Origin: an uncultured virus (IMG/VR IMGVR_UViG_3300025732_000033) | Taxonomy: Duplodnaviria; Heunggongvirae; Uroviricota; Caudoviricetes | Virus record (IMG/VR): IMGVR_UViG_3300025732_000033 | DNA length: 64,000 nt | Direction: 5' to 3' (one strand) | In this document: positions 1 to 64,000 of the stretch, one piece after another | Numbering within the stretch: position 1 is the stretch's first letter | Layout: each line of letters opens with the position of its first letter | The notes under the pieces: model-generated | Seen by the model: the letters and a program-made list of their open reading frames with translations, nothing else | What the model was told of the DNA's origin: nothing | Database searches by the model: none | Translations under genes and position numbers: made by a program

Positions 1-2130
1 GGTGGCACAGGACAAACATCGCTATCTCTAGTAAATGTTAATTCATTTGCGGGAACCGGAGTATTTGATACAACTGCAAATACCGCTGCATCTTATCAAC
101 CTAAGGATGGTGACCTAACATCATTTGCAGCTTTGACCGGAACTGGATTTGTTTATAGGTCAGGCACGGATACTATCATTACAAAATCATCACCACTACC
201 AACAACGGATGGTGGAACTGGGCAAACATCCCTTGGTGCAGTAAACGTTAATTCATTTGCAGGAACTGGAGTATTTGAAACTACTGCATACGCAAGAAAT
301 ACTTATATAGAAAATTCATTTGACGCTGCTAATCAAATATTAGTTTATAATGGTTTTGCACCAATAGCACTTGATCCGGGCGATGCAAATACATTCTTAA
401 AATATAATGGATCTAATTTAGTATGGGCTGACATTACAGGCACAGTATCATTTCCAATTCCAATAAGCCAAGGTGGAACTAATACTACAACTACACCAGG
501 ATCAAATGGTAGGCTTATTTATTACAATAATTCACTTACTGCATATGACACTACTAACACTCTTTCATTTGCAGCAGGTACATTAAATGTTCCTTCAATA
601 GATTTAACAACTCCATTAGCTGTTGCAGATGGTGGAACTGGGCAAACTTCATTAGGGTCGGTAAGCGTAGATTCATTCGCTGGAACTTTATCTGTTGCAA
701 AAGGTGGGACAGGTCAAACTTCGCTAGCTTCCGTTAATGTTACTTCCTTCGCAGGAACAGGCACATTTGAAACTACTGGATATGCTAGAAACACATATGA
801 AACTACATCTTATGCTAGATCAAATTACACTACAACTGCTACAAATCTAACTTCATTTGCAGGAACTCTATCTGTAGTTAAAGGTGGAACTGGAGTTACG
901 GCATTAGATAATATTACTCTTGATTCATTTGGAGGGATTTTATCTCCATCTAAAGGTGGAACTGGTAAATCATCATTAAATCAATTAAATGTTAATTCAT
1001 TTGCTGGAACTGGAGTATTTGAAACTACTGCCAACGCGGGCTCTACTTATATTCCAAAATCTGTATTTACAAAAGCAAATCAGTTATTATATTCAAATGG
1101 TTCTACCCAACCGGCTGGATTTGATCCACCAACAGGAAATTCTTACTTAAATTACGACGGATCTATACTTAACTGGGCTACGGGTAACTTAGTAAGTCAA
1201 TTACCAATACCAATTACTGATGGTGGAACAAACACTACTGGCCCATTTACCTCTGGAAGAGTTTTGTATTTTACTGGGACCAAAGTTCAAGACAACTCAA
1301 ACCTAACGTTTAATGGAACTACGTTAACTGCTAATACTTTAGCACTGACAAATAAACTTGCCACTTCATATGGTGGAACTGGTGCTACTGCATTAGGGGA
1401 TATTACTTTAGATACATTTGGTGGGACACTATCTGTTGCTAAAGGTGGAACAGGTCAGACTTCTTTAGCTTCTGTTAATATTAATTCGTTTGCAGGAACT
1501 GGGGTATTTGAAACTACAGGATATTCCCGTAATACATTTGAAACTACGGGCTACGCCAGAAATACTTACGAAACAACAAGCTATGCTAGATCAAATTATA
1601 CTACGGTCGCTACAAATTTAACTTCGTTTGCAGGGACACTATCTATTGCAAAGGGTGGAACTGGAGTAACTACATTAACAGATGGCAGATTACTCTACGT
1701 AACAGGAACCTCAGTAACCTCAGTTGCTGCACCATCTAATAATAATTATTTGAAGTATACAACTGCTGGGGGGTATTCTTGGGATACTCCTGCGGGGGGA
1801 GCATTAGATCCAACATTACAAGCAATAGCAGATACGCCAACAGCAGCGAATGTTTTAATATATTTTAGCTCAGTTGATGGTGCTGCATCAGCTTCATTTA
1901 CTCAAGCTGGTAGAGCTTTCGCAAGAACGGTAAGCCTTAATGCAGGGGACATGTTTTATTATAATGGAACTGATATAAGCAAGATAGCAAAACCTACAGC
2001 AACAGATGAACCTGGAGCATTAGTTTGGAGTCAAACAGATCAAGCACCTAAATGGATAACTAGTAAGACACAAGGACATGTATTACAAATAAATGCTTCA
2101 AATGAAGTTGAGTGGAACGTAACACCCTAA
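1..2130 (+). CDS. Tail fibre-like repeat protein, 5'-truncated (frame open from base 1)
   Basis: Frame 1 is stop-free from base 1 (GGTGQTSLSLVNVNSFAGTG...). Many (K/D/Q)GGT(G/N) repeats and the phage fibre motif LDPTLQAIA...NVLIYF...ASFTQAGR; Thr/Ser/Gly-rich. Confidence 0.8.
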   Translation, partial: GGTGQTSLSLVNVNSFAGTGVFDTTANTAASYQPKDGDLTSFAALTGTGFVYRSGTDTIITKSSPLPTTDGGTGQTSLGAVNVNSFAGTGVFETTAYARNTYIENSFDAANQILVYNGFAPIALDPGDANTFLKYNGSNLVWADITGTVSFPIPISQGGTNTTTTPGSNGRLIYYNNSLTAYDTTNTLSFAAGTLNVPSIDLTTPLAVADGGTGQTSLGSVSVDSFAGTLSVAKGGTGQTSLASVNVTSFAGTGTFETTGYARNTYETTSYARSNYTTTATNLTSFAGTLSVVKGGTGVTALDNITLDSFGGILSPSKGGTGKSSLNQLNVNSFAGTGVFETTANAGSTYIPKSVFTKANQLLYSNGSTQPAGFDPPTGNSYLNYDGSILNWATGNLVSQLPIPITDGGTNTTGPFTSGRVLYFTGTKVQDNSNLTFNGTTLTANTLALTNKLATSYGGTGATALGDITLDTFGGTLSVAKGGTGQTSLASVNINSFAGTGVFETTGYSRNTFETTGYARNTYETTSYARSNYTTVATNLTSFAGTLSIAKGGTGVTTLTDGRLLYVTGTSVTSVAAPSNNNYLKYTTAGGYSWDTPAGGALDPTLQAIADTPTAANVLIYFSSVDGAASASFTQAGRAFARTVSLNAGDMFYYNGTDISKIAKPTATDEPGALVWSQTDQAPKWITSKTQGHVLQINASNEVEWNVTP

Positions 2131-2354
2131 TCTACTTTATCACCACGCTTCAAAGACGCAACTAATCTAAGCATTACATTCTCTCGTATTCCATCCAGTT
2201 CTCTGTAAATGCTAGTTAGTGAATTCAAAGTATCCATACCTATCTTCTTATTTTTCAACCCTTTGATCTCATCCCCAAGTCTATCTAAAGTAGTTTGCTG
2301 AGTTGGGGTAAAGTTATACAAAGAATCTAATAGAGTTTCAGCTTTTATAGTCAT
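2127..2354 (-). CDS. Small hypothetical helical protein
   Basis: 75 aa ORF coupled to the uvsW stop (ATGA overlap). Confidence 0.6.
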   Translation of the reverse strand: MTIKAETLLDSLYNFTPTQQTTLDRLGDEIKGLKNKKIGMDTLNSLTSIYRELDGIRENVMLRLVASLKRGDKVD

Positions 2355-3724
2355 AGTTTAATCCACGAGATGTCGTGACCTTCTTTTCGATAGTGTTTGA
2401 TTCTAGCTTTGGAATGCTCGCGCATGTAAGGTATTTCATCCATAAAATCGTATACCATTACTGAGCTTTTATCTTTAGCCTTTCGCATACCACGCCCGAG
2501 ACCTTGGATCGTAGGTATCTTATCCTTCAATCCTCGGGCATTGATAAGGTGGCTAATCTCTTCAATATTAATTCCAGTCTGAAGGACTTTGGTGCCGATG
2601 AGGAAGGCAGCTTTCTTGGACTTTAGGAAGCCTTTAATGGCTTCCTGGCGTTCTGAAATAGAGTTCACACCCTCCAAGGTGAAGGAGTTTGGGATGGCTT
2701 TTCTAAGCGTTTCCAGGTGTGCTAAGTTCTTCACCAGAATACATACCTTAGCATCAGAACTAGCAGCAGCAATCTTAGCAGCTAATTCTACAATCATCTT
2801 ATTACGCTTCTCTGAGTTTACAATAAACTTATCGTAGAGATTAGCATATGTGTCATCCATATCCTCAGGCTTGAGATCGTCTGTGTATTCAATAATTTGA
2901 ATAACAGGTTTTGCTAGCTTGTTCTCCTCAATAAGCTCTTGAGTTGTTTTGGTGCTTATCTTATCCCCAAACGCGCCTCGTAATGTGAGCTGACCAATAG
3001 GATCGTCTGGAAGAGTAGCTGTGAATCCGAAACGGTATTGAGCATTAGGAAAGCTCTGAATAGCAGCGACCGCAATCTCACCTCTACAGAATTTATGAAC
3101 TTCGTCAACAATCAACACCTCCGCTTCTTCTAAATGCGTATCAAATATCTTTTCGATACTTTGAACGGTGGACAACATTATCCTACCATCTTTGTAATCT
3201 CCACCGAGATTAATTCCAACGTCTTTGAATCCGCACTTCTTAGTTAGGTATTCAAAGGTTTGAGTTAGAATACTACGCTCATCGAATAGAATCACAACCT
3301 TATCCTCAGAGAAGGCCGTAAGGAGAGCGGCCAGAATTAAAGTCTTGCCCGATCCCGTTGGCGATAGTATCAAAGCCCTTTGAGCCTTAAGAGCTTCGTA
3401 AACAGCTTTCTCTTGATAATCAAAAAGCTTGAACTCTTTAATCTGAGTTTCAAATACAAATCCAGATCGAGGTTCGTAATCTCTTATTATACTAGGCTTG
3501 CAACCTACTTTCTCAAGATCAGCTAGGATACCATTTAAAAGCCCAGTTTTAAATCTCCCTGTGGCGGTTATAAATCGTTTTTTACCATCCCAACCCCGTC
3601 TTTGATAGGCCGGGGTATACTGATATCCCTGGACTGGGAAGGCCCAATTATCTGATAAAACTTTTATAATTTGGGGGTTATCAGTTTCTATTAAGGAGTC
3701 TATAATACCTACGCGAATTTGCAT
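2351..3724 (-). CDS. uvsW: UvsW-like SF2 DNA helicase (likely start ATG 3724)
   Basis: N-terminal GY.YTPAY...WDGKKRF, Q motif DYQ, Walker A SPTGSGKT, DEVH, TAT, QGLGRGMR. Confidence 0.92.
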   Translation of the reverse strand: MQIRVGIIDSLIETDNPQIIKVLSDNWAFPVQGYQYTPAYQRRGWDGKKRFITATGRFKTGLLNGILADLEKVGCKPSIIRDYEPRSGFVFETQIKEFKLFDYQEKAVYEALKAQRALILSPTGSGKTLILAALLTAFSEDKVVILFDERSILTQTFEYLTKKCGFKDVGINLGGDYKDGRIMLSTVQSIEKIFDTHLEEAEVLIVDEVHKFCRGEIAVAAIQSFPNAQYRFGFTATLPDDPIGQLTLRGAFGDKISTKTTQELIEENKLAKPVIQIIEYTDDLKPEDMDDTYANLYDKFIVNSEKRNKMIVELAAKIAAASSDAKVCILVKNLAHLETLRKAIPNSFTLEGVNSISERQEAIKGFLKSKKAAFLIGTKVLQTGINIEEISHLINARGLKDKIPTIQGLGRGMRKAKDKSSVMVYDFMDEIPYMREHSKARIKHYRKEGHDISWIKL

Positions 3725-3744
3725 ACACACTATAATAGTGTGTA
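3724..3744. promoter_or_regulatory. Symmetric divergent promoter element within a 10-bp inverted repeat
   Basis: TACACACTAT-A-ATAGTGTGTA. TATAAT on + (3731-3736) and TATTAT on - (3737-3732), the latter 7 nt before the uvsW ATG. Confidence 0.6.
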
Positions 3745-3754
3745 AAGGAATTAT

Positions 3755-4498
3755 ATGAAAGAATTAGATCCAAATCAAGAGAATAGAGATTCAAGATTAG
3801 AGCAACTATTTGGTGAGTTGCCACTTGAAGCCGAAACGATGATAAATCTACCTTCTGAGGGTAGATTTTATTCTAGTAAAGTATCTCAGGTAACTATTTC
3901 ACCAATTACTTTTGAAGACGAGAAGCAGCTATCCACAAGTGTTAAAAATAAGATAAACCCTGTAAATTTAATTATATCTAAATGCACTAAGGGTATTGAT
4001 ACTAATAATTTATTATTAATGGATAAGCTTTATCTTTTATTAAAAATAAGAGAAATTTCTTATGGGTCAAAGTATCCTGCATCAATAAGCTGCCCTAAGT
4101 GCTCTGCCGAGTCAGAAGTTACTATTGATCTATCTGATTTAATTATAAATAAATTAGATGTGGACATTACCGATCCAAGAGAAATACAGCTTCCAAAACT
4201 TAAAAAGACCGCCAAGGTAAGGTTCCCCAGGGTAAGCGATGAGCAGTATTTAAATAACCAAGAACAAATTTATAATAATATCTGGAGATTCGTAATAGAA
4301 CTTAATGGAATTAAAGATCCAGTATTTATTAATAAAGCCATCCCAAAAATGCATATTATGGACATTAAATTTATGATAAACCATATTATGCGCCCAGATC
4401 TAGGTTTAGACCCAAGATTTATTTATGACTGTGGCTTCTGCGGGGCAACCTCGGAAATGGCGGTGCCAATTAGCGAAAATTTTTTTTCAGTGACCTAG
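3755..4498 (+). CDS. gp26: Baseplate hub assembly protein / tail chaperone, T4 gp26-like
   Basis: LPSEG.FY, DKLYLLLKIREISYG, CPKC, KVRFPR, CGFC and terminal ENFF; SD AAAGGA. Confidence 0.8.
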   Translation: MKELDPNQENRDSRLEQLFGELPLEAETMINLPSEGRFYSSKVSQVTISPITFEDEKQLSTSVKNKINPVNLIISKCTKGIDTNNLLLMDKLYLLLKIREISYGSKYPASISCPKCSAESEVTIDLSDLIINKLDVDITDPREIQLPKLKKTAKVRFPRVSDEQYLNNQEQIYNNIWRFVIELNGIKDPVFINKAIPKMHIMDIKFMINHIMRPDLGLDPRFIYDCGFCGATSEMAVPISENFFSVT

Positions 4499-4677
4499 TA
4501 GATCAATTAAATTTAGAAAATATACTGTTTGAAGCCTACATATTGGTAAGTAAATGTAATTTTACTTATCAAGATGTTAAGAGTATGACCAGGATAGAAA
4601 GGGCCGTATTCTTAAAACTTTATTCCGACCAAGTAAAGGCTGAGAACGATGCTATTGAACAATATAAACATAGATGA
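4486..4677 (+). CDS. Unannotated gp51-like ORF, probably a -1 frameshift extension of gp26
   Basis: The -1 frame reads FSDLVDQLNLENILFEAYILVSKCNFTYQDVKSMTRIERAVFLKLYSDQVKAENDAIEQYKHR*. It is bounded upstream by TAG 4471-4473, has no ATG until 4585, and starts at a T8 run (4480-4487). Confidence 0.7.
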   Translation, partial: FSDLVDQLNLENILFEAYILVSKCNFTYQDVKSMTRIERAVFLKLYSDQVKAENDAIEQYKHR

Positions 4678-5596
4678 GCGGCACAATAGGCCAGCAGTCC
4701 TATCTAAAGTGGGGTTGCAGGCCCATTTTATTAGTGATGGGCAGTATGTCGATCCTTATCAAATAAGTTCTGTAACTATATTTAATAAATCACTAGATTT
4801 ATATCCATACTCAATTTTAAATAGCCAAACTCAGCTTATTGATACCTCTTCGGTAAGCGGATCAATTTTAATGAGTTTTACTAGTGATTATCCTGAAACT
4901 AGTAATTTTAAATCTGGTTCACAATATAGTTCTGGAGATGATGATATATTTAAATTATCAACTGGAAAATATATTGTTGTTTTAGACGGTTCTAAAAATT
5001 CAAATCAAACTGGTAAAATAAATTTGGATGGAATGTCAACTACAATCCCTAATACAGTATCAAATACGGGAGACTACATTGATGCTTGGACAGTCAGAAT
5101 GTATCAAAATTCTGATCTACAAGTAGTAATAAATGATTTTACCCTTAGAAAAGGTGGATTTACTGTTCTAACTGAACCCATAATGATTAAATCTAAGAAT
5201 AGATTAATTAATAGTAAAGTAAATTTAGGTTCAATATCAGATATAAAAGTTGCAACAGATATCCATGTAGAAAATACTCAAATAAATGAATCAGTGAAAA
5301 ATTTATTTAGAGATACAGTTGTAACTAGTGGAGCATTTGAAATCCAAAAATTAAATGAAGCTGCAAATTTACCGGCTAGAGTAACTGTTTCTTCATTCAA
5401 TGAAACTAGTTCTTTAGTCAGTATAACTGCGGATAATGTTTTACTATTTAATTGGGATACCACTAAATTATCAACCCACCCTCAATTAGTTGCCGGTAAT
5501 TTTGGATCTATCCAAGGTGTATATGCTATTCGTGTAAGATACACAATATTTAAAGATACAATTATTTCTGATCCAATGTATCTAACTCTCTCATAG
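4649..5596 (+). CDS. Hypothetical beta-rich (probably virion) protein
   Basis: 315 aa ORF, Ser/Asn/Thr-rich, Ig-like strand pattern. Confidence 0.55.
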   Translation: MLLNNINIDERHNRPAVLSKVGLQAHFISDGQYVDPYQISSVTIFNKSLDLYPYSILNSQTQLIDTSSVSGSILMSFTSDYPETSNFKSGSQYSSGDDDIFKLSTGKYIVVLDGSKNSNQTGKINLDGMSTTIPNTVSNTGDYIDAWTVRMYQNSDLQVVINDFTLRKGGFTVLTEPIMIKSKNRLINSKVNLGSISDIKVATDIHVENTQINESVKNLFRDTVVTSGAFEIQKLNEAANLPARVTVSSFNETSSLVSITADNVLLFNWDTTKLSTHPQLVAGNFGSIQGVYAIRVRYTIFKDTIISDPMYLTLS

Positions 5597-6542
5597 TATC
5601 CCACTCATTCAAATGAAATTGTTGGTGGCTTTTTAGATGATCGTGAAGCATTCGTTTATCTTTGACGAATGCTTCATTCCAATCCTTGAATCCTGAGGGC
5701 GGAAAGCAATAGTTAAATCCTGGCATCCTAGCTCTTCTACGACGAAGCTCAAACGTGCGCAAACCATCTAATCCGGCACGATCATTATCGTAAGCCACTA
5801 TGATCTTGCCCTGATAGTATTTCAGTTGTTCTAGCTGCGCCATCGAAACATGGCAGGAGATCGTAGTTGTGGCGTTGAATCCCATCAACTGCAATGACAT
5901 CGCATCAATAGCGCCCTCGCACACGTAGAGATGATCAGTTGAATCATATTTGAAAGGAAATAGAACTGACGATGACTTCATGCCCTTGAAGTTCAAATAC
6001 TTGGGATTCTGATTAGATAAGGTTCTGCCCTGAAAGAAGAATACCTTGTCTCGGTTTCGATAGGGTATAATTAATCTTCCGTAATAAAGACCTTGATTAG
6101 CGACGTAAAAGTCGCCATACTCCACGATGCCACGGTCGATTAGAGCCGTAATTGCCTGAGAATTATAATGGCAAGAAGTATTGGCAAAGTCTAGTTTTTT
6201 AAAGTCTTGATCAAATAACTTGTTAAGTTCTTCCTCGGTATTATTTTTACTCTCTGGGGCAGGCTTAATTTCTTCGGCAAAGAATTCATCGACCAGGAAC
6301 TTCTGATATGCTAACTTGTAAGTTAATCTTTCAAGTTGGGCATACAGGTGAATAAAGTTGCCCTTTTCACCAGATTTAAAGCACTGCCAAAGCCCAGTAT
6401 CTAAATTAATCGACATGTGGCGTTTGGTATCACTATCTAAAAAGATAGATGGGATAATCATTTCCCGGCCACTGCTAATTAATTTATATTTTCCCTCGAA
6501 TTTTTTAATTAAGTAGTCTCTAATATAGTTTGAGGAAATCAT
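5562..6542 (-). CDS. DnaG-type DNA primase (TOPRIM) with degenerate Zn-finger region
   Basis: GRLIIP, FQGR, PKYLN, VCEGAIDAMS, AYDNDRAG, KDWNE. Confidence 0.9.
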   Translation of the reverse strand: MISSNYIRDYLIKKFEGKYKLISSGREMIIPSIFLDSDTKRHMSINLDTGLWQCFKSGEKGNFIHLYAQLERLTYKLAYQKFLVDEFFAEEIKPAPESKNNTEEELNKLFDQDFKKLDFANTSCHYNSQAITALIDRGIVEYGDFYVANQGLYYGRLIIPYRNRDKVFFFQGRTLSNQNPKYLNFKGMKSSSVLFPFKYDSTDHLYVCEGAIDAMSLQLMGFNATTTISCHVSMAQLEQLKYYQGKIIVAYDNDRAGLDGLRTFELRRRRARMPGFNYCFPPSGFKDWNEAFVKDKRMLHDHLKSHQQFHLNEWDTMRELDTLDQK

Positions 6543-7347
6543 GTTTTTAGACCGATTAAGTAATTCAAAATCCGACGTAATAGATCAGTGTTTGCTCAAG
6601 TATGACTATAGATATATTAGGAAGCTTCCGGGCTACCCATCAAAAAACGAGGACGCAGTGGACTTCGGAACCTATATTCATAGAATCTTTGAGCTTGGCC
6701 ATACCGAGAATCATATCACACAGCTAGAGAAAATTGCAGAAAATATTAAAAAAGATTATAAAGTCCCGCTAGTCTATAAAGATAGGATAGACCAATGTTT
6801 ACGTAACTTCCTAAGGTTCAATAAGGGCCTAGGAGAGACGATGGCAGTGGAGCATGAGTTCTCGGTCGATTTAGCTGATGGAGTGAAATACAATGGCTTT
6901 ATTGACCGTATAGTCAAAGGAGAAAAAGGTGGTATTTTAATTATTGACTATAAGACTTCTAAGAAAGAAAAGACTAAAATAGATTTATCTAGAGACAAGC
7001 AGCTTATTGGGTATGCTTTTGCAGTTTCTAAAGAGTTTAATATACCTATAAATGATATCTGGTGTGCTCACTATTACCCATTAACTGATAATCTAGTTTC
7101 AGTTAAATTCCCTCAATCTGCCATAAATATGTGGAGGGAAAAAGAAATTAGTAAAGTTTGGAAGATCCGCAAAAAGAAGAAGGAGGATTTCCCGCCAATG
7201 CAAAATGAGTTCTGTGATTGGTGTGAGTATAAGCCCGTATGCCCTCTATTTAATGAAGAGTGCGAAGTAAAGAAAAGATTGGATGAGCAGGAGCTTTTAA
7301 AGAAAACTCAATCTAAGCCAGAAAGCTTACCCAAAATAACAGGGTAA
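6541..7347 (+). CDS. Cas4/AddB-like PD-(D/E)XK exonuclease with Fe-S cysteines
   Basis: N-terminal Cys, FGTYIH, E..F, GFIDRI, IIDYKT, QLIGYA, C-terminal CDWC.....C. Confidence 0.88.
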   Translation: MFLDRLSNSKSDVIDQCLLKYDYRYIRKLPGYPSKNEDAVDFGTYIHRIFELGHTENHITQLEKIAENIKKDYKVPLVYKDRIDQCLRNFLRFNKGLGETMAVEHEFSVDLADGVKYNGFIDRIVKGEKGGILIIDYKTSKKEKTKIDLSRDKQLIGYAFAVSKEFNIPINDIWCAHYYPLTDNLVSVKFPQSAINMWREKEISKVWKIRKKKKEDFPPMQNEFCDWCEYKPVCPLFNEECEVKKRLDEQELLKKTQSKPESLPKITG

Positions 7348-7601
7348 TAGATAGAAACATCTATAGCTTCAAAGAAGTTTTTAACTTGAAATGTGGAATA
7401 TCCACATTTATTTGACAGATGTTTGTATAAAGATTCAATTTTTATTGGCTTTCTGTCTTTTAATGACTTGATTATCTTGGCCTGAAACTCTTTTAAGAAC
7501 TTACCACTAAATCTATATTTCCACTTATCCAGGAAGTCATCACTTAAAGTAAAGTTAATTAAATCTATAAATTCAACAATTTCTGTATCTATATTGCTCA
7601 T
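7308..7601 (-). CDS. Hypothetical protein
   Basis: 97 aa ATG ORF overlapping the nuclease 3' end. Confidence 0.6.
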   Translation of the reverse strand: MSNIDTEIVEFIDLINFTLSDDFLDKWKYRFSGKFLKEFQAKIIKSLKDRKPIKIESLYKHLSNKCGYSTFQVKNFFEAIDVSIYYPVILGKLSGLD

Positions 7602-7730
7602 AAGTAGTTAAATATATCAAAATTAAATAGATATATAATACATATTAGAGGCAAGTGCCATTTAAATTTTTAAGGAATTTTTAAAATAGTTAATAAATTA
7701 CAAGTCCCTGTAGACTTTGAAGTAGCTTAC

Positions 7731-8114
7731 GTGGAAGCTGGACACCATGATTCTACCCTTGGGTTTAGGAATAATGATGCCGCCTCCCTGCAAGCTGGGG
7801 ATATTGCTTTTTTTAACTATAAAGGTGATAGAGGTTCAAGTTTTAGACAAGTTTTGGTGGTGAATACTGAAGTTAGTAAAAATGGTAAATGGAGATCTAT
7901 GAGAGGCAATAACTTAATTAATTGTTTTGAAGTATACGGTTCAACCTCTAAATTAGATTTATTATTTACTTATTTCTATAAAAATAGAATTGGTTCTAGT
8001 TACAAAAAAGGTTTAAATTTATTTTTTGGCGAAAGTAAGTTTAGAACTTTTAATCTAAATAAAATTGGGACGGTGTATGAGTTAGTCCCCAGGAAGGTAA
8101 TCAGTGGCAGATAA
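7731..8114 (+). CDS. Hypothetical basic protein (weak resemblance to T4 gp2 DNA end protector); start uncertain
   Basis: GDIAFFNY...FRTF motifs; frame is open from 7674. Confidence 0.4.
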   Translation: MEAGHHDSTLGFRNNDAASLQAGDIAFFNYKGDRGSSFRQVLVVNTEVSKNGKWRSMRGNNLINCFEVYGSTSKLDLLFTYFYKNRIGSSYKKGLNLFFGESKFRTFNLNKIGTVYELVPRKVISGR

Positions 8115-10548
8115 TGATAAAATTGATAAAAATCTAAAAAAGTTCAATAAAGAACTTGAAGATGCTATTGATCCTTTAACTAGCGTTGTAACTCAAATAA
8201 AGGTGTTTGATAAAGTATTCTTAAAATTTTCAAACAACTTTATAGAAAGCACCAAACATTTAAACTTAAAAAGTTTTGGAACTAAGATAACTTCATTAGT
8301 TGATAAGCTGGGTGGTAGTGCAAAACAACTAGGATCAGCATTTAATAAACTTAAAAAAATAAATGAGCAGTTAACTAATTTTAAACTTCCAACAGGCATA
8401 GTTGGTAACCCGGCAGACTCAGGAACTAAGGGAACGGGAAATAAAACTCAAAATTACAATGATGCAATAAATGCCTTAGTCTCTAAAATGTCTGGAGTTA
8501 GAGGAAGAAGATCTGGGCAGATGGATGCTGCTTTTGATCAATTAGCATTACTTGATCAAGAATTAAAGAAAGCAGTCCCAGATATTACTGCGGTAAATGC
8601 TGCTTTTGATGCAATATTTACAACTCTGCAATCATCAAACAATAAAGGAGTTTTGAAAGCATTCCAAGATTACTTTGATGCGCTATCTAATGATCCAGCA
8701 TTAGCAGCAAAATTAGCCGCTGCAGCACAGTTGGCAAATGCTCCCGCTCCAGTTGCACCGCTGCCAGCACCAATAACTCCTCCTTTACCACCACCCCCAA
8801 ATAATCCACCAGGAAATCCCCCAGGCAACCCACCAGGAAATCCTCCTGGTAATCCCCCTCCCGGACAGAACCCTCCTGTAACTAGAAACCCAGTTCAATC
8901 TTGGTTTGGGAAGTTAATAAATAATATTCAACCCTCTGTGACTCCACTTTCTAGATCTTTTGACAATTTAGCAAGAAAAACTGAGTTAATTAACAGAAGG
9001 ATGGGTAGATTCCAAAGTAATATAGACTTAGCTGGAACTGATATTAAAAATCGTTTGGCTGGTGCTATAGCCAGACTACAGCTATCAACCACGGTTAAAA
9101 ATCCTAGAGATCCTAATTTTAGAAGAGTTGGTGTAGATGAGATGAGATCTGCAGTTTTGGCTGCAAGATCTTTAATAGATAGTGCATTAAAAAAACTTAC
9201 TGCTGCCTTTGATGAGATGACCGATAAATTCCAAGAGATGAATTTAAATGCTCTTAGAACTGGAACTACTCAAGGTCAAATTAGAGGTGAGGGTGCGGAT
9301 GTTCAAGGCGTTGCTTTAAACGACATGATGGAAGAGTTGATTGCTTTCAGAGAATCAGGAATTAAAAATTTAAATCAATCAACTAAAAATTTAATTGGAA
9401 CTATGAGGATGACTGGGCAAAACACCCAGACATTAATAAAATTCTTAGGGTCTAATGCAAATGAAACGCTTCTTTCCAGAGAGGCTTCAGAGAAGTTTGC
9501 AAGCGTTGTAGCTGATTCTGCACAAAAGTATGGTCAGTCTGCAGAAAATGTTATCAATGGTTTGAATGCGATGTCCAATGTTATAAAAAGATCAGAGGCA
9601 ATTGGATCAACTCAAATCAAAGAAGGTTTAGCGATATTACAAGCTCAAGCAGGCCCTGAGAATGCTCAAGCTATAAATGAGGCAATAAAATTTGCACTAG
9701 ACCCTGCAAACCTCGGTGCTGCGATAAGTATGGGACTTGGAGACAGTATTACCAAGTTACAAACGGCATCAACCGGACAAGGTGCCGCTATGGCAATTAA
9801 AGAAATAATTGCAAAAGGTGGTGCAGCGGTTGCCTCAAGAACTCAGGATGTTGGAACTGGTCCTGATGCTCAAATGAGATTGCTTGCTTCTTTGGAGACG
9901 CTGGGTGGTGAACAGGCACTGTCACTACAGCAAGCTAACGTTGCAATGCAAAATCTTACAACGACAATGCAGCCAATGAAGCAGATTGCTGATACGTTGC
10001 AAGCTATTTGGAATGAAATTAAAAAACCATTAGAACAGATGGCAAGTATGTTTGCACAACTTCTACAAGTTGTTGTAGAGATTTTATCCCCTATTCTTAA
10101 ATTACTTGCTCCAGTAATTGGTTTTATTGCTAGCTTAGTTGTTTTCTTTGCAAAAATTTATATTTATATATCATTTTTAAGAAAAATAGTAACAATTATC
10201 TCTTGGGTCTGGAGAGGTATATCTTTACTAGTATCTATACTAAATCCAATAGGTTTAGCTATAGCTGCAATAGTTGCAATAGCTGCTGGTATTTGGTGGT
10301 TAGTTGGAACTACTAAGAAAATTGAAAAGAAGATTCCAGATCCAAAAATGGATGATAACAGACAAAGATTTGATAATTTATTATTAAGATCTTTGAACTC
10401 ATCTATTCAAGCTATTAGCGAAAATCAAAGATACAGTGATGCAGCTTTAGGTTTATTGGCTGAAGTTGCAGGGCATGGAAAGAATACTAATGAACAACTA
10501 AATGATATACAAAGAGCTAAAAAGTTTACTCCAAGTGAGGCGAGATAA
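8104..10548 (+). CDS. Tape measure protein
   Basis: Long Ala/Gly/Gln-rich helical protein with a C-terminal hydrophobic stretch (NPIGLAIAAIVAIAAGIWWL), directly upstream of the baseplate genes. Confidence 0.75.
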   Translation: MADNDKIDKNLKKFNKELEDAIDPLTSVVTQIKVFDKVFLKFSNNFIESTKHLNLKSFGTKITSLVDKLGGSAKQLGSAFNKLKKINEQLTNFKLPTGIVGNPADSGTKGTGNKTQNYNDAINALVSKMSGVRGRRSGQMDAAFDQLALLDQELKKAVPDITAVNAAFDAIFTTLQSSNNKGVLKAFQDYFDALSNDPALAAKLAAAAQLANAPAPVAPLPAPITPPLPPPPNNPPGNPPGNPPGNPPGNPPPGQNPPVTRNPVQSWFGKLINNIQPSVTPLSRSFDNLARKTELINRRMGRFQSNIDLAGTDIKNRLAGAIARLQLSTTVKNPRDPNFRRVGVDEMRSAVLAARSLIDSALKKLTAAFDEMTDKFQEMNLNALRTGTTQGQIRGEGADVQGVALNDMMEELIAFRESGIKNLNQSTKNLIGTMRMTGQNTQTLIKFLGSNANETLLSREASEKFASVVADSAQKYGQSAENVINGLNAMSNVIKRSEAIGSTQIKEGLAILQAQAGPENAQAINEAIKFALDPANLGAAISMGLGDSITKLQTASTGQGAAMAIKEIIAKGGAAVASRTQDVGTGPDAQMRLLASLETLGGEQALSLQQANVAMQNLTTTMQPMKQIADTLQAIWNEIKKPLEQMASMFAQLLQVVVEILSPILKLLAPVIGFIASLVVFFAKIYIYISFLRKIVTIISWVWRGISLLVSILNPIGLAIAAIVAIAAGIWWLVGTTKKIEKKIPDPKMDDNRQRFDNLLLRSLNSSIQAISENQRYSDAALGLLAEVAGHGKNTNEQLNDIQRAKKFTPSEAR
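8740..8880 (+). repeat. Pro-rich / NPPG tandem coding repeat inside the tape measure gene
   Basis: APAPVAPLPAPITPPLPPPPN(NPPG)4NPPPGQNPP; the 12-nt units use different synonymous codons. Confidence 0.9.
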
Positions 10549-10550
10549 TA

Positions 10551-11819
10551 ATGTTTAATCAAAATATAAAACCTAGAGCATTACCAGAAAGATCTTTTTT
10601 GTATTTTAGATATCCTCAACCGGAGACAAATAAGTTTTTAGATTTTTATATTCCGATGTTAGAAAATTGTCAAATATCTGAATCACAAAAACCAAATTTA
10701 AATACTTATGAATTGGTAGGGAGACCAGGAAGTTTATTTTCTTATCATGGTTCAAAGTCTAGAGATATTAAATTAAATTTTAATATTACTCTCGCTAACG
10801 TTGTTGAATATTTAACTTTGTATAGTATGGATTCAAGATTTGATCCTCAGTTTAGAATGTATAAAGAAGATAAAGAGCAGAGAAAATCTTTATTTTTTAG
10901 AGGAAAACAATATACTAGTAAGTACATACCATTTTTTAATTTAACTTCCGATGAATTTGCTGAACATTTAAAATCTAAATTAAGTATACCACAAAGAACA
11001 ACTTCACCTTTAAATTTAAACACACTTAGAACTGCACTTAGTGATAGTAATAGAGCTTTGAGGAAAGCTGTAGATTTGATTATTCTTTGGACTGCTACAC
11101 TTAGATCTAGTGTTATTAATAACTCTTTAGATACTAGTTTAGGGCCACCATCTATTTATTTAACTCACGGGTCTATGTATAGAAATATACCTTGTGTTTG
11201 CACCGGAGTTAGTATAAAAATAAAAGAAAATTACGGATACGATATAATTTCATTTACTCCTAAAGTTATTGAAGTTAGTTTAGATTTATCAGAGAACAGA
11301 GTCGGTGACTTTGGTAAGTATGAACCATTTGAAAGAATCTCAGGGGATAATGTTACTGGATGGGAGTCTGTTATAAAGTATGGAACCATGGACCCTTGGA
11401 GTAATATTTCTGATAGATACACTGGATCTATAAATTCTTTATATGATGAAATAATGAAAAGAACTTTAAACCAGGATGAACGTGCGGCACCTAAAGAACT
11501 TGAATCTGGCCCACAAGCTAGAGAGGGTCAGATAGAGGGAGCACAGAATGATGTTGTCGATTTCAATAGAATAGAAATTCAATTAGAAGGTAAAGAATCT
11601 GGATTAAATGAATCTGTTAGATTACCTTTGAAGTCTGGAGATACATCCCAGAAAGATACAGACTTTACACAGAATCCAATATTTAGACCAAGAGATCCAC
11701 TGACTATGGGAGATAATGAAGGTAGGATTAAAGACACTGATCCTAACCCTCAACCTAGACTAGTGGAGCAGCGTAAAAAGGGATTGGGTAGAAATGTTGG
11801 TCCATATTTTAGGTATTAA
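10551..11819 (+). CDS. Tail tube initiator/baseplate protein (gp48/gp54-like fold)
   Basis: Between TMP and gp53. ISES...YELVGRP..LFSY..S.SRDI.LNF and PP..YL..G.MY..IPCV pattern of tube-like proteins. Confidence 0.6.
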   Translation: MFNQNIKPRALPERSFLYFRYPQPETNKFLDFYIPMLENCQISESQKPNLNTYELVGRPGSLFSYHGSKSRDIKLNFNITLANVVEYLTLYSMDSRFDPQFRMYKEDKEQRKSLFFRGKQYTSKYIPFFNLTSDEFAEHLKSKLSIPQRTTSPLNLNTLRTALSDSNRALRKAVDLIILWTATLRSSVINNSLDTSLGPPSIYLTHGSMYRNIPCVCTGVSIKIKENYGYDIISFTPKVIEVSLDLSENRVGDFGKYEPFERISGDNVTGWESVIKYGTMDPWSNISDRYTGSINSLYDEIMKRTLNQDERAAPKELESGPQAREGQIEGAQNDVVDFNRIEIQLEGKESGLNESVRLPLKSGDTSQKDTDFTQNPIFRPRDPLTMGDNEGRIKDTDPNPQPRLVEQRKKGLGRNVGPYFRY

Positions 11820-11821
11820 TT

Positions 11822-12112
11822 ATGAGATACATTAATCATTATACTATTGGATTTAATGAAATAAATCATAGAAATAAAACCATAGCAACATCATTAATTT
11901 CATCTAAATTTCAAGATTATATGGAAGATTTAAAAAATAAAGAATTTGATGTTGGCTTTATTCCTGCAGGTTATGAACATAGACCTGATTTAATTTCTGA
12001 TTTGTTCTATAATACAGTAACTAATGATTGGATTATTATGGCTTTTAATAATATATCAGATCCATTTCAAGAGTTGAACGTTGGTGATAAGATACTAATA
12101 CCTAAGTTGTAA
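11822..12112 (+). CDS. gp53: Baseplate wedge gp53-like / LysM protein
   Basis: RPDLISDLFY....WIIM.FNNI.DPF..L..G..I.IP. Confidence 0.85.
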   Translation: MRYINHYTIGFNEINHRNKTIATSLISSKFQDYMEDLKNKEFDVGFIPAGYEHRPDLISDLFYNTVTNDWIIMAFNNISDPFQELNVGDKILIPKL

Positions 12113-12113
12113 A

Positions 12114-15100
12114 ATGTCAAAAATATTTGTACCTAATGTTATTATAAGCACAAAATACGATCATTTTTTGCCATTTATATCAAGTGAAAAATCTAAATCA
12201 TTTTCATTTGAAAACATTAAGGAAGACGAGAATACTTTAGTAATAAGCCCAGCTAACAATAGATATCTAAATTCTTTTGAGTATGGTATAGGGATGCCAG
12301 AACAAAAGACTGCAAAACTTGTATTGAAGTTGATTGATACTGATAATTATATTCAAAGTAAATTTTTAAGTAATTCCGTAATAACGGACATGCTTGCCCA
12401 CCAGCTTGAGGAATCAATAAGAAAAAAAGAGTATTTTGGAAATGATCCTGATTACTACAATGACAGAATTAATACTGATTTAAAAATTTATTTTGCTTTT
12501 GGAATTGGTAATGATTTAAATAATTGGGCTGGACCATATATTGCAACTTTGTTTAATTCCACGTTGGATATTAGCAAAGGTGTTAGAGAAGTTACTTTAG
12601 AATTTTTTCCAACAACTTCATATTTATTTAGAAAAAGATTAGATGGGGATAAGCACGACCCACAACCCTATGAGCAATTTAACGCTGGTGGAGCCAATAT
12701 AAAGACTATAGGTATTTATCATTTTGATGTTGGTAAAGTTAAGAACGGTGAAGAAATAACTTCGATAGCTTCAGATATAATAAAAAATGTTTATTCTAAT
12801 TATTTAAAACAAATTTGTAAAACTAATAACATCATATTTCTTTTCCCAAGTTTAGAAAGCACAGAGGGTGGAAACATAAGTGATTATTTCCACCTTAAAG
12901 CTAAACAGTGGAAGGATTCTCACCCATTCAAGAATACTTTTAGATGGGCATCAACTCTTAGATTTGATATGTTTGCCAAAGTGATGAGGGAATTAGGAAT
13001 AAAAATTAAAGAAGATAATAGTGAGGAAAATAAAGCAACAAGAGAATATGTTGTTGAAACTTTAAAAAATCCAAAAATAGGATTTACTGATATAAAGAAT
13101 GAGCAGTTACAGTCAGAGCAAACCAAAGATGGTAATGGAGTTGCTATAGTTGATTGCCAATCTTCTGATGAAGGTAATAATGCTAATGCAGCAAATAAAG
13201 ATGACACCAATATACCTAACTGGTGGAGACCATTACAGACATTTGAAGAAGGACTTCAAAAAATTATTCCCGGTTTAGCAGGGTCAATAACTTGTTTCCA
13301 AGAAAACGATTTACAATGGATTTCCCTTTGGAATAAGCAGGGTTTAATACCTAATGCAAACGAACCTTGCACAATAATAGGTGTTGATCAAATGATATAT
13401 GATCATTTGTATCAAAATCAGGGTGGGCAAACAGTAGAGACAAAAGATAAATATAAATCAAAATATAAATTTAATTCTACCGACAAAAAGATTGAGCAAG
13501 TATTGACTAGTGATGCATATAAGCAAGCTGCTATCAAATTAAATTATAAAAATAAAAATAACTCATCATTTAATGAAAAATTAATTACTGATGAATTAAG
13601 TTTTAGTGAGCAATCAAATGAGTATAATATAATGGCAAATGCTATTGAATTAACTAAAAAAACAGATATACCTTTGTTCACTTACAATTTATTTAATTCA
13701 AATGTTTTAGATGTTAATGTTGAAATAAATCAAAATTATTTCAATGCAATGAACTTTGCTGTAAGAGAAGATAGGCACAAAAAATTTGGCCACATAATTT
13801 TAGAAAAGAATAATCAAATAAAAGATATTATCGACCCTGATGGTCAGGTATCCCTAGCATTGCAGGAAGTTGATAAGAGAATGGGTCCTGGATCAAAAGA
13901 AAAATTAGATACCAGAGAAATTGAATTAATTAAAGATGATAAACTTCCTGACCCACAACTAATAAAGTTAAAACCATATCTTACAAAATTAAATGAACAG
14001 GGAATAACATACAGGCAAATAGCTTATTTAAATGTTCTTATAGATTTAAAAAACAATGGTAAGCTATCAAAAGTAAATCCAGATGCATTGGTATCTGTTG
14101 CACAATTTTTGGAACGTAGGAATGAAGCTTTAACTTTAAATTCAGGTAACTTTGCAATTCCAAAAGACAGGGGTGCTTCTAAAGATACTGTAATGGGTGA
14201 AATTTTTGATTATATGTATAAATCTTTTTTATCAATACAATTAAGAACTTTGCCATTCTTTCATCTTTCTGGCTGGAACTTACTACAAAGACCAGCGATT
14301 ATATTAGCTAAAAGAGTAAACATAATTAATCCATTAAATTCTAATTGGAGTAGAGATAACCTGTTTGAATTTTATAATGGAATTTACACTATCACAGGAT
14401 TTAAACACGTAATAAATACTAAAGAAGCTTATTCAGAATTTAAATTAATTAAGAATCAAATATCTTTAGATGATTCCACTACTTTAAATAATAAATCTTA
14501 TAATTTAAATGAACAACAAATAAAAGATTTTGAAGAAAATGGAAATACTAGAAAAGTCATATCAGATAGACTTAAAGGAAAACTTGGAATTAAATCACCT
14601 GATGAATTAGCTCTTGAAAATGAGCAAAAGAAAAAAACATCAGATCGACCAAAATCTAAATCAAGTAAAACTCCAACCTTTGGCAAGCCCTCTGGTTATG
14701 ATAGATTAAGTGAGGGGGATAAAAAACTTTGGGATTCTTTAAGTGCTGAAGAACAAGATGAAATTATTTCTCAAACTCCATATCTTACCTATGATTCTTT
14801 TTATGCTTATAGAAATGCAAAAATTAAAAAATCAAACGAAGATAATGATAAAATTGAAAAAAATCCTGCAAGAATTGATAGACCACTAGGATATGATAAA
14901 TTAACCGAAATTAATAAACAAGGCTGGGATTTCATTAATCCAGACCACAAACAAAGGATATTATCCGAAAAACATCGTAGTACCTTTGACGGGAACATTA
15001 ATGGTAATTATTTTCGTTTTATTTACGATGGAAAAACTAAATCATTATATAATTCAGAAGTGGATATTCCACAGCCCCCACCGCCATCACCGCCACCACC

Positions 15101-15146
15101 AAATCCGGCGATGGGCACGGGATCTTCAAGTCGTGCAACGCCATAG
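12114..15146 (+). CDS. Large baseplate hub protein (gp27/gpD-like position)
   Basis: Between gp53 and gp5; FYNGIYTITGFKHVI....YSEFKL hub-type motif. Confidence 0.55.
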   Translation: MSKIFVPNVIISTKYDHFLPFISSEKSKSFSFENIKEDENTLVISPANNRYLNSFEYGIGMPEQKTAKLVLKLIDTDNYIQSKFLSNSVITDMLAHQLEESIRKKEYFGNDPDYYNDRINTDLKIYFAFGIGNDLNNWAGPYIATLFNSTLDISKGVREVTLEFFPTTSYLFRKRLDGDKHDPQPYEQFNAGGANIKTIGIYHFDVGKVKNGEEITSIASDIIKNVYSNYLKQICKTNNIIFLFPSLESTEGGNISDYFHLKAKQWKDSHPFKNTFRWASTLRFDMFAKVMRELGIKIKEDNSEENKATREYVVETLKNPKIGFTDIKNEQLQSEQTKDGNGVAIVDCQSSDEGNNANAANKDDTNIPNWWRPLQTFEEGLQKIIPGLAGSITCFQENDLQWISLWNKQGLIPNANEPCTIIGVDQMIYDHLYQNQGGQTVETKDKYKSKYKFNSTDKKIEQVLTSDAYKQAAIKLNYKNKNNSSFNEKLITDELSFSEQSNEYNIMANAIELTKKTDIPLFTYNLFNSNVLDVNVEINQNYFNAMNFAVREDRHKKFGHIILEKNNQIKDIIDPDGQVSLALQEVDKRMGPGSKEKLDTREIELIKDDKLPDPQLIKLKPYLTKLNEQGITYRQIAYLNVLIDLKNNGKLSKVNPDALVSVAQFLERRNEALTLNSGNFAIPKDRGASKDTVMGEIFDYMYKSFLSIQLRTLPFFHLSGWNLLQRPAIILAKRVNIINPLNSNWSRDNLFEFYNGIYTITGFKHVINTKEAYSEFKLIKNQISLDDSTTLNNKSYNLNEQQIKDFEENGNTRKVISDRLKGKLGIKSPDELALENEQKKKTSDRPKSKSSKTPTFGKPSGYDRLSEGDKKLWDSLSAEEQDEIISQTPYLTYDSFYAYRNAKIKKSNEDNDKIEKNPARIDRPLGYDKLTEINKQGWDFINPDHKQRILSEKHRSTFDGNINGNYFRFIYDGKTKSLYNSEVDIPQPPPPSPPPPNPAMGTGSSSRATP

Positions 15147-15160
15147 AATAGGTAAATACA

Positions 15161-16267
15161 ATGAAAATTTATAGAGGAGTTGTAACATCAAATGCTGACT
15201 CTACCAGATCTGGCAGATTAAAAGCAAAACAAGTAAATGCGGGATCTTCAGATGATAATTCAATCTTAAATATAATTTATACCTCACCTTATTTTAATAG
15301 AAATGAAGGTGGAGTATTGGCGATACCTGAGGTTGGTTCTGAAATTTTATTTGTGTATGATGAAGAATATCAAGAGTATTATTACTTATCAACTATAGTA
15401 AATCAATCAGATTCTCTTGGAGTTCATAACTCAAAAATAAATGTTCCATTAATTAATGAAACTATTCTTTATAATGAGAATGATATACCTCAAGCGATAA
15501 CATTTAAAGATGCTAAGGGAGCAGGGCTGAAGGTATCAAATTACTATACCCCTGAGCAAATTTCTGCGAGAGTTGAACTAGAGAGTGCAGCTAATCACAA
15601 GCTGCTTCTAAGTGATTCCCCAAAAATGGATGGAGTAATTCTTAGAAACAGAAGTGGTGATGGTATTGTTATAACTGATCAAGCGAATGACCAGCACTCA
15701 GCTAGAAGTATTGAGACTAAAACTAAAGGTGCTCAAAGAAGTATAGTTAGGGAATCTGAATATTTAGTAGTTGTTGCTGATGGAAGAGATTTAACTTTAT
15801 ATAACCATTCAACTGGAAAATTTAAAGATGATAATGCTCCAAGACAGTATGGGAACATAAATCTTAATAGTAACAATAAAGACGTTAATTTATTTACTAA
15901 TGGGACTTCTGGATGTATCTATGTTACTACCCACGGGGGAGATAGCTTAGTCCAAATTAATTCTTTGGGAGAGATCAAAATTTATTCTAAAAAGAATTTA
16001 AGCATCAAAGTTGATGGAGATATTTTAATGAAATCAAAAAATATATCCATGGACGCTGAAAATATCAATCTCAAAGCTAGCCAAAATATTCAAATTAAAG
16101 CTACTAGTAAAGTAAAGGCAGAGGGAACTGGGGGTATGGACTTTGGTAACGGTAGCAGCCCCTTACACTTAAACAAGGTAGGGGGTGCTCAGGCTACCCC
16201 GCCAGCCGTAAATATACCAAGTCCAACCACCCACCCATATGAGGATAAACCACTATTACCTCAATAG
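15161..16267 (+). CDS. gp5: Central spike gp5/gpV-like protein
   Basis: YRGVV..N.D....GRLK OB-fold start, IPEVGSEI, C-terminal beta-repeat (NINLKASQNIQIKA). Confidence 0.8.
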   Translation: MKIYRGVVTSNADSTRSGRLKAKQVNAGSSDDNSILNIIYTSPYFNRNEGGVLAIPEVGSEILFVYDEEYQEYYYLSTIVNQSDSLGVHNSKINVPLINETILYNENDIPQAITFKDAKGAGLKVSNYYTPEQISARVELESAANHKLLLSDSPKMDGVILRNRSGDGIVITDQANDQHSARSIETKTKGAQRSIVRESEYLVVVADGRDLTLYNHSTGKFKDDNAPRQYGNINLNSNNKDVNLFTNGTSGCIYVTTHGGDSLVQINSLGEIKIYSKKNLSIKVDGDILMKSKNISMDAENINLKASQNIQIKATSKVKAEGTGGMDFGNGSSPLHLNKVGGAQATPPAVNIPSPTTHPYEDKPLLPQ

Positions 16268-16296
16268 GGACCTAACTAGTTAAGGAGAAATTATAA

Positions 16297-19083
16297 ATGG
16301 CTGTTTTTGATATTAAAACTTTTCTTTCAATGTCCGCAAGAGCGCCAAACGGTGTTCGCGGTCTCGCTACGTCCATAGGAACCTCCTTTGGATTTCCAAG
16401 CTGTTTATTAAATTTAACACAAGACTTACTTAACTTAATACCATCCAAGATTTTAAATGGTGTATCAAAAGATGCTAAGAATGGCCGAGATAGGGCAGAC
16501 GATGTTATAAAGGGTGTAATATCCAAAGTTCGATGGCTAAATGGCATTATTGAATTTGACACTGATGAGGGGATATTTAAGTTTATATCAGATACTTCTG
16601 AAGATGGAATGGATAGAGATGAGGGCGAAGAATCCAATAACCTAGGTGGATTTTTAAATGGCATTGCTACCGCTGCTCAGTTTGCAGGAAGAATGTATCA
16701 AAATATTCAGTCTGGTATTAATCAAATTAATAACATTAGAGAATGTTTTAAAAGTTACAAAGATTATTTGGACCATAGCGGTGGAAATGGAGCTAAGAAA
16801 AGAGAAGAGTTATTTAATTTAGATCCTGAGGAATACAAGAGAACTGTAGAAGCTGCTTATGAAGTTGATAGACAAAACGTTGATAATGCAATAAGATTTA
16901 TTGAAAAAGCTGATTCTTTAATTGATAGTATTGCTAAGACTCTATTAGATAGACAATTAAATCCTAGCCTAGAGCCTGTATTCACTTCCGATTATATTGA
17001 TGCTCTGTCTGGAACTACCCTGTTCATAGCGATGCCAGACACGTATAACACTATTAGAAGTGTCTACGGTAGAGACGCTAGTGGAATGCAAGCAGGTATG
17101 GAATCTGAGGTATTTAGACTTGTATATGGTCCACCTAAATCTAAGACCGGGCAGTTTGTATTCTCAAAAGACGGGCTGTATTATGATTCCCAAGTTAGTG
17201 GGCTATACCCTGCACTGTTAGAACTTAATGTAAGAAATAAACAAATAGATCCTGGGGATAGGTGGAAGTTTGAGCAAGATCCTAACTTGGGTGGAAGAGG
17301 TAAAGGATTCTCTACAAAAGATCTAAATTTATATTTTAATACAATATTAGATCCAAACATAATTGACAACTCAGTATCGTTACAAGCTTATTATAATAAA
17401 GATGGTTATTTACAAGATTTGATCGGAGAAAGAAATAAAAGAATTTACGATCTATCTGCTCAAATTACCCAACTTGAGGTTAACAGCCAGCCACAGTCAG
17501 TAATTTATAATCACAAGCAAGCGTTGATATCTGAGAATGCAAACCATCAAGAGAAGATAAATAAGAGAAAGAAGCAAATTGAATTAGCTATAAAAATACC
17601 GGGAATATACAAAAATAAAATTTTATATAATCCTGGAGAAGTCCCATTAAATGATTTCTCTTACTTGGAAGGTTTGAATATTTCTTTAGATATTCAAAAA
17701 CAAAAATCAATAGTTATTACTCAGGATGATGTTAGAGGTAGTGTATTACCTATAACTGCACCGACTTACGTAATAGCTCCAGAGCATAGTAAGAATACTG
17801 TAATTGACCATCTAATATTGACTGATATTGGAGAGGGCGCAATCCTACGCGAGGGTAATACTGTAAACTCAGTGTCTGCCCAGACTTACGAAATAACTGA
17901 TGAGGTTGTTAATGATTCTCTCTATGCAATGTATAACTTCTTAGAAACTAATATTGAAACTCCAAGTTCAACTGCTAACCTTTTAAGAAATTATGCATCT
18001 GAAACTAACTTAGGTTATGGGCAATTAGTTGCAAATAATATACAGGATGTATTTAGTAAGGGGTTAGGTATTGCTTATTTAAGCGGAATAACTAGACATT
18101 CAACTACCGATGCTAGGTATCCAAGTGCTTTAGGTTCTTATGTTAAGTTGCCAGATGAGGCAGATTTCAACGATTTATTATACCACAAAAACGGAGCTAC
18201 TATAGACTTCTGGGTTCACTTACCTAAGTTTAATGATCCCGATGCTGGCTTTGGTGGTGGAACTAACGTTTCTGGATTGTATAGATTAATTTTAGCAAAT
18301 GAAAATGTTGGTGTAACTGGAAACCTGAGTTCATCAACAAACGATGACGCTAAGTTCTTTAATTTTAGTGATAATGTTGTTAATGGATTTGTGATGGGAT
18401 TTACCAGAGATAGAAGACTGGTAAGTTCTGAAGCTCCTAGCAATGATAGCTCTTTAAATCCAAGTTCAAATATTTCTTTCTTCTTAGCTCCAACTCAATC
18501 TCTAAGTGTTTCATCTGCAGGATTTATTAATAGAAACTTTAAAGATTATTTAAACTGTAATTCTGGAACTACTTATCACTGCATGGTTCAGAATATATAC
18601 GATAGATTTAATGGTAATGCATACTCAGCTTGTGGTAATACCTTCTGCCATATAAGTGTTACGTTTGATCCAAATAATGATCAGGTTAGGTTTTACTTAG
18701 ATGGTGTTAATACTACAACCTCATCTTTATCTAATATCTTTGGTGTTGAGCCTTATGAGATGCCTAAGATACCCTCATTTAAGAAAGGTAATAGCTTTGA
18801 ATATAAATCTACCACTGTAGGTTCCTTAGCACCAAACTCTTTGAAATCAGGTCCAAAATTAAATACTTACTTTACTCCTTGGATAGTTGGTGGTGGCTAT
18901 ACTGACGGGATGTCTCAGTATGGAAACTTTATGGGTGGTAAGTATGGCGGAATCATAAGTGGATTAAAAGGCTATTTAGGTAGTTTTAAATTATATAAAA
19001 AGCCATTAAGTTCCGATGAGGTTGCCACTAACTACAGGGCACAAAAAGAATTCTTTAAAAATATAGACACGTTACTACTTTAA
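16297..19083 (+). CDS. Virion protein with C-terminal LamG/ConA-like domain
   Basis: ATIDFWVH, HISVTFD...VRFYLDG, LKGYLGSFKLYKKPLS..EV..NY. Confidence 0.7.
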   Translation: MAVFDIKTFLSMSARAPNGVRGLATSIGTSFGFPSCLLNLTQDLLNLIPSKILNGVSKDAKNGRDRADDVIKGVISKVRWLNGIIEFDTDEGIFKFISDTSEDGMDRDEGEESNNLGGFLNGIATAAQFAGRMYQNIQSGINQINNIRECFKSYKDYLDHSGGNGAKKREELFNLDPEEYKRTVEAAYEVDRQNVDNAIRFIEKADSLIDSIAKTLLDRQLNPSLEPVFTSDYIDALSGTTLFIAMPDTYNTIRSVYGRDASGMQAGMESEVFRLVYGPPKSKTGQFVFSKDGLYYDSQVSGLYPALLELNVRNKQIDPGDRWKFEQDPNLGGRGKGFSTKDLNLYFNTILDPNIIDNSVSLQAYYNKDGYLQDLIGERNKRIYDLSAQITQLEVNSQPQSVIYNHKQALISENANHQEKINKRKKQIELAIKIPGIYKNKILYNPGEVPLNDFSYLEGLNISLDIQKQKSIVITQDDVRGSVLPITAPTYVIAPEHSKNTVIDHLILTDIGEGAILREGNTVNSVSAQTYEITDEVVNDSLYAMYNFLETNIETPSSTANLLRNYASETNLGYGQLVANNIQDVFSKGLGIAYLSGITRHSTTDARYPSALGSYVKLPDEADFNDLLYHKNGATIDFWVHLPKFNDPDAGFGGGTNVSGLYRLILANENVGVTGNLSSSTNDDAKFFNFSDNVVNGFVMGFTRDRRLVSSEAPSNDSSLNPSSNISFFLAPTQSLSVSSAGFINRNFKDYLNCNSGTTYHCMVQNIYDRFNGNAYSACGNTFCHISVTFDPNNDQVRFYLDGVNTTTSSLSNIFGVEPYEMPKIPSFKKGNSFEYKSTTVGSLAPNSLKSGPKLNTYFTPWIVGGGYTDGMSQYGNFMGGKYGGIISGLKGYLGSFKLYKKPLSSDEVATNYRAQKEFFKNIDTLLL

Positions 19084-19120
19084 AATAACCACACTATATA
19101 TAATTAATTGGATTAATTAA

Positions 19121-19678
19121 ATGGCAAACCCAGGAAATTTAGAAGAAGAGGAAGACCCAGGATACCCAGGAGGTGTTGATGGTGTTGAAGACTTTTACGG
19201 TGGCGTAGGTGCTGCATCAAGGCAAGGCACCACGACACTATACGGTATCAATCCCTCTAAAATTGCTAAACAGGATATAATAAATACTAAAAATAAAGCT
19301 TTTGGTATGTTATTTCCTATGGGCCATGATCCTAGAAGTGGTTACGTAGCTAAAAGCTCAGGATTAAATTTAATAAAACAAAATTTAAGGCAGTTGCTTT
19401 TAACTACCCGAGGCCAAAGAGTTATGCTTCCAAATTTTGGAACAAACTTAAAAAGATATTTAATGGAGCCATTAGACCAAGTTCTATTAAATCAAATTAA
19501 AGAAGAAATTTTAGAAACCCTCGCTGGATATGCCCGTAATGTAAATGTATTAAAATTACAAGTAATTCCAGGAGAGGATAGTAGACTTGGTGGTGGGCAC
19601 TATATTCTTATAAATTTATTCTGTTCTCTTAGAGAGCAAGAAGAAGTTACTTTTGAACTTAAGGTTAATTTATTCTAA
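19121..19678 (+). CDS. gp25: Baseplate wedge gp25
   Basis: IKQNLRQLLLT.RGQRVMLPNFGT.L..YLMEP; acidic N-terminal extension. Confidence 0.9.
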   Translation: MANPGNLEEEEDPGYPGGVDGVEDFYGGVGAASRQGTTTLYGINPSKIAKQDIINTKNKAFGMLFPMGHDPRSGYVAKSSGLNLIKQNLRQLLLTTRGQRVMLPNFGTNLKRYLMEPLDQVLLNQIKEEILETLAGYARNVNVLKLQVIPGEDSRLGGGHYILINLFCSLREQEEVTFELKVNLF

Positions 19679-21291
19679 TGGTTTACACTGGTCAAATACA
19701 ATCAGATTTTTTAAAGTTAGCTAAGGTAGAGGATGTTGATAAGGAACGTCTTATTAACTATGCTGCCACAGATTTTATTAGCTTAAGAGAATCTTTAGTA
19801 GAATATATTAAAGCTGTTTATCCATTAGATTATAACTATTTCTCTGAATCTGATTTGGGTATGATGCTAGTTGAGTTAGTGGCCTATATGGGGCATGTAT
19901 TGTCATATAAATCAGATTTACTCGCTAATGAAAACTATTTAAAAACAGCTAGACAAAGAGACAGTGTTCGTAAGTTATTAGAGTTGATTGGAGTTAGAAT
20001 AAAAGGCCCCATAGCTGCTGCTGCTAATGCCAGAATAACTTTAGACTCTAATCCATGGACTACTGAAGACGATAGTCAAAGTTTAACTTTCTTTCCACAA
20101 AATAGAGTAATCACTATAAATTCTCCCCAAGATGGATTACCAATAACTTATACCTTGTATAAAGTTGCTCCAGATGGTGACATTGACGTAGCTAACAGCA
20201 CTGGGAATATAACTGTTTATAATAGTGAAAAAGCTTCGGATACAGTATTAGAAAATCTGATATTATTAGAAGGTTCTTTGGTTATTGATAGCGGAACTTT
20301 TTCTAATGTTGAACAAATTAAAAGTATAACTTTGGAGAGAGCCCCTGTTATTGAGGGTAGTGTTCAAGTATTTATAACTGGTGATTCTAATACTAGCGGA
20401 GTCTATCGACAAGTTGATAGTTTCTTCTATGCTTCTGGTGCTAATGATAAGATATTTCAAGTTATTCCAAGTGAAAACTATCAAGCCAAGATAATATTTG
20501 GAGACTCTAATCTTGGAAAAAATCCAAATCTTGGAGATTCATATACCGTAGTTTATAGAATTGGTGGGGGAACTAGAGGTAATATTAGAAGTGAAGTTAT
20601 TGATGCCAGATCTTCGGTGGTATTTGATCCAGGTGGTGGTAATCCAACTAGTATCATAGATGTCACAGTAGAAAATTCTGGGCAAGCTACTGGAGGATCT
20701 GATGCAGAAACTTTAGAGCACGCAAAAAGATATGCACCTTTAATGTTTAGATCCCAGAATAGATTAGTAACTTTACAAGATTACAAAGCTTTCGCTAATA
20801 GCTACATAACTTCCTATGGGTCAGTTGGTAAAGCTAATGCAATAGTTAGAAGAGCTTATTCATCTGCTAATATTATTGATGTTTATGTATTAGAAAAGGC
20901 TAATAATATACAGTTAAGAAGAGCAACCCAAGAGTTTAAACATCAATTAGTAGAAGCCATGAATGAACTTAAGATGATGACTGATGAGGTCATTGTCGTT
21001 GATGGTCTTATTAGAACTTTAGATTTAGTTATAACTGCCAGACTAGATAGAAAGTATGCAACTAGAGAAGATGTAATAAAAACTAAAATACGTTCTAAAA
21101 TATTACAATATTTTAATGTTGATAATAATGATTTTGGAAAGCAATTTGATCCTCAAGATTTAGTAAATTATATATTTTCAATACCCGAAGTTAGATTTGC
21201 TACAGTTGATAATGTAGCTGAAGTAATAAAATTAAACTTTAATGAAATTGTTCAATTAAATAATTTTACTGTAAATATAGTATATGTCTAG
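19678..21291 (+). CDS. gp6: Baseplate wedge gp6 (baseplate J-like)
   Basis: DF.SLR..L, MLVELVAYMG, ENYLKTA, FGD..LGK.P, YRIGGG..GN, GGSDAET, QNRLVT..DY. Confidence 0.9.
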   Translation: MVYTGQIQSDFLKLAKVEDVDKERLINYAATDFISLRESLVEYIKAVYPLDYNYFSESDLGMMLVELVAYMGHVLSYKSDLLANENYLKTARQRDSVRKLLELIGVRIKGPIAAAANARITLDSNPWTTEDDSQSLTFFPQNRVITINSPQDGLPITYTLYKVAPDGDIDVANSTGNITVYNSEKASDTVLENLILLEGSLVIDSGTFSNVEQIKSITLERAPVIEGSVQVFITGDSNTSGVYRQVDSFFYASGANDKIFQVIPSENYQAKIIFGDSNLGKNPNLGDSYTVVYRIGGGTRGNIRSEVIDARSSVVFDPGGGNPTSIIDVTVENSGQATGGSDAETLEHAKRYAPLMFRSQNRLVTLQDYKAFANSYITSYGSVGKANAIVRRAYSSANIIDVYVLEKANNIQLRRATQEFKHQLVEAMNELKMMTDEVIVVDGLIRTLDLVITARLDRKYATREDVIKTKIRSKILQYFNVDNNDFGKQFDPQDLVNYIFSIPEVRFATVDNVAEVIKLNFNEIVQLNNFTVNIVYV

Positions 21292-24200
21292 TCCTACTCA
21301 ATTTATTGATAACAGAAAATACTACAAGTCTAATTTTGATCAGGCTTTAAGATATACTATACCTTCTATCTATTTTGAAGAAGATGAATTGCTTGTTAGT
21401 GGTTTGGGAGAACTTGATATTATTGATCAAGTAGTTAATTCACAGGTAAGTATTCTAGCTAATTTTAGTTCAATAATTAATATACCTTTAACATACCTAA
21501 CTCAAACAGTATTTAGCTCTATAAACTCCCCATCTACTATGGCTCAGTATTTTATCAAACAAAATGACTTGTTTGATATTGAGCCTATAGAATTTGAGAG
21601 GCAAATATTAAATGCTCTTTCTGGAGATTCTTATAAAGGAAAATCATTTAATCAATTTGAAACTAGTGCAGACTTCTCTTACTATGTTACGAATGAACTT
21701 TTACCAGGAATAAAATTAGGTTCACCTTCAATATCTTTTGGAAATTTATCTAATCAAGATGATAGAAGTGCTTATCTAATAGAAACTATACCTTGGTTAT
21801 ATTTTCTTAATTTACCTTACAGACCTTGTTATAATTCTTCTGCATATGTGCATGATTTAATAGTTGGAAAACTATACGCAGGACAGCCAATTCATTTAGT
21901 TGATGCCATGAAAGGTGTCACTGAATATATATGGAGGAATTATACTACATCCACTACTTGGCAATCAAAAGGATTTATACCAAAAGCTTTTGAGCCTGAT
22001 TTAACAACCGTTGATCCGTTTACTAGTTCAACAGCAAAACTAGATGCCCTTAAAACTTTAATTGATATTGTATACTCACCACTTTATTCTGACAGAGGTG
22101 ATATCAGAGTTCAAACAGCAATTCAAGATTATTTAGATAGCAATATCAGGATAACTCAAAAAGTTAAGCATGGCCCTTTTACTAGGTTAATGAAAGCCTT
22201 TTCTTTTGGATTTGCTGATTATGATAGTAATGTAGAAAAATTAAAAATACTAGATGATATAAATAAATGTCCATCTGAGTATTTACCATATTTAGCAGAC
22301 CTTATAGGTTGGAAATTATTTGGATCGGACCCTGATCGGTGGAGACTTCAAATTGTAAACGCTGTCGATGTTTACAAAAGAATAGGAACCAAAAAGTCTA
22401 TTCAATACGCTATAAATTCCGTATTCCCTAATGGTCAGTTCGATGTAAGCTCCAGAATATCAGAGCTTTGGGAATCATATGTTCCATTCTTAATATACTA
22501 TTCTTTAGCAACTGAGTCCACTATGTTATCAAGTTTTGATACATGGACAAGAGACTTAGCATTAAAACTTCAAGTATCATCCTACAACTTTAGTAGCATA
22601 GATGAAAATGTTAAGCTGGTAGTAGATCAAATAATGTATGAGCTAGCTAAGGAATACCCTTCAAACTTTATAGTAGCTAATAATCCTGAATATTATGACA
22701 CTGAAAGTTTTGTAGCTAGCTTTAGTAAATTCCCAATAGGGACATCTTCTTTCGTATTTAATTACAGAGGAAGAAAGTTCCCAGTCCCTCCATTTGAAGA
22801 ATATCCATACTATGCTAATACAATTCTAACAAATGATTTAATAACTACCATAGCAGATAAGTTAGTTTGTTTTGGAGTTCCAAATAGTTTTGCATTTAAA
22901 GTATCTGATTTTATACGTGACAACAGTGTTCTAGCTCAGGATGACATAAGATCTGATAATAGGTTTTTACTATTCACTTCCGCTGCCCAATACCCACCAA
23001 ACTGGTCGGATATTATTAAAGACATCTCTAATAGAAAAGTAGAATATTTTCCTCTTTGGAATAGTAAATCATCTCACTTCAATGTTGTTTTTCACTCTAA
23101 TGAATTTGATTTTACTAAAAATTCATTAGAGACTGATTCAAGAGAAGCATTTGGTATAGTTGCTGATATCATTAAAGAGTTCTCACCAGCCCACTCAATA
23201 CCAAATATAACTGCAGATCTAAGTTCAGCCGATACAGATGAGTTTGTAAATATTATTTTGCCTTATGTTGGTGCAGACAAACTTGAATTTACACAAGTAA
23301 ATTATTCTAGTGGAACATCTGTAGCTGGATTTGTTGGATCTGGATTATTAATGGATACCTACAAGAGAGGTATTGCGACTGGGAAGCCACCATTTAAAAG
23401 ATGGCAAGCAGACTCAATAATAGATCCTTTATTAGCTGCAAGTGGAACTTTAGCATACTTACCAAGAAGAAACCATAGAAGAAGAAGCTTTAAATTTACA
23501 TTACCTAAGGATGGATTCTACGATAGAACTGGATTCAATATGCCAGTAACTATGGATGTTTCTACTGTCGAAATATCATTACCATCTTCTCTTGGGTTCT
23601 TGCCTTTAGGATTGATACCATCTTCACAACAATACGTACCAATACCTGATTACAAAAATATACCAGCCATCTATGATCGTTGTGAAAATTTAACATCTAA
23701 AAATTATTACTCTGGTCTTTGGGTAAGCAATACATTCCCATGCCGAGGGTGGAGGCGGGTAGAATCAAACGGTAAGTATCCGCAGCAAGGATCAAGACCA
23801 GACTATTATCATGATTTAAATCAATTACATCCCTTAATAGCTGTTATGCATTATATAAAAGAAAAGAAAAAATTATATGATGCTTCAACTTATTATTATA
23901 ATAACCCAAATTATTTATATGAAAATAGTTATTGGAAAAATGTAATACAAAGTTATGCTAATAGTTCAACAGAATTAAGTGGTAACTTTCCTAATTCTTT
24001 TGAAGATTATACTAATTTTGAGTTTGGAAGAGACTTCCATAAGTTCTATTCAGACTACAGAAAAAATTTCTCTAGCGGGACGGTGCCAGGAAGACTTATC
24101 CCAAATGTATTGTATTTAGATGGTCCAACTATTTTCGGGCATACCTTTGGTTCAATATTTAAAAATTCTAAATTAAATGAAAATGGAAGTCTAACTAAAG

Positions 24201-25423
24201 TTAGAACTGATCTAATTGTCTCATCACTTGATTATGTTCCAGTATTTTATAATGGAACTGGGGTGTTTTCAAGTTCTGGTGTTAGCTATTCTGGAACATT
24301 TATTGCTAGTAGTTTGTCATCTATAACTATTGAAGGATTTGAATATAGAAATTCAGGAATATTGGATCATATAGAGCTTTGCCAAAGTGTAAGCTCAGGG
24401 CAAAATAATTCATTTACAATCTATAGATTAGATAAGAATCAAAAAGACCCAAGAAAAATAAATCCATTACTTTATAATAATACACTAATAAAGCAAACTT
24501 CTAAAAATGGATTCGGTAGAATTAGATTTGATTTGAGTAGGTATACCTGCTTAGGATCAGAACTTTATGATACCTCTACAAATTTCTTAACACCAGAACA
24601 TAACTTTAAATTAACTTTTAAAACTTTAATTAGTAATACTGATGGGGACTTATTGGGTGATGGTGCTGTAGGAGTATGGATTCATACTCAAGAGGAAGAT
24701 GGTAATATTTGGAGTTACTCCAAGGATGGTAAATGGGTTCAGCATTCTGCATCTGCAATAACTATTTTAGACCTAGTTACTAAATTTGCAAATTTATCTA
24801 CTTTTGTTCCAGGAAGAAGAGGCCCAGTATTAAAGTGTGCAAAGTATATTGATAAGTCTGATCCAAATAGATCTAACCAACTTTTAAATTCTTTTAGTGA
24901 TGATGAATTTCAAACTATAGAAATAAATTTTAATACTAGAAATAGGGCATTGTGTGAAGACCCTGAAACTCAATTGATAGTTCCTAATCAGTATTATAAA
25001 AATGTCTCTAGCAAAGTTCATAGATTAAATCAAAAATACGTGGTTGAGGTCTTCACATTACCATCAACTAAAGATAATTTTACTTTATTCTATGATTTTA
25101 ATATGCTTGATACAACATTAAATGCTTGGTCTAAACCATTGGTAGGTGGAATAAGAAACAAAAAACCAATAGGTGATATTTATTGCCCAGAGTTTAGAAT
25201 TGATTTAACTCGGGAACAAGTTCTTACTATAATAAAGTATTTTAATGAATTAGCTGGAGTTTATAACAACTTTGGATATGCAAGTAGAATAGCTACTCAA
25301 ACTTCTGGAATCTATGAGACTAGTGGTGGAAGCAGATTAAACTATGTTGATAATCCTGATTGGAATACCTCAGTATCTAAATATGCTACAGGACTTCACT
25401 CTTTACTAAGTATTATAAATTAA
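21284..25423 (+). CDS. Large baseplate wedge protein (gp7/P2 gpI-like)
   Basis: DINKCP.EYLPYLADLIGW...YKRIGTKKSI motif and PAHS; follows gp6. Confidence 0.7.
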   Translation: MSSPTQFIDNRKYYKSNFDQALRYTIPSIYFEEDELLVSGLGELDIIDQVVNSQVSILANFSSIINIPLTYLTQTVFSSINSPSTMAQYFIKQNDLFDIEPIEFERQILNALSGDSYKGKSFNQFETSADFSYYVTNELLPGIKLGSPSISFGNLSNQDDRSAYLIETIPWLYFLNLPYRPCYNSSAYVHDLIVGKLYAGQPIHLVDAMKGVTEYIWRNYTTSTTWQSKGFIPKAFEPDLTTVDPFTSSTAKLDALKTLIDIVYSPLYSDRGDIRVQTAIQDYLDSNIRITQKVKHGPFTRLMKAFSFGFADYDSNVEKLKILDDINKCPSEYLPYLADLIGWKLFGSDPDRWRLQIVNAVDVYKRIGTKKSIQYAINSVFPNGQFDVSSRISELWESYVPFLIYYSLATESTMLSSFDTWTRDLALKLQVSSYNFSSIDENVKLVVDQIMYELAKEYPSNFIVANNPEYYDTESFVASFSKFPIGTSSFVFNYRGRKFPVPPFEEYPYYANTILTNDLITTIADKLVCFGVPNSFAFKVSDFIRDNSVLAQDDIRSDNRFLLFTSAAQYPPNWSDIIKDISNRKVEYFPLWNSKSSHFNVVFHSNEFDFTKNSLETDSREAFGIVADIIKEFSPAHSIPNITADLSSADTDEFVNIILPYVGADKLEFTQVNYSSGTSVAGFVGSGLLMDTYKRGIATGKPPFKRWQADSIIDPLLAASGTLAYLPRRNHRRRSFKFTLPKDGFYDRTGFNMPVTMDVSTVEISLPSSLGFLPLGLIPSSQQYVPIPDYKNIPAIYDRCENLTSKNYYSGLWVSNTFPCRGWRRVESNGKYPQQGSRPDYYHDLNQLHPLIAVMHYIKEKKKLYDASTYYYNNPNYLYENSYWKNVIQSYANSSTELSGNFPNSFEDYTNFEFGRDFHKFYSDYRKNFSSGTVPGRLIPNVLYLDGPTIFGHTFGSIFKNSKLNENGSLTKVRTDLIVSSLDYVPVFYNGTGVFSSSGVSYSGTFIASSLSSITIEGFEYRNSGILDHIELCQSVSSGQNNSFTIYRLDKNQKDPRKINPLLYNNTLIKQTSKNGFGRIRFDLSRYTCLGSELYDTSTNFLTPEHNFKLTFKTLISNTDGDLLGDGAVGVWIHTQEEDGNIWSYSKDGKWVQHSASAITILDLVTKFANLSTFVPGRRGPVLKCAKYIDKSDPNRSNQLLNSFSDDEFQTIEINFNTRNRALCEDPETQLIVPNQYYKNVSSKVHRLNQKYVVEVFTLPSTKDNFTLFYDFNMLDTTLNAWSKPLVGGIRNKKPIGDIYCPEFRIDLTREQVLTIIKYFNELAGVYNNFGYASRIATQTSGIYETSGGSRLNYVDNPDWNTSVSKYATGLHSLLSIIN

Positions 25424-25424
25424 T

Positions 25425-26447
25425 ATGTTAACAGATACAGCCAGAGAACTTTTAGCCGATATAATGACTGCAAACAGAAGTTTGTCTGGTATACCCTCCG
25501 CGTCTGCAATATTAGATACTTCAAATTATACTTTTCAAGCTATAAGTTATGGTAAAGATGCAAATGGATTTAAGTTTCATGCTCACGAAATACTAAGCCC
25601 ATCGGCAGATGGTAAGATTAAGGTAGTATCTTATGAAAATCTAACTGTATCTAGTTATCATTCTTCAGCCACTGCTGTGGCATTAGATTCAATATATAAG
25701 ATGTTTCCCGCTTCACCATTACCCACCGATACGAGGCTAGAAAAGGCGTCTACAGTCCCTAATTATAGCTTGGGGGTAGTAGATGCTGGTCAATGTTTGA
25801 ATGCGTTTGCCAGAAGCACAAATGATAATATAAAAACCAATGCCCACTTGATAGGTTGTTTTCCAGCTTCGGGAGGGACAGATTTTTGGGTAGTTTCTTC
25901 GGCAAGTAATCCTGCCGGAAGCATAATTTATTCTGGGACTCTCTCAAGCACTTATAATGAACAACAAATATTAGATAGTTCTGGATTTTTAACTTTTGCT
26001 CCTGGGGTAGCATCAGACCATAGTGATTTATATTCAGACTTTAATAATAATAAATTTGTTAATGCTTTTTCTAAAGGAGTAATAAGACCAGCTAATACCG
26101 CACAATTTCCAAAACAAGTAGATTTAATATGGTATTTACCCTCCGGCGATGCTGGTAGTTTACTTTTATTCGGGGGTATCTATCATTTTGGACTTTGGTG
26201 CTTAGACTTAAAACAACTATTAAAAGAAGGAAAATACCCACCATATTCATTTGATGCCCTAAATAATCAAAGAAAATATAAATTATTTGCTAAACATACG
26301 TTTAATAAAGATCTTTTATATTTAAATGATTATTTAACATACTCTGGATTTTTATTGCAATTTACAAAAAATACTAATTTGAGTACTGCTTGGGGCGGTC
26401 TTTCTTTTGGTGCTATAATTTTTAATTGGTCTATTAAATTTGCTTAA
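25425..26447 (+). CDS. Baseplate-associated virion protein
   Basis: MLTD.ARELLA start and FNWSIKF end, resembling the next gene; operon context. Confidence 0.5.
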   Translation: MLTDTARELLADIMTANRSLSGIPSASAILDTSNYTFQAISYGKDANGFKFHAHEILSPSADGKIKVVSYENLTVSSYHSSATAVALDSIYKMFPASPLPTDTRLEKASTVPNYSLGVVDAGQCLNAFARSTNDNIKTNAHLIGCFPASGGTDFWVVSSASNPAGSIIYSGTLSSTYNEQQILDSSGFLTFAPGVASDHSDLYSDFNNNKFVNAFSKGVIRPANTAQFPKQVDLIWYLPSGDAGSLLLFGGIYHFGLWCLDLKQLLKEGKYPPYSFDALNNQRKYKLFAKHTFNKDLLYLNDYLTYSGFLLQFTKNTNLSTAWGGLSFGAIIFNWSIKFA

Positions 26448-26450
26448 ATC

Positions 26451-27068
26451 ATGATTTTAAATGCTATAGAAGAATTGGATATTAAAGGTCACTTAACAAT
26501 TTCAAAACTTTTTCCAAACGGAGAAGAGGAGATTGTTTTTGATGATCATAATATAATCGTATCTGGAATGGGTGTAGGTTTAACTCACCTTTTTGCTCTA
26601 TCAGGATCTGGGTCTGTTTTAGATTATCAAATTGATAGATTTCAACTGGGACTATCTGGTGGAGCAAACTTAGAGTCTAGCACAACATATCAACTTAGTG
26701 GACCTCTAACAAGCCTTAGCGAATATGTTGGAGCAAATAATAATTCTAATATACTAGTTGCATCAGGGTATCAAATAAAAAATAATTCTGTTGTAAATAC
26801 GCCAGTATGGTATGGAATGATACCTGCACACAACATTACTAGAATTGATAATACTACAGTAAGATATACTATAGTAATAGATCAAAATGCTTGTAATGAT
26901 TTAAACAGAAATAATGTAGCAGTATACTTAAGTGAAATTGGATTATTTATAAAGAACATAAAAAATAATAATCCGGCTGCACCAATATTAGCAGCTTATA
27001 GATATTTTACTGAAATCAGAAAAACTTCTGATTTTGCATTAATTTTTAGATGGAGCATTAGTTTCTAA
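26451..27068 (+). CDS. Baseplate / tail fibre attachment protein (gp8-like)
   Basis: HNIIV.G, LSEIGLF, LAAYRYF..I.K...F.LIFRWSI.F. Confidence 0.65.
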   Translation: MILNAIEELDIKGHLTISKLFPNGEEEIVFDDHNIIVSGMGVGLTHLFALSGSGSVLDYQIDRFQLGLSGGANLESSTTYQLSGPLTSLSEYVGANNNSNILVASGYQIKNNSVVNTPVWYGMIPAHNITRIDNTTVRYTIVIDQNACNDLNRNNVAVYLSEIGLFIKNIKNNNPAAPILAAYRYFTEIRKTSDFALIFRWSISF

Positions 27069-27069
27069 A

Positions 27070-30000
27070 ATGGCATTTTCAAAAGCAGATCTTTACACAA
27101 CTAGTGGTGATGTAACTTTATATCATTGTTGGACTGAGAATGTTACCAAATATGGATCAGATACTTTCTATAATTGGGAACAAGACAATATGCCCATCCA
27201 TGATTTGGAAGAAAGAACGTTCTATTTATGGGAACAGTTAGGATATCCAACGTCTTCAATTCCAGGTGTAGCATTAGTAGTTTCCGCTGATGCTCCAGAT
27301 TCTGCTTGTAACAGTAATATATTTAAGACTGTTAGTGCTGCTGTAGCTGCATTACCTCAAATAATTAATTACCCAATTATAATGGAAGTTGCCAACTTCG
27401 GGGAATTAGGTGAACTTAGATTAACCAATCATAAGTTTGGACCAAGAGGTTCATTAGAAATTATTAATAGAAATTTTGCTAAAACTTTACCAATAACTAC
27501 AGAATATATAAATATTGGATATACTTCATCAATATTTGATACTGGAACTACTTTAAATTTAAATTTACAAAAATATACATCAAGTATATCATACAATGTC
27601 GAATTACAAGCTGCTGAATTATTACAATTTGCACCTTTAAAACATTTTACGGATTCATCAGCAGTTGCTATAAAAACTCCTGTATTTAGTTCAATTTATG
27701 ATTCTAGATTATCTGGAGTTGGTGGTTTAAATTCAAGACTAAATGGTATAATAAAAAATAATACTTCATTCTCTTTAAATAAATCTACTTTATTTATAGG
27801 TGATGATACATCTCCAAATCCTTTTACTGTAGGATCTTCAGCTACTTTAAATTTTAGAGCTTATGAATATAAAAATAATAGTTTTGATGAAGTAGGAATT
27901 AAAGATGTTAGCACATTAGATCCATTTAATAATAATGAATATAAATATTATGCACAAACATGGTATAATTTAGATACTGGTGATTTAAAAGCAGTAGCTA
28001 ACGGATTATTTTATGGTAATAAATTATCTAAAATAATTGTTGTAAATTGTGATGGTCCAATTTATATAAGAAATTTCTTTGTTGATGGATCAGCAATTTA
28101 TAGAACCGACAATCAATATGGAGTAGAAATAAGTAATTGTCCAAATATATATTTAGAAAGTATTGTATCTACTAGATTTAGAAAGTCTGGATTCTTATTT
28201 AATAATTCAAATGTCACGTTACTTCGTGGATGTGTAGGGACAAGAAATTATGGATTTACCCCATCAAACAAAAGAATTACTTCTGATTATACTACCAGAA
28301 TAAAAGATATTTCTTTTGATACTATTCAAGACTATTTATTAGATGATGATGCTGCTGGACTTATTGCAAATAATTCAGTTATAAATGTAAGTTCTACTTC
28401 TGCGATGGAGTTTGCAAATGTTCCAAAAATACCTTTTGGAGAATCTCTCAATATAGCTGGATCATCTCTACCTCATACTTATTATATTTATGAATTTAGT
28501 AAAAATCCAAACGGAATTATATTAAATAATTCGACATTTAAAGGTGGGTTCCCAGAAGTCGCAGGGACTGGTGGTGATTCTAGATTTAATGCTATAAATA
28601 TATCAATTGAAAATAACGTTGGTTGTGGTCTTAAACTTAAGAATTCAGAATTTACTTTTGATGGAAGATTACTAACTACTGAAAATTTATATGGAATTGT
28701 ATGTGAATCATCCATCCTAGAAGTTGACAAACTTCTTGTTGGTTTGAATCAAAAAAGTGGAATTGAATTAATTAATTCTGTTATGAAATATAACAGAAAT
28801 AGATTTAAACCAAGTAATGCAACTGAAGCAATAGTTCAATTTTTATTCTCTGGTAATGGACAACATTTAAATCTTTTAAATTCTAAAATATTACCTTATG
28901 AATGTTCTGCCATGGATGTAAAATATGGTAGAATGAGTTTTAAAAATCCTCTTGGTGTTTATCAAACAATAGGTGGAGTGACAAAAAATGGAATATTACC
29001 TTCAGTTAGCTTAAAAAATAATTCAGAAGCTATTTTAGTTCATCCAAAATTTGAGAGATCGGATGGTCAAGTCATAGATGGGCAAGCTTGTAGAGGATCT
29101 GAATTAGCTGTTACAAATGGGTCTATAGCAGTTTTAAAAGGTTCAAAAGAATATGCAACAAAAATTGTAGGTCCAGTAAGTTATGATCTTCAGAAGAAAT
29201 TAGCGGCAGTCTACGCTGGAGCAAACTCAGTAGTTGAAATTAACGGCCCAACCGCAATAGCACAATTTGGTGTTGATATATTAGGTGAAGATAATTCTGT
29301 AATTAATATTGGACCACATAGAGATAGAACTAATGGCGCAATTGACGTAAGTTCATTTTCATTAATTGATCCTGCAAATCATACCACAGTAGAATTACAC
29401 AGCACTAGGTCTTGTATTGTTGTTAATAAATTATCAACTTTAAATATAAGAGATTTAGGATCTTATAGATTAAATTGGAATAGGACAAATTTAGGTGCTA
29501 GTGCATATTCAAGCGGAGTTGATTATAGAATTGAAAGCCCCTACCTTGGAATTGAACAATATGTTAGCGGTGGATTTATTCAGTTCTACCCAAATCCAAA
29601 TGATTCATATGATTATACATATGATGAAGGTAAAGATGATATCACTGGTGCAGATGGTAGTAGATTACCTTATGAAAACTTTGCAAATGGAACTACATCC
29701 CAACCAAGATATATGCTGTTTAATCCAGTTAATAAAGTTCCTTTAGAATTTTCTGCAGTTACGAATGGCGGTATGTGTGTAAGAGCAGTTAATAATAGCT
29801 TGGTTAATTTATTAAATGTTAATTTTCCTTGTGGTTGGTGGAACCCTTCATCAGTTTTTTATGACACAAGTGCTCAAGGGGAAAACAAATATTGCAGTAG
29901 ATTATATATATGGAATATTGCAGATAATTCTCAAATAAAAGCATCCTTATTATCTGTCAGTGGATTATTTCCTGCAAACTCAGGATATATTGGACCTAGT

Positions 30001-30594
30001 GGTAACTGGGGTAGTGGAACTAACTCATTAATTGTAGCTTCCGGCTTACCTGCAACGACACCAGATACAAGTTCAATATCAATATTAGATTACTTTGGTA
30101 GAACTTATTCTAATCCATTCGGTAAATCAGGATCAGCCGAAAACTTCGGAGTATTTAGATTATATTTCTCTGTTAATCCAGTAGTTAATGTTTTAACAGA
30201 TACCAATTCAGATACTTTTGGAGCAATTAATCAAATATATTCTCAAGGATATCAACCTTCTAGCAACTTAGTTGGTTTAGGGACAGTAAGTTCCTTATAC
30301 CCTATGTTATTACAAAGAAATTCATCTAATTCAATAGTTCCCTCTGGATATTATTATTGTTCTGCTATGATAGATAATCCTTCTAGAGTAAGAGCTTACT
30401 TAGATGAATCTGCTGCAGAAACTTTTGCTAATGCTAAACATTGTTCTGTAGGTAAATCTGGGTTACCTAAATTAGTTTCAATTTATTTCCCTTATAATGA
30501 TACTAAATTAGGAGACTCTGCTAAAAATTCTGTAAAAGTTTTTGGTAATGGTATAAAATCATTAAATGTTTTTGATATAGAGAGAGATAACTAA
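27070..30594 (+). CDS. Tail spike-like protein with parallel beta-helix repeats
   Basis: YNWEQDN.P..DLEERT head, FKTVSAAVAALP, repeated G-I-x-L-x-N-S turns. Confidence 0.65.
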   Translation: MAFSKADLYTTSGDVTLYHCWTENVTKYGSDTFYNWEQDNMPIHDLEERTFYLWEQLGYPTSSIPGVALVVSADAPDSACNSNIFKTVSAAVAALPQIINYPIIMEVANFGELGELRLTNHKFGPRGSLEIINRNFAKTLPITTEYINIGYTSSIFDTGTTLNLNLQKYTSSISYNVELQAAELLQFAPLKHFTDSSAVAIKTPVFSSIYDSRLSGVGGLNSRLNGIIKNNTSFSLNKSTLFIGDDTSPNPFTVGSSATLNFRAYEYKNNSFDEVGIKDVSTLDPFNNNEYKYYAQTWYNLDTGDLKAVANGLFYGNKLSKIIVVNCDGPIYIRNFFVDGSAIYRTDNQYGVEISNCPNIYLESIVSTRFRKSGFLFNNSNVTLLRGCVGTRNYGFTPSNKRITSDYTTRIKDISFDTIQDYLLDDDAAGLIANNSVINVSSTSAMEFANVPKIPFGESLNIAGSSLPHTYYIYEFSKNPNGIILNNSTFKGGFPEVAGTGGDSRFNAINISIENNVGCGLKLKNSEFTFDGRLLTTENLYGIVCESSILEVDKLLVGLNQKSGIELINSVMKYNRNRFKPSNATEAIVQFLFSGNGQHLNLLNSKILPYECSAMDVKYGRMSFKNPLGVYQTIGGVTKNGILPSVSLKNNSEAILVHPKFERSDGQVIDGQACRGSELAVTNGSIAVLKGSKEYATKIVGPVSYDLQKKLAAVYAGANSVVEINGPTAIAQFGVDILGEDNSVINIGPHRDRTNGAIDVSSFSLIDPANHTTVELHSTRSCIVVNKLSTLNIRDLGSYRLNWNRTNLGASAYSSGVDYRIESPYLGIEQYVSGGFIQFYPNPNDSYDYTYDEGKDDITGADGSRLPYENFANGTTSQPRYMLFNPVNKVPLEFSAVTNGGMCVRAVNNSLVNLLNVNFPCGWWNPSSVFYDTSAQGENKYCSRLYIWNIADNSQIKASLLSVSGLFPANSGYIGPSGNWGSGTNSLIVASGLPATTPDTSSISILDYFGRTYSNPFGKSGSAENFGVFRLYFSVNPVVNVLTDTNSDTFGAINQIYSQGYQPSSNLVGLGTVSSLYPMLLQRNSSNSIVPSGYYYCSAMIDNPSRVRAYLDESAAETFANAKHCSVGKSGLPKLVSIYFPYNDTKLGDSAKNSVKVFGNGIKSLNVFDIERDN

Positions 30595-32969
30595 TGGTAA
30601 CAATTAAATATAAAGACAGTAATTATAGATTTACTGACCCTATAAGATATTTTAAAGCTAATGACCCAATATATTTTGAAGTTGAAAATATACCTTTAAA
30701 ACAATTACAGGAAAATGATCTTTGGCTAAAAGATCAAATTACTAATGGTTTAAAAATTGATGAAATAGATAGATCAGGTTTTTCTGAATTAAAACCTTAT
30801 TCAACAGGAACTGATAATGTTGTAAAAGTAAAACCAGGAAGATTTATTGCAAGAATAAATGATGCCTATAGCATAACACCTTTACAAAAAATAAGAAATT
30901 TATTAGGTCAAAATATAAATGAATACAATACTTGGGCAGCAGAAGGAAGTAATGGAGCTTATTTAGATGTAGTTCTTGAAAAATTTAAAAATCAGTTATC
31001 GAACTTAGATTTGAATGGATTATCAGAGAGAGTTTTAGCTTGGCCAGCATACAGCCCAGGAAGAGCCAGCCAATATTTATCTGAAATATATAATCTAGGT
31101 TTTGGTACAACTTTTCCAACTGGTGTTTCTCCATTACCTGTAGCTCAAGGAGTTCTTTTTCCTGGAGATACTGAAGTAACTGAATATATTATAAAACAAT
31201 ATGAAGATGGTGATGCTCTTACTGGTTTTGCCTCATTAGGCAATGCTGAGACAGCATTTATAAAACGATGGAGAGGTGTTGCTAGAACTGCTGTCGTAGA
31301 TTTATCAGAAGAAACTTCTTTAGAAATACCTCCATTTAATGCTGAAGATTTTTTCTATATTGACGAAAACGGTGTTAAGCAATTAATATCAGGAGCTAAT
31401 CAAAGAATAGATTTATTATTTATTTATTCAAAACCAGTTGATGCTAGCTCAACAACTATAGCAAAGTTCACTGAGTTCTCTCAACCAACTACAATAACTA
31501 AACCAGAGCTTGGTATAGTTTATGGTGCTGGGTTAGGTGTAGACTTTAGAAAAACTTCTAATGATATTAGATCTGCAATTAAGCAAGTTGATTTAATAGA
31601 TCAAGTCGGAACTTCAAAAATGCTTGCATTTGTTGGAGATTCTTTATCAGTTAATAATGGATTCTCGTTATCTAACGTTCATGGATCATTCCCAGCACCA
31701 GATGATTTAATGAACATAGCTCCAATGTTAGATATTAATTTAAGGGATAATCATTTTGCATTAGTAGGACAAACAGTATTACCGTTAGCTTATATTGTAG
31801 TTAAGGCTGGTGCTGCTGTTAATGAAAATAATCAAAGTTTGTCTGTAATTTCAAACAATGATATTATTGATATAAGACCTTTCTTTAGAACTACTGAACT
31901 TACTTATAATGAGAGGGCTGGGTTGGCTGCTGCTATCCCTGCGCCCTCTTTAGCCAATCCAGTTGTTACTCAAGCTGAATTAGACTTTGAAGTAAAGAGA
32001 AGTTATCAAGCCATTCAAGCTAGATTAAATTCTATTCAAAATACAGTTACTGTTCAAACTACGCCTAGAGTTGTTGGAGCGGGATACGTAAAAGGTGGAT
32101 ATAACTTTGGTGTAGAGGGAACATTAGCAAGATATATTGAACTTAGACTCACTCAAGGAAATTTAACAAAAGAAAGATTAAAGTCTGAAGTAATATCAAG
32201 ATTTGGATTACCATTAGGAATTGAAATCCCAGATTTCCCAGATTGGGATATTGGTGCTTGGGTTGTAGCTAACAATTTAAGTGAGCAAGGATCATTTCCA
32301 AATGATTACATGAATGTTTATCAATCTGGAGGATATGGAAATGTGAGACCTACTTATGCTAATACTGCAGTAGAGTTTGCTCCTTATCAAAATAAGGAAT
32401 TAACAACTAGATTAGAGAGACTAGGAACTGACAATATAACTGGTAAAACCGGACACACTTGTGTGTTCTTTGTTAAAAAGAAAATATACTTTAATAGAGG
32501 ATCTATTCCTTGGATGAACGACTACCATGTTGATGTCCAGCTATGGAATTGTGCTCCCCTAGGATGCAGGGCGCAAGCGGAAAGATCCATAACTACGGCA
32601 GGAACTAATTCAGTTTGGGTAGAAAAATCATATAACTATTTTACCATTTACGTAGCTTGGGTTGCCAGTGATTATAATTTCGGAAATGGAAAAGAAGAAA
32701 TCATAGAGAATATAAATAATTCTACTTCAATTAATTTACCAAACTCAAGAAGAAATGGTAGTAATTATGCCGGGTTCTTAGTTATGACTGATGGAATAAC
32801 TAATGCTGGTGGAAGAGGGGATTATAATCAAACTGTATTTAATGGCGAAGGTAGCGCAGGAATTGCTATTTATCCTTCAGTGACATTTAAAATAACTGGG
32901 TATCCAGTAAATTATAATGGATTAAATTTAAATCTTAACGCCGATAATCCAACTTTAACACTAGCTTAG
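30594..32969 (+). CDS. Tail/baseplate-associated virion protein
   Basis: IRYFKANDP.Y.EV.N.PL.QL.END..L start; I.DIRPFF motif; TAATG-coupled to the upstream gene. Confidence 0.55.
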   Translation: MVTIKYKDSNYRFTDPIRYFKANDPIYFEVENIPLKQLQENDLWLKDQITNGLKIDEIDRSGFSELKPYSTGTDNVVKVKPGRFIARINDAYSITPLQKIRNLLGQNINEYNTWAAEGSNGAYLDVVLEKFKNQLSNLDLNGLSERVLAWPAYSPGRASQYLSEIYNLGFGTTFPTGVSPLPVAQGVLFPGDTEVTEYIIKQYEDGDALTGFASLGNAETAFIKRWRGVARTAVVDLSEETSLEIPPFNAEDFFYIDENGVKQLISGANQRIDLLFIYSKPVDASSTTIAKFTEFSQPTTITKPELGIVYGAGLGVDFRKTSNDIRSAIKQVDLIDQVGTSKMLAFVGDSLSVNNGFSLSNVHGSFPAPDDLMNIAPMLDINLRDNHFALVGQTVLPLAYIVVKAGAAVNENNQSLSVISNNDIIDIRPFFRTTELTYNERAGLAAAIPAPSLANPVVTQAELDFEVKRSYQAIQARLNSIQNTVTVQTTPRVVGAGYVKGGYNFGVEGTLARYIELRLTQGNLTKERLKSEVISRFGLPLGIEIPDFPDWDIGAWVVANNLSEQGSFPNDYMNVYQSGGYGNVRPTYANTAVEFAPYQNKELTTRLERLGTDNITGKTGHTCVFFVKKKIYFNRGSIPWMNDYHVDVQLWNCAPLGCRAQAERSITTAGTNSVWVEKSYNYFTIYVAWVASDYNFGNGKEEIIENINNSTSINLPNSRRNGSNYAGFLVMTDGITNAGGRGDYNQTVFNGEGSAGIAIYPSVTFKITGYPVNYNGLNLNLNADNPTLTLA

Positions 32970-32970
32970 T

Positions 32971-35900
32971 ATGCCTAGAATTAGTAATAGGTTTAATTGT
33001 GGAGAGTTTCTCCCTGGTCGAAGACCTGTTACCGGGGGCACTGTAAATACAGTTCCTCCAATCTATATTCCACCTCCAAAAAAAATACCAAGGCCACCAT
33101 TTCCACCAGCACCAGATGATCCTAGGGGTCCTGGGTCAGAGAGGAGATGGGCATGTAGATTTAGAGGAACTATAACTTGCCCCCCACCAAACTTAGACGT
33201 AATTTCAAGTCGTGTATTTAGATGTATTGAATGTAATACTACTTTGGCAGGATCTTGGCCACCTGAGTGTATTTATCATAGAAAAGAACTTTGTCAAATC
33301 CACTGTCTGAATATAGATTATCCATGCCCAATACCCCAAGTTCAAGATGGATTTAAGTGTGTAGAAGAAAAGATATTATGTCCTTATGGGACCGCACCTA
33401 TTCCAGGTGTATCAGAAATTGATCCAACTACTGGATTACCAATAAAAGAAATAATAAGAAGATGTGAACCCTGTAGAATAATGCCATCAGATCCTGATTG
33501 TATTTATCAAAAAATAGATGATTGTCAGGAAGTATGTCTAACATCTCAATACGAGGATTGTGTTAGAACGCCAAGGGGTCCTACAACAGGTGGCGGTATA
33601 GCCACTGCTGTAATTGAAGATGGGTGGAGATGTAATACAACAGACTTATTTTGTCAAAATGGAACTCGTTATGGATTTATCCAGGAATGTGTTCAAGATT
33701 GTAATTTAAGTATTAGTCGTCCGGGAGATGGATGCTTTCAATTTAAACGAGACTGCGATAATACATGCCCTTATGTTGTTCAAGAAGATCCAGAACTTTG
33801 TGATCCAGTCACTCCAACAGGTGGTACTGGTGTAGAACAAAGATTTGCATGTGCTCAAAAAGTTGTTTCTTGTCCTGAAGGTCAAAATGGTAATATTTAT
33901 TTGCATGGATGTATTGAGTGTGTAAATAATAATGGAACTTGGGTATTAAGTGATCCAACTTGGAGCAGTCAAGCAGGGTGCGTTTATACTAGTAGGCAAA
34001 ACTGCGCAGATCAATGCCCATCATATGAATCTAATGAATGCTATGGACAAAGCACCGGGGGGACTACGCCCGTAGGCAATCCAGTGACGGAAGAAAATAA
34101 TACTCCAGTAAGTGAACAAACTGGATTATCAAATGTATTTCCTGGAACTGAAATTCCCCCAGGAGGTGGTGGAGGCGGTGGCGGTAGATTTAACCCTGAA
34201 CAATTAAGGATGTCTGGGAATAATCAAAGATTTATTTCAAATTCTGTTATAGTAACTACTGACTCTCTTATAAGTAATTTAATAAGTAATATACCAACTA
34301 AACAAGTGGAAGAAATAGTATTAATAGATGACACTATAGTTGATAACTCAGTTGATGAAGGTCCAACAACTTACAGAGAACAGGGTTTGTATGATAGAAT
34401 ATATAACTTCTTTACTTACCCAGTAAACACTAAAGTTGAATTAGTTCAAAATGATCAATATTTAAATGTATTTAATACTGTAATAACAAAAGAAGTAAAA
34501 CATTTTATAGATAGACAAGATAATTCTCCTTTGCCTTGGAGTGATGTTGCAATATCAAATCTAACTCAAGATAAAATTGCTATTAGTTTAAATACAGATT
34601 TGTTAAAAGCTTTTAATAACATAAATGATTTTGGTGGACAAGCTGTCCCACTCAGTAATTTTTTAAATATTATTCAATCACTTTTATTGTCTGGCAGGAT
34701 ATCAGAATTTGATTCTAACTATTATTTATCTTTAGAGCTAAGACAAGCCGAGGATAATCCTATTAGGTATTCTCAAAATAGTGATTATGACGAAGTTACC
34801 AGGGCTGCATTAGGTTTAATATCAAATGGTGCATCTTCATCTGATTATTCCTCATATATGAATCAGTATGAAAAGAATCAAATAAAAAGACAAAGAAGAC
34901 TAAACACTGATATTAATGTTAAACTACAAACTGTAGATTTATCTGGAGAGTATTCAACGCTACCTTTAACTGATCATGGAGTCCCAACTATGTCTTTAGA
35001 TGGTGATTTAACTTTAAGCACCACTTTTGACGTATTGGATCTTGGGGATGGTGCAGGATATTATATTTCAGCTATAGATTTTTCTGGAACTGAGTCCCCT
35101 GTTATTAGCCAAAATGATTCTTCAGCATCATTTTTTATACCACCTGTATTAAGAGATAATGTATTAAGAATATTAAATTTTGATAATGCTGCCACTTTAA
35201 CAGTATCCTCAAATTTATCAGGGCATGAATTATCTACTGATTATAACCCTTCAGCAGATGTAAGTGTTATGTATTTTGCATTAGACTTAGATACTTTAGA
35301 AGATAATACAACTAATAATTCTCTTGTAAATTTAACTACAGCAACATTTAGATTGCTATCCAAGGATGAAGCAATCCTACATGCTAGAAACTATAGTTTA
35401 AATACTTCTAAATTAAATATAAATTATGATGATCCAATTATTCATTATTTAAGAGATACTAGTTCTATAGAGTATAAACAATATGATGTTAATTTTAAGA
35501 ACTATCAAATAAATAGAACAGATGATCAATCTATATTAACAAGAAATATTCCTTTTGGATTAATAATAACTCCAGGACTAGGATCTTCCCATAATCCCTA
35601 TCATGCTTACTCTGAATTAATTAATTATAATTCTTCAAATATTGTTAGATTATTAAAAATGGTCCCTAATATTGATGTAAGCAGAAAAGACATATTAACC
35701 CCACCACTAGATGAAAAATTAATTTATGATGAACTTGGAACTTATTATTATGGATTATATGAAAAGTATAATGATATAGATCCACAAGGTATAATTTATG
35801 AGTATAATCCAAGTTCTAATTTGTTTTCAAAATCTTATTACTATTCCAATTCATATTCAAATATTCAACCACCCTCATCAACTAGAACTGGGTCGGCAGA

Positions 35901-36186
35901 ATCAGTGATAATAAATTTAATAGATAAATTAAAAACTTTATATAACCCAGAAGAATTAACTTGGTGGGATGTTTATAGAAGACTTAATTCTAATCAAATT
36001 GGAAAGTTTATATTATCAAATCAATCCCAGTTTACTAATGATTTAGCAAATGGATTTAAAGATATACCAATTAGAGATGTATTATCTAGTCCTAATATTA
36101 CTGAAACAGGTATATTGGTAGATCCAGTAGAAAATGATATAATATATATAAAGGAACAAGATAGAGAAAATGCCCCTTATTATTAA
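32971..36186 (+). CDS. Large protein with four N-terminal 8-Cys repeats and Pro/Gly linkers
   Basis: 1071 aa; 32 Cys in four repeats within about aa 60-357; in the structural operon before PAAR. Confidence 0.7.
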   Translation: MPRISNRFNCGEFLPGRRPVTGGTVNTVPPIYIPPPKKIPRPPFPPAPDDPRGPGSERRWACRFRGTITCPPPNLDVISSRVFRCIECNTTLAGSWPPECIYHRKELCQIHCLNIDYPCPIPQVQDGFKCVEEKILCPYGTAPIPGVSEIDPTTGLPIKEIIRRCEPCRIMPSDPDCIYQKIDDCQEVCLTSQYEDCVRTPRGPTTGGGIATAVIEDGWRCNTTDLFCQNGTRYGFIQECVQDCNLSISRPGDGCFQFKRDCDNTCPYVVQEDPELCDPVTPTGGTGVEQRFACAQKVVSCPEGQNGNIYLHGCIECVNNNGTWVLSDPTWSSQAGCVYTSRQNCADQCPSYESNECYGQSTGGTTPVGNPVTEENNTPVSEQTGLSNVFPGTEIPPGGGGGGGGRFNPEQLRMSGNNQRFISNSVIVTTDSLISNLISNIPTKQVEEIVLIDDTIVDNSVDEGPTTYREQGLYDRIYNFFTYPVNTKVELVQNDQYLNVFNTVITKEVKHFIDRQDNSPLPWSDVAISNLTQDKIAISLNTDLLKAFNNINDFGGQAVPLSNFLNIIQSLLLSGRISEFDSNYYLSLELRQAEDNPIRYSQNSDYDEVTRAALGLISNGASSSDYSSYMNQYEKNQIKRQRRLNTDINVKLQTVDLSGEYSTLPLTDHGVPTMSLDGDLTLSTTFDVLDLGDGAGYYISAIDFSGTESPVISQNDSSASFFIPPVLRDNVLRILNFDNAATLTVSSNLSGHELSTDYNPSADVSVMYFALDLDTLEDNTTNNSLVNLTTATFRLLSKDEAILHARNYSLNTSKLNINYDDPIIHYLRDTSSIEYKQYDVNFKNYQINRTDDQSILTRNIPFGLIITPGLGSSHNPYHAYSELINYNSSNIVRLLKMVPNIDVSRKDILTPPLDEKLIYDELGTYYYGLYEKYNDIDPQGIIYEYNPSSNLFSKSYYYSNSYSNIQPPSSTRTGSAESVIINLIDKLKTLYNPEELTWWDVYRRLNSNQIGKFILSNQSQFTNDLANGFKDIPIRDVLSSPNITETGILVDPVENDIIYIKEQDRENAPYY

Positions 36187-36478
36187 TTCAATCACACCAT
36201 CCACAGGACATTGCCATTTACCAGTTAGATGCTCTAATCCAACTCAATCAAACGTTTTTGCTGCTAATAATTTAGTTGTTTTAGTTGGGGATACTTATGA
36301 TCCTCATATTGTCCCACCATTCTGCCCGCCCCCTAATCCAGTTCACATAGCTACAGCAAGTAGGGGCTCTCCTAATGTTTTTGTCCAAGATAAAGCATTA
36401 ACAAGACAAGGAGATAATTTAAGTTGTGGGGATACAGCTAATAATCCGGGAATTAGTTTTGTATTCATTAATAATTAA
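36170..36478 (+). CDS. PAAR-like spike tip protein (T4 gp5.4-like)
   Basis: GHC, NVF.N..VV.VGD...H, GSPNVFV....L.R.GD.LSCG. Confidence 0.85.
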   Translation: MPLIINSITPSTGHCHLPVRCSNPTQSNVFAANNLVVLVGDTYDPHIVPPFCPPPNPVHIATASRGSPNVFVQDKALTRQGDNLSCGDTANNPGISFVFINN

Positions 36479-36554
36479 TAAATTTTATTTAATTTACTTG
36501 CAGGGCATATATATAGATAATATACAGACATATTGTTTTTCAAAGGATTAAATT

Positions 36555-37001
36555 ATGAAAAAAGAAGTCCTCAAAGAGGAAGTTGATCAGCTAATATCCC
36601 AGTCATTCTGGGGTAAGTCAGGAGTTTCTTTAAAGGAAGATACTCAGGTTCAAGAAGACGTTGGGTCAGAAGTTCAGTCAGATGACGATGATTCCCAGGA
36701 GGAGGTTGTAACTGAGGAAACTCATACTTGCCCTCTTTGTGAGTCAACCTTGGAAAATGACATTTCCGATGAGAAGTTAACCGAGCACATTGAGATGATG
36801 CTTGGTATTATCAATGAGATGAACGATATCACCGACGAGGAGTTAGAGTCCATCGAGGAAGACATTGATAGTGACGACCAGGATGAAGAGGAAGTCGGTG
36901 AAGATTTAGATGAGGAATCCTGTGGAACCGGAGCTAAGATGAAGGATTCTAAAGGCCAAGCTAAGAAGATGAAAGCTTTAATGGCTGGAAAAAAGAAGTG
37001 A
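36555..37001 (+). CDS. Acidic prohead core-like protein with CPLC
   Basis: Very D/E-rich with basic tail; LKE motifs; upstream of the protease. Confidence 0.5.
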   Translation: MKKEVLKEEVDQLISQSFWGKSGVSLKEDTQVQEDVGSEVQSDDDDSQEEVVTEETHTCPLCESTLENDISDEKLTEHIEMMLGIINEMNDITDEELESIEEDIDSDDQDEEEVGEDLDEESCGTGAKMKDSKGQAKKMKALMAGKKK

Positions 37002-37030
37002 GGAAGTTAAGCAGTAATTAGTTTAATTAC

Positions 37031-37519
37031 ATGAGTAACCAAGAATTTCCTAATATTTCAGTTGGTGACTTTGCCATGGATATCTTAAAAGACATGGCAA
37101 AGGACCCTGTTAAATCATTAAAACCTGCTTTAAAAGAATCAACTATTCAATCATCTAATGTTCCTGATATTAGTAACATTAAAGTAAATGAAGATTTTGT
37201 TTCTTTGGTTACCGGAGAAAATAAAAAAGTTTTAATTAAAGAAAGCCCAAGCCCAATTATAAGAGAATCAAAAGAACAAAAATTAGAAAATTTAGTAAAT
37301 AAACTTTCTAGTTTGTTAGTTGAGGCTAGGCAATTAGTTGAGGAAATTTCTTCCGGGGCTACCACTGTAGGTAATATTGGGGTTAACACAGCTAGTAAGA
37401 AGTCTAAAAGTAAAGCTAATCCTTGGGCTATTTGCCATTCGTCTGTTGGACCTAAGAAGAATGATAAGTTTGAACGCTGCGTAAAGAAAATAAAAAGTAA
37501 ATACGGTATAGATAAATGA
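37031..37519 (+). CDS. Putative prohead core/internal protein
   Basis: Multiple (L/I)xE sites; C-terminal NPWAICHSS...KFERCV..IK motif. Confidence 0.5.
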   Translation: MSNQEFPNISVGDFAMDILKDMAKDPVKSLKPALKESTIQSSNVPDISNIKVNEDFVSLVTGENKKVLIKESPSPIIRESKEQKLENLVNKLSSLLVEARQLVEEISSGATTVGNIGVNTASKKSKSKANPWAICHSSVGPKKNDKFERCVKKIKSKYGIDK

Positions 37520-37923
37520 AAGATTTTTTAACTTTACTAAATGAAACTAGATTTGAGAAGGCTAAAGGATCTAAAGAGGGTAGGCAAGCTATTAATGATA
37601 GAGGTAAAAGATCTCACACCCAGCCCTCAAAATCAAAAGTAAGAGTTTACGGATCTATTACCGATGCCCTTAAAAAAGGTTACATGGGGCAAATTTTCTC
37701 AACTAAAGAATCAGATCGTCTTTATGTTATAACTAAACAAAAATGGGGTAAAGACGATGAACAAATTGTTAACGGTAGATCCGCCAAAGGATTCTCACCG
37801 GGTAATATACCATCAAAATTTAGTGATGTCAAAAAATATTCTATAAGAACCATGGTTCGTCATAGTGGATCTTCTGATAAAAAAAATAAAGACAAGAAAC
37901 CTTGGAGCGATAAGAAGAAATAA
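37516..37923 (+). CDS. Basic putative prohead core/internal protein
   Basis: MKDF..LLNE start, Lys-rich, directly upstream of gp21. Confidence 0.5.
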   Translation: MKDFLTLLNETRFEKAKGSKEGRQAINDRGKRSHTQPSKSKVRVYGSITDALKKGYMGQIFSTKESDRLYVITKQKWGKDDEQIVNGRSAKGFSPGNIPSKFSDVKKYSIRTMVRHSGSSDKKNKDKKPWSDKKK

Positions 37924-37925
37924 TC

Positions 37926-38705
37926 ATGCAACAATTACAAGATGTATTTATTCTCCAGAACATGAGAGTTATTAATGAGGGTAAATCTGGTCCTCTAAAG
38001 GTTCGTGGCATATTTCAAAGAGCCGACGAAGCTAATAACAACAATAGAATTTATCCACAAAAAGTTCTTGAGGGATCAATTAAATCATTAAACGAAGCAA
38101 TTAAAGAACGCCGTCTTGTTGGTGAGTTAGATCACCCCACTTACGATATGGTGAAGTTATCTAATGCTTCTCACTTAATTACTAATCTATGGATGGAAGG
38201 TAAAGAGGTTATTGGCGAGGCTGAAATTCTTCCAACCCCTGCTGGCAAAGTCGTAGAGGGGTTAATTCAAGGTGGAGTAAAGATCGGTATCTCCAGTCGT
38301 GGTATGGGAACTCTAAGTGAGAGTAAGAGTGGCGCTAAAACTGTAAATGAAGACTTTAAACTTCTTACTTTTGATATTGTGGCTGACCCCTCAACTCGTG
38401 GAGCTTACCCATCTTTAACCGAGTCCAAACAGTATAACAAGGATAAGAAAATTATTGAATCAACTATTCGTAACGTAGTTGGTGAGAGATTATTTCTTAA
38501 GCTTCTTGAGAATAAGATCAATGATAAGCTTGGTAGAAAAGATGAGGTGACTAAGACTGACGCTGAAGCCAGAGCCATGGTTGGTGATAAAAGAAAACAA
38601 ACACAGAAACTCAGATCCGAGGGAGATCCCCAAGGAGCTAAAAGAGTAAAGAAGACTACCAAGTCTTTAATAAAGAATATTAAGGGTGGGGCTTACCCAA
38701 AATAA
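37926..38705 (+). CDS. gp21: Prohead protease
   Basis: GIFQRAD..N.N.RIYP, GELDHP, SHLIT, TPAG, GISSRGMG, DIVADPS. Confidence 0.95.
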   Translation: MQQLQDVFILQNMRVINEGKSGPLKVRGIFQRADEANNNNRIYPQKVLEGSIKSLNEAIKERRLVGELDHPTYDMVKLSNASHLITNLWMEGKEVIGEAEILPTPAGKVVEGLIQGGVKIGISSRGMGTLSESKSGAKTVNEDFKLLTFDIVADPSTRGAYPSLTESKQYNKDKKIIESTIRNVVGERLFLKLLENKINDKLGRKDEVTKTDAEARAMVGDKRKQTQKLRSEGDPQGAKRVKKTTKSLIKNIKGGAYPK

Positions 38706-38756
38706 CAAAAATAATATATTTTTGTTAAATTTTTAATTAAAAGGATAGATAGTTGT

Positions 38757-39395
38757 ATGAAGAAAAATTCATTAGAACAAATAGCGAACCTACTACCTGA
38801 GGGTTTAACTGAAGATGTAATTGAAAAAATTGCTACTTTAGTTCATACCAAGATTCAAGAAGAGGTTAATGCTAAAACGGAGGATTTAACTATTAAAGTT
38901 AAAGCCTATTTAAGAGGTCAAATTGAACGTCTCAAAGAACATGCTCTTCGTGAGCTTGAGTTAGAAAACGAGACTTATCGTAATGCTCAACTATACGAGA
39001 CTGCTAAGGCTTTATTTGTTGCAGAGCTATCTCCAGATGATGAGATAACTGCTGTTAATTTAATGTCTTTAGAACAAAATAATCTGGAAAAGAAGATAGA
39101 AGTCTTAGCTGGAGAATTAAATAATTCTCTAAAAGAAAATATAGACCTTAAGAGATTGCTTAAAGTTGTTTCTGATAAATCAGAAAAACTAGAAGAGTCA
39201 CTTAAATTAACTAAACAAAATTTAGCAGAGTCAAAAGCTATTCAATCTATGAAGCTTTCTGAAACTGCTGAAGTCGTTTCTAAGGAAAATTTCCAACGTC
39301 AAGGGAAGAGGTTAGAGGAACGCAAGGATAGCGTCAAGCCTGAGACGAATGGTAATAAGTTTTTGACCGATGAGGTCATGAAATTGATGTCATAA
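38757..39395 (+). CDS. gp22: Prohead scaffold protein
   Basis: Coiled-coil, Glu/Leu-rich, between gp21 and gp23. Confidence 0.75.
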   Translation: MKKNSLEQIANLLPEGLTEDVIEKIATLVHTKIQEEVNAKTEDLTIKVKAYLRGQIERLKEHALRELELENETYRNAQLYETAKALFVAELSPDDEITAVNLMSLEQNNLEKKIEVLAGELNNSLKENIDLKRLLKVVSDKSEKLEESLKLTKQNLAESKAIQSMKLSETAEVVSKENFQRQGKRLEERKDSVKPETNGNKFLTDEVMKLMS

Positions 39396-39414
39396 TTTTA
39401 AGGAGAAATATATT

Positions 39415-41052
39415 ATGGACGTTTCAAAAATTGGAGGATCACCTGAATTAGTTCAGAAGTGGTCAAAGGCCCTTGACGGTATCAAAAGCGAATATACCGC
39501 TCGGGTTACGGCTCAGTTGCTTGAGAATCAGGCTAAGGCGGTCTTAGCTGAAAGCAACCGAATCAATGAGGAAACTCTTTCAACTGGTTCAACGCAAGTT
39601 GGTAATATTGGAACTTTCCAAAAGTTCGCATTCCCACTTGTTCGTCGCGTATATCCCAATCTAGTATTTAATTATATTGGAGCTACGCAACCAATGGATG
39701 CTCCTGTAAGCCAAATATTCTATCTTGGCAACAGCAGATTCTATGGAGGTAATAAGCAAGAGCTTTACTCCAAGTTTAATCTGACTTATCGTGGCGCTGT
39801 AACTAGCGGTATTGGAAGCATCACGACGGCTGCGGCAAACTCAAATGCTGCCGGATGGCAACTCCCAGGAGGAGGTGCTGCAACTGGATTAAGCTACAAT
39901 ACTGCCACGGGCACGAATGGTTTCTCACTATCAAACGTTTTGGCACCCCAGTATGGATCACCCTCCACTACTTATGGTGGTCAAATGGCTACTTGGCCAA
40001 CTACTGGAACTACTCTTGGTTGGACCGTATCAGCCGGTGAACGTCTCGATGGGACGGGAATTCCTGAAATCCAGTTCCACATTCAACAGCAACCTGTTGT
40101 CGCCAGAACCCGCAAGATGCGTGCTCTCTGGACGATTGAGGCTTCACAGGATCTTAAGGCTTACCACAATCTAGATCTAGAGCGCGAGCTTACGGAGCTT
40201 TTGACGAAGGAGCTTTCACTTGAAATCGACCGCGAGTTGATTGAGGATATCCGTATGATTGCTTATGGAGCCAACTCAGATTTGGGTGGCTGGAAATATG
40301 GTTCACTAGATCCAAATTCAAATTCAAATAACTTTGTTGAATACGGAACTTCCCCAGCACTAAATGGCACTGCAGATACCGTAGGCGGTGCTGCTAATGG
40401 AAACGCTTTAGGTGCATTTGATTGGAATAATAGTGCTGGAGGTGCTTTAAGAACCTCTGATCCATTAACTAATAAGAATGTTTTCATAGTTGACCTTGCT
40501 CAACAATTTATGGGAACTAACTTTGCTCCACAGCACCTAGGCCACAAGTTTGCTAACTTGCTAGCTGTCCTTAATTTTGCTTCACAGGATATCTACAAGA
40601 CTACGCAAAGAGGACCCGGTACTGTAATTATCACTTCACCTCTAATTGCTTCATACCTTGAGTCTGCTGCCAAGCTAGAGGGCGGAATTGCTGATAAGGA
40701 TGGTCCAAGCAATATGGGTGGAAAGATTGAGTATAAGGGTAAGTTTGCTGGTAAGTATGATCTAATTGTAGATCCTCTATTCCCAGAAGACGAGATTATC
40801 CTCGGCTACAATGGTGGAAGCCCAATGGATGCAGGATTCGTATACTGCCCATACATCCCACTTATGCCACTCCCAATGGTAACTGATCCTGGCACGTTCC
40901 AGCCAAGAAAGGGTATCATGACCAGATATGCCAAGGCTGCTATTCAGCCTTCAGCTAGATTCTATCGTGTTATCCGTCTAGTAGGTTTGGGATCAAGTTA
41001 CATGAACCCAGATATGCTAAGAGTAACTTCAAACAGCTTGATTACTGGCTAA
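39415..41052 (+). CDS. gp23: Major capsid protein
   Basis: KW..., LLENQ, PLVRR..P, QPM..P, TRKMRALWT.E..QDL.A.H, EIDRE, DAG..YCPYIPL, FQPRKGIMTRY. Confidence 0.97.
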   Translation: MDVSKIGGSPELVQKWSKALDGIKSEYTARVTAQLLENQAKAVLAESNRINEETLSTGSTQVGNIGTFQKFAFPLVRRVYPNLVFNYIGATQPMDAPVSQIFYLGNSRFYGGNKQELYSKFNLTYRGAVTSGIGSITTAAANSNAAGWQLPGGGAATGLSYNTATGTNGFSLSNVLAPQYGSPSTTYGGQMATWPTTGTTLGWTVSAGERLDGTGIPEIQFHIQQQPVVARTRKMRALWTIEASQDLKAYHNLDLERELTELLTKELSLEIDRELIEDIRMIAYGANSDLGGWKYGSLDPNSNSNNFVEYGTSPALNGTADTVGGAANGNALGAFDWNNSAGGALRTSDPLTNKNVFIVDLAQQFMGTNFAPQHLGHKFANLLAVLNFASQDIYKTTQRGPGTVIITSPLIASYLESAAKLEGGIADKDGPSNMGGKIEYKGKFAGKYDLIVDPLFPEDEIILGYNGGSPMDAGFVYCPYIPLMPLPMVTDPGTFQPRKGIMTRYAKAAIQPSARFYRVIRLVGLGSSYMNPDMLRVTSNSLITG

Positions 41053-41072
41053 TCTTAATTTTAAGATTAATT

Positions 41073-41103
41073 AAAGCGGACCTCTAAAAGGTCCGCTTTT
41101 TTT
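41073..41103 (+). terminator. Rho-independent terminator after gp23
   Basis: AAAGCGGACCT-ctaaa-AGGTCCGCTTT plus T run; a second AT-rich hairpin at 41050-41069. Confidence 0.9.
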
Positions 41104-41132
41104 ATTTGTAGGATACCTAAATATCTATAAGT

Positions 41133-41999
41133 ATGGCATACGTAAATCCACATGTTGCTAGTTATGGGTCCTCATATGGTAAATATGGTGGATTAAAAAT
41201 AACTAATTATTCCCCTAGTGGGGACATTAATCAAGATAATTTAAATAAAAATCTTGAAATTGACGGAGTTCAATTTAATTTATTTGAGCAAGCAATAAAT
41301 GATTATGTTTTAGCTCAATTAGGGCATCCAATTATAACTGTAGAATTAACTCCATTTCAAGTTAAAACTTGTATAGATGAAGCTATTTCTAAATTAGACT
41401 ATCACTGTCCTCAATGGTCTATTCAATATGCAGTATTTGATGCCTCTGCTGGTATAAATGTTTATGAGTTACCACAGTTTATGATTAATAATTTAAGCTA
41501 TGTAACTTATAAAAAAGATATTCTTGGATTAAACTACACCCCTGGATCTTTAGCATTTGATGTAACTTTAGCATTTTTTAATACCAATAGATTCTTTCAA
41601 GGTGGCGGAATAGGTGATTTCTTTTTAACACAACAGTATTTAAAAATAATGAGAAGAGTTTTATCAAATGATGGTAGCTGGAATGTAGTAAATGGTAATG
41701 CTATTCAACTATACCCAGGCCCAACAGAAACTCCTACTCCAGTTATAATTGAATACAGAGCATTAAATTCTAATACAATTCATCATGCTTATAGAAATTG
41801 GATTCAAAGATATGCTTTAGCTTGTGCTAAAGGAATACTAAGTAAAGTTAGAGGTAAGTATCAAGTTCTTCCTGGTCCTGGTGGTGGTGCTCAAATGGAT
41901 GGATCTATACTAGGTCAAGAATCTACTGCCGAGAAAAAAGAATTAATGGAGGAATTGAGAACTGATATTGAAGAACCTCCTATGTTCTCAATAGGTTAA
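41133..41999 (+). CDS. gp13: Neck protein gp13-like
   Basis: LAQLGHPII.VELT..Q...CID.A, WIQRYALA..K..L..VRGKY..LPGPGG. Confidence 0.88.
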   Translation: MAYVNPHVASYGSSYGKYGGLKITNYSPSGDINQDNLNKNLEIDGVQFNLFEQAINDYVLAQLGHPIITVELTPFQVKTCIDEAISKLDYHCPQWSIQYAVFDASAGINVYELPQFMINNLSYVTYKKDILGLNYTPGSLAFDVTLAFFNTNRFFQGGGIGDFFLTQQYLKIMRRVLSNDGSWNVVNGNAIQLYPGPTETPTPVIIEYRALNSNTIHHAYRNWIQRYALACAKGILSKVRGKYQVLPGPGGGAQMDGSILGQESTAEKKELMEELRTDIEEPPMFSIG

Positions 42000-42000
42000 T

Positions 42001-42555
42001 ATGAGTAATTTTGGAAAATTTAATTCTGATATAAAAATTCCAAATACCGATGATTTCGATAATCCATTTAGATTATTTAATAAAGCTAGCGATAGAAATC
42101 TATTAAACATAATAGATGAAGAGCAATTTAGATTAGCCGGGTCACCATTAATGATTTATAAGTATTATCAAAATAAAGAAATTGATGATGTTTATGGTGA
42201 AGAAAGAAATAAAACTATTTCAGTCGAGCCAATAAAAGTGTATGGCCATTACGATCCAAGACCAGTTGAAGAAAATTTAACTCAGTTTGGATTAGAGTTG
42301 GTAAACAATCAAAAGTTTACATTTAATAAAAGTTATATAGAACGCAGATTAAATAGATCTGTTATTCCTGGTGACATTATTAAACCACAATTTCAAAACT
42401 TAAAATATGAAGTATATGAAGTGCAAGAAGATAGTTTTGAAACCTATGGTATTTATCATTTAGTCTGTGCAGCCAAACTTCTTAGAGACTCTCAAGATGT
42501 TCATAATGAAATCCCACCAGTTTCTGATGATGTAGATGGGGAGTTAAATTATTAA
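42001..42555 (+). CDS. gp14: Neck protein gp14-like
   Basis: DDVYGEE, LTQFGLEL, PGDII, YEVYEVQ; follows gp13. Confidence 0.75.
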   Translation: MSNFGKFNSDIKIPNTDDFDNPFRLFNKASDRNLLNIIDEEQFRLAGSPLMIYKYYQNKEIDDVYGEERNKTISVEPIKVYGHYDPRPVEENLTQFGLELVNNQKFTFNKSYIERRLNRSVIPGDIIKPQFQNLKYEVYEVQEDSFETYGIYHLVCAAKLLRDSQDVHNEIPPVSDDVDGELNY

Positions 42556-42556
42556 A

Positions 42557-43270
42557 ATGGGAGAAATACCAGTTAGCTCTAAAGTTATTAGGGAAATAAT
42601 AGAAAAAACTAATAATTCTACAGGTATGTTTATTCAAAAGATATACAAAGATACTTTAAGAGAATTTATTAATATTTTTGGTAATATCTATTACGTAGAT
42701 AAAAATAATAATCCAATAAAAATTAAATGCTTTCATGGCAATCAAGAAAGGGCCGTGGCAAAGACTTCTACTGGGGATAACGTGACACTGCCTGTCATAA
42801 CAATTAGCGAATCTAGGACCGCTAATAACGACGGTAGACGGCGATATAGCAGCTTGCTAGTGCATGACAAGTATTGGGATGATGATAAACACAGAGCTAT
42901 AAGAGTATTAAGTATTGCCCCAAGACCCATTGATATTAGCTATGAAGTTAATATTTGGACAAAATATAAACAAGATATGGATCAAATAAGGGAATATATA
43001 TTCTTTTTATTTAATCCAGACTTAGAGATAAAAACTAGTAAAAGCGAAATAACAAAAGCTTTTTTAGAATCTGAATCTGATATTTCGGAAGTAGAAGCCC
43101 GTGATTTAGAAGATAGAGTTCTAAGGAAAAAAATCACAATTAATGTTGAAACTTATATTCCAAGTCCAAAGTTTTTGTATACTTCAACAGGAAAAATAGA
43201 AGAGTTTAATTATGAGGTTGAGATAGAAAACAACCCATCAGTAGTAGAAATTTTAAGTAAATCTAATTAA
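42557..43270 (+). CDS. gp15: Tail sheath stabilizer/terminator gp15-like
   Basis: F...FGNI, LPVITI, P.PIDISYEV.IW.K...DM.QI.E.I...FNP. Confidence 0.8.
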   Translation: MGEIPVSSKVIREIIEKTNNSTGMFIQKIYKDTLREFINIFGNIYYVDKNNNPIKIKCFHGNQERAVAKTSTGDNVTLPVITISESRTANNDGRRRYSSLLVHDKYWDDDKHRAIRVLSIAPRPIDISYEVNIWTKYKQDMDQIREYIFFLFNPDLEIKTSKSEITKAFLESESDISEVEARDLEDRVLRKKITINVETYIPSPKFLYTSTGKIEEFNYEVEIENNPSVVEILSKSN

Positions 43271-43330
43271 ATTAAAAAATTTAATTTAAATTTGCCCATA
43301 TCTAGAGTAAATAGTTATAGAGAATTATAT

Positions 43331-43552
43331 ATGTCTAATAAAAAAGTTTTGGTAAATCCTCGGGTGGATAATCCTGTAACTAAAGTAATTAAAAACTATT
43401 CATTACAGGGATTAAGTGTTCTTTTAAATACAGAAAATGGACCAAAATTTATATGGTTAGCTCCTAGACAAGCAGTTACTGTTTCGGAAGCTTACATTAG
43501 TGTGCAAGCGCAAAACTTGCATAAAAGAAGATTAATTCAAATTAGTAATTAA
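43331..43552 (+). CDS. Small hypothetical protein before the sheath (likely start ATG 43331)
   Basis: IKNYSLQG...LHKRRLIQI; late-type motif upstream. Confidence 0.6.
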   Translation: MSNKKVLVNPRVDNPVTKVIKNYSLQGLSVLLNTENGPKFIWLAPRQAVTVSEAYISVQAQNLHKRRLIQISN

Positions 43553-43563
43553 AGGATATTTAA

Positions 43564-45687
43564 ATGGCCGCAATTCCTACTAGCCCTGCTGTTGTATTTC
43601 TTGAACGGGATAATTCATCATATCCTGCTAATATCGACTCATCAATAGTTGGTATTGTTGGCTATGCTACTAAAGGTCCTTTGGATACTCCAACCCTAAT
43701 AACCAGTCAAGAAAATTTAGTTAATACGTTTGGAAAGCCTAATGAATCTATCCCTGGTCAAGGATTAGAGGCTGCTCTTGAAATTCTTGAAACCACTAAT
43801 CAAATTAGATATGTTAGAGTTGCCCCAGATAATGCTACGACTGCATCATCATTGGTTACAATAGGTTCATGCCCTGCGGTTTCAGTTTCTGCAGGATCAA
43901 TGGGTGATGATGGTGCTGGTATTGGCACAGCCGGTGCTAATATAAATTTCTTTTTTAGAATTTCTGTAAAAGATTCTGATGGTGTAGAAGTTCAAGAGGA
44001 TACATTATATAATGTTTTATCTTCATTAAATGTACCTACTGGTTATGGACAAGCTTCTGCTTTGGCAAGAATTATAGGAAATGGTAGTAATCCAAGCGAT
44101 AAAGTTGGGGTGTTCTATGATCAAACTTCTACCGATTCCCTCGTAGGTTATAATAATGGTTTAATAGTTGGAAGTTTTGCCGGAGCAAATGCAAGATTAT
44201 CAGTAAGTGCTTATAGTGGAACTTTAACTTCTCTAGTGGGTGCTCCAATATTAAAAGCATTACACTCCTCCGGCTCTGTTACTTCAACTGGATATGTAAG
44301 CTCAATTACTGCAAATGGTTATACCGTAACTTCAGTAGCAGCAAACTCATTATTCTATAAATCACAAGCACTGTATAAGGGTTCAGGATACAATCTCGGA
44401 ACTGATACCAATACTGGACAAACCAGTGGACTTAGTATTGAGTTGGATGCTTACGCTGGGCCATATTCAAATGTAACAGTAAATTCTGATGGTATCACTG
44501 CAGAAACTTTCAAAGTCTCTTTAATTGATGATCAATTCTTTATTGAAAAAGCTATCAATACAGGGGATACTAATCTTAAATCAACTTTGATTAAAGGTGA
44601 AATAGGTATTGCTAACCAAACCAGCGCAACGCCAACTGCAAATGCAAACTTCTGGTCTATAGCTTGTTTAGGGGCTCCAGGTGGTAAGGTAACTCTTACT
44701 AATGGTGAAGTTTCAGCTAGCCCAAGATTCTTAAAGTTTGTTGATGGAACTTATTCAATGACGAATGGTTCAAATGGAACTGTAGATGAAACGGCAACTA
44801 GCTCATTTGCAGAAGTAATAGGAACTGCAAGTGCTAAGACTGGTATGTATGCTTTAGATGATGATAATCTTAACATATCTATAGCTTTAGTTCCTGGAAT
44901 TTATGATCAAGATGTTCAAAATAATTTGATCACTCTTGCAGAAACTTCTCAAAACTTTATAGCAGTAGTTGCTCCACCAATTGGATTAAATAACGTTCAA
45001 GAAGCAACTAACTGGATGAATGGTAAGGGAGACTTAGGTAGAACTGCAGCCATAAATAGCTCTTGGGCTGCTGTATACTGGCCACACGTTCAAGTATACA
45101 ACGTCTTTGATCAAAAGGATATGTGGTATGATGCTGCTATCTATGCCGTAAGACAAATGACGTTTACGGATAATGTAGCTGAATCATGGTTTGCTCCCGC
45201 TGGATTCCGTCGCGGAAGACTAACCAAGCCAACTGCAACTGAAATTGCATTAAACCAAGGCGACAGAGATTCACTATACGTAACGAACTTGAATCCAATA
45301 GTAAACTTTGTTCCAGATGGTATAACTATCTTTGGACAGAAGACTGCTCAAAGAGCAGCAACTGCTTTGGATAGAGTTAATGTTAGAAGACTAATGATCT
45401 ACTTGAGAAAGGTCTTGTTACAAGCTGGTCGTATAGATTTGTTTGAGCCCAACGATCAGTTTACTTGGGATCAAGTGAAAGCCAAAGCTCAAGCGGTTCT
45501 CTCTGACATTCAAAATAGAAGAGGCATCACTGATTTCAGAGTAATCTGTGATGAAACTACTAACACTCCACTAAGAGTTGATAGAAATGAACTTTGGTGC
45601 AAGATCCTTCTGAAGCCAACCAAGACTGCAGAGTGGATCGTATTTGAGGTTAACCTAACCTCTCAGTCAGCTAAATTTAATGGATAA
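43564..45687 (+). CDS. gp18: Contractile tail sheath protein
   Basis: SP.V...E.D.S, GIVG.A.KGP, WFAPAG..RG, FGQKT, DRVNVRRL, LFEPND. Confidence 0.96.
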   Translation: MAAIPTSPAVVFLERDNSSYPANIDSSIVGIVGYATKGPLDTPTLITSQENLVNTFGKPNESIPGQGLEAALEILETTNQIRYVRVAPDNATTASSLVTIGSCPAVSVSAGSMGDDGAGIGTAGANINFFFRISVKDSDGVEVQEDTLYNVLSSLNVPTGYGQASALARIIGNGSNPSDKVGVFYDQTSTDSLVGYNNGLIVGSFAGANARLSVSAYSGTLTSLVGAPILKALHSSGSVTSTGYVSSITANGYTVTSVAANSLFYKSQALYKGSGYNLGTDTNTGQTSGLSIELDAYAGPYSNVTVNSDGITAETFKVSLIDDQFFIEKAINTGDTNLKSTLIKGEIGIANQTSATPTANANFWSIACLGAPGGKVTLTNGEVSASPRFLKFVDGTYSMTNGSNGTVDETATSSFAEVIGTASAKTGMYALDDDNLNISIALVPGIYDQDVQNNLITLAETSQNFIAVVAPPIGLNNVQEATNWMNGKGDLGRTAAINSSWAAVYWPHVQVYNVFDQKDMWYDAAIYAVRQMTFTDNVAESWFAPAGFRRGRLTKPTATEIALNQGDRDSLYVTNLNPIVNFVPDGITIFGQKTAQRAATALDRVNVRRLMIYLRKVLLQAGRIDLFEPNDQFTWDQVKAKAQAVLSDIQNRRGITDFRVICDETTNTPLRVDRNELWCKILLKPTKTAEWIVFEVNLTSQSAKFNG

Positions 45688-45692
45688 TAAAA

Positions 45693-46277
45693 ATGGCAGT
45701 TCAAAGTAAATATAAGAATACATTTCGTAACGCTAGACTAGGACAAGCTCTACCAGTAATATCAACTGAACTTGATTCAGTAAGGAATTACATGTTTGAG
45801 GTAACCTTTGAAGGGTTGCCATCAGATATAAGTGGTGAAACCGATGGATTAACTTTAGCTGCAAAACAGGTAGAGTCCACTGGTATAAGCGTAGAAGATA
45901 TCGAAGTAAGAAGACTAAACGATCAAATTTACTTCCCAGGCTCAGTAAAGAATGAAGAGTTGGTAATAACTTTTGATAACCTTTACCTGAAGAAGTCTGC
46001 CGGAACTTTGTGGGAATGGTTTAGAAGCATCTACGATCCTCTCTCAGGCAATGCTACCAAGTATGCCAGACCAGGGGGTTCACTAGGAACTTTCAAAGCT
46101 ATGAAGCTTAGAGTTCTTGAATTAGATAACACCCGTAATCCTCATGCCGCTATTGAGTTCTATGGGGTATATCCAAGAGCCGTTAAGTTCTCAGAAAAGA
46201 ATTATTCACAAAGCGAGTTTGCTACTATAAATGTAACGTTTAGATATGACTACATGGATTACTACAACTATAACTAA
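45693..46277 (+). CDS. gp19: Tail tube protein
   Basis: R.Y.FEV.F, YFPG, ITFD, LWEWF, GVYP, VTFRYD; follows the sheath. Confidence 0.88.
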   Translation: MAVQSKYKNTFRNARLGQALPVISTELDSVRNYMFEVTFEGLPSDISGETDGLTLAAKQVESTGISVEDIEVRRLNDQIYFPGSVKNEELVITFDNLYLKKSAGTLWEWFRSIYDPLSGNATKYARPGGSLGTFKAMKLRVLELDNTRNPHAAIEFYGVYPRAVKFSEKNYSQSEFATINVTFRYDYMDYYNYN

Positions 46278-46301
46278 TCCTACTTGATCTTATTTAATTA
46301 T

Positions 46302-46332
46302 AAATAGCCTACCACTAGTGGTAGGCTATTTT
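46302..46332 (+). terminator. Perfect 30-bp palindrome, probable terminator after gp19
   Basis: AAATAGCCTACCACTAGTGGTAGGCTATTT (46302-46331) equals its own reverse complement. Confidence 0.75.
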
Positions 46333-46346
46333 GCTATAATATCTAT

Positions 46347-48788
46347 ATGAATTACTTTTATAAATTATTAGAAAGCTACAGTCAGTTAAAAAATAGAAGT
46401 CTCAGATTGTTAGAGCGCGATAGATCGGGCGGGAAAAGAAGATTATCCCAGCCCCCATCTCCTCAAGCTGTGTATGCTGCTAAAAAATATATTGCGAATG
46501 CAAAAACATCAAATGGCCGACAAATCCCAGTAACTCAATTACCTCCTGCGTATGTAACTATAAATGGTAAGGGCGTTGTAGTTTTTACGGGTTTTCCAGG
46601 ACCAAGATATGGAAGAGAATATGGAATAAAAACTGCAGCAGATGAAGATGAGTTTGCAAGATTATTAGATCAAGCTGCACAAGGAGGACAATCATCTCAA
46701 GGAGCTACAGGTGGTGAACAAAATCAAGATGCTAATGGACAACTAAAATTAGATCCAAGTAATCCAAAACAAGATAAAGTAGAAGAACAACCAAAAAAAA
46801 CATATGAATTTTTAGACTCCCATGAGTTTTTATCAGAAATAGAATACAATAAAACTGTTGAAAAAATATGTAAAATAGATAAAACAAAATGCAAAATTCT
46901 TAGGGGTGCCCATGCAAGACTTCTCAATACAGGAAACTCAGGAGACTTAGCTAGAACCATAGCTCAAAGTAGTTATGTTATTGAGTCTTGCGATGAAAAT
47001 GAATCCATATGTGTTCCAACTAGAAATGATCAAGATATAACCCACATCAAAAGAAATGTATCTAAAATTTTTCAAGAAATATTTAAAATACTATCTAAAG
47101 AAAAATTAACTTTGGAAGATGTTCAATATCTTAAACAATCAGTAAGCATAAGTAAAGTAGGTCAAATAATAATTAGAGATCCCATAACTGGGCAAGGAAT
47201 GCTTTTCCATGAAGACAGTCAATACATTACTTCATTAATAAATGGAATGATTTCATTACATGAAGATCCTGGAACTGAAAAACAATTAGAACTAGAAACA
47301 GATCATGGAAACTTCTTAAGGAATGGAAATGGTATTGGAGGTAGGGGAGCAACAATTAGAGGTTTCTTTTTTGAAGACTTGAGAAACGCTGTAATTTTAC
47401 ATGCTAGATGCAGAAATTTACAACAAGATAGTCCAGAATCAAATAGATGCAATAAAAAAATATCAGACCTTTTTGAAAGATGGATACAAAATCAAGATAA
47501 ATTAATGGAAGCATTTCAAGGTTTGATAGATCAATATAACACAGAGGGCGCTGTGTCTATGGATTTAGATGATAACTTAAGCATGTTTTTTATTCAAACA
47601 GTAGTAAATGCTTTTGGAAATGGGAAAATGGCTAATGCTCAACAAGCTATGGAAAGATTCTCAAGAGTAATGAGTAGAATGGCATATATGGGAGTAGATA
47701 TTAGACGGCCCATGCATGTTATGAAATCTGCGCATACTGTAGGATTAGGTAGAAAAGCAGATATGCTTGAAGTGTATTCTACAAAAGAGTCTGCCGTAAA
47801 AGCTTTACTAAGCATGGGATTTGACCAAGCCACTGCAGAAAAAATGATTATAGAGAGAGATATTTCTGAAATAGAATGTGATGGGACAGATTGTAAAAAT
47901 TTATCCAAAGTATATTTAATAGGTGATAGTTTAAAATTTTCTAATGAAGCTGAATCAATTGACCTTGGTCAGGCAAGCCAATCAAATATTACTGCAGTAA
48001 TTGACGGAACCTATTGTGGCAAAGTAGTTAAAGATTCTCCTAGATGCCGCGCTGATGTTGAAAGACAAAAAAAAATGATGAAAGAATCTGGGGTTACCGA
48101 ACAAGATTTAAATTTAGTTAAAGAAGAATTATCAAGATTTCAATCTGAATTAGATATTATGAAAAAAATTCCAAAGGAAGTAAAATATTTTACTCAGAAA
48201 GGTGGAGTTAGAGTTTTTCAAACAGCAAAAATGAGAGAAGAATTTTTAAAGTCTACTTTAGATTATTTTAGAAAAAATGATATATTTAAAGGGTTAACTC
48301 AAAATGCAATAATAGAAATAGAAAAAATGATTAAATTTTCTGATGAGCAAGACTGGGAAAAAGTATGTGCAACAATTGCTTCTGTAATACAGAAAAGAAG
48401 AATTCAACAGTTAGTTGATGCTAAAACTGAAGATGGATCTCCAGATTTAAAACAAAGAAGAAAAGGTCTAGGATTTGTGGTAGCTTTGGCTTTATTTGCT
48501 GGCGGTGCCGCTGACAACTCAATGCTTACAGTAATAGACGCTAAAAATAGAACTATGTATGTTGGAGAACAAAATAAATATCTTCAATCAGTAAGAGATT
48601 CTATATCAAATCAAGATAATGTAAAGAATGCTCAAATAGAAGTTCGTGATGGTAAGTTTATTTTAAATGGAGTAGAAGTAACTTTCAATGGAAAAAGAGC
48701 AGACTGCCATATACCTAAATCTATTTTACAGCAACACAATTCTAAAATACTTTCTTTGAAAGAAAGACAAGGGTTAGAAGTAGCTTAA
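46347..48788 (+). CDS. Large hypothetical protein, possibly a capsid-packaged nuclease-fold protein
   Basis: N-terminal LLE...LLE; RGFFFE / KADML / GDSLK motifs. Confidence 0.45.
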   Translation: MNYFYKLLESYSQLKNRSLRLLERDRSGGKRRLSQPPSPQAVYAAKKYIANAKTSNGRQIPVTQLPPAYVTINGKGVVVFTGFPGPRYGREYGIKTAADEDEFARLLDQAAQGGQSSQGATGGEQNQDANGQLKLDPSNPKQDKVEEQPKKTYEFLDSHEFLSEIEYNKTVEKICKIDKTKCKILRGAHARLLNTGNSGDLARTIAQSSYVIESCDENESICVPTRNDQDITHIKRNVSKIFQEIFKILSKEKLTLEDVQYLKQSVSISKVGQIIIRDPITGQGMLFHEDSQYITSLINGMISLHEDPGTEKQLELETDHGNFLRNGNGIGGRGATIRGFFFEDLRNAVILHARCRNLQQDSPESNRCNKKISDLFERWIQNQDKLMEAFQGLIDQYNTEGAVSMDLDDNLSMFFIQTVVNAFGNGKMANAQQAMERFSRVMSRMAYMGVDIRRPMHVMKSAHTVGLGRKADMLEVYSTKESAVKALLSMGFDQATAEKMIIERDISEIECDGTDCKNLSKVYLIGDSLKFSNEAESIDLGQASQSNITAVIDGTYCGKVVKDSPRCRADVERQKKMMKESGVTEQDLNLVKEELSRFQSELDIMKKIPKEVKYFTQKGGVRVFQTAKMREEFLKSTLDYFRKNDIFKGLTQNAIIEIEKMIKFSDEQDWEKVCATIASVIQKRRIQQLVDAKTEDGSPDLKQRRKGLGFVVALALFAGGAADNSMLTVIDAKNRTMYVGEQNKYLQSVRDSISNQDNVKNAQIEVRDGKFILNGVEVTFNGKRADCHIPKSILQQHNSKILSLKERQGLEVA

Positions 48789-48797
48789 GGATAATAC

Positions 48798-49346
48798 CTA
48801 TATCCATAAATGTTTTGCATTAAATTCTTTAGTCGTAGCTAGTAAATCTGGAAGACGACATATGATATACCGTTCATTTAAAAAATTCAAATGAATGTGG
48901 TCGTGATTTTCGGCGTAGGTCGCCAGAGCGAGCGAACCCTTTTCCTTGAATAGACATAGGATATCTTTTCTGTCTTGTTGAAAGATCAACATAAAATTTT
49001 TCTGGATTTTTTTAGAATCTTTTTCAGCTTGCTCTATAAAAGACATAAGATCTGATTTCTCATTAAATACAGATCCAATATTTTCTTTATTATATCCTTT
49101 CTTACACTCAATAGTGAATTTAAATGTTTTAGGTGTTATTAAATCACCACTAAACTTTAAGTGTTCAGGTAAATTATGTGTAGTAGAAAAAGCTCCAGAT
49201 CCTGGAGATCTAATAAATTCAGTAGTATCAAAAAATTCATTCAATATAGAACAAATTTTTCTTTCAAAAGTATTACCTTTTGTTCTGCTGTTTTTTCTTT
49301 TCTTTTTGTTCTTGATTAAGTTTTTTAAATCAAAATTGTCTTGCAT
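48798..49346 (-). CDS. Holliday junction resolvase, Hjc-like PD-(D/E)XK
   Basis: KGNTFERKI, RSPGSGA, GDLI, IECKK, QAEKD. Confidence 0.8.
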   Translation of the reverse strand: MQDNFDLKNLIKNKKKRKNSRTKGNTFERKICSILNEFFDTTEFIRSPGSGAFSTTHNLPEHLKFSGDLITPKTFKFTIECKKGYNKENIGSVFNEKSDLMSFIEQAEKDSKKIQKNFMLIFQQDRKDILCLFKEKGSLALATYAENHDHIHLNFLNERYIICRLPDLLATTKEFNAKHLWI

Positions 49347-49376
49347 TTTTAATACTCCAAGCTATTATAGTGTTCG

Positions 49377-49691
49377 ATGGATAAAATTAAATTTGATGGT
49401 TCAAATTGGAAAATAAAATTAACAGAAAGAAGTAGAGGTCGTATGAAGTTAGCTATTAAATTATCAAAGGATGAGGCTGAAGGGTTTAAAAATTGGTCTG
49501 AGGCAGTTAGACCACCCAATATCAGTGATGAGGATTTCTTTAAGCAAATATTCTTTAATGGTATTGAGCATTTAAATGATAAGCTTCAAGCTATCTCTCG
49601 TCAAATTTTAAATGACCCTGAGATGAGAAAGAATCTTGAGGCTTCCGGTGTTAACGTATCCGCAATAGAAAATAATCTCCCTAAGCCATGA
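49377..49691 (+). CDS. Hypothetical protein
   Basis: 104 aa ATG ORF, 8 nt after a TATTAT box. Confidence 0.6.
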   Translation: MDKIKFDGSNWKIKLTERSRGRMKLAIKLSKDEAEGFKNWSEAVRPPNISDEDFFKQIFFNGIEHLNDKLQAISRQILNDPEMRKNLEASGVNVSAIENNLPKP

Positions 49692-50029
49692 ACTATATTC
49701 CAAAAAATATTAATTCGTGGGAACGTCTACAGCAACTTGTTCGTGCTATAGATGAGCTACTTCCTAAGGGTGGACCTAAGAATAGGATTAGGGTTCTAGT
49801 ATATAGCCCTTGGAATGAGCATTCAACCAAGTTCAAGGGTTATGATGCTCGCGTAAACTTGTTTGAAGTCCCTGAAGTTATGCAGGTTCTAAATGAGACT
49901 TTTGAGCAAGACTTAAAATTAAATACAGTCCCAACTTTGATCAACTTCCAAATGATAGATGATCAGATTAAAATGGTGATTGTAGATAATGCTACTGCCA
50001 TTCAGCATGAACTAACGTCTGGTGGCTGA
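49688..50029 (+). CDS. Thioredoxin-fold-like protein lacking CxxC
   Basis: VLVYSPWNEHS (cf. FYAPWCGHC), RVN..E.PE, TVPTLI.F cis-Pro loop; contains no Cys. Confidence 0.5.
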   Translation: MNYIPKNINSWERLQQLVRAIDELLPKGGPKNRIRVLVYSPWNEHSTKFKGYDARVNLFEVPEVMQVLNETFEQDLKLNTVPTLINFQMIDDQIKMVIVDNATAIQHELTSGG

Positions 50030-50364
50030 ACAGGAAATCCAAATTTAAACTCAAAATAAGCTTCCAACTTGAGTTTATGTCTTTTAACTTTAGTAGCTAC
50101 CAGTTTTAAGTTATTTATAATTACTGTCGTAAAATAATTGAACGCAGAGCCGTTCTCCGGTTTAAAATTACGCAGTGTCCTTAGGACAAGGAGGAAGCAT
50201 TCTTGTTTTGCATCCTCCTTGTCCACTTTAAAATGGAAAGCGTCTATAATATTGCTGATGAGGGCGTCGAAGCAATACATCAGCTCATCCTGAAATTCGT
50301 AATTACCAGAACAGTGTAGTTTAATTAGTTGTTCAAAACGCTTGTTATTAAGATACTCCGACAC
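50002..50364 (-). CDS. gp55: Late sigma factor, T4 gp55-like
   Basis: YLNNKRF, ED..QEC......RNFKPE..SAFNYFTTVI.N; GTG start. Confidence 0.8.
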   Translation of the reverse strand: MSEYLNNKRFEQLIKLHCSGNYEFQDELMYCFDALISNIIDAFHFKVDKEDAKQECFLLVLRTLRNFKPENGSAFNYFTTVIINNLKLVATKVKRHKLKLEAYFEFKFGFPVQPPDVSSC

Positions 50365-50378
50365 AAATTAATAATAGT

Positions 50379-51404
50379 ATGAGAATACTACCAGATCCTT
50401 TTAAATATGAATATATTGATTGTAAAGGTTGCACTCAACTTGAACGTAATCAAGTGTGCCACTCGATTATGGATCATTGGGAGATGGGTTTTAATAAGCT
50501 CTGCGAGATTTTATTTGTGTCCGAGTCTTTTAAGCTTGAGCATGGTGAAATAACACCCTTCTTAACGAAGGAGCAGGATTTAATTGAATCTATCTTAGAG
50601 TCCGCAGGATTTGGGCATCTTATCCCACACGTAGAATACACTGCGTCAGTTAAGTGCATCAACGTTAAGGATAAGGATATGACCAAGGAAGATAAAGATA
50701 TCTGCCGTAACCATATTCTGGCGACTGTACGAGCCTGCAAGCCTAAGGTTATCTTTGTCTGTGGCAACCTACCCTTGGTGATGCTAACTAAGAAAAGCGG
50801 CATCATGGGCAAGCGAGGGAAGGCGTTTGAGTATGAGGGCATCCCTGTGGTGGCACTGTATCACCCAGTCCAGGTGCTAATGGAGCCTCAGAACCAATAC
50901 CTATTCAAACTGGATATCCAGAACGGTATTGAGACATACTATAACAAGCGTGGGACTGATTCAGAGTTCTCTTGGGAGATGCTAGATACGATTGAGAAGC
51001 TCAATAAGCTAGCGGAATATAAGAACTGCGATGTGGCGGTAGATATTGAAACCACCGGGCTAGACTTCCTCAAAGACGAGATACAGACGGTAGCCCTGAG
51101 CTTTAATCATAAGGGGAAGCTAGTTACTTTCACAATTCCAATGTATCACAAGGAATTCACTCACCCGGACGGATGGATTTCTACCGTAAATAAACTTTTT
51201 AGTGAAATATTTACCAACGACTTAACACGGAAGATATTTCACAAGGCACAATTTGATACAAAGTTCTTGGCTAGGCAGGGCTTGTCTGATATAAGGAACA
51301 TCTACGATACCAAGCTCATGCAGCACATGGTTGACGAAAATCTTCCTAAGAGCCTCAAGGATTTGGTATCCTACTACTTTCCAAATGAGCAGGGCGTAAT
51401 CTAA
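50379..51404 (+). CDS. polA: DNA polymerase A part 1: family-4 UDG-like Fe-S domain plus ExoI/ExoII of the 3'-5' exonuclease
   Basis: CKGC, VKC, ICR, LYHP; VDIETTGL, FHKAQFD, YDTKLM.H.VDEN..SLKDL. Confidence 0.85.
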   Translation: MRILPDPFKYEYIDCKGCTQLERNQVCHSIMDHWEMGFNKLCEILFVSESFKLEHGEITPFLTKEQDLIESILESAGFGHLIPHVEYTASVKCINVKDKDMTKEDKDICRNHILATVRACKPKVIFVCGNLPLVMLTKKSGIMGKRGKAFEYEGIPVVALYHPVQVLMEPQNQYLFKLDIQNGIETYYNKRGTDSEFSWEMLDTIEKLNKLAEYKNCDVAVDIETTGLDFLKDEIQTVALSFNHKGKLVTFTIPMYHKEFTHPDGWISTVNKLFSEIFTNDLTRKIFHKAQFDTKFLARQGLSDIRNIYDTKLMQHMVDENLPKSLKDLVSYYFPNEQGVI

Positions 51405-51913
51405 TGTTAGGGCAAGACGGCAAGAAAACAGACTGGAAGAACATGCCCCTGCCAACGATGGCTAGAGGTAATGCTCTTGATGCCTACTTCACCATGAAGG
51501 TATTCCAGAAGCTAGAGAAAAGAATCTCTGAGCTTAAGATGGATAACCTCTATGATAAGCTCATGGTTCCAGCGGTCGAGTTCTTCAAGACCATGGAGCT
51601 TGACGGTCTTTTGATATCGGGTAGTAAAGTAAACGAACTGGGTGTCTTGCTGAAGGATGATATCCTTAATAATGAGGATAGATTGTATTCCTTCAAGGAA
51701 GTAGACAAGACTCTAGAGCTTACCTCCACTGATGACCTTACTCGTATACTCTATTCTTGCGATAAGAAGAAGAATATTGTAGAAGGTGGGTTCAACCTGT
51801 ATCCCCCGATCACATCGGAGAAAACTGGGGCTCCAAGCACGAGCGCGGAAGCATTAGATATCTTACTAGAACAACTTGAAGAAGAAATCAATCGCAGAGG
51901 TCTAAATGAATAG
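51404..51913 (+). CDS. polA: DNA polymerase A part 2: ExoIII, linker and thumb
   Basis: NALDA.FT, ME.DGL.I, L.S..DL..ILY, KTGAPST..EAL; TAATG coupling. Confidence 0.85.
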   Translation: MLGQDGKKTDWKNMPLPTMARGNALDAYFTMKVFQKLEKRISELKMDNLYDKLMVPAVEFFKTMELDGLLISGSKVNELGVLLKDDILNNEDRLYSFKEVDKTLELTSTDDLTRILYSCDKKKNIVEGGFNLYPPITSEKTGAPSTSAEALDILLEQLEEEINRRGLNE

Positions 51914-52994
51914 GTTTGAGAAGCTTGAACTTGAGAAGCAGATATCACAGTCTGCTATTAGATCTCTAAGCGACGCCAACATCGTGAACGCTAGAGATTT
52001 CATCAAGGGTCTACTGGATTACAGAAGATCCAAGAAGCTCTACGATACCTATATCTCAGGTGTTAAGGAGGCAATGCAATATAATGGATCAGACCGGATT
52101 TACGTGGAGTATCGTCTCGATGGGACTGTCACTGGACGACTCAGCAACGCTGGGTATGAAGCTGGCGACAATCGAATGGGTATATCATTTCATACTCTGC
52201 CCCGAGAGACGAAGTTCAATATTCGTGAATATGTTGTGGCTCCCAAGGGCTACAAGTTTATAACCGCAGATATGAAGAGCATGGAACTCCGAGTTCTAGC
52301 TCACTTAGCCAAGGAGAAGAACATGGCTAAGGCATTCAATGATCGCATGGACCTACATACGTATTCTGCTTCTATGACGTTCGGTAAGCCTATGGAAAAG
52401 GTGACCAAGGAGGAACGTCAGATTGCTAAGGAAGTTAGCTTCTTAACGGTCTATGGTGGAACGGAGAAGACGCTAGCTATGAAACGTGGTATTAGCTTCA
52501 AGAAAGCGAAGGGTATTATAGATGGCTGGATGGCTGCATTCCCAGGTGTTCCCAGATACATGGAACATGTTCAGAACTTTATTAATAGTAACAAGTATGC
52601 CTATACTATCTTTGGGCGTCGTCGGAATCTACCGAATGCTGCGTCCGAAGCTAAGTATATTCGGCAAGAAGCTTTTAGGCAGGGACTGAACTTTACGGTC
52701 CAGTCATCAGCCAGTGATACTCTAGTCTGCTGTATCCTAGGGCTGAATCAGGATCTAAAGCGGAAGAAAATGGGTGCCAAGATAATCGCAACGGTCCACG
52801 ACTCCATAGAGTTGATTGCACCAATCGACCAAGTAGACGAGACCATCGCATTACTCTACCACCATATGGTTAACTACCCTTATATTAAGGAGAACTTTAA
52901 GTTTGAGTTCTCAGTGCCGATGGAAGTGGAAGTGGTAGTTGGTGATTCTTTTGGCTCAGGCCAAGAGTATCATCTCAGCAATCCCACTTCCTAA
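51906..52994 (+). CDS. polA: DNA polymerase A part 3: palm/fingers
   Basis: LLDYR...KL..TYI, TVTGRLS, motif A ADMKSMELRVLA, motif B RQIAKEVSFLTVYG, NFTVQSSASD, motif C VHDSI. Confidence 0.92.
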   Translation: MNRFEKLELEKQISQSAIRSLSDANIVNARDFIKGLLDYRRSKKLYDTYISGVKEAMQYNGSDRIYVEYRLDGTVTGRLSNAGYEAGDNRMGISFHTLPRETKFNIREYVVAPKGYKFITADMKSMELRVLAHLAKEKNMAKAFNDRMDLHTYSASMTFGKPMEKVTKEERQIAKEVSFLTVYGGTEKTLAMKRGISFKKAKGIIDGWMAAFPGVPRYMEHVQNFINSNKYAYTIFGRRRNLPNAASEAKYIRQEAFRQGLNFTVQSSASDTLVCCILGLNQDLKRKKMGAKIIATVHDSIELIAPIDQVDETIALLYHHMVNYPYIKENFKFEFSVPMEVEVVVGDSFGSGQEYHLSNPTS

Positions 52995-53361
52995 GAGACT
53001 TATTAATACGTGAATCAGGATCACTAGCAGTCTTCTTAGAAGTTAGTTTGCTTTTCATGCCGGACATTCTAGCACAGAATGACTTTCTTCTCGATGCTGA
53101 CTTCTTAGACTTCTTGGCTTGTTCAGAGGATACTGGGGGTTTGAGATTATGCCCTTGAGCTTTGGCTGATGCTCTACCTTTAGCATTTAATCCACCTTCT
53201 GGATTCTTACCTTCTGATCTTTGCCAAGCAGGAGAGGATTCTTTCATACAAGATCCTTTAGAATATGGAGTCTTACCTGGAGTTGGCTTATAACCTTTCC
53301 AACAACGATTTTTTTTAGCTTCGGTTATGAGTTCAATTACTCTTTCGTAAATCTTATTCAT
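52975..53361 (-). CDS. Basic conserved phage protein, probable internal head protein
   Basis: LITE, CWKGYK, AWQRSEGKNPEGGLNAKGR, RRKSFCARM, SRINKSLRKWDC; a motif set common in T4-like phages. Confidence 0.7.
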   Translation of the reverse strand: MNKIYERVIELITEAKKNRCWKGYKPTPGKTPYSKGSCMKESSPAWQRSEGKNPEGGLNAKGRASAKAQGHNLKPPVSSEQAKKSKKSASRRKSFCARMSGMKSKLTSKKTASDPDSRINKSLRKWDC

Positions 53362-53741
53362 GATTGTTTTGATACCATCTTATTAAATGCTTTTTCATTT
53401 GCAGCGGCCTTTGCACCTTCATTTCCACTACCTCGGCTGGTATTTATAGTCTTCCCCCTGACTGCCTGAACTGGCCCCTCACTCTTCTTGCCAGAACCTT
53501 TTGGTTTTAATGGCATAGGTTTCTTTTTTGGATTTGATGGTTGATCTTCTTTTGATGGTCTATCAAAAGTGTTTGCAGCAGTATTTGGACCTTGAGCCTT
53601 TTTTACCGCTCTTTCATTTGCTTTGGCTTTAATTGCGGCCATTTTGTCAGAATCGTCTGCACCGATATCAAACTTTTCAGTTAATTTAGCTTCAACTAAG
53701 CTGTTAACAATAACATTTTTAATTCTCTCACGTATATCCAT
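53358..53741 (-). CDS. Basic low-complexity putative internal head protein (likely start ATG 53741)
   Basis: SD AGGTG 6 nt upstream; LVE/LTE motifs followed by a K/P/G-rich tail. Confidence 0.55.
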   Translation of the reverse strand: MDIRERIKNVIVNSLVEAKLTEKFDIGADDSDKMAAIKAKANERAVKKAQGPNTAANTFDRPSKEDQPSNPKKKPMPLKPKGSGKKSEGPVQAVRGKTINTSRGSGNEGAKAAANEKAFNKMVSKQS

Positions 53742-53785
53742 AAAATTCACCTATTATACTACAACTATCTAGGGGTTTAGCATCA

Positions 53786-54544
53786 ATGATTTATGATTAT
53801 TTAAAAGATAGCCGGAGTTTTGTTACCCTCGTCGATCAGATGCAGGTAGACCCGGCATTAAAAACCGTTAATTCGGCTAGAATAAGTTATAATAAGTATA
53901 AAGATAAGTTTGAGGAGTCCGATAAAAAGTTAGCCACGTTCCTCTGGGAGCATGAGCATACTAGCCCCTACCGGCACTCTTATTATACTTTCCACATTAA
54001 AGCCCCATTATTTTTATTCCGCCAACTTATGAAGTATCAGGTTGGATCGGGATTTAGGACTTATGAGGCTAATGGGGAAACCGTCCGCCTGGAGATATTC
54101 GACCATTTCTTTGATGGCGATAAAGGCTGCTCTTGGAACGAGATTTCAGGGCGGTATGTCGAGACCTCCACCGAGTATTACAAGCCCTGCTGGGCTCGTA
54201 GGAACCCTCCCCATGGCAATAAGCAGGCATCCGAGGACTTCCCAATAAATAACGGGGTTCATGCCGTAATGCAGGACACAATAGATAAAACTATGAATGT
54301 TATGCGGCAGGCATATAAAGAGCTACTGCATTATGGGGTGGCCAAGGAGATTGCCAGGATGATCCTCCCCCAGAACATTTATTCGGAAGCTTACTGGACA
54401 GTGAGCCTCCAATCTGTTATACACTTCCTACATCAAAGACTCAAGCCAGATGCCCAGCTTGAGATAAGATTGCTAGCCGAGGGCATATACGAATTAATTA
54501 AGACTGATTTAGATAAACTAGGTTTAACCAAGGATAAATTATGA
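53786..54544 (+). CDS. thyX: FAD-dependent thymidylate synthase
   Basis: VNSARISY, H.SP..H, APLF..RQ, SWNEISGRY, AKE.AR..LP, AQ.EIR. Confidence 0.92.
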   Translation: MIYDYLKDSRSFVTLVDQMQVDPALKTVNSARISYNKYKDKFEESDKKLATFLWEHEHTSPYRHSYYTFHIKAPLFLFRQLMKYQVGSGFRTYEANGETVRLEIFDHFFDGDKGCSWNEISGRYVETSTEYYKPCWARRNPPHGNKQASEDFPINNGVHAVMQDTIDKTMNVMRQAYKELLHYGVAKEIARMILPQNIYSEAYWTVSLQSVIHFLHQRLKPDAQLEIRLLAEGIYELIKTDLDKLGLTKDKL

Positions 54545-54912
54545 GTTCTAGAATTAAAGTTTATTTTATGACTGAAGATCCTGCTTTATCAGAAGAGCAG
54601 GCAATTAATTTTAATATTCGGCATTTCCGTAATTATCGGAAAAATAAGAATGGGGGTATAGAAGTAGATCCCTGTGGTGGGTATACTGTATTGTCGGAGG
54701 AGGGTTCTGGTCAGATGTTTGTGGCCAAGTGTAATCCCAGAGATAAGTTTAATCGTAGAGAGGGTCTAAAACAGGCAATCAAGCATTATATGAATTGCCG
54801 TATTTTTAATCCATCTAGAGTTCAATTTATGTCCTCTTTTGATAATATTTCAAATGATGAGTTTGCGGCTGTTTATTCTTATGGTCTCCCTATAAATCCA
54901 ATAAACTTTTGA
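54541..54912 (+). CDS. Hypothetical phage protein
   Basis: GGYTV...AKCNPRDKFNRREG motif typical of small phage proteins. Confidence 0.55.
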   Translation: MSSRIKVYFMTEDPALSEEQAINFNIRHFRNYRKNKNGGIEVDPCGGYTVLSEEGSGQMFVAKCNPRDKFNRREGLKQAIKHYMNCRIFNPSRVQFMSSFDNISNDEFAAVYSYGLPINPINF

Positions 54913-55961
54913 TGAAAACTGTAGTCATAGGGGACTGCCACTTTTATAATGCTTATCCAAGTTTTGATTATTTGGAAAAGCAGTTTGATACAATTAAGGA
55001 AATCCTCAAGAGAGAAACCCCTCATCGGGTTATCTTTCTTGGGGATATATTCCATTTTAGGAAGCCAGATCCCGAGACCATAGTTAGGGTAAGTGATTTC
55101 CTAAAAGATATTAGCTATGGATATCCTGGGTTAAGTGAGATTAATCTTATCCGAGGTAATCACGATACAGCCGCTAAGTCCGATACAAATCCATTAACTA
55201 TCCTAGACATCTTTGATTTATTTCATAAGGTTAGGGTATACTCTGGATCAATGTATCACGAGGAGGACTCAATAGGCAAGTTGAGATATCATTTCATTTC
55301 TCATTATGACGATGAGAATATCATCTGTCAAAAGCTAAATGACATAACACCCCATAAAGATACTAAGCATTTTGTATTTGGACACTTTGGATTTAAAGGC
55401 TGTATCAATCCTAATGGTGACGAAGATTCACCACTGACCCTGGATGTATTCAAGCATACTACATTCCTAGGGCACATTCATAAGCCGCAAGATGAGGGTA
55501 ACGTCCATGTAGTAGGAACTCCATATTCAACATCATTCTCCGAGGCTGATAATAAGCACCGATATGCAGTGATTGACGAGGAGACTGGTGAATATCACTT
55601 CAAAGATATTACTTGGGGCTTAAGATATCTCCAGTTTGATTTAGGATCTTTGGAGGCCAACAAGGAGTTTATAGTAAATACTGCATACACCACTGTCCTC
55701 CGTGTATACATTTCCCACCTACTAGACCAGAACTCCGTTGATCTTAGAAGAAAGATCATGGACGAATACAAGGTAGCATATGTCGATATTAAATTCCTTC
55801 CAATGATGGAGGATGGGGAGAGTAGCAGTTATCGTCCCCGGAGCATGGTGTTTGAGATAAACGATGAGCTAATAAACAATTATCTTAATGAGGCTAAGAC
55901 CGAGATCCCCAAGGATCTATTATTACAAGGTCTAAAGACTCTGAGAGACCATGATACTTAA
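54912..55961 (+). CDS. gp47: Recombination nuclease gp47 / Mre11-SbcD-like
   Basis: GDCH, LGDIFH, GNHD, GH, GHIHKPQ, VGTPY..SFSE. Confidence 0.92.
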   Translation: MKTVVIGDCHFYNAYPSFDYLEKQFDTIKEILKRETPHRVIFLGDIFHFRKPDPETIVRVSDFLKDISYGYPGLSEINLIRGNHDTAAKSDTNPLTILDIFDLFHKVRVYSGSMYHEEDSIGKLRYHFISHYDDENIICQKLNDITPHKDTKHFVFGHFGFKGCINPNGDEDSPLTLDVFKHTTFLGHIHKPQDEGNVHVVGTPYSTSFSEADNKHRYAVIDEETGEYHFKDITWGLRYLQFDLGSLEANKEFIVNTAYTTVLRVYISHLLDQNSVDLRRKIMDEYKVAYVDIKFLPMMEDGESSSYRPRSMVFEINDELINNYLNEAKTEIPKDLLLQGLKTLRDHDT

Positions 55962-57534
55962 ACACCTAAAAGTAAAGAACTTCTATAGCTTCAAAGAACT
56001 TGATCTAGATCTACTTCAATTCAAGAACATTGTTTACGTCAAAGGCGTGAACCGTGATAGTGGAGGAAGTAACGGGTCTGGCAAGAGTTCTATTCTTGAG
56101 ATGATCGTATTCGGTCTCTTTGGTAAGACTATTCGTAAGTCTACCGAAGAAGCATTAATTAACTGCGACAACAAAAAAGCTCTCGTAGTAGAATTAGACG
56201 TAGCCAAGCTTGGGGTAGGTGAAGTTAAGATTATTAGAGGTAAGAGACCTAACATACTTAATTTCTATTTGGGCGGCCAAGACCTCACCCAGGACAATGC
56301 TCTCAAGACTCAAGAGAAGATAGAGGAGACCCTAGGACTGAGCTATAAGACATTTATAGCCTCAATAGTATTCGGCCAACACTCCGACCTTGAGTTCCTT
56401 TCTGCCACTGCTGATGATAAAAGAACTATCATCCGTAACTTCCTTAACCTAGAGGAAATCTTTACTTGGCGGGATAAGATTAAGGAGCTTAAGTCTGAAT
56501 ACAATGTTAATGCTAAGGTAGCCGAGACAATCATCCTAGAGTTAAAGTCCCAAGAAGATAAACTTAAACTTAAGATGCAAGACATCGAGCCCTTTGAGAT
56601 GCCTGAGACTATTCAGGAAGTCTTAATAAGGGAAACCACTATTAATAGTTTGGCTCAAAGTATTAATAAGCTCAAGGATGAGCATGACGACCTTAAAGTT
56701 AAGGAAGATGAACTGTCTGCACAAATTAAGTTAGGTGAGTATTCTATTAAAGATACTTGTAAAACTTGCAAGAAGGTTTATACCAAGAAGCAGACTAAAG
56801 CTAACTTAAGAGGATTGCAGAAGAGATTAAATTCTACCGTAGCTAAAGTTAATAAAATTGGTAACTCCCTTTATAAGTTAAGAGGGGAGCTTGCCAAATT
56901 AAAAACTAAGTTAACGCCTGTCCAATGGTATGAACTTAAGAAGAAGGAAGATTTATTTTTATCGCAAAAAAAGATAAAGGATGAATATAATGAGATCCTT
57001 GCCCGCAGACAAGAGCAGGAATTAAAAAAGAATAACCTAGAACTTAATTATGAGATAATGCGATTCTGGGAAAAAGCATTCTCAGAACAGGGTTTAATTA
57101 AATATTTTATAAGAAATATTCTAGATTATCTCAATTTTAAGACAAATGAATACCTATCCCTGCTAACTAATAATCAGTTCGTCATTACTTTCAATGAAGA
57201 GTTGGAAGAGATTATTACTAATAACGGTAGGAAACTCTCTTACATATCTTTAAGTGGTGGCGAGAAGAGGAAAATAAATTTATCTGTCATGTTGGCACTC
57301 CAATCACTTCTAAGCCATACGTCTAAAGAGCAATCAAACATTATATTCTTTGATGAGATTGCTGAGAATATGGATGAAGATGGGTGCGTTGGAGTATTAA
57401 ATTTATTAAAGAGTTTAAAAGAGGAAGATAAGACTATCTTCTTAATTACACATAATGCCCATCTTAAGAGTTTATTAGATGGGTGTCAGATTTTAAAAGT
57501 AGAAAAGAAAAACGGTGAATCGAGGATTATATGA
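55951..57534 (+). CDS. gp46: Recombination ATPase gp46 / Rad50-SbcC-like
   Basis: NFYSF, NGSGKS, zinc hook CKTC, LSGGEKR, FFDE, ITH. Confidence 0.93.
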   Translation: MILKHLKVKNFYSFKELDLDLLQFKNIVYVKGVNRDSGGSNGSGKSSILEMIVFGLFGKTIRKSTEEALINCDNKKALVVELDVAKLGVGEVKIIRGKRPNILNFYLGGQDLTQDNALKTQEKIEETLGLSYKTFIASIVFGQHSDLEFLSATADDKRTIIRNFLNLEEIFTWRDKIKELKSEYNVNAKVAETIILELKSQEDKLKLKMQDIEPFEMPETIQEVLIRETTINSLAQSINKLKDEHDDLKVKEDELSAQIKLGEYSIKDTCKTCKKVYTKKQTKANLRGLQKRLNSTVAKVNKIGNSLYKLRGELAKLKTKLTPVQWYELKKKEDLFLSQKKIKDEYNEILARRQEQELKKNNLELNYEIMRFWEKAFSEQGLIKYFIRNILDYLNFKTNEYLSLLTNNQFVITFNEELEEIITNNGRKLSYISLSGGEKRKINLSVMLALQSLLSHTSKEQSNIIFFDEIAENMDEDGCVGVLNLLKSLKEEDKTIFLITHNAHLKSLLDGCQILKVEKKNGESRII

Positions 57535-59435
57535 AAGTAAAGCAACTTAATGAGTTAGGCCAAAAGATTTTTGAGCAACGTTATGCTTATCCTGGCGAGA
57601 CTAAGTATTCAGATAGATGCCGAGCCATGGCAAAGCATATATCGTCCGCAGAGAAGGATGAAGAGAAAGAATTCTATGAGCGTAGATTCTTTGAGACGCT
57701 AGCCGCTGGTGACTTTGTTCCAGGCGGAAGAATTATATTCGGTTCTGGACGTTCACGGCAGAACATGTTAAACTGCTACGTCCTTGAACCCGAGGATAAC
57801 GTCGATAGCATCGGCAAGGTCATCGCAGACATGTATAAGATTTCATGTGCTGGCGGTGGTATCGGATTTAACTTTAGCAAGATCCGCCCTCGTGGTGACG
57901 ATATCCAGAATATCAAGAACTCCGCCCCTGGTGCTGTATCCGTTATGAGAATGATTAACGAGATTGGTAACCACGTAAGAGCCGGTAAGAATCGTAGAAC
58001 CGCTCTCATGGCGGAACTCAATGTCACCCACCCAGACATTATGGAGTTCCTCAAGGTTAAGCTAGACCTTGGCGAGCTAACCAACTTCAATATTTCAGTA
58101 GCGATTACTGATAGATTTATTCAGGCTTGTGAGAATGATGAAGATTGGTATTTCACGTTCAACAACCGTAAGTATTACACTTACGAGATGACTCGTGTAT
58201 CACCAACGGGGGAACGTGAGCAAGTTACTACCGTAGCTCTAGATCCACAGGATGCTGTAGAGAGAGTTAAGCTTCATCAGCTTAAGCACTTCAACGATAT
58301 GTTTGAGGATGTTAAAGAAATGAAGTTCAAGGCTCTTGATCTATGGAACAAGATTTGGGAGAACTCAGTTAAGTCTGGCGATCCAGGTATCTTCAATATT
58401 GATCTAGCCAACAACTACACTAACGTTTCATACTTTGAACGTATGAACGCTACGAATCCATGTGGTGAAATTACTCTACCGCCATATGGAAACTGCTGCC
58501 TAGGCAACATCAATCTTGCCAATATGGTAGATGATAGTGGTGAGTTCGATTGGAAGAAGCTAGCTAATACTGTAAGACTCGGTATCCGATTCTTGGATAA
58601 CGTCCTAACGGTAAACCACTATCCAATTCCAGAGTGTGATGAAGTTGGACAGAGATCACGCCGAGTTGGTCTTGGTGTTCTAGGTATGCACTACATGTTC
58701 ATCAAGTTAGGAATTAAGTATGGTTCCGAGAAGTGCTTGGAGTTCCTTGATAGACTATTTGCAACGATTCGTGATGAGGCTTACAAGACTTCAGTATATC
58801 TAGCTCGTGATAAGGCTCCATTCCCTGCATTCAACGCCAAGCTCTACCTGCAAGAGAGTTTTGCTAGAACGCTACCAGCTAGAATCAGAATGATGATTCG
58901 TGAGCATGGTATTCGTAATGCAGTTATGTTAACAGTTCCACCAACTGGAACCATTTCAATGGTTCATGGAGTTTCAAGTGGAATCGAACCAATCTTCGCT
59001 GCTATGTATATGCGTAGATACCGTGTAGCTAACACTTGGGCAGAACAAGTTGTATTGGACCCACTCTTCAAGGAATATTTGGAGCAAGGAAAAGACCTAG
59101 GTTTATTCGTCGGAGCCTATGATGTAACTCCCGAAGAGCATATGAAGGTTCAAGCCACGATCCAGCGTTATATTGATAACGCGATCAGCAAGACGATCAA
59201 TCTGCCAAATACTGCTCAATGGGAAGAGATCTCTAAGGTTGCATTGCAGTATGCCCCATATCTAAAGGGTCTCACGGTTTATCGTGCTGGCTCTAAGGGA
59301 ATGGAACCACTTCAAGCTATTCCCCTTACTGAGGAGAATATTGAGAAGTATGCAAAGCCAGTTATCAAGACTGTTGCTACTGAGGCTGCATCAGCGGAAG
59401 TATGCAGAATTGGTGATAATAGTTGCGGGAGCTAA
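57531..59435 (+). CDS. nrdJ: Class II (B12-dependent) ribonucleotide reductase
   Basis: PGGR, NCYV, GGGIG, TNPCGE..L..YGNCCLG.INL, PTGTIS, ISKTINLP, C-terminal Cys pair; no NrdB adjacent. Confidence 0.9.
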   Translation: MKVKQLNELGQKIFEQRYAYPGETKYSDRCRAMAKHISSAEKDEEKEFYERRFFETLAAGDFVPGGRIIFGSGRSRQNMLNCYVLEPEDNVDSIGKVIADMYKISCAGGGIGFNFSKIRPRGDDIQNIKNSAPGAVSVMRMINEIGNHVRAGKNRRTALMAELNVTHPDIMEFLKVKLDLGELTNFNISVAITDRFIQACENDEDWYFTFNNRKYYTYEMTRVSPTGEREQVTTVALDPQDAVERVKLHQLKHFNDMFEDVKEMKFKALDLWNKIWENSVKSGDPGIFNIDLANNYTNVSYFERMNATNPCGEITLPPYGNCCLGNINLANMVDDSGEFDWKKLANTVRLGIRFLDNVLTVNHYPIPECDEVGQRSRRVGLGVLGMHYMFIKLGIKYGSEKCLEFLDRLFATIRDEAYKTSVYLARDKAPFPAFNAKLYLQESFARTLPARIRMMIREHGIRNAVMLTVPPTGTISMVHGVSSGIEPIFAAMYMRRYRVANTWAEQVVLDPLFKEYLEQGKDLGLFVGAYDVTPEEHMKVQATIQRYIDNAISKTINLPNTAQWEEISKVALQYAPYLKGLTVYRAGSKGMEPLQAIPLTEENIEKYAKPVIKTVATEAASAEVCRIGDNSCGS

Positions 59436-59436
59436 G

Positions 59437-59910
59437 ATGAAGAGATATAGTAATAAAGCTAAAAAGTTCTTCTTCCTATGGTGTGAACAATGCCAGGAGG
59501 AGATGATGGTGAGATCAGTTTTACAGCCGAACCGCAGAAAACACTCCTGCGGTTCCTGGGCTAAACCTAGATATACCGGAGTAGGTGATATATATAAATC
59601 AGATGATAAGATAGCTAGAAAAGTATATCGTTATGGTGTTGATGGTATGAATAAAGATCAAGCAGAGAAATTTTATCAAACATCTATTCAAGGATCAAAA
59701 GACAGAATCAGTGGTGTCGGTGGGGCAGCGCATTATACGCCAATGGTTCCCGATATGGATTTTATGGTTAAGCATGGAATAGCAAAACCAATTTCAAGTG
59801 ATAAAGCAGAGCAAAAGAAAAAAATACAGAAAGATTTAGTAAATAGCACTGGTGGAAACTCAAAGAAATTTAATTCAAGAAGATCAAACTCTAGCCAAAC
59901 TATAAAATGA
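59437..59910 (+). CDS. Zn-ribbon-like hypothetical protein (likely start ATG 59437)
   Basis: CEQC...HSCG; ATG 1 nt after the nrdJ stop. Confidence 0.55.
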   Translation: MKRYSNKAKKFFFLWCEQCQEEMMVRSVLQPNRRKHSCGSWAKPRYTGVGDIYKSDDKIARKVYRYGVDGMNKDQAEKFYQTSIQGSKDRISGVGGAAHYTPMVPDMDFMVKHGIAKPISSDKAEQKKKIQKDLVNSTGGNSKKFNSRRSNSSQTIK

Positions 59911-61226
59911 CTTACTCTTTTTCAGATAATATTCAGCGTGGTATTCTTTACCTTGTTAAGCACGATAAGGACTTCTACTCTCAGATTTCAAGTCTGATAA
60001 AGTCTGAATATTTTGAGTTCCCATCTTATGCATTTATCTTTGATCGCGTAAAAGCGCATTATGATAAGTATAAGGTAATACCACCTGATGAGATTCTTCT
60101 TGAAGATATTAAGAAGAATCTCCCCAAGGGGCAACTTCTCTCTGAGTATGAAGATGATATTGAACAGATCAATAACATTGACTCATCAGTAAATGAGAAT
60201 AGAGAATTTGTTCTGGATCTTATAGAGGACTTTGCACGTAAGCAGGCAATCTCCCAAGCGATCAAGGAGAGTGTGGTTCTACTTAAGGAGAATCGCATTT
60301 CCGAGATCGAAGAGAAGGTCCGCGAAGCGATGCTAGTCTCCCGTGAAGTTAACGTTGGACAGCTATACTTTCAGGATGTGGATAATAGATTTCATCGTTT
60401 GTTTGATGACAAGCAAAAGAAGAAGTATAAGACTGTATTTAACACGTTTAATAACTTCTTGGATGGTGGACTGAACTCTAAGGAGCTTGCAATAGTTATT
60501 GCACCTCCAGGTGTTGGTAAGTCACTATACCTTGTCAACCAGGGTGCTGTGGCTCTTAAGGAGAATAAGAAAGTCCTGTATATCTCTTTGGAGATGGCTG
60601 AAGATAAAATTGCACAGAGATTCGACTCCATTCTTACTTTGGTTCCAAACCATAAGCTCAAGGATAAGGCAACTTACCCACTACTAAAGGAGAGACTCTC
60701 TCAAGTTCAGAAGAGATTTGATGGTGCTCAACTTATCATCAAGGAGTTCCCAGTAGGGCAGCTTAACGTAAATCAGATCCGAGCCTTATTAGTTCAACTA
60801 AAGCTACATCATGATTTCGTTCCTGAGATTTTAATTGTAGATTACCTTGAGCTTCTACGCCCAAACCGTCAGATTGATGCTGAATACATGGCGCAGGAAA
60901 GAATTGCACAAGAGCTACGTGGATTAGCTATGGAACACAATCTGCTAGTTTGGACTGCTACCCAGACCAATAGAAGTGGTAAGAAGGTAGCCACAATTAC
61001 TGATGCAGAATTAGGTGATTCCTACGGTAAGATTCGCCCTGCCGACTGGGCAATCTCTTTAAATCAAACCGAGGAAGAATATGAGAAAGGTCGCATGAGA
61101 GTTTATGTAGTTAAGGCTAGAGATGCTAAACAGCATTATAGAATTAATGCTTCAGTGAACTATACAAACTTAACCATGGAAGAAATTTCTGAGGCTGACC
61201 TAGCGAGGCAGGACGCCTCGGGGTAA
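59907..61226 (+). CDS. gp41: Replicative DnaB-family helicase gp41-like
   Basis: APPGVGKS, YISLEM, IIKEFP, VDYL, WTATQTNR, DSYGK..PAD. Confidence 0.93.
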   Translation: MTYSFSDNIQRGILYLVKHDKDFYSQISSLIKSEYFEFPSYAFIFDRVKAHYDKYKVIPPDEILLEDIKKNLPKGQLLSEYEDDIEQINNIDSSVNENREFVLDLIEDFARKQAISQAIKESVVLLKENRISEIEEKVREAMLVSREVNVGQLYFQDVDNRFHRLFDDKQKKKYKTVFNTFNNFLDGGLNSKELAIVIAPPGVGKSLYLVNQGAVALKENKKVLYISLEMAEDKIAQRFDSILTLVPNHKLKDKATYPLLKERLSQVQKRFDGAQLIIKEFPVGQLNVNQIRALLVQLKLHHDFVPEILIVDYLELLRPNRQIDAEYMAQERIAQELRGLAMEHNLLVWTATQTNRSGKKVATITDAELGDSYGKIRPADWAISLNQTEEEYEKGRMRVYVVKARDAKQHYRINASVNYTNLTMEEISEADLARQDASG

Positions 61227-61277
61227 AATTTTAAATTATGTTCTTGAATTCTATTGCCAATATGCTATTATATAGCC

Positions 61278-61568
61278 ATGGATGATATAAGAAATTTTAG
61301 AGCTAACCAAGCTGATGATACACCTACTAAATTTTCTGTATACCGATCCGGGTCTTGGTCTTTTGCTAGTTTAACTAGCATAAACTTTACTAAGATTACT
61401 AATGATTTAGAGTATTCTAGACTTGAGTATAGATTTGGTATAGTTTATTCTAGAGAAATAGATCCTCGGAATGTATTTATGGAAGGTGGCGTAGGGGATT
61501 ATCTACTGAGGGACTCGGACGGTAATCTTAGTATAGTTAAAAAAGATGATTTTGCTAAAAAATACTAA
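61278..61568 (+). CDS. Hypothetical protein (likely leaderless start ATG 61278)
   Basis: TGCTATTAT 6 nt upstream; MEGGVGDYLL...G motif. Confidence 0.55.
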   Translation: MDDIRNFRANQADDTPTKFSVYRSGSWSFASLTSINFTKITNDLEYSRLEYRFGIVYSREIDPRNVFMEGGVGDYLLRDSDGNLSIVKKDDFAKKY

Positions 61569-62011
61569 TGTATTATCTACCAAAAGAACAAGTTAGGGAT
61601 TTAGATATTGATAAGTATCTAGAAATCCATAATAAGCTGGCAAGTATCGACAAGGATGCTCTGCCCGCTGAATTAGCTAGACATACCACGGTCTACTCCT
61701 ACTATCATGGGCTTCTCATTTGGCAGAAGCGTAAAGTAGACCTTATGGTTAATCATAACCAAGCTATGTATTCTCTGACCAAGAATAATGAGCTACTGAA
61801 CAATAAGAGTAAGGGTGCTAAAGCAACTGCATCCTACTTGGAAGATTACGTTCAGTCTAATGAAGAATACATCAAACTTAAATCAGACCTCATTTACCAA
61901 GAAGAAATTTACGGATATTTAAAGGCCATTTGCTCTATGTTGGAGCATAAGAAAGATATGCTTATTCAACTTAGTGCGAATTTACGATCAGAAACAAAAC
62001 TTTACAACTAA
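61568..62011 (+). CDS. uvsY: UvsY-like recombination mediator
   Basis: Helical, ID...L..E, ...LEHKKDMLIQL.AN.R.E; upstream of the SSB. Confidence 0.65.
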   Translation: MYYLPKEQVRDLDIDKYLEIHNKLASIDKDALPAELARHTTVYSYYHGLLIWQKRKVDLMVNHNQAMYSLTKNNELLNNKSKGAKATASYLEDYVQSNEEYIKLKSDLIYQEEIYGYLKAICSMLEHKKDMLIQLSANLRSETKLYN

Positions 62012-62028
62012 TAAAAAAGAGAAAAATT

Positions 62029-62847
62029 ATGAACTTAAATGAATTACGCAAGAAACATGAAGAACTCCTGAAGGGGAAGACCGCTGGTAGCGGTGGCGAG
62101 GGTGGCGAGAAGTATCTTAAGATAGAGGCAGGAAAGAATACTATTCGTATCCTCCCCTGGAAGGACGATAGTAAGCCTTTTTATTCCGAGGCTGTTATCC
62201 ATCGCTACACCAATGAAGAAGGTCTAATAAAGAACTTTTATTGCCGCAAGACTCAAAATGAATCATGCCCAGTATGTGATTTCTACTTTGAGCTTTGGAA
62301 GATGCACAAGGAGCTTGGCTTGGCTCCAAAGACCAAGAGCAAGTTTGGTGATCTCGCCACGAAGATTAAGGGAACCCCACGCTACTACATGAATGTCGTG
62401 GATCGTCGTCATATGGAAACCAAGTCTGATGATCCAGCAAGTGCTGTTAAGGTTCTTTCTACGGGACAAAAGGTCTTTAAGAAGATTCTTGATGGACTGT
62501 TTAATACAGAAATGATGGATGAATCTGACCCAGAGAATACGAACGTCATCTCACTTAAGAAGGGTAATGACTTCGTTCTTGAGCTTGGAAAGAGTGGTGA
62601 TTTTAATAATTATGATCAGTCTACTTTCCGTATCAAGAAGACTCCTGCTGGATCTGATCGGGAAATTAAGATTTGGATGGATGTTCTGCACGATATTCAC
62701 GCGGATATCAAAATTGGAGAATATGATGAGGGTAAGAAATTAGTAGAGTATTTGAGAGTATCTCTAGATACTACTAGTGCTGCACCATCATCTCCTAAGG
62801 ATGACGATATGGGAGAAAAGAAATTTAAGAAGGAGGTTCAAGTATGA
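62029..62847 (+). CDS. gp32: Single-stranded DNA-binding protein gp32-like
   Basis: IRILP, H...C...CPVC, RYYMNV, GNDF.L, NYDQS.F. Confidence 0.85.
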   Translation: MNLNELRKKHEELLKGKTAGSGGEGGEKYLKIEAGKNTIRILPWKDDSKPFYSEAVIHRYTNEEGLIKNFYCRKTQNESCPVCDFYFELWKMHKELGLAPKTKSKFGDLATKIKGTPRYYMNVVDRRHMETKSDDPASAVKVLSTGQKVFKKILDGLFNTEMMDESDPENTNVISLKKGNDFVLELGKSGDFNNYDQSTFRIKKTPAGSDREIKIWMDVLHDIHADIKIGEYDEGKKLVEYLRVSLDTTSAAPSSPKDDDMGEKKFKKEVQV

Positions 62848-63404
62848 AAAAATTAATGATTATAACAATGCTAGCTGTCCTAGCATTGATGTCGAGTTGC
62901 AAGTTTATAAGCGAGTCAGAGCTTGATGGCATGTCTGTTGTTACTACGGATAGCCTTTTGACTCCTGAAACCATCAAGGACCCAAAGATTGTTGCGATCC
63001 CTGATGATTTGTTTCCGGTAAGTCTAAAGGACAATCCAAAGTGGAAGGATAAGCATTTCGTCTTTGCTCCAGATGAGCTAATAAAGCCAAGTGCTCCAAG
63101 AATTGATCTTACTCCAAGTGAGACTAGTGTTTGGATTCTTGATACATTAGCGATGGCAGCGGGAGTAGCTAAGACATTTTTTCCTCAATTAGCATTCTTG
63201 GAAGTAATCCTTGTAATGCTATCCAAAAGAAAGCGTCAGAACTATAAGGATGCTATTGCAGCAGTTGTGCCCTATGATGGTAATGTAGACCTTGTAGGTG
63301 CTTTAGTGGGTATAGCTAAGGCTCTTGGTGTGGCCCATAGTCGGCCTGAGCCTGTAGCAGCGACTACAGACCCCTCACCACCCGCAGCCCCTGTAAAAGC
63401 TTGA
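62844..63404 (+). CDS. Putative lipoprotein/membrane protein
   Basis: MKK + hydrophobic stretch + MSSC lipobox-like; later hydrophobic helices. Confidence 0.55.
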   Translation: MKKLMIITMLAVLALMSSCKFISESELDGMSVVTTDSLLTPETIKDPKIVAIPDDLFPVSLKDNPKWKDKHFVFAPDELIKPSAPRIDLTPSETSVWILDTLAMAAGVAKTFFPQLAFLEVILVMLSKRKRQNYKDAIAAVVPYDGNVDLVGALVGIAKALGVAHSRPEPVAATTDPSPPAAPVKA

Positions 63405-63423
63405 TTCTAATTGAATAAGCTTT

Positions 63424-63456
63424 AACCCCTCAAGATTGATCTTGAGGGGTTTTTTT
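63424..63456 (+). terminator. Rho-independent terminator ending the replication operon
   Basis: AACCCCTCAAGAT-tg-ATCTTGAGGGGTT plus T run. Confidence 0.9.
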
Positions 63457-63490
63457 ATTTTTATATGTATTATTGACTATAATGATACAT

Positions 63491-64000
63491 ATGTCAAATA
63501 AATTAAAAATATTAGTTGTAAACCCAAATACAGGCGGGTGTGCATATTACAGAAGCCTGATGCCATACCATAAGTTACAAGAACTTTATTCAGACAAAGT
63601 TGATATAAGATTTGATGATAATCCATTAAAACTAAATACAGCAAATGGAACTTTTGAATACCCAGGAGCAGATTTAGATAATCCTCCCGAGAACATAGAG
63701 TGGGCTCACGTAGTTTTGATAAATAATATCAGTAACTATGGTGGTCCTTATACTGCTAGAGTTCTTGGAATGGCAAGAAAAGCGGGTAAGTTTGTTCATT
63801 TTGATACTGATGATTTATTAACTGAGCTTTATGAGGAGCATCATTTAATTGATGTTTATAAAAATCAAGGTTTAAGTGAATTAACAAAGCATTTATATGC
63901 AAATTCAGATCTTGTTACAGTAACACAAACTAAGTTTGCAGAAAGAATAAAACCTTATTGTTCGTCAATTCTTGCTGTAGTGAAGAATGCTATAGATTAT
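63491..64000 (+). CDS. GT-B glycosyltransferase, 3'-truncated (not in the ORF track)
   Basis: MSNKLKILVVNPNTGGCAYYRSLMP...VHFDTDDLL...SDLVTVT...VVKNAIDY; open to the window end; TATAAT 7 nt upstream. Confidence 0.8.
   Translation, partial: MSNKLKILVVNPNTGGCAYYRSLMPYHKLQELYSDKVDIRFDDNPLKLNTANGTFEYPGADLDNPPENIEWAHVVLINNISNYGGPYTARVLGMARKAGKFVHFDTDDLLTELYEEHHLIDVYKNQGLSELTKHLYANSDLVTVTQTKFAERIKPYCSSILAVVKNAIDY

What the first reader, a model, noticed from the sequence alone, without database searches (positions are those of the whole stretch)
50379..52994. Family A DNA polymerase naturally split into three translationally coupled genes
UDG-like+ExoI/II (341 aa), ExoIII+thumb (169 aa) and palm/fingers (362 aa) are separate ORFs with no intron or intein between them. 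Both junctions look evolved rather than broken. Junction 1 is TAATG; the new frame is closed by TGA 51386 and shows no slippery site. At junction 2, ATG 51906 is directly preceded by an in-frame TAA and an SD-like AGAGG. Both sides of junction 2 have extra helical residues (EQLEEEINRRGLNE; MNRFEKLELEKQISQSAIR) that could form an interface. The proofreading site would be assembled from two polypeptides. A heterotrimeric PolA would be unusual and would be missed or called a pseudogene by pipelines.
Basis: partly seen in the sequence, partly recalled or inferred. Interest (0 to 1): 0.82.

Follow-up and report, generated by a model that had tools for sequence, protein, structure and literature searches.

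The report
Phage DNA polymerase in three genes
An uncultured aquatic phage, like a whole clade of its relatives, encodes its only DNA polymerase as three separate genes cut inside the proofreading domain and inside the thumb, so the enzyme and its proofreading site must be put together from separate proteins.

Summary
Three adjacent ORFs, A 50379-51404, B 51404-51913 and C 51906-52994, match consecutive parts of one UDG-fused family A DNA polymerase.

It is neither an error nor decay.
- Every related viral contig with the pieces in view keeps both cuts: A|B in 73 of 73, B|C in 76 of 76.
- Contigs of four public runs show no indel at either junction.
- All three parts are under strong purifying selection, dN/dS 0-0.10 in unsaturated pairs.

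In 21 of 73 relatives unrelated genes lie between A and B. One gene family there is on the opposite strand and is itself under selection. This excludes frameshifting or splicing at that cut.

Split forms make one clade, 25 C-only and 9 B+C-fused rows. The likely history is whole, then A|BC, then A|B|C.

Exo I and II lie on A. The Exo III aspartate lies on B, aligned to Klenow D501.

Assembly into one enzyme is inferred, not shown.

Two-gene exo|pol PolA splits are published. I found no three-gene split with cuts inside domains. Verdict: new variant of a known kind.

The parts
50379..51404 (+). [quoted passage not shown]
   Evidence: It stands alone as a 276-361 aa protein in 74 of 74 clusters found.
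51386..51388 (+). TGA that closes the B reading frame 15 nt upstream of the B start codon
51400..51406 (+). Junction 1: the stop of A and the start of B share one base (TAATG)
   Evidence: The same or a similar overlap occurs in 50 of 73 related loci.
51404..51913 (+). Gene B (169 aa): Exo III helix (invariant D26, aligned to Klenow D501), the first helices of the polymerase domain and thumb, and a helical tail
   Evidence: It stands alone as a 151-180 aa protein in 24 of 24 clusters found.
51895..51913 (+). Junction 2: AGAGG, TAA in the C frame, the C start ATG 51906 and the B stop TAG 51911-51913 (8-nt overlap)
   Evidence: ATG and GAGG are kept in the 12 close loci, while the B stop moves in L004, L005, L009 and L010.
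51906..52994 (+). Gene C (362 aa): helical head, rest of the thumb, palm and fingers with motifs A, B and C (D122, R171/K175, H298/D299)

Best explanation
The replicative family A DNA polymerase of this uncultured myovirus is an inherited three-gene fission of a UDG-fused PolA.

- A carries the UDG-like Fe-S-type domain and exonuclease motifs I and II.
- B carries exonuclease motif III and the first part of the thumb.
- C carries the rest of the thumb, the palm and the fingers.

The three are translated as separate polypeptides. In this genome they are probably coupled through the 1-nt and 8-nt stop/start overlaps. They then associate non-covalently to rebuild the usual PolA fold. The proofreading site is completed in trans (A plus B) and the thumb is completed in trans (B plus C), the latter helped by extra helices at the B tail and the C head.

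Shown here: separate genes, conserved breakpoints, purifying selection on each piece, and the positions of the catalytic residues. Inferred: physical assembly, activity, and translational coupling.
For: **Colinearity.** The pieces match one polymerase profile in order.

**Shared cuts.**
- All 12 loci of the first scan keep the three pieces.
- In the second scan, 307 stretches encoded a relative and 80 loci were kept. A|B is separate in 73 of 73 loci and B|C in 76 of 76 where both pieces are in view.

**Genes inside the cuts.**
- 21 of 73 loci carry 151-2406 nt with ORFs between A and B, and 2 more have a 42-nt spacer.
- A 7-member ORF family lies there on the opposite strand. Its dN/dS is 0.08-0.22 in 15 of 15 pairs among the 6 members compared.
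- L011, 97-99% identical to the window, has a 271-aa ORF exactly at junction 1.
- An independent run's contig has about 805 extra bases at the same place.
- L052 has a 208-aa ORF between B and C.

**Selection (NG86 dN/dS).**
- L004-L009: A 0.031, B 0.066, C 0.039.
- Window-L011: A 0.038, B 0.006.
- Window-L002: B 0.014, C 0.054.
- L006-L008: A 0.10, B 0, C 0.031.

**Assemblies.** No indel appears at either junction in contigs of 4 of 4 runs laid. Records bridge both junctions.

**Catalytic residues.**
- D222, E224 and D293 are invariant in 33 of 33 A sequences.
- D26 is invariant in 21 of 21 B sequences and aligns to Klenow D501.
- The motif A, B and C residues are invariant in 24 of 24 C sequences.

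**Only polymerase.**
- The window holds no other polymerase gene.
- Family B polymerase was found in 0 of 5 related records, one of them 111 kb and estimated 99% complete.
- PF00476 gave exactly one match in each of 3 of 3 records.

**Clade.** All 34 rows of a 100-supported clade are split forms, against 97 long forms on the other side.
Against: - No experiment or expression data bears on assembly or activity.
- The residue aligned to the Exo III tyrosine (Klenow Y497) is glycine in 21 of 21 B sequences. Proofreading chemistry may therefore differ or be weakened.
- One relative, L065, has B itself further broken by a frame change. Some lineages may be decaying or may be cut a fourth time.
- B alone gives a poor model (pLDDT 57.7). 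This fits a piece that needs partners, but could also reflect the shallow alignment.
- Two C-only rows (P0090, P0125) sit among the long forms. They may be fragments or independent splits.
- The tree is a FastTree with a midpoint root. The direction (fission, not fusion) rests on the long forms being the outgroup.
- Inserted ORFs other than the 7-member family are mechanical ORF calls.
Confidence: 0.85

Rival explanations
1. Recoding: a programmed -1 shift at junction 1 and a +1 shift at junction 2 (or ribosomal bypass) make one chain of about 870 aa. The ORF boundaries would then be apparent only.
For: A and C are in the same frame and B is one frame off. A GAGG lies just upstream of the B stop, a layout loosely like the prfB +1 site (recalled, not from a call).
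Against: No slippery heptamer lies in the 15-nt window between TGA 51386 and the A stop.

At junction 1, relatives have a 42-nt spacer with a stop, inserted genes on either strand in 21 of 73 loci, and a 271-aa ORF in a 97-99% identical relative.

At junction 2 the overlap varies from -32 to -1 nt among 74 of 76 loci. The B stop moves while the C ATG is kept. L052 has a gene between B and C.
Confidence: 0.03
2. Sub-functionalisation without assembly. A works on its own as a repair protein (UDG-like plus partial exonuclease). B and C, or C alone, form a proofreading-free polymerase. The pieces no longer make one enzyme.
For: Genes, even opposite-strand genes, can separate A from B, so co-expression is not enforced. 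The UDG-like domain of A keeps four invariant cysteines. C alone folds confidently in prediction (pLDDT 84.3).
Against: A lacks Exo III. The matching aspartate is invariant on B, in 21 of 21 sequences, which is hard to explain unless A and B still complete one site. A, B and C remain adjacent and in order in all loci examined. B alone is poorly predicted. The breakpoints lie inside folded domains, not between them.
Confidence: 0.1
3. Assembly or sequencing artefact, or a recently inactivated pseudogene.
For: Frame changes at single positions are what indel errors produce.
Against: The same junctions occur in 12 of 12 and 76 of 76 independent viral contigs. Contigs of 4 of 4 public runs from 4 studies show no indel there. 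dN/dS is 0-0.10 on all three parts. Stand-alone A, B and C proteins are found down to 31%, 49% and about 36% identity.
Confidence: 0.01
4. Protein trans-splicing: split inteins at the junctions ligate the pieces after translation.
For: Fractured genes with split inteins are known in environmental phage-like DNA (PMC2677866; search listing and abstract only).
Against: Junction 1 has no extra residues. Junction 2 has only about 14 plus 28 extra residues, predicted as plain helices. No intein or Hint family appears in Pfam for A, B or C. No homing endonuclease family appears in the 23 inserted ORFs scanned.
Confidence: 0.01

Closest known systems
Two-gene exo|pol split PolA of S-SBP1-like (clade B, S-TIP37-like) T7-type cyanophages. 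Sources: Czernecki et al. 2023, PMC10201439 (section 32 read whole, other passages); PMC12695635 (passages).
   Same: A family A phage polymerase naturally divided by gene fission into adjacent, overlapping genes, with no intron or intein. The pieces are presumed to reassemble. The split is inherited by a clade.
   Different: That case has one cut, placed between the exonuclease and polymerase domains, in a T7-like podovirus enzyme without UDG. Here there are two cuts, both inside folded units: between Exo II and Exo III, and inside the thumb. The enzyme is a UDG-fused PolA of myoviruses, and the cuts often hold unrelated genes.
Single-chain UDG-PolAs: N4-like cluster 17 and the SPO1 type (PMC10201439 passages; PMC13697223 passages).
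   Same: The same domain order: family-4 UDG-like, then 3'-5' exonuclease, then polymerase. The nearest full-length relatives (750-980 aa, about 31-37% identical over C) carry an A-like N-terminus.
   Different: Those are one polypeptide. Here the same architecture is spread over three genes. The UDG motif aligned to GEAPG of a solved family-4 UDG reads S-E/D-S-F-K.
[quoted passage not shown]
   Same: An aquatic phage polymerase in pieces, with an unrelated ORF of unknown function in the cut and no recognisable homing endonuclease.
   Different: Those are two pieces in podovirus-like phages, and the authors left open whether an intron is involved. Here there are three pieces, and opposite-strand genes in the cut exclude splicing.
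Split gene 43 (family B polymerase) of some T4-like phages and the Aeh1 nrdA-a/mobE/nrdA-b 'genes in pieces'. Recalled from memory, not seen in any call.
   Same: Essential replication enzymes that work as non-covalent assemblies after a gene was cut.
   Different: Those are different enzyme families, and the cuts are associated with homing endonuclease genes. None was found here.

Membership tests
Family A DNA polymerase (PF00476) | Polymerase domain with motifs A (D..E), B (R...K....F/Y...YG) and C (HD) | tested here: met
   C matches PF00476 at E 1.4e-73, profile positions 58-380 of 381. D122, E127, R171, K175, H298 and D299 are invariant in 24 of 24 sequences. C aligns to Bst Pol I large fragment residues 262-573.
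Family A DNA polymerase (PF00476) | Single polypeptide holding the exonuclease and polymerase domains | tested here: not met
   There are three ORFs in different frames. The cuts are shared by all related loci examined.
DEDD 3'-5' exonuclease (PF01612, DNA_pol_A_exo1) | Four acidic residues in motifs Exo I (DxE), Exo II (D) and Exo III (D) | tested here: met
   D222, E224 and D293 on A are invariant in 33 of 33 sequences. D26 on B is invariant in 21 of 21 and aligns to Klenow D501. The four residues are met only across two chains.
DEDD 3'-5' exonuclease (PF01612, DNA_pol_A_exo1) | Exo III tyrosine (Yx3D, DEDDy type) | tested here: not met
   The residue aligned to Klenow Y497 is G22, invariant in 21 of 21 B sequences.
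Family 4 uracil-DNA glycosylase (PF03167) | UDG fold and four Fe-S cluster cysteines | tested here: met
   Pfam UDG scores 36.5 bits against a cut-off of 24.3. The profile matches solved family-4 UDG 4zbx at E 1.7e-15. C15, C18, C93 and C109 are invariant in 33 of 33 sequences. That these four are the cluster ligands is recalled, not tested.
Family 4 uracil-DNA glycosylase (PF03167) | Catalytic motif A (GE(A/G)PG) | tested here: not met
   In the alignment to 4zbx, the chain's VGEAPG lines up with the profile's vsdsfk, FVSESFK in the window. The role of this motif is recalled.
S-SBP1-like split T7-type PolA | [quoted passage not shown] | tested here: not met
   There are two cuts: inside the exo domain and inside the polymerase domain at Pfam position about 58. 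A UDG-like N-terminus is present. Phylogenetic placement relative to T7-like PolAs was not tested.
Fractured genes (split intein plus homing endonuclease) | Intein halves at the break and an endonuclease gene in the gap | tested here: not met
   A, B and C have no Hint or intein family. None of 23 inserted ORFs has an endonuclease family in Pfam, and none of the 22 of them scanned in PHROGs has one.

The most novel reading that the evidence does not exclude
The fission is used, not merely tolerated. Proofreading needs A plus B and polymerisation needs B plus C. The phage could therefore run its replicase with or without proofreading (or the UDG-like Fe-S module) by changing subunit supply. This would be an adjustable-fidelity, exchangeable-subunit family A replicase. 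The two cuts would also double as landing sites for accessory genes.
Probability: 0.12. Interest if true: 0.85.

Novelty: new variant of a known kind. Interest (0 to 1): 0.6.

Why it matters
Family A polymerases are the textbook single-chain polymerase. The one published natural fission that I could find cuts between domains.

Here a large, widespread clade of aquatic phages shows that the fold tolerates two cuts inside domains. These give a proofreading site completed in trans and a thumb made of two chains.

The case offers natural split points for engineering split polymerases. It gives a test case for how essential enzymes survive gene fission and moron insertion. It also warns annotation pipelines, which name the pieces 'uracil-DNA glycosylase' or 'DNA polymerase I-like protein', and polA-based virome surveys, which would see only piece C.

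Tried and rejected
**Complex prediction.** The job used A+B+C with B as partner. Its verdict was 'no answer'. Scores were 0.84, 0.84 and 0.84. Partner-replaced controls scored 0.00 and 0.00, but the control with chain 3 replaced scored 0.78. This is not usable for or against binding.

**Expression.** No RNA holder was listed. The one 'RNA?' run laid is marked as probably DNA.

**B in longer proteins.** The search for homologous proteins with B against longer proteins found nothing. The tool itself calls this weak, and the B+C fusions were later found by phmmer and blastp.

**Own assembly.** It is not held, so related records were used instead.

**Phage genome collection.** There is no relative above 32% identity for C, and no DNA match over the polymerase itself.

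**The 271-aa ORF inserted in L011.** It has no Pfam or PHROG family.

**Homing endonuclease, intron or intein origin of the cuts.** No such family was found in the 23 inserted ORFs.

**Earlier-findings index.** Look-ups by place and by sequence returned nothing.

**Literature.** Five searches and passages of PMC10201439, PMC10580990, PMC12695635, PMC13697223, PMC11348598, PMC6302109 and PMC12656738 gave no three-gene PolA. No supplements were opened, so a mention there would have been missed.

**Fold search for B.** Not attempted, because the model is of low confidence.
Full report
**Observation.** Three adjacent plus-strand ORFs are present exactly as described: A 50379-51404 (341 aa), B 51404-51913 (169 aa) and C 51906-52994 (362 aa).
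- Junction 1 is TAATG. The B frame is closed 15 nt upstream by TGA 51386-51388.
- At junction 2 the C start ATG 51906 follows an in-frame TAA and an AGAGG. B ends 8 nt later.
- A carries Pfam UDG and DNA_pol_A_exo1. B has no Pfam family. C matches DNA_pol_A from profile position 58 to 380 of 381.
- The pieces match consecutive stretches of PHROG 17: 459-785, 793-912 and 931-1236.

This is one colinear polymerase cut twice, with no room for an intron or an intein.

**Context.** The window is part of a 35% G+C myovirus. It has sheath, tube, baseplate wedge and major head protein genes. Its replication module holds helicase, primase, DnaB, SSB, ribonucleotide reductase, ThyX, SbcCD and a RusA-like resolvase. 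No other polymerase gene is present.
- Family B polymerase was found in 0 of 5 related viral records. One of them is 111 kb and estimated 99% complete.
- PF00476 was found exactly once in each of 3 of 3 records.

The split enzyme is therefore most likely the phage's replicase.

**Not an artefact, not decay.**
- All 12 loci of a first scan keep the three pieces.
- In a profile-based scan, 307 stretches encoded a relative of C and 80 loci were kept (C identity 48-100%; 10 of them are the same contigs as in the first scan).
- A and B lie in separate stop-bounded frames in 73 of 73 loci where both are in view. B and C do so in 76 of 76. The other loci end before the piece.
- Contigs of four public runs from four studies were laid on 50300-53100. 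They show no inserted or deleted letter at either junction. Records bridge junction 1 (X1 record 5; X3 records 25 and 26) and junction 2 (X3 record 29). The only indels are a compensating pair at 52077/52080 in one divergent contig. These are assembled contigs, not raw reads.
- Nei-Gojobori dN/dS for unsaturated pairs:

| Pair | A | B | C |
|---|---|---|---|
| L004-L009 | 0.031 | 0.066 | 0.039 |
| Window-L011 | 0.038 | 0.006 | n/a |
| Window-L002 | n/a | 0.014 | 0.054 |
| L006-L008 | 0.10 | 0 | 0.031 |

- More distant pairs are saturated at synonymous sites, with pN only 0.10-0.21.

**The cuts behave as ordinary intergenic sites.**
- Among the 73 loci, the projected A-B distance is -20 to +2 nt in 50, 42 nt (with a stop) in 2, and 151-2406 nt in 21.
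- The long gaps hold ORFs, often on the opposite strand.
- One 7-member family of 164-189 aa lies on the minus strand. Its members are 72-92% identical. It is under purifying selection in that frame, with dN/dS 0.08-0.22 in 15 of 15 pairs among the 6 members compared. It is a real gene transcribed against A and B.
- L011 is 97-99% identical to the window. It carries a 271-aa ORF of no known family exactly at junction 1, with TAATG on both sides.
- A 7.9-kb contig of an independent run has about 805 extra bases at the same place.
- L052 has a 2OG-Fe(II) oxygenase gene between A and B and a DUF6445 gene between B and C.
- None of the 23 inserted ORFs scanned in Pfam, and none of the 22 of them scanned in PHROGs, matches a homing endonuclease family.
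- At junction 2, 74 of 76 loci overlap by 1-32 nt. In the 12 close loci the C ATG and an upstream GAGG are kept, while the B stop moves.
- In the window itself, 15 of 41 same-strand neighbour pairs overlap, mostly by 1, 4 or 8 nt. Only 17 of 56 genes have an SD-like motif.

The junction geometry is therefore the normal gene packing of this phage.

**Depth and history.**
- A stands alone (276-361 aa) in 74 of 74 clusters found, down to 31% identity. No A+B fusion of about 510 aa was found.
- B stands alone (151-180 aa) in 24 of 24 clusters, down to 49% identity.
- An exhaustive phmmer search with C found, above about 37% identity, stand-alone C proteins plus proteins of 480-563 aa. Full-length proteins of 750-980 aa appear only below that.
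- Seven of the nine 480-563 aa proteins show a B-like N-terminus by blastp, followed by C. Two (P0054, P0068) gave no B match.
- In two of their contigs an A gene lies just upstream. One has the same TAATG junction.
- A FastTree was built of the C region with 133 rows. 18 of 150 representatives were dropped for covering fewer than 290 residues. It puts all 25 C-only and 9 B+C rows nearest the window in one clade with support 100. The other side holds 97 long forms plus 2 C-only rows. The B+C forms are mostly basal.
- The likely order is whole, then A|BC, then A|B|C. Junction 2 changed more than once: the tree needs at least 4 changes of the B+C label.
- The direction rests on the outgroup. The tree is a quick one with a midpoint root.

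**Where the cuts fall.**
- The B profile aligns to Klenow fragment chain residues 157-270. B D26 lies on D501 (Exo III) and B G22 on Y497.
- Exo I (D222, E224) and Exo II (D293) are invariant on A.
- Cut 1 therefore lies in the loop between Exo II and Exo III, inside the proofreading domain.
- The C profile aligns from position 21 to Bst large-fragment residue 262 onward, and B reaches at least residue 241-245 of that chain. Cut 2 therefore lies inside the thumb, ahead of the conserved YR..KL..TY helix.
- Relative to B+C-fused relatives with 8-14-residue linkers, the window has about 14 extra residues at the B tail and 28 at the C head.
- Both extras are predicted helical: B H148-164 at low confidence, and C H3-19 at pLDDT 82-87.
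- C alone models well (pLDDT 84.3). B alone models poorly (57.7).

**Mechanism.**
- Shown: three genes, conserved cuts, selection on each piece, and catalytic residues distributed over A, B and C.
- Inferred: the three chains reassemble into the canonical fold. A plus B complete the exonuclease site. B plus C complete the thumb through the extra helices. In this genome, translation is coupled through the overlaps.
- Open point: the Exo III tyrosine is glycine in all 21 B sequences, so the proofreading chemistry may differ.
- The UDG-like domain keeps four invariant cysteines. It has S-E/D-S-F-K where a solved family-4 UDG has GEAPG. It is probably not a glycosylase. The role of that motif is recalled.

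**Rivals.**
- Recoding is excluded at junction 1 by the inserted and opposite-strand genes. At junction 2 it is made very unlikely by the variable overlap and moving stop.
- Artefact and pseudogene readings are excluded by the loci, the contigs and dN/dS.
- Trans-splicing has no sequence basis.
- Sub-functionalisation without assembly cannot be excluded. It does not explain the invariant Exo III aspartate on B.

**Comparison and novelty.**
- Czernecki et al. 2023 (PMC10201439; section 32 read whole) describe a two-gene exo|pol fission in S-SBP1-like T7-type cyanophages as the first in PolAs. They describe UDG-PolAs (N4, SPO1) only as single chains.
- PMC12695635 (passages) uses that split as a clade marker.
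- PMC10580990 (passages) reports OM43 phage polymerases split in two with a small ORF inserted.
- I found no three-gene PolA, and no cut inside the proofreading domain, in five searches or in the passages read. Supplements were not opened.
- Earlier unchecked notes of this scan list several split phage PolAs. These include a three-ORF UDG-PolA in another genome (e1-6288474) and a two-gene form cut inside the proofreading domain (e1-6064629). The latter resembles the A|BC forms seen here. I did not test those notes.
- Verdict: real, inherited and widespread. It is a new variant of a known kind.

Noticed in passing
window 50379-52994 compared with L002 and L011: Synonymous divergence is discontinuous. 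The window against L011 or L002 has dS of about 0.36-0.44 over A and B but about 0.05 over C. This suggests a recombination breakpoint near junction 2 between otherwise close strains.
   Followed up: partly
window 52975-53361 (-), overlapping the end of C by 20 nt: A convergent 128-aa gene has a C-terminal part about 72-80% identical at DNA level to small genes of many cyanomyoviruses and two pelagiphages. It matches eight PHROGs of unknown function. Contig depth jumps at 53026-53100 (for example 950 against 11 in X3), and many loose ends start there. This fits a short module shared by many phages.
   Followed up: partly
window 50379-50950 (N-terminal domain of A): The UDG-like domain has four invariant cysteines (C15, C18, C93, C109) but S-E/D-S-F-K in place of the GEAPG motif of a solved family-4 UDG. 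It is probably an Fe-S-binding but non-glycosylase module.
   Followed up: partly
L065:4400-6045: In this relative B itself changes frame midway, and 1.6 kb of minus-strand ORFs lies between A and B. This is either a fourth cut, decay, or an assembly error.
   Followed up: partly
L034, L046, L051, L057, L067, L069, L093 (between A and B, minus strand): A conserved 164-189 aa protein has an N-terminal hydrophobic stretch ending in a cysteine (lipoprotein-like) and a second hydrophobic segment. It has no Pfam or PHROG family and is under purifying selection.
   Followed up: partly
L033:3378-3761 (-) and window 37403-37525: The first 42 residues of an ORF inserted between A and B in L033 are 54% identical to a stretch of the window near 37403-37525.
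   Followed up: no
window 46347-48788 (+): An 813-aa ORF directly after the tail tube gene has no PHROG match. Several other large structural-region ORFs (12114-15146, 16297-19083, 21284-25423, 27070-36186) also have none.
   Followed up: no
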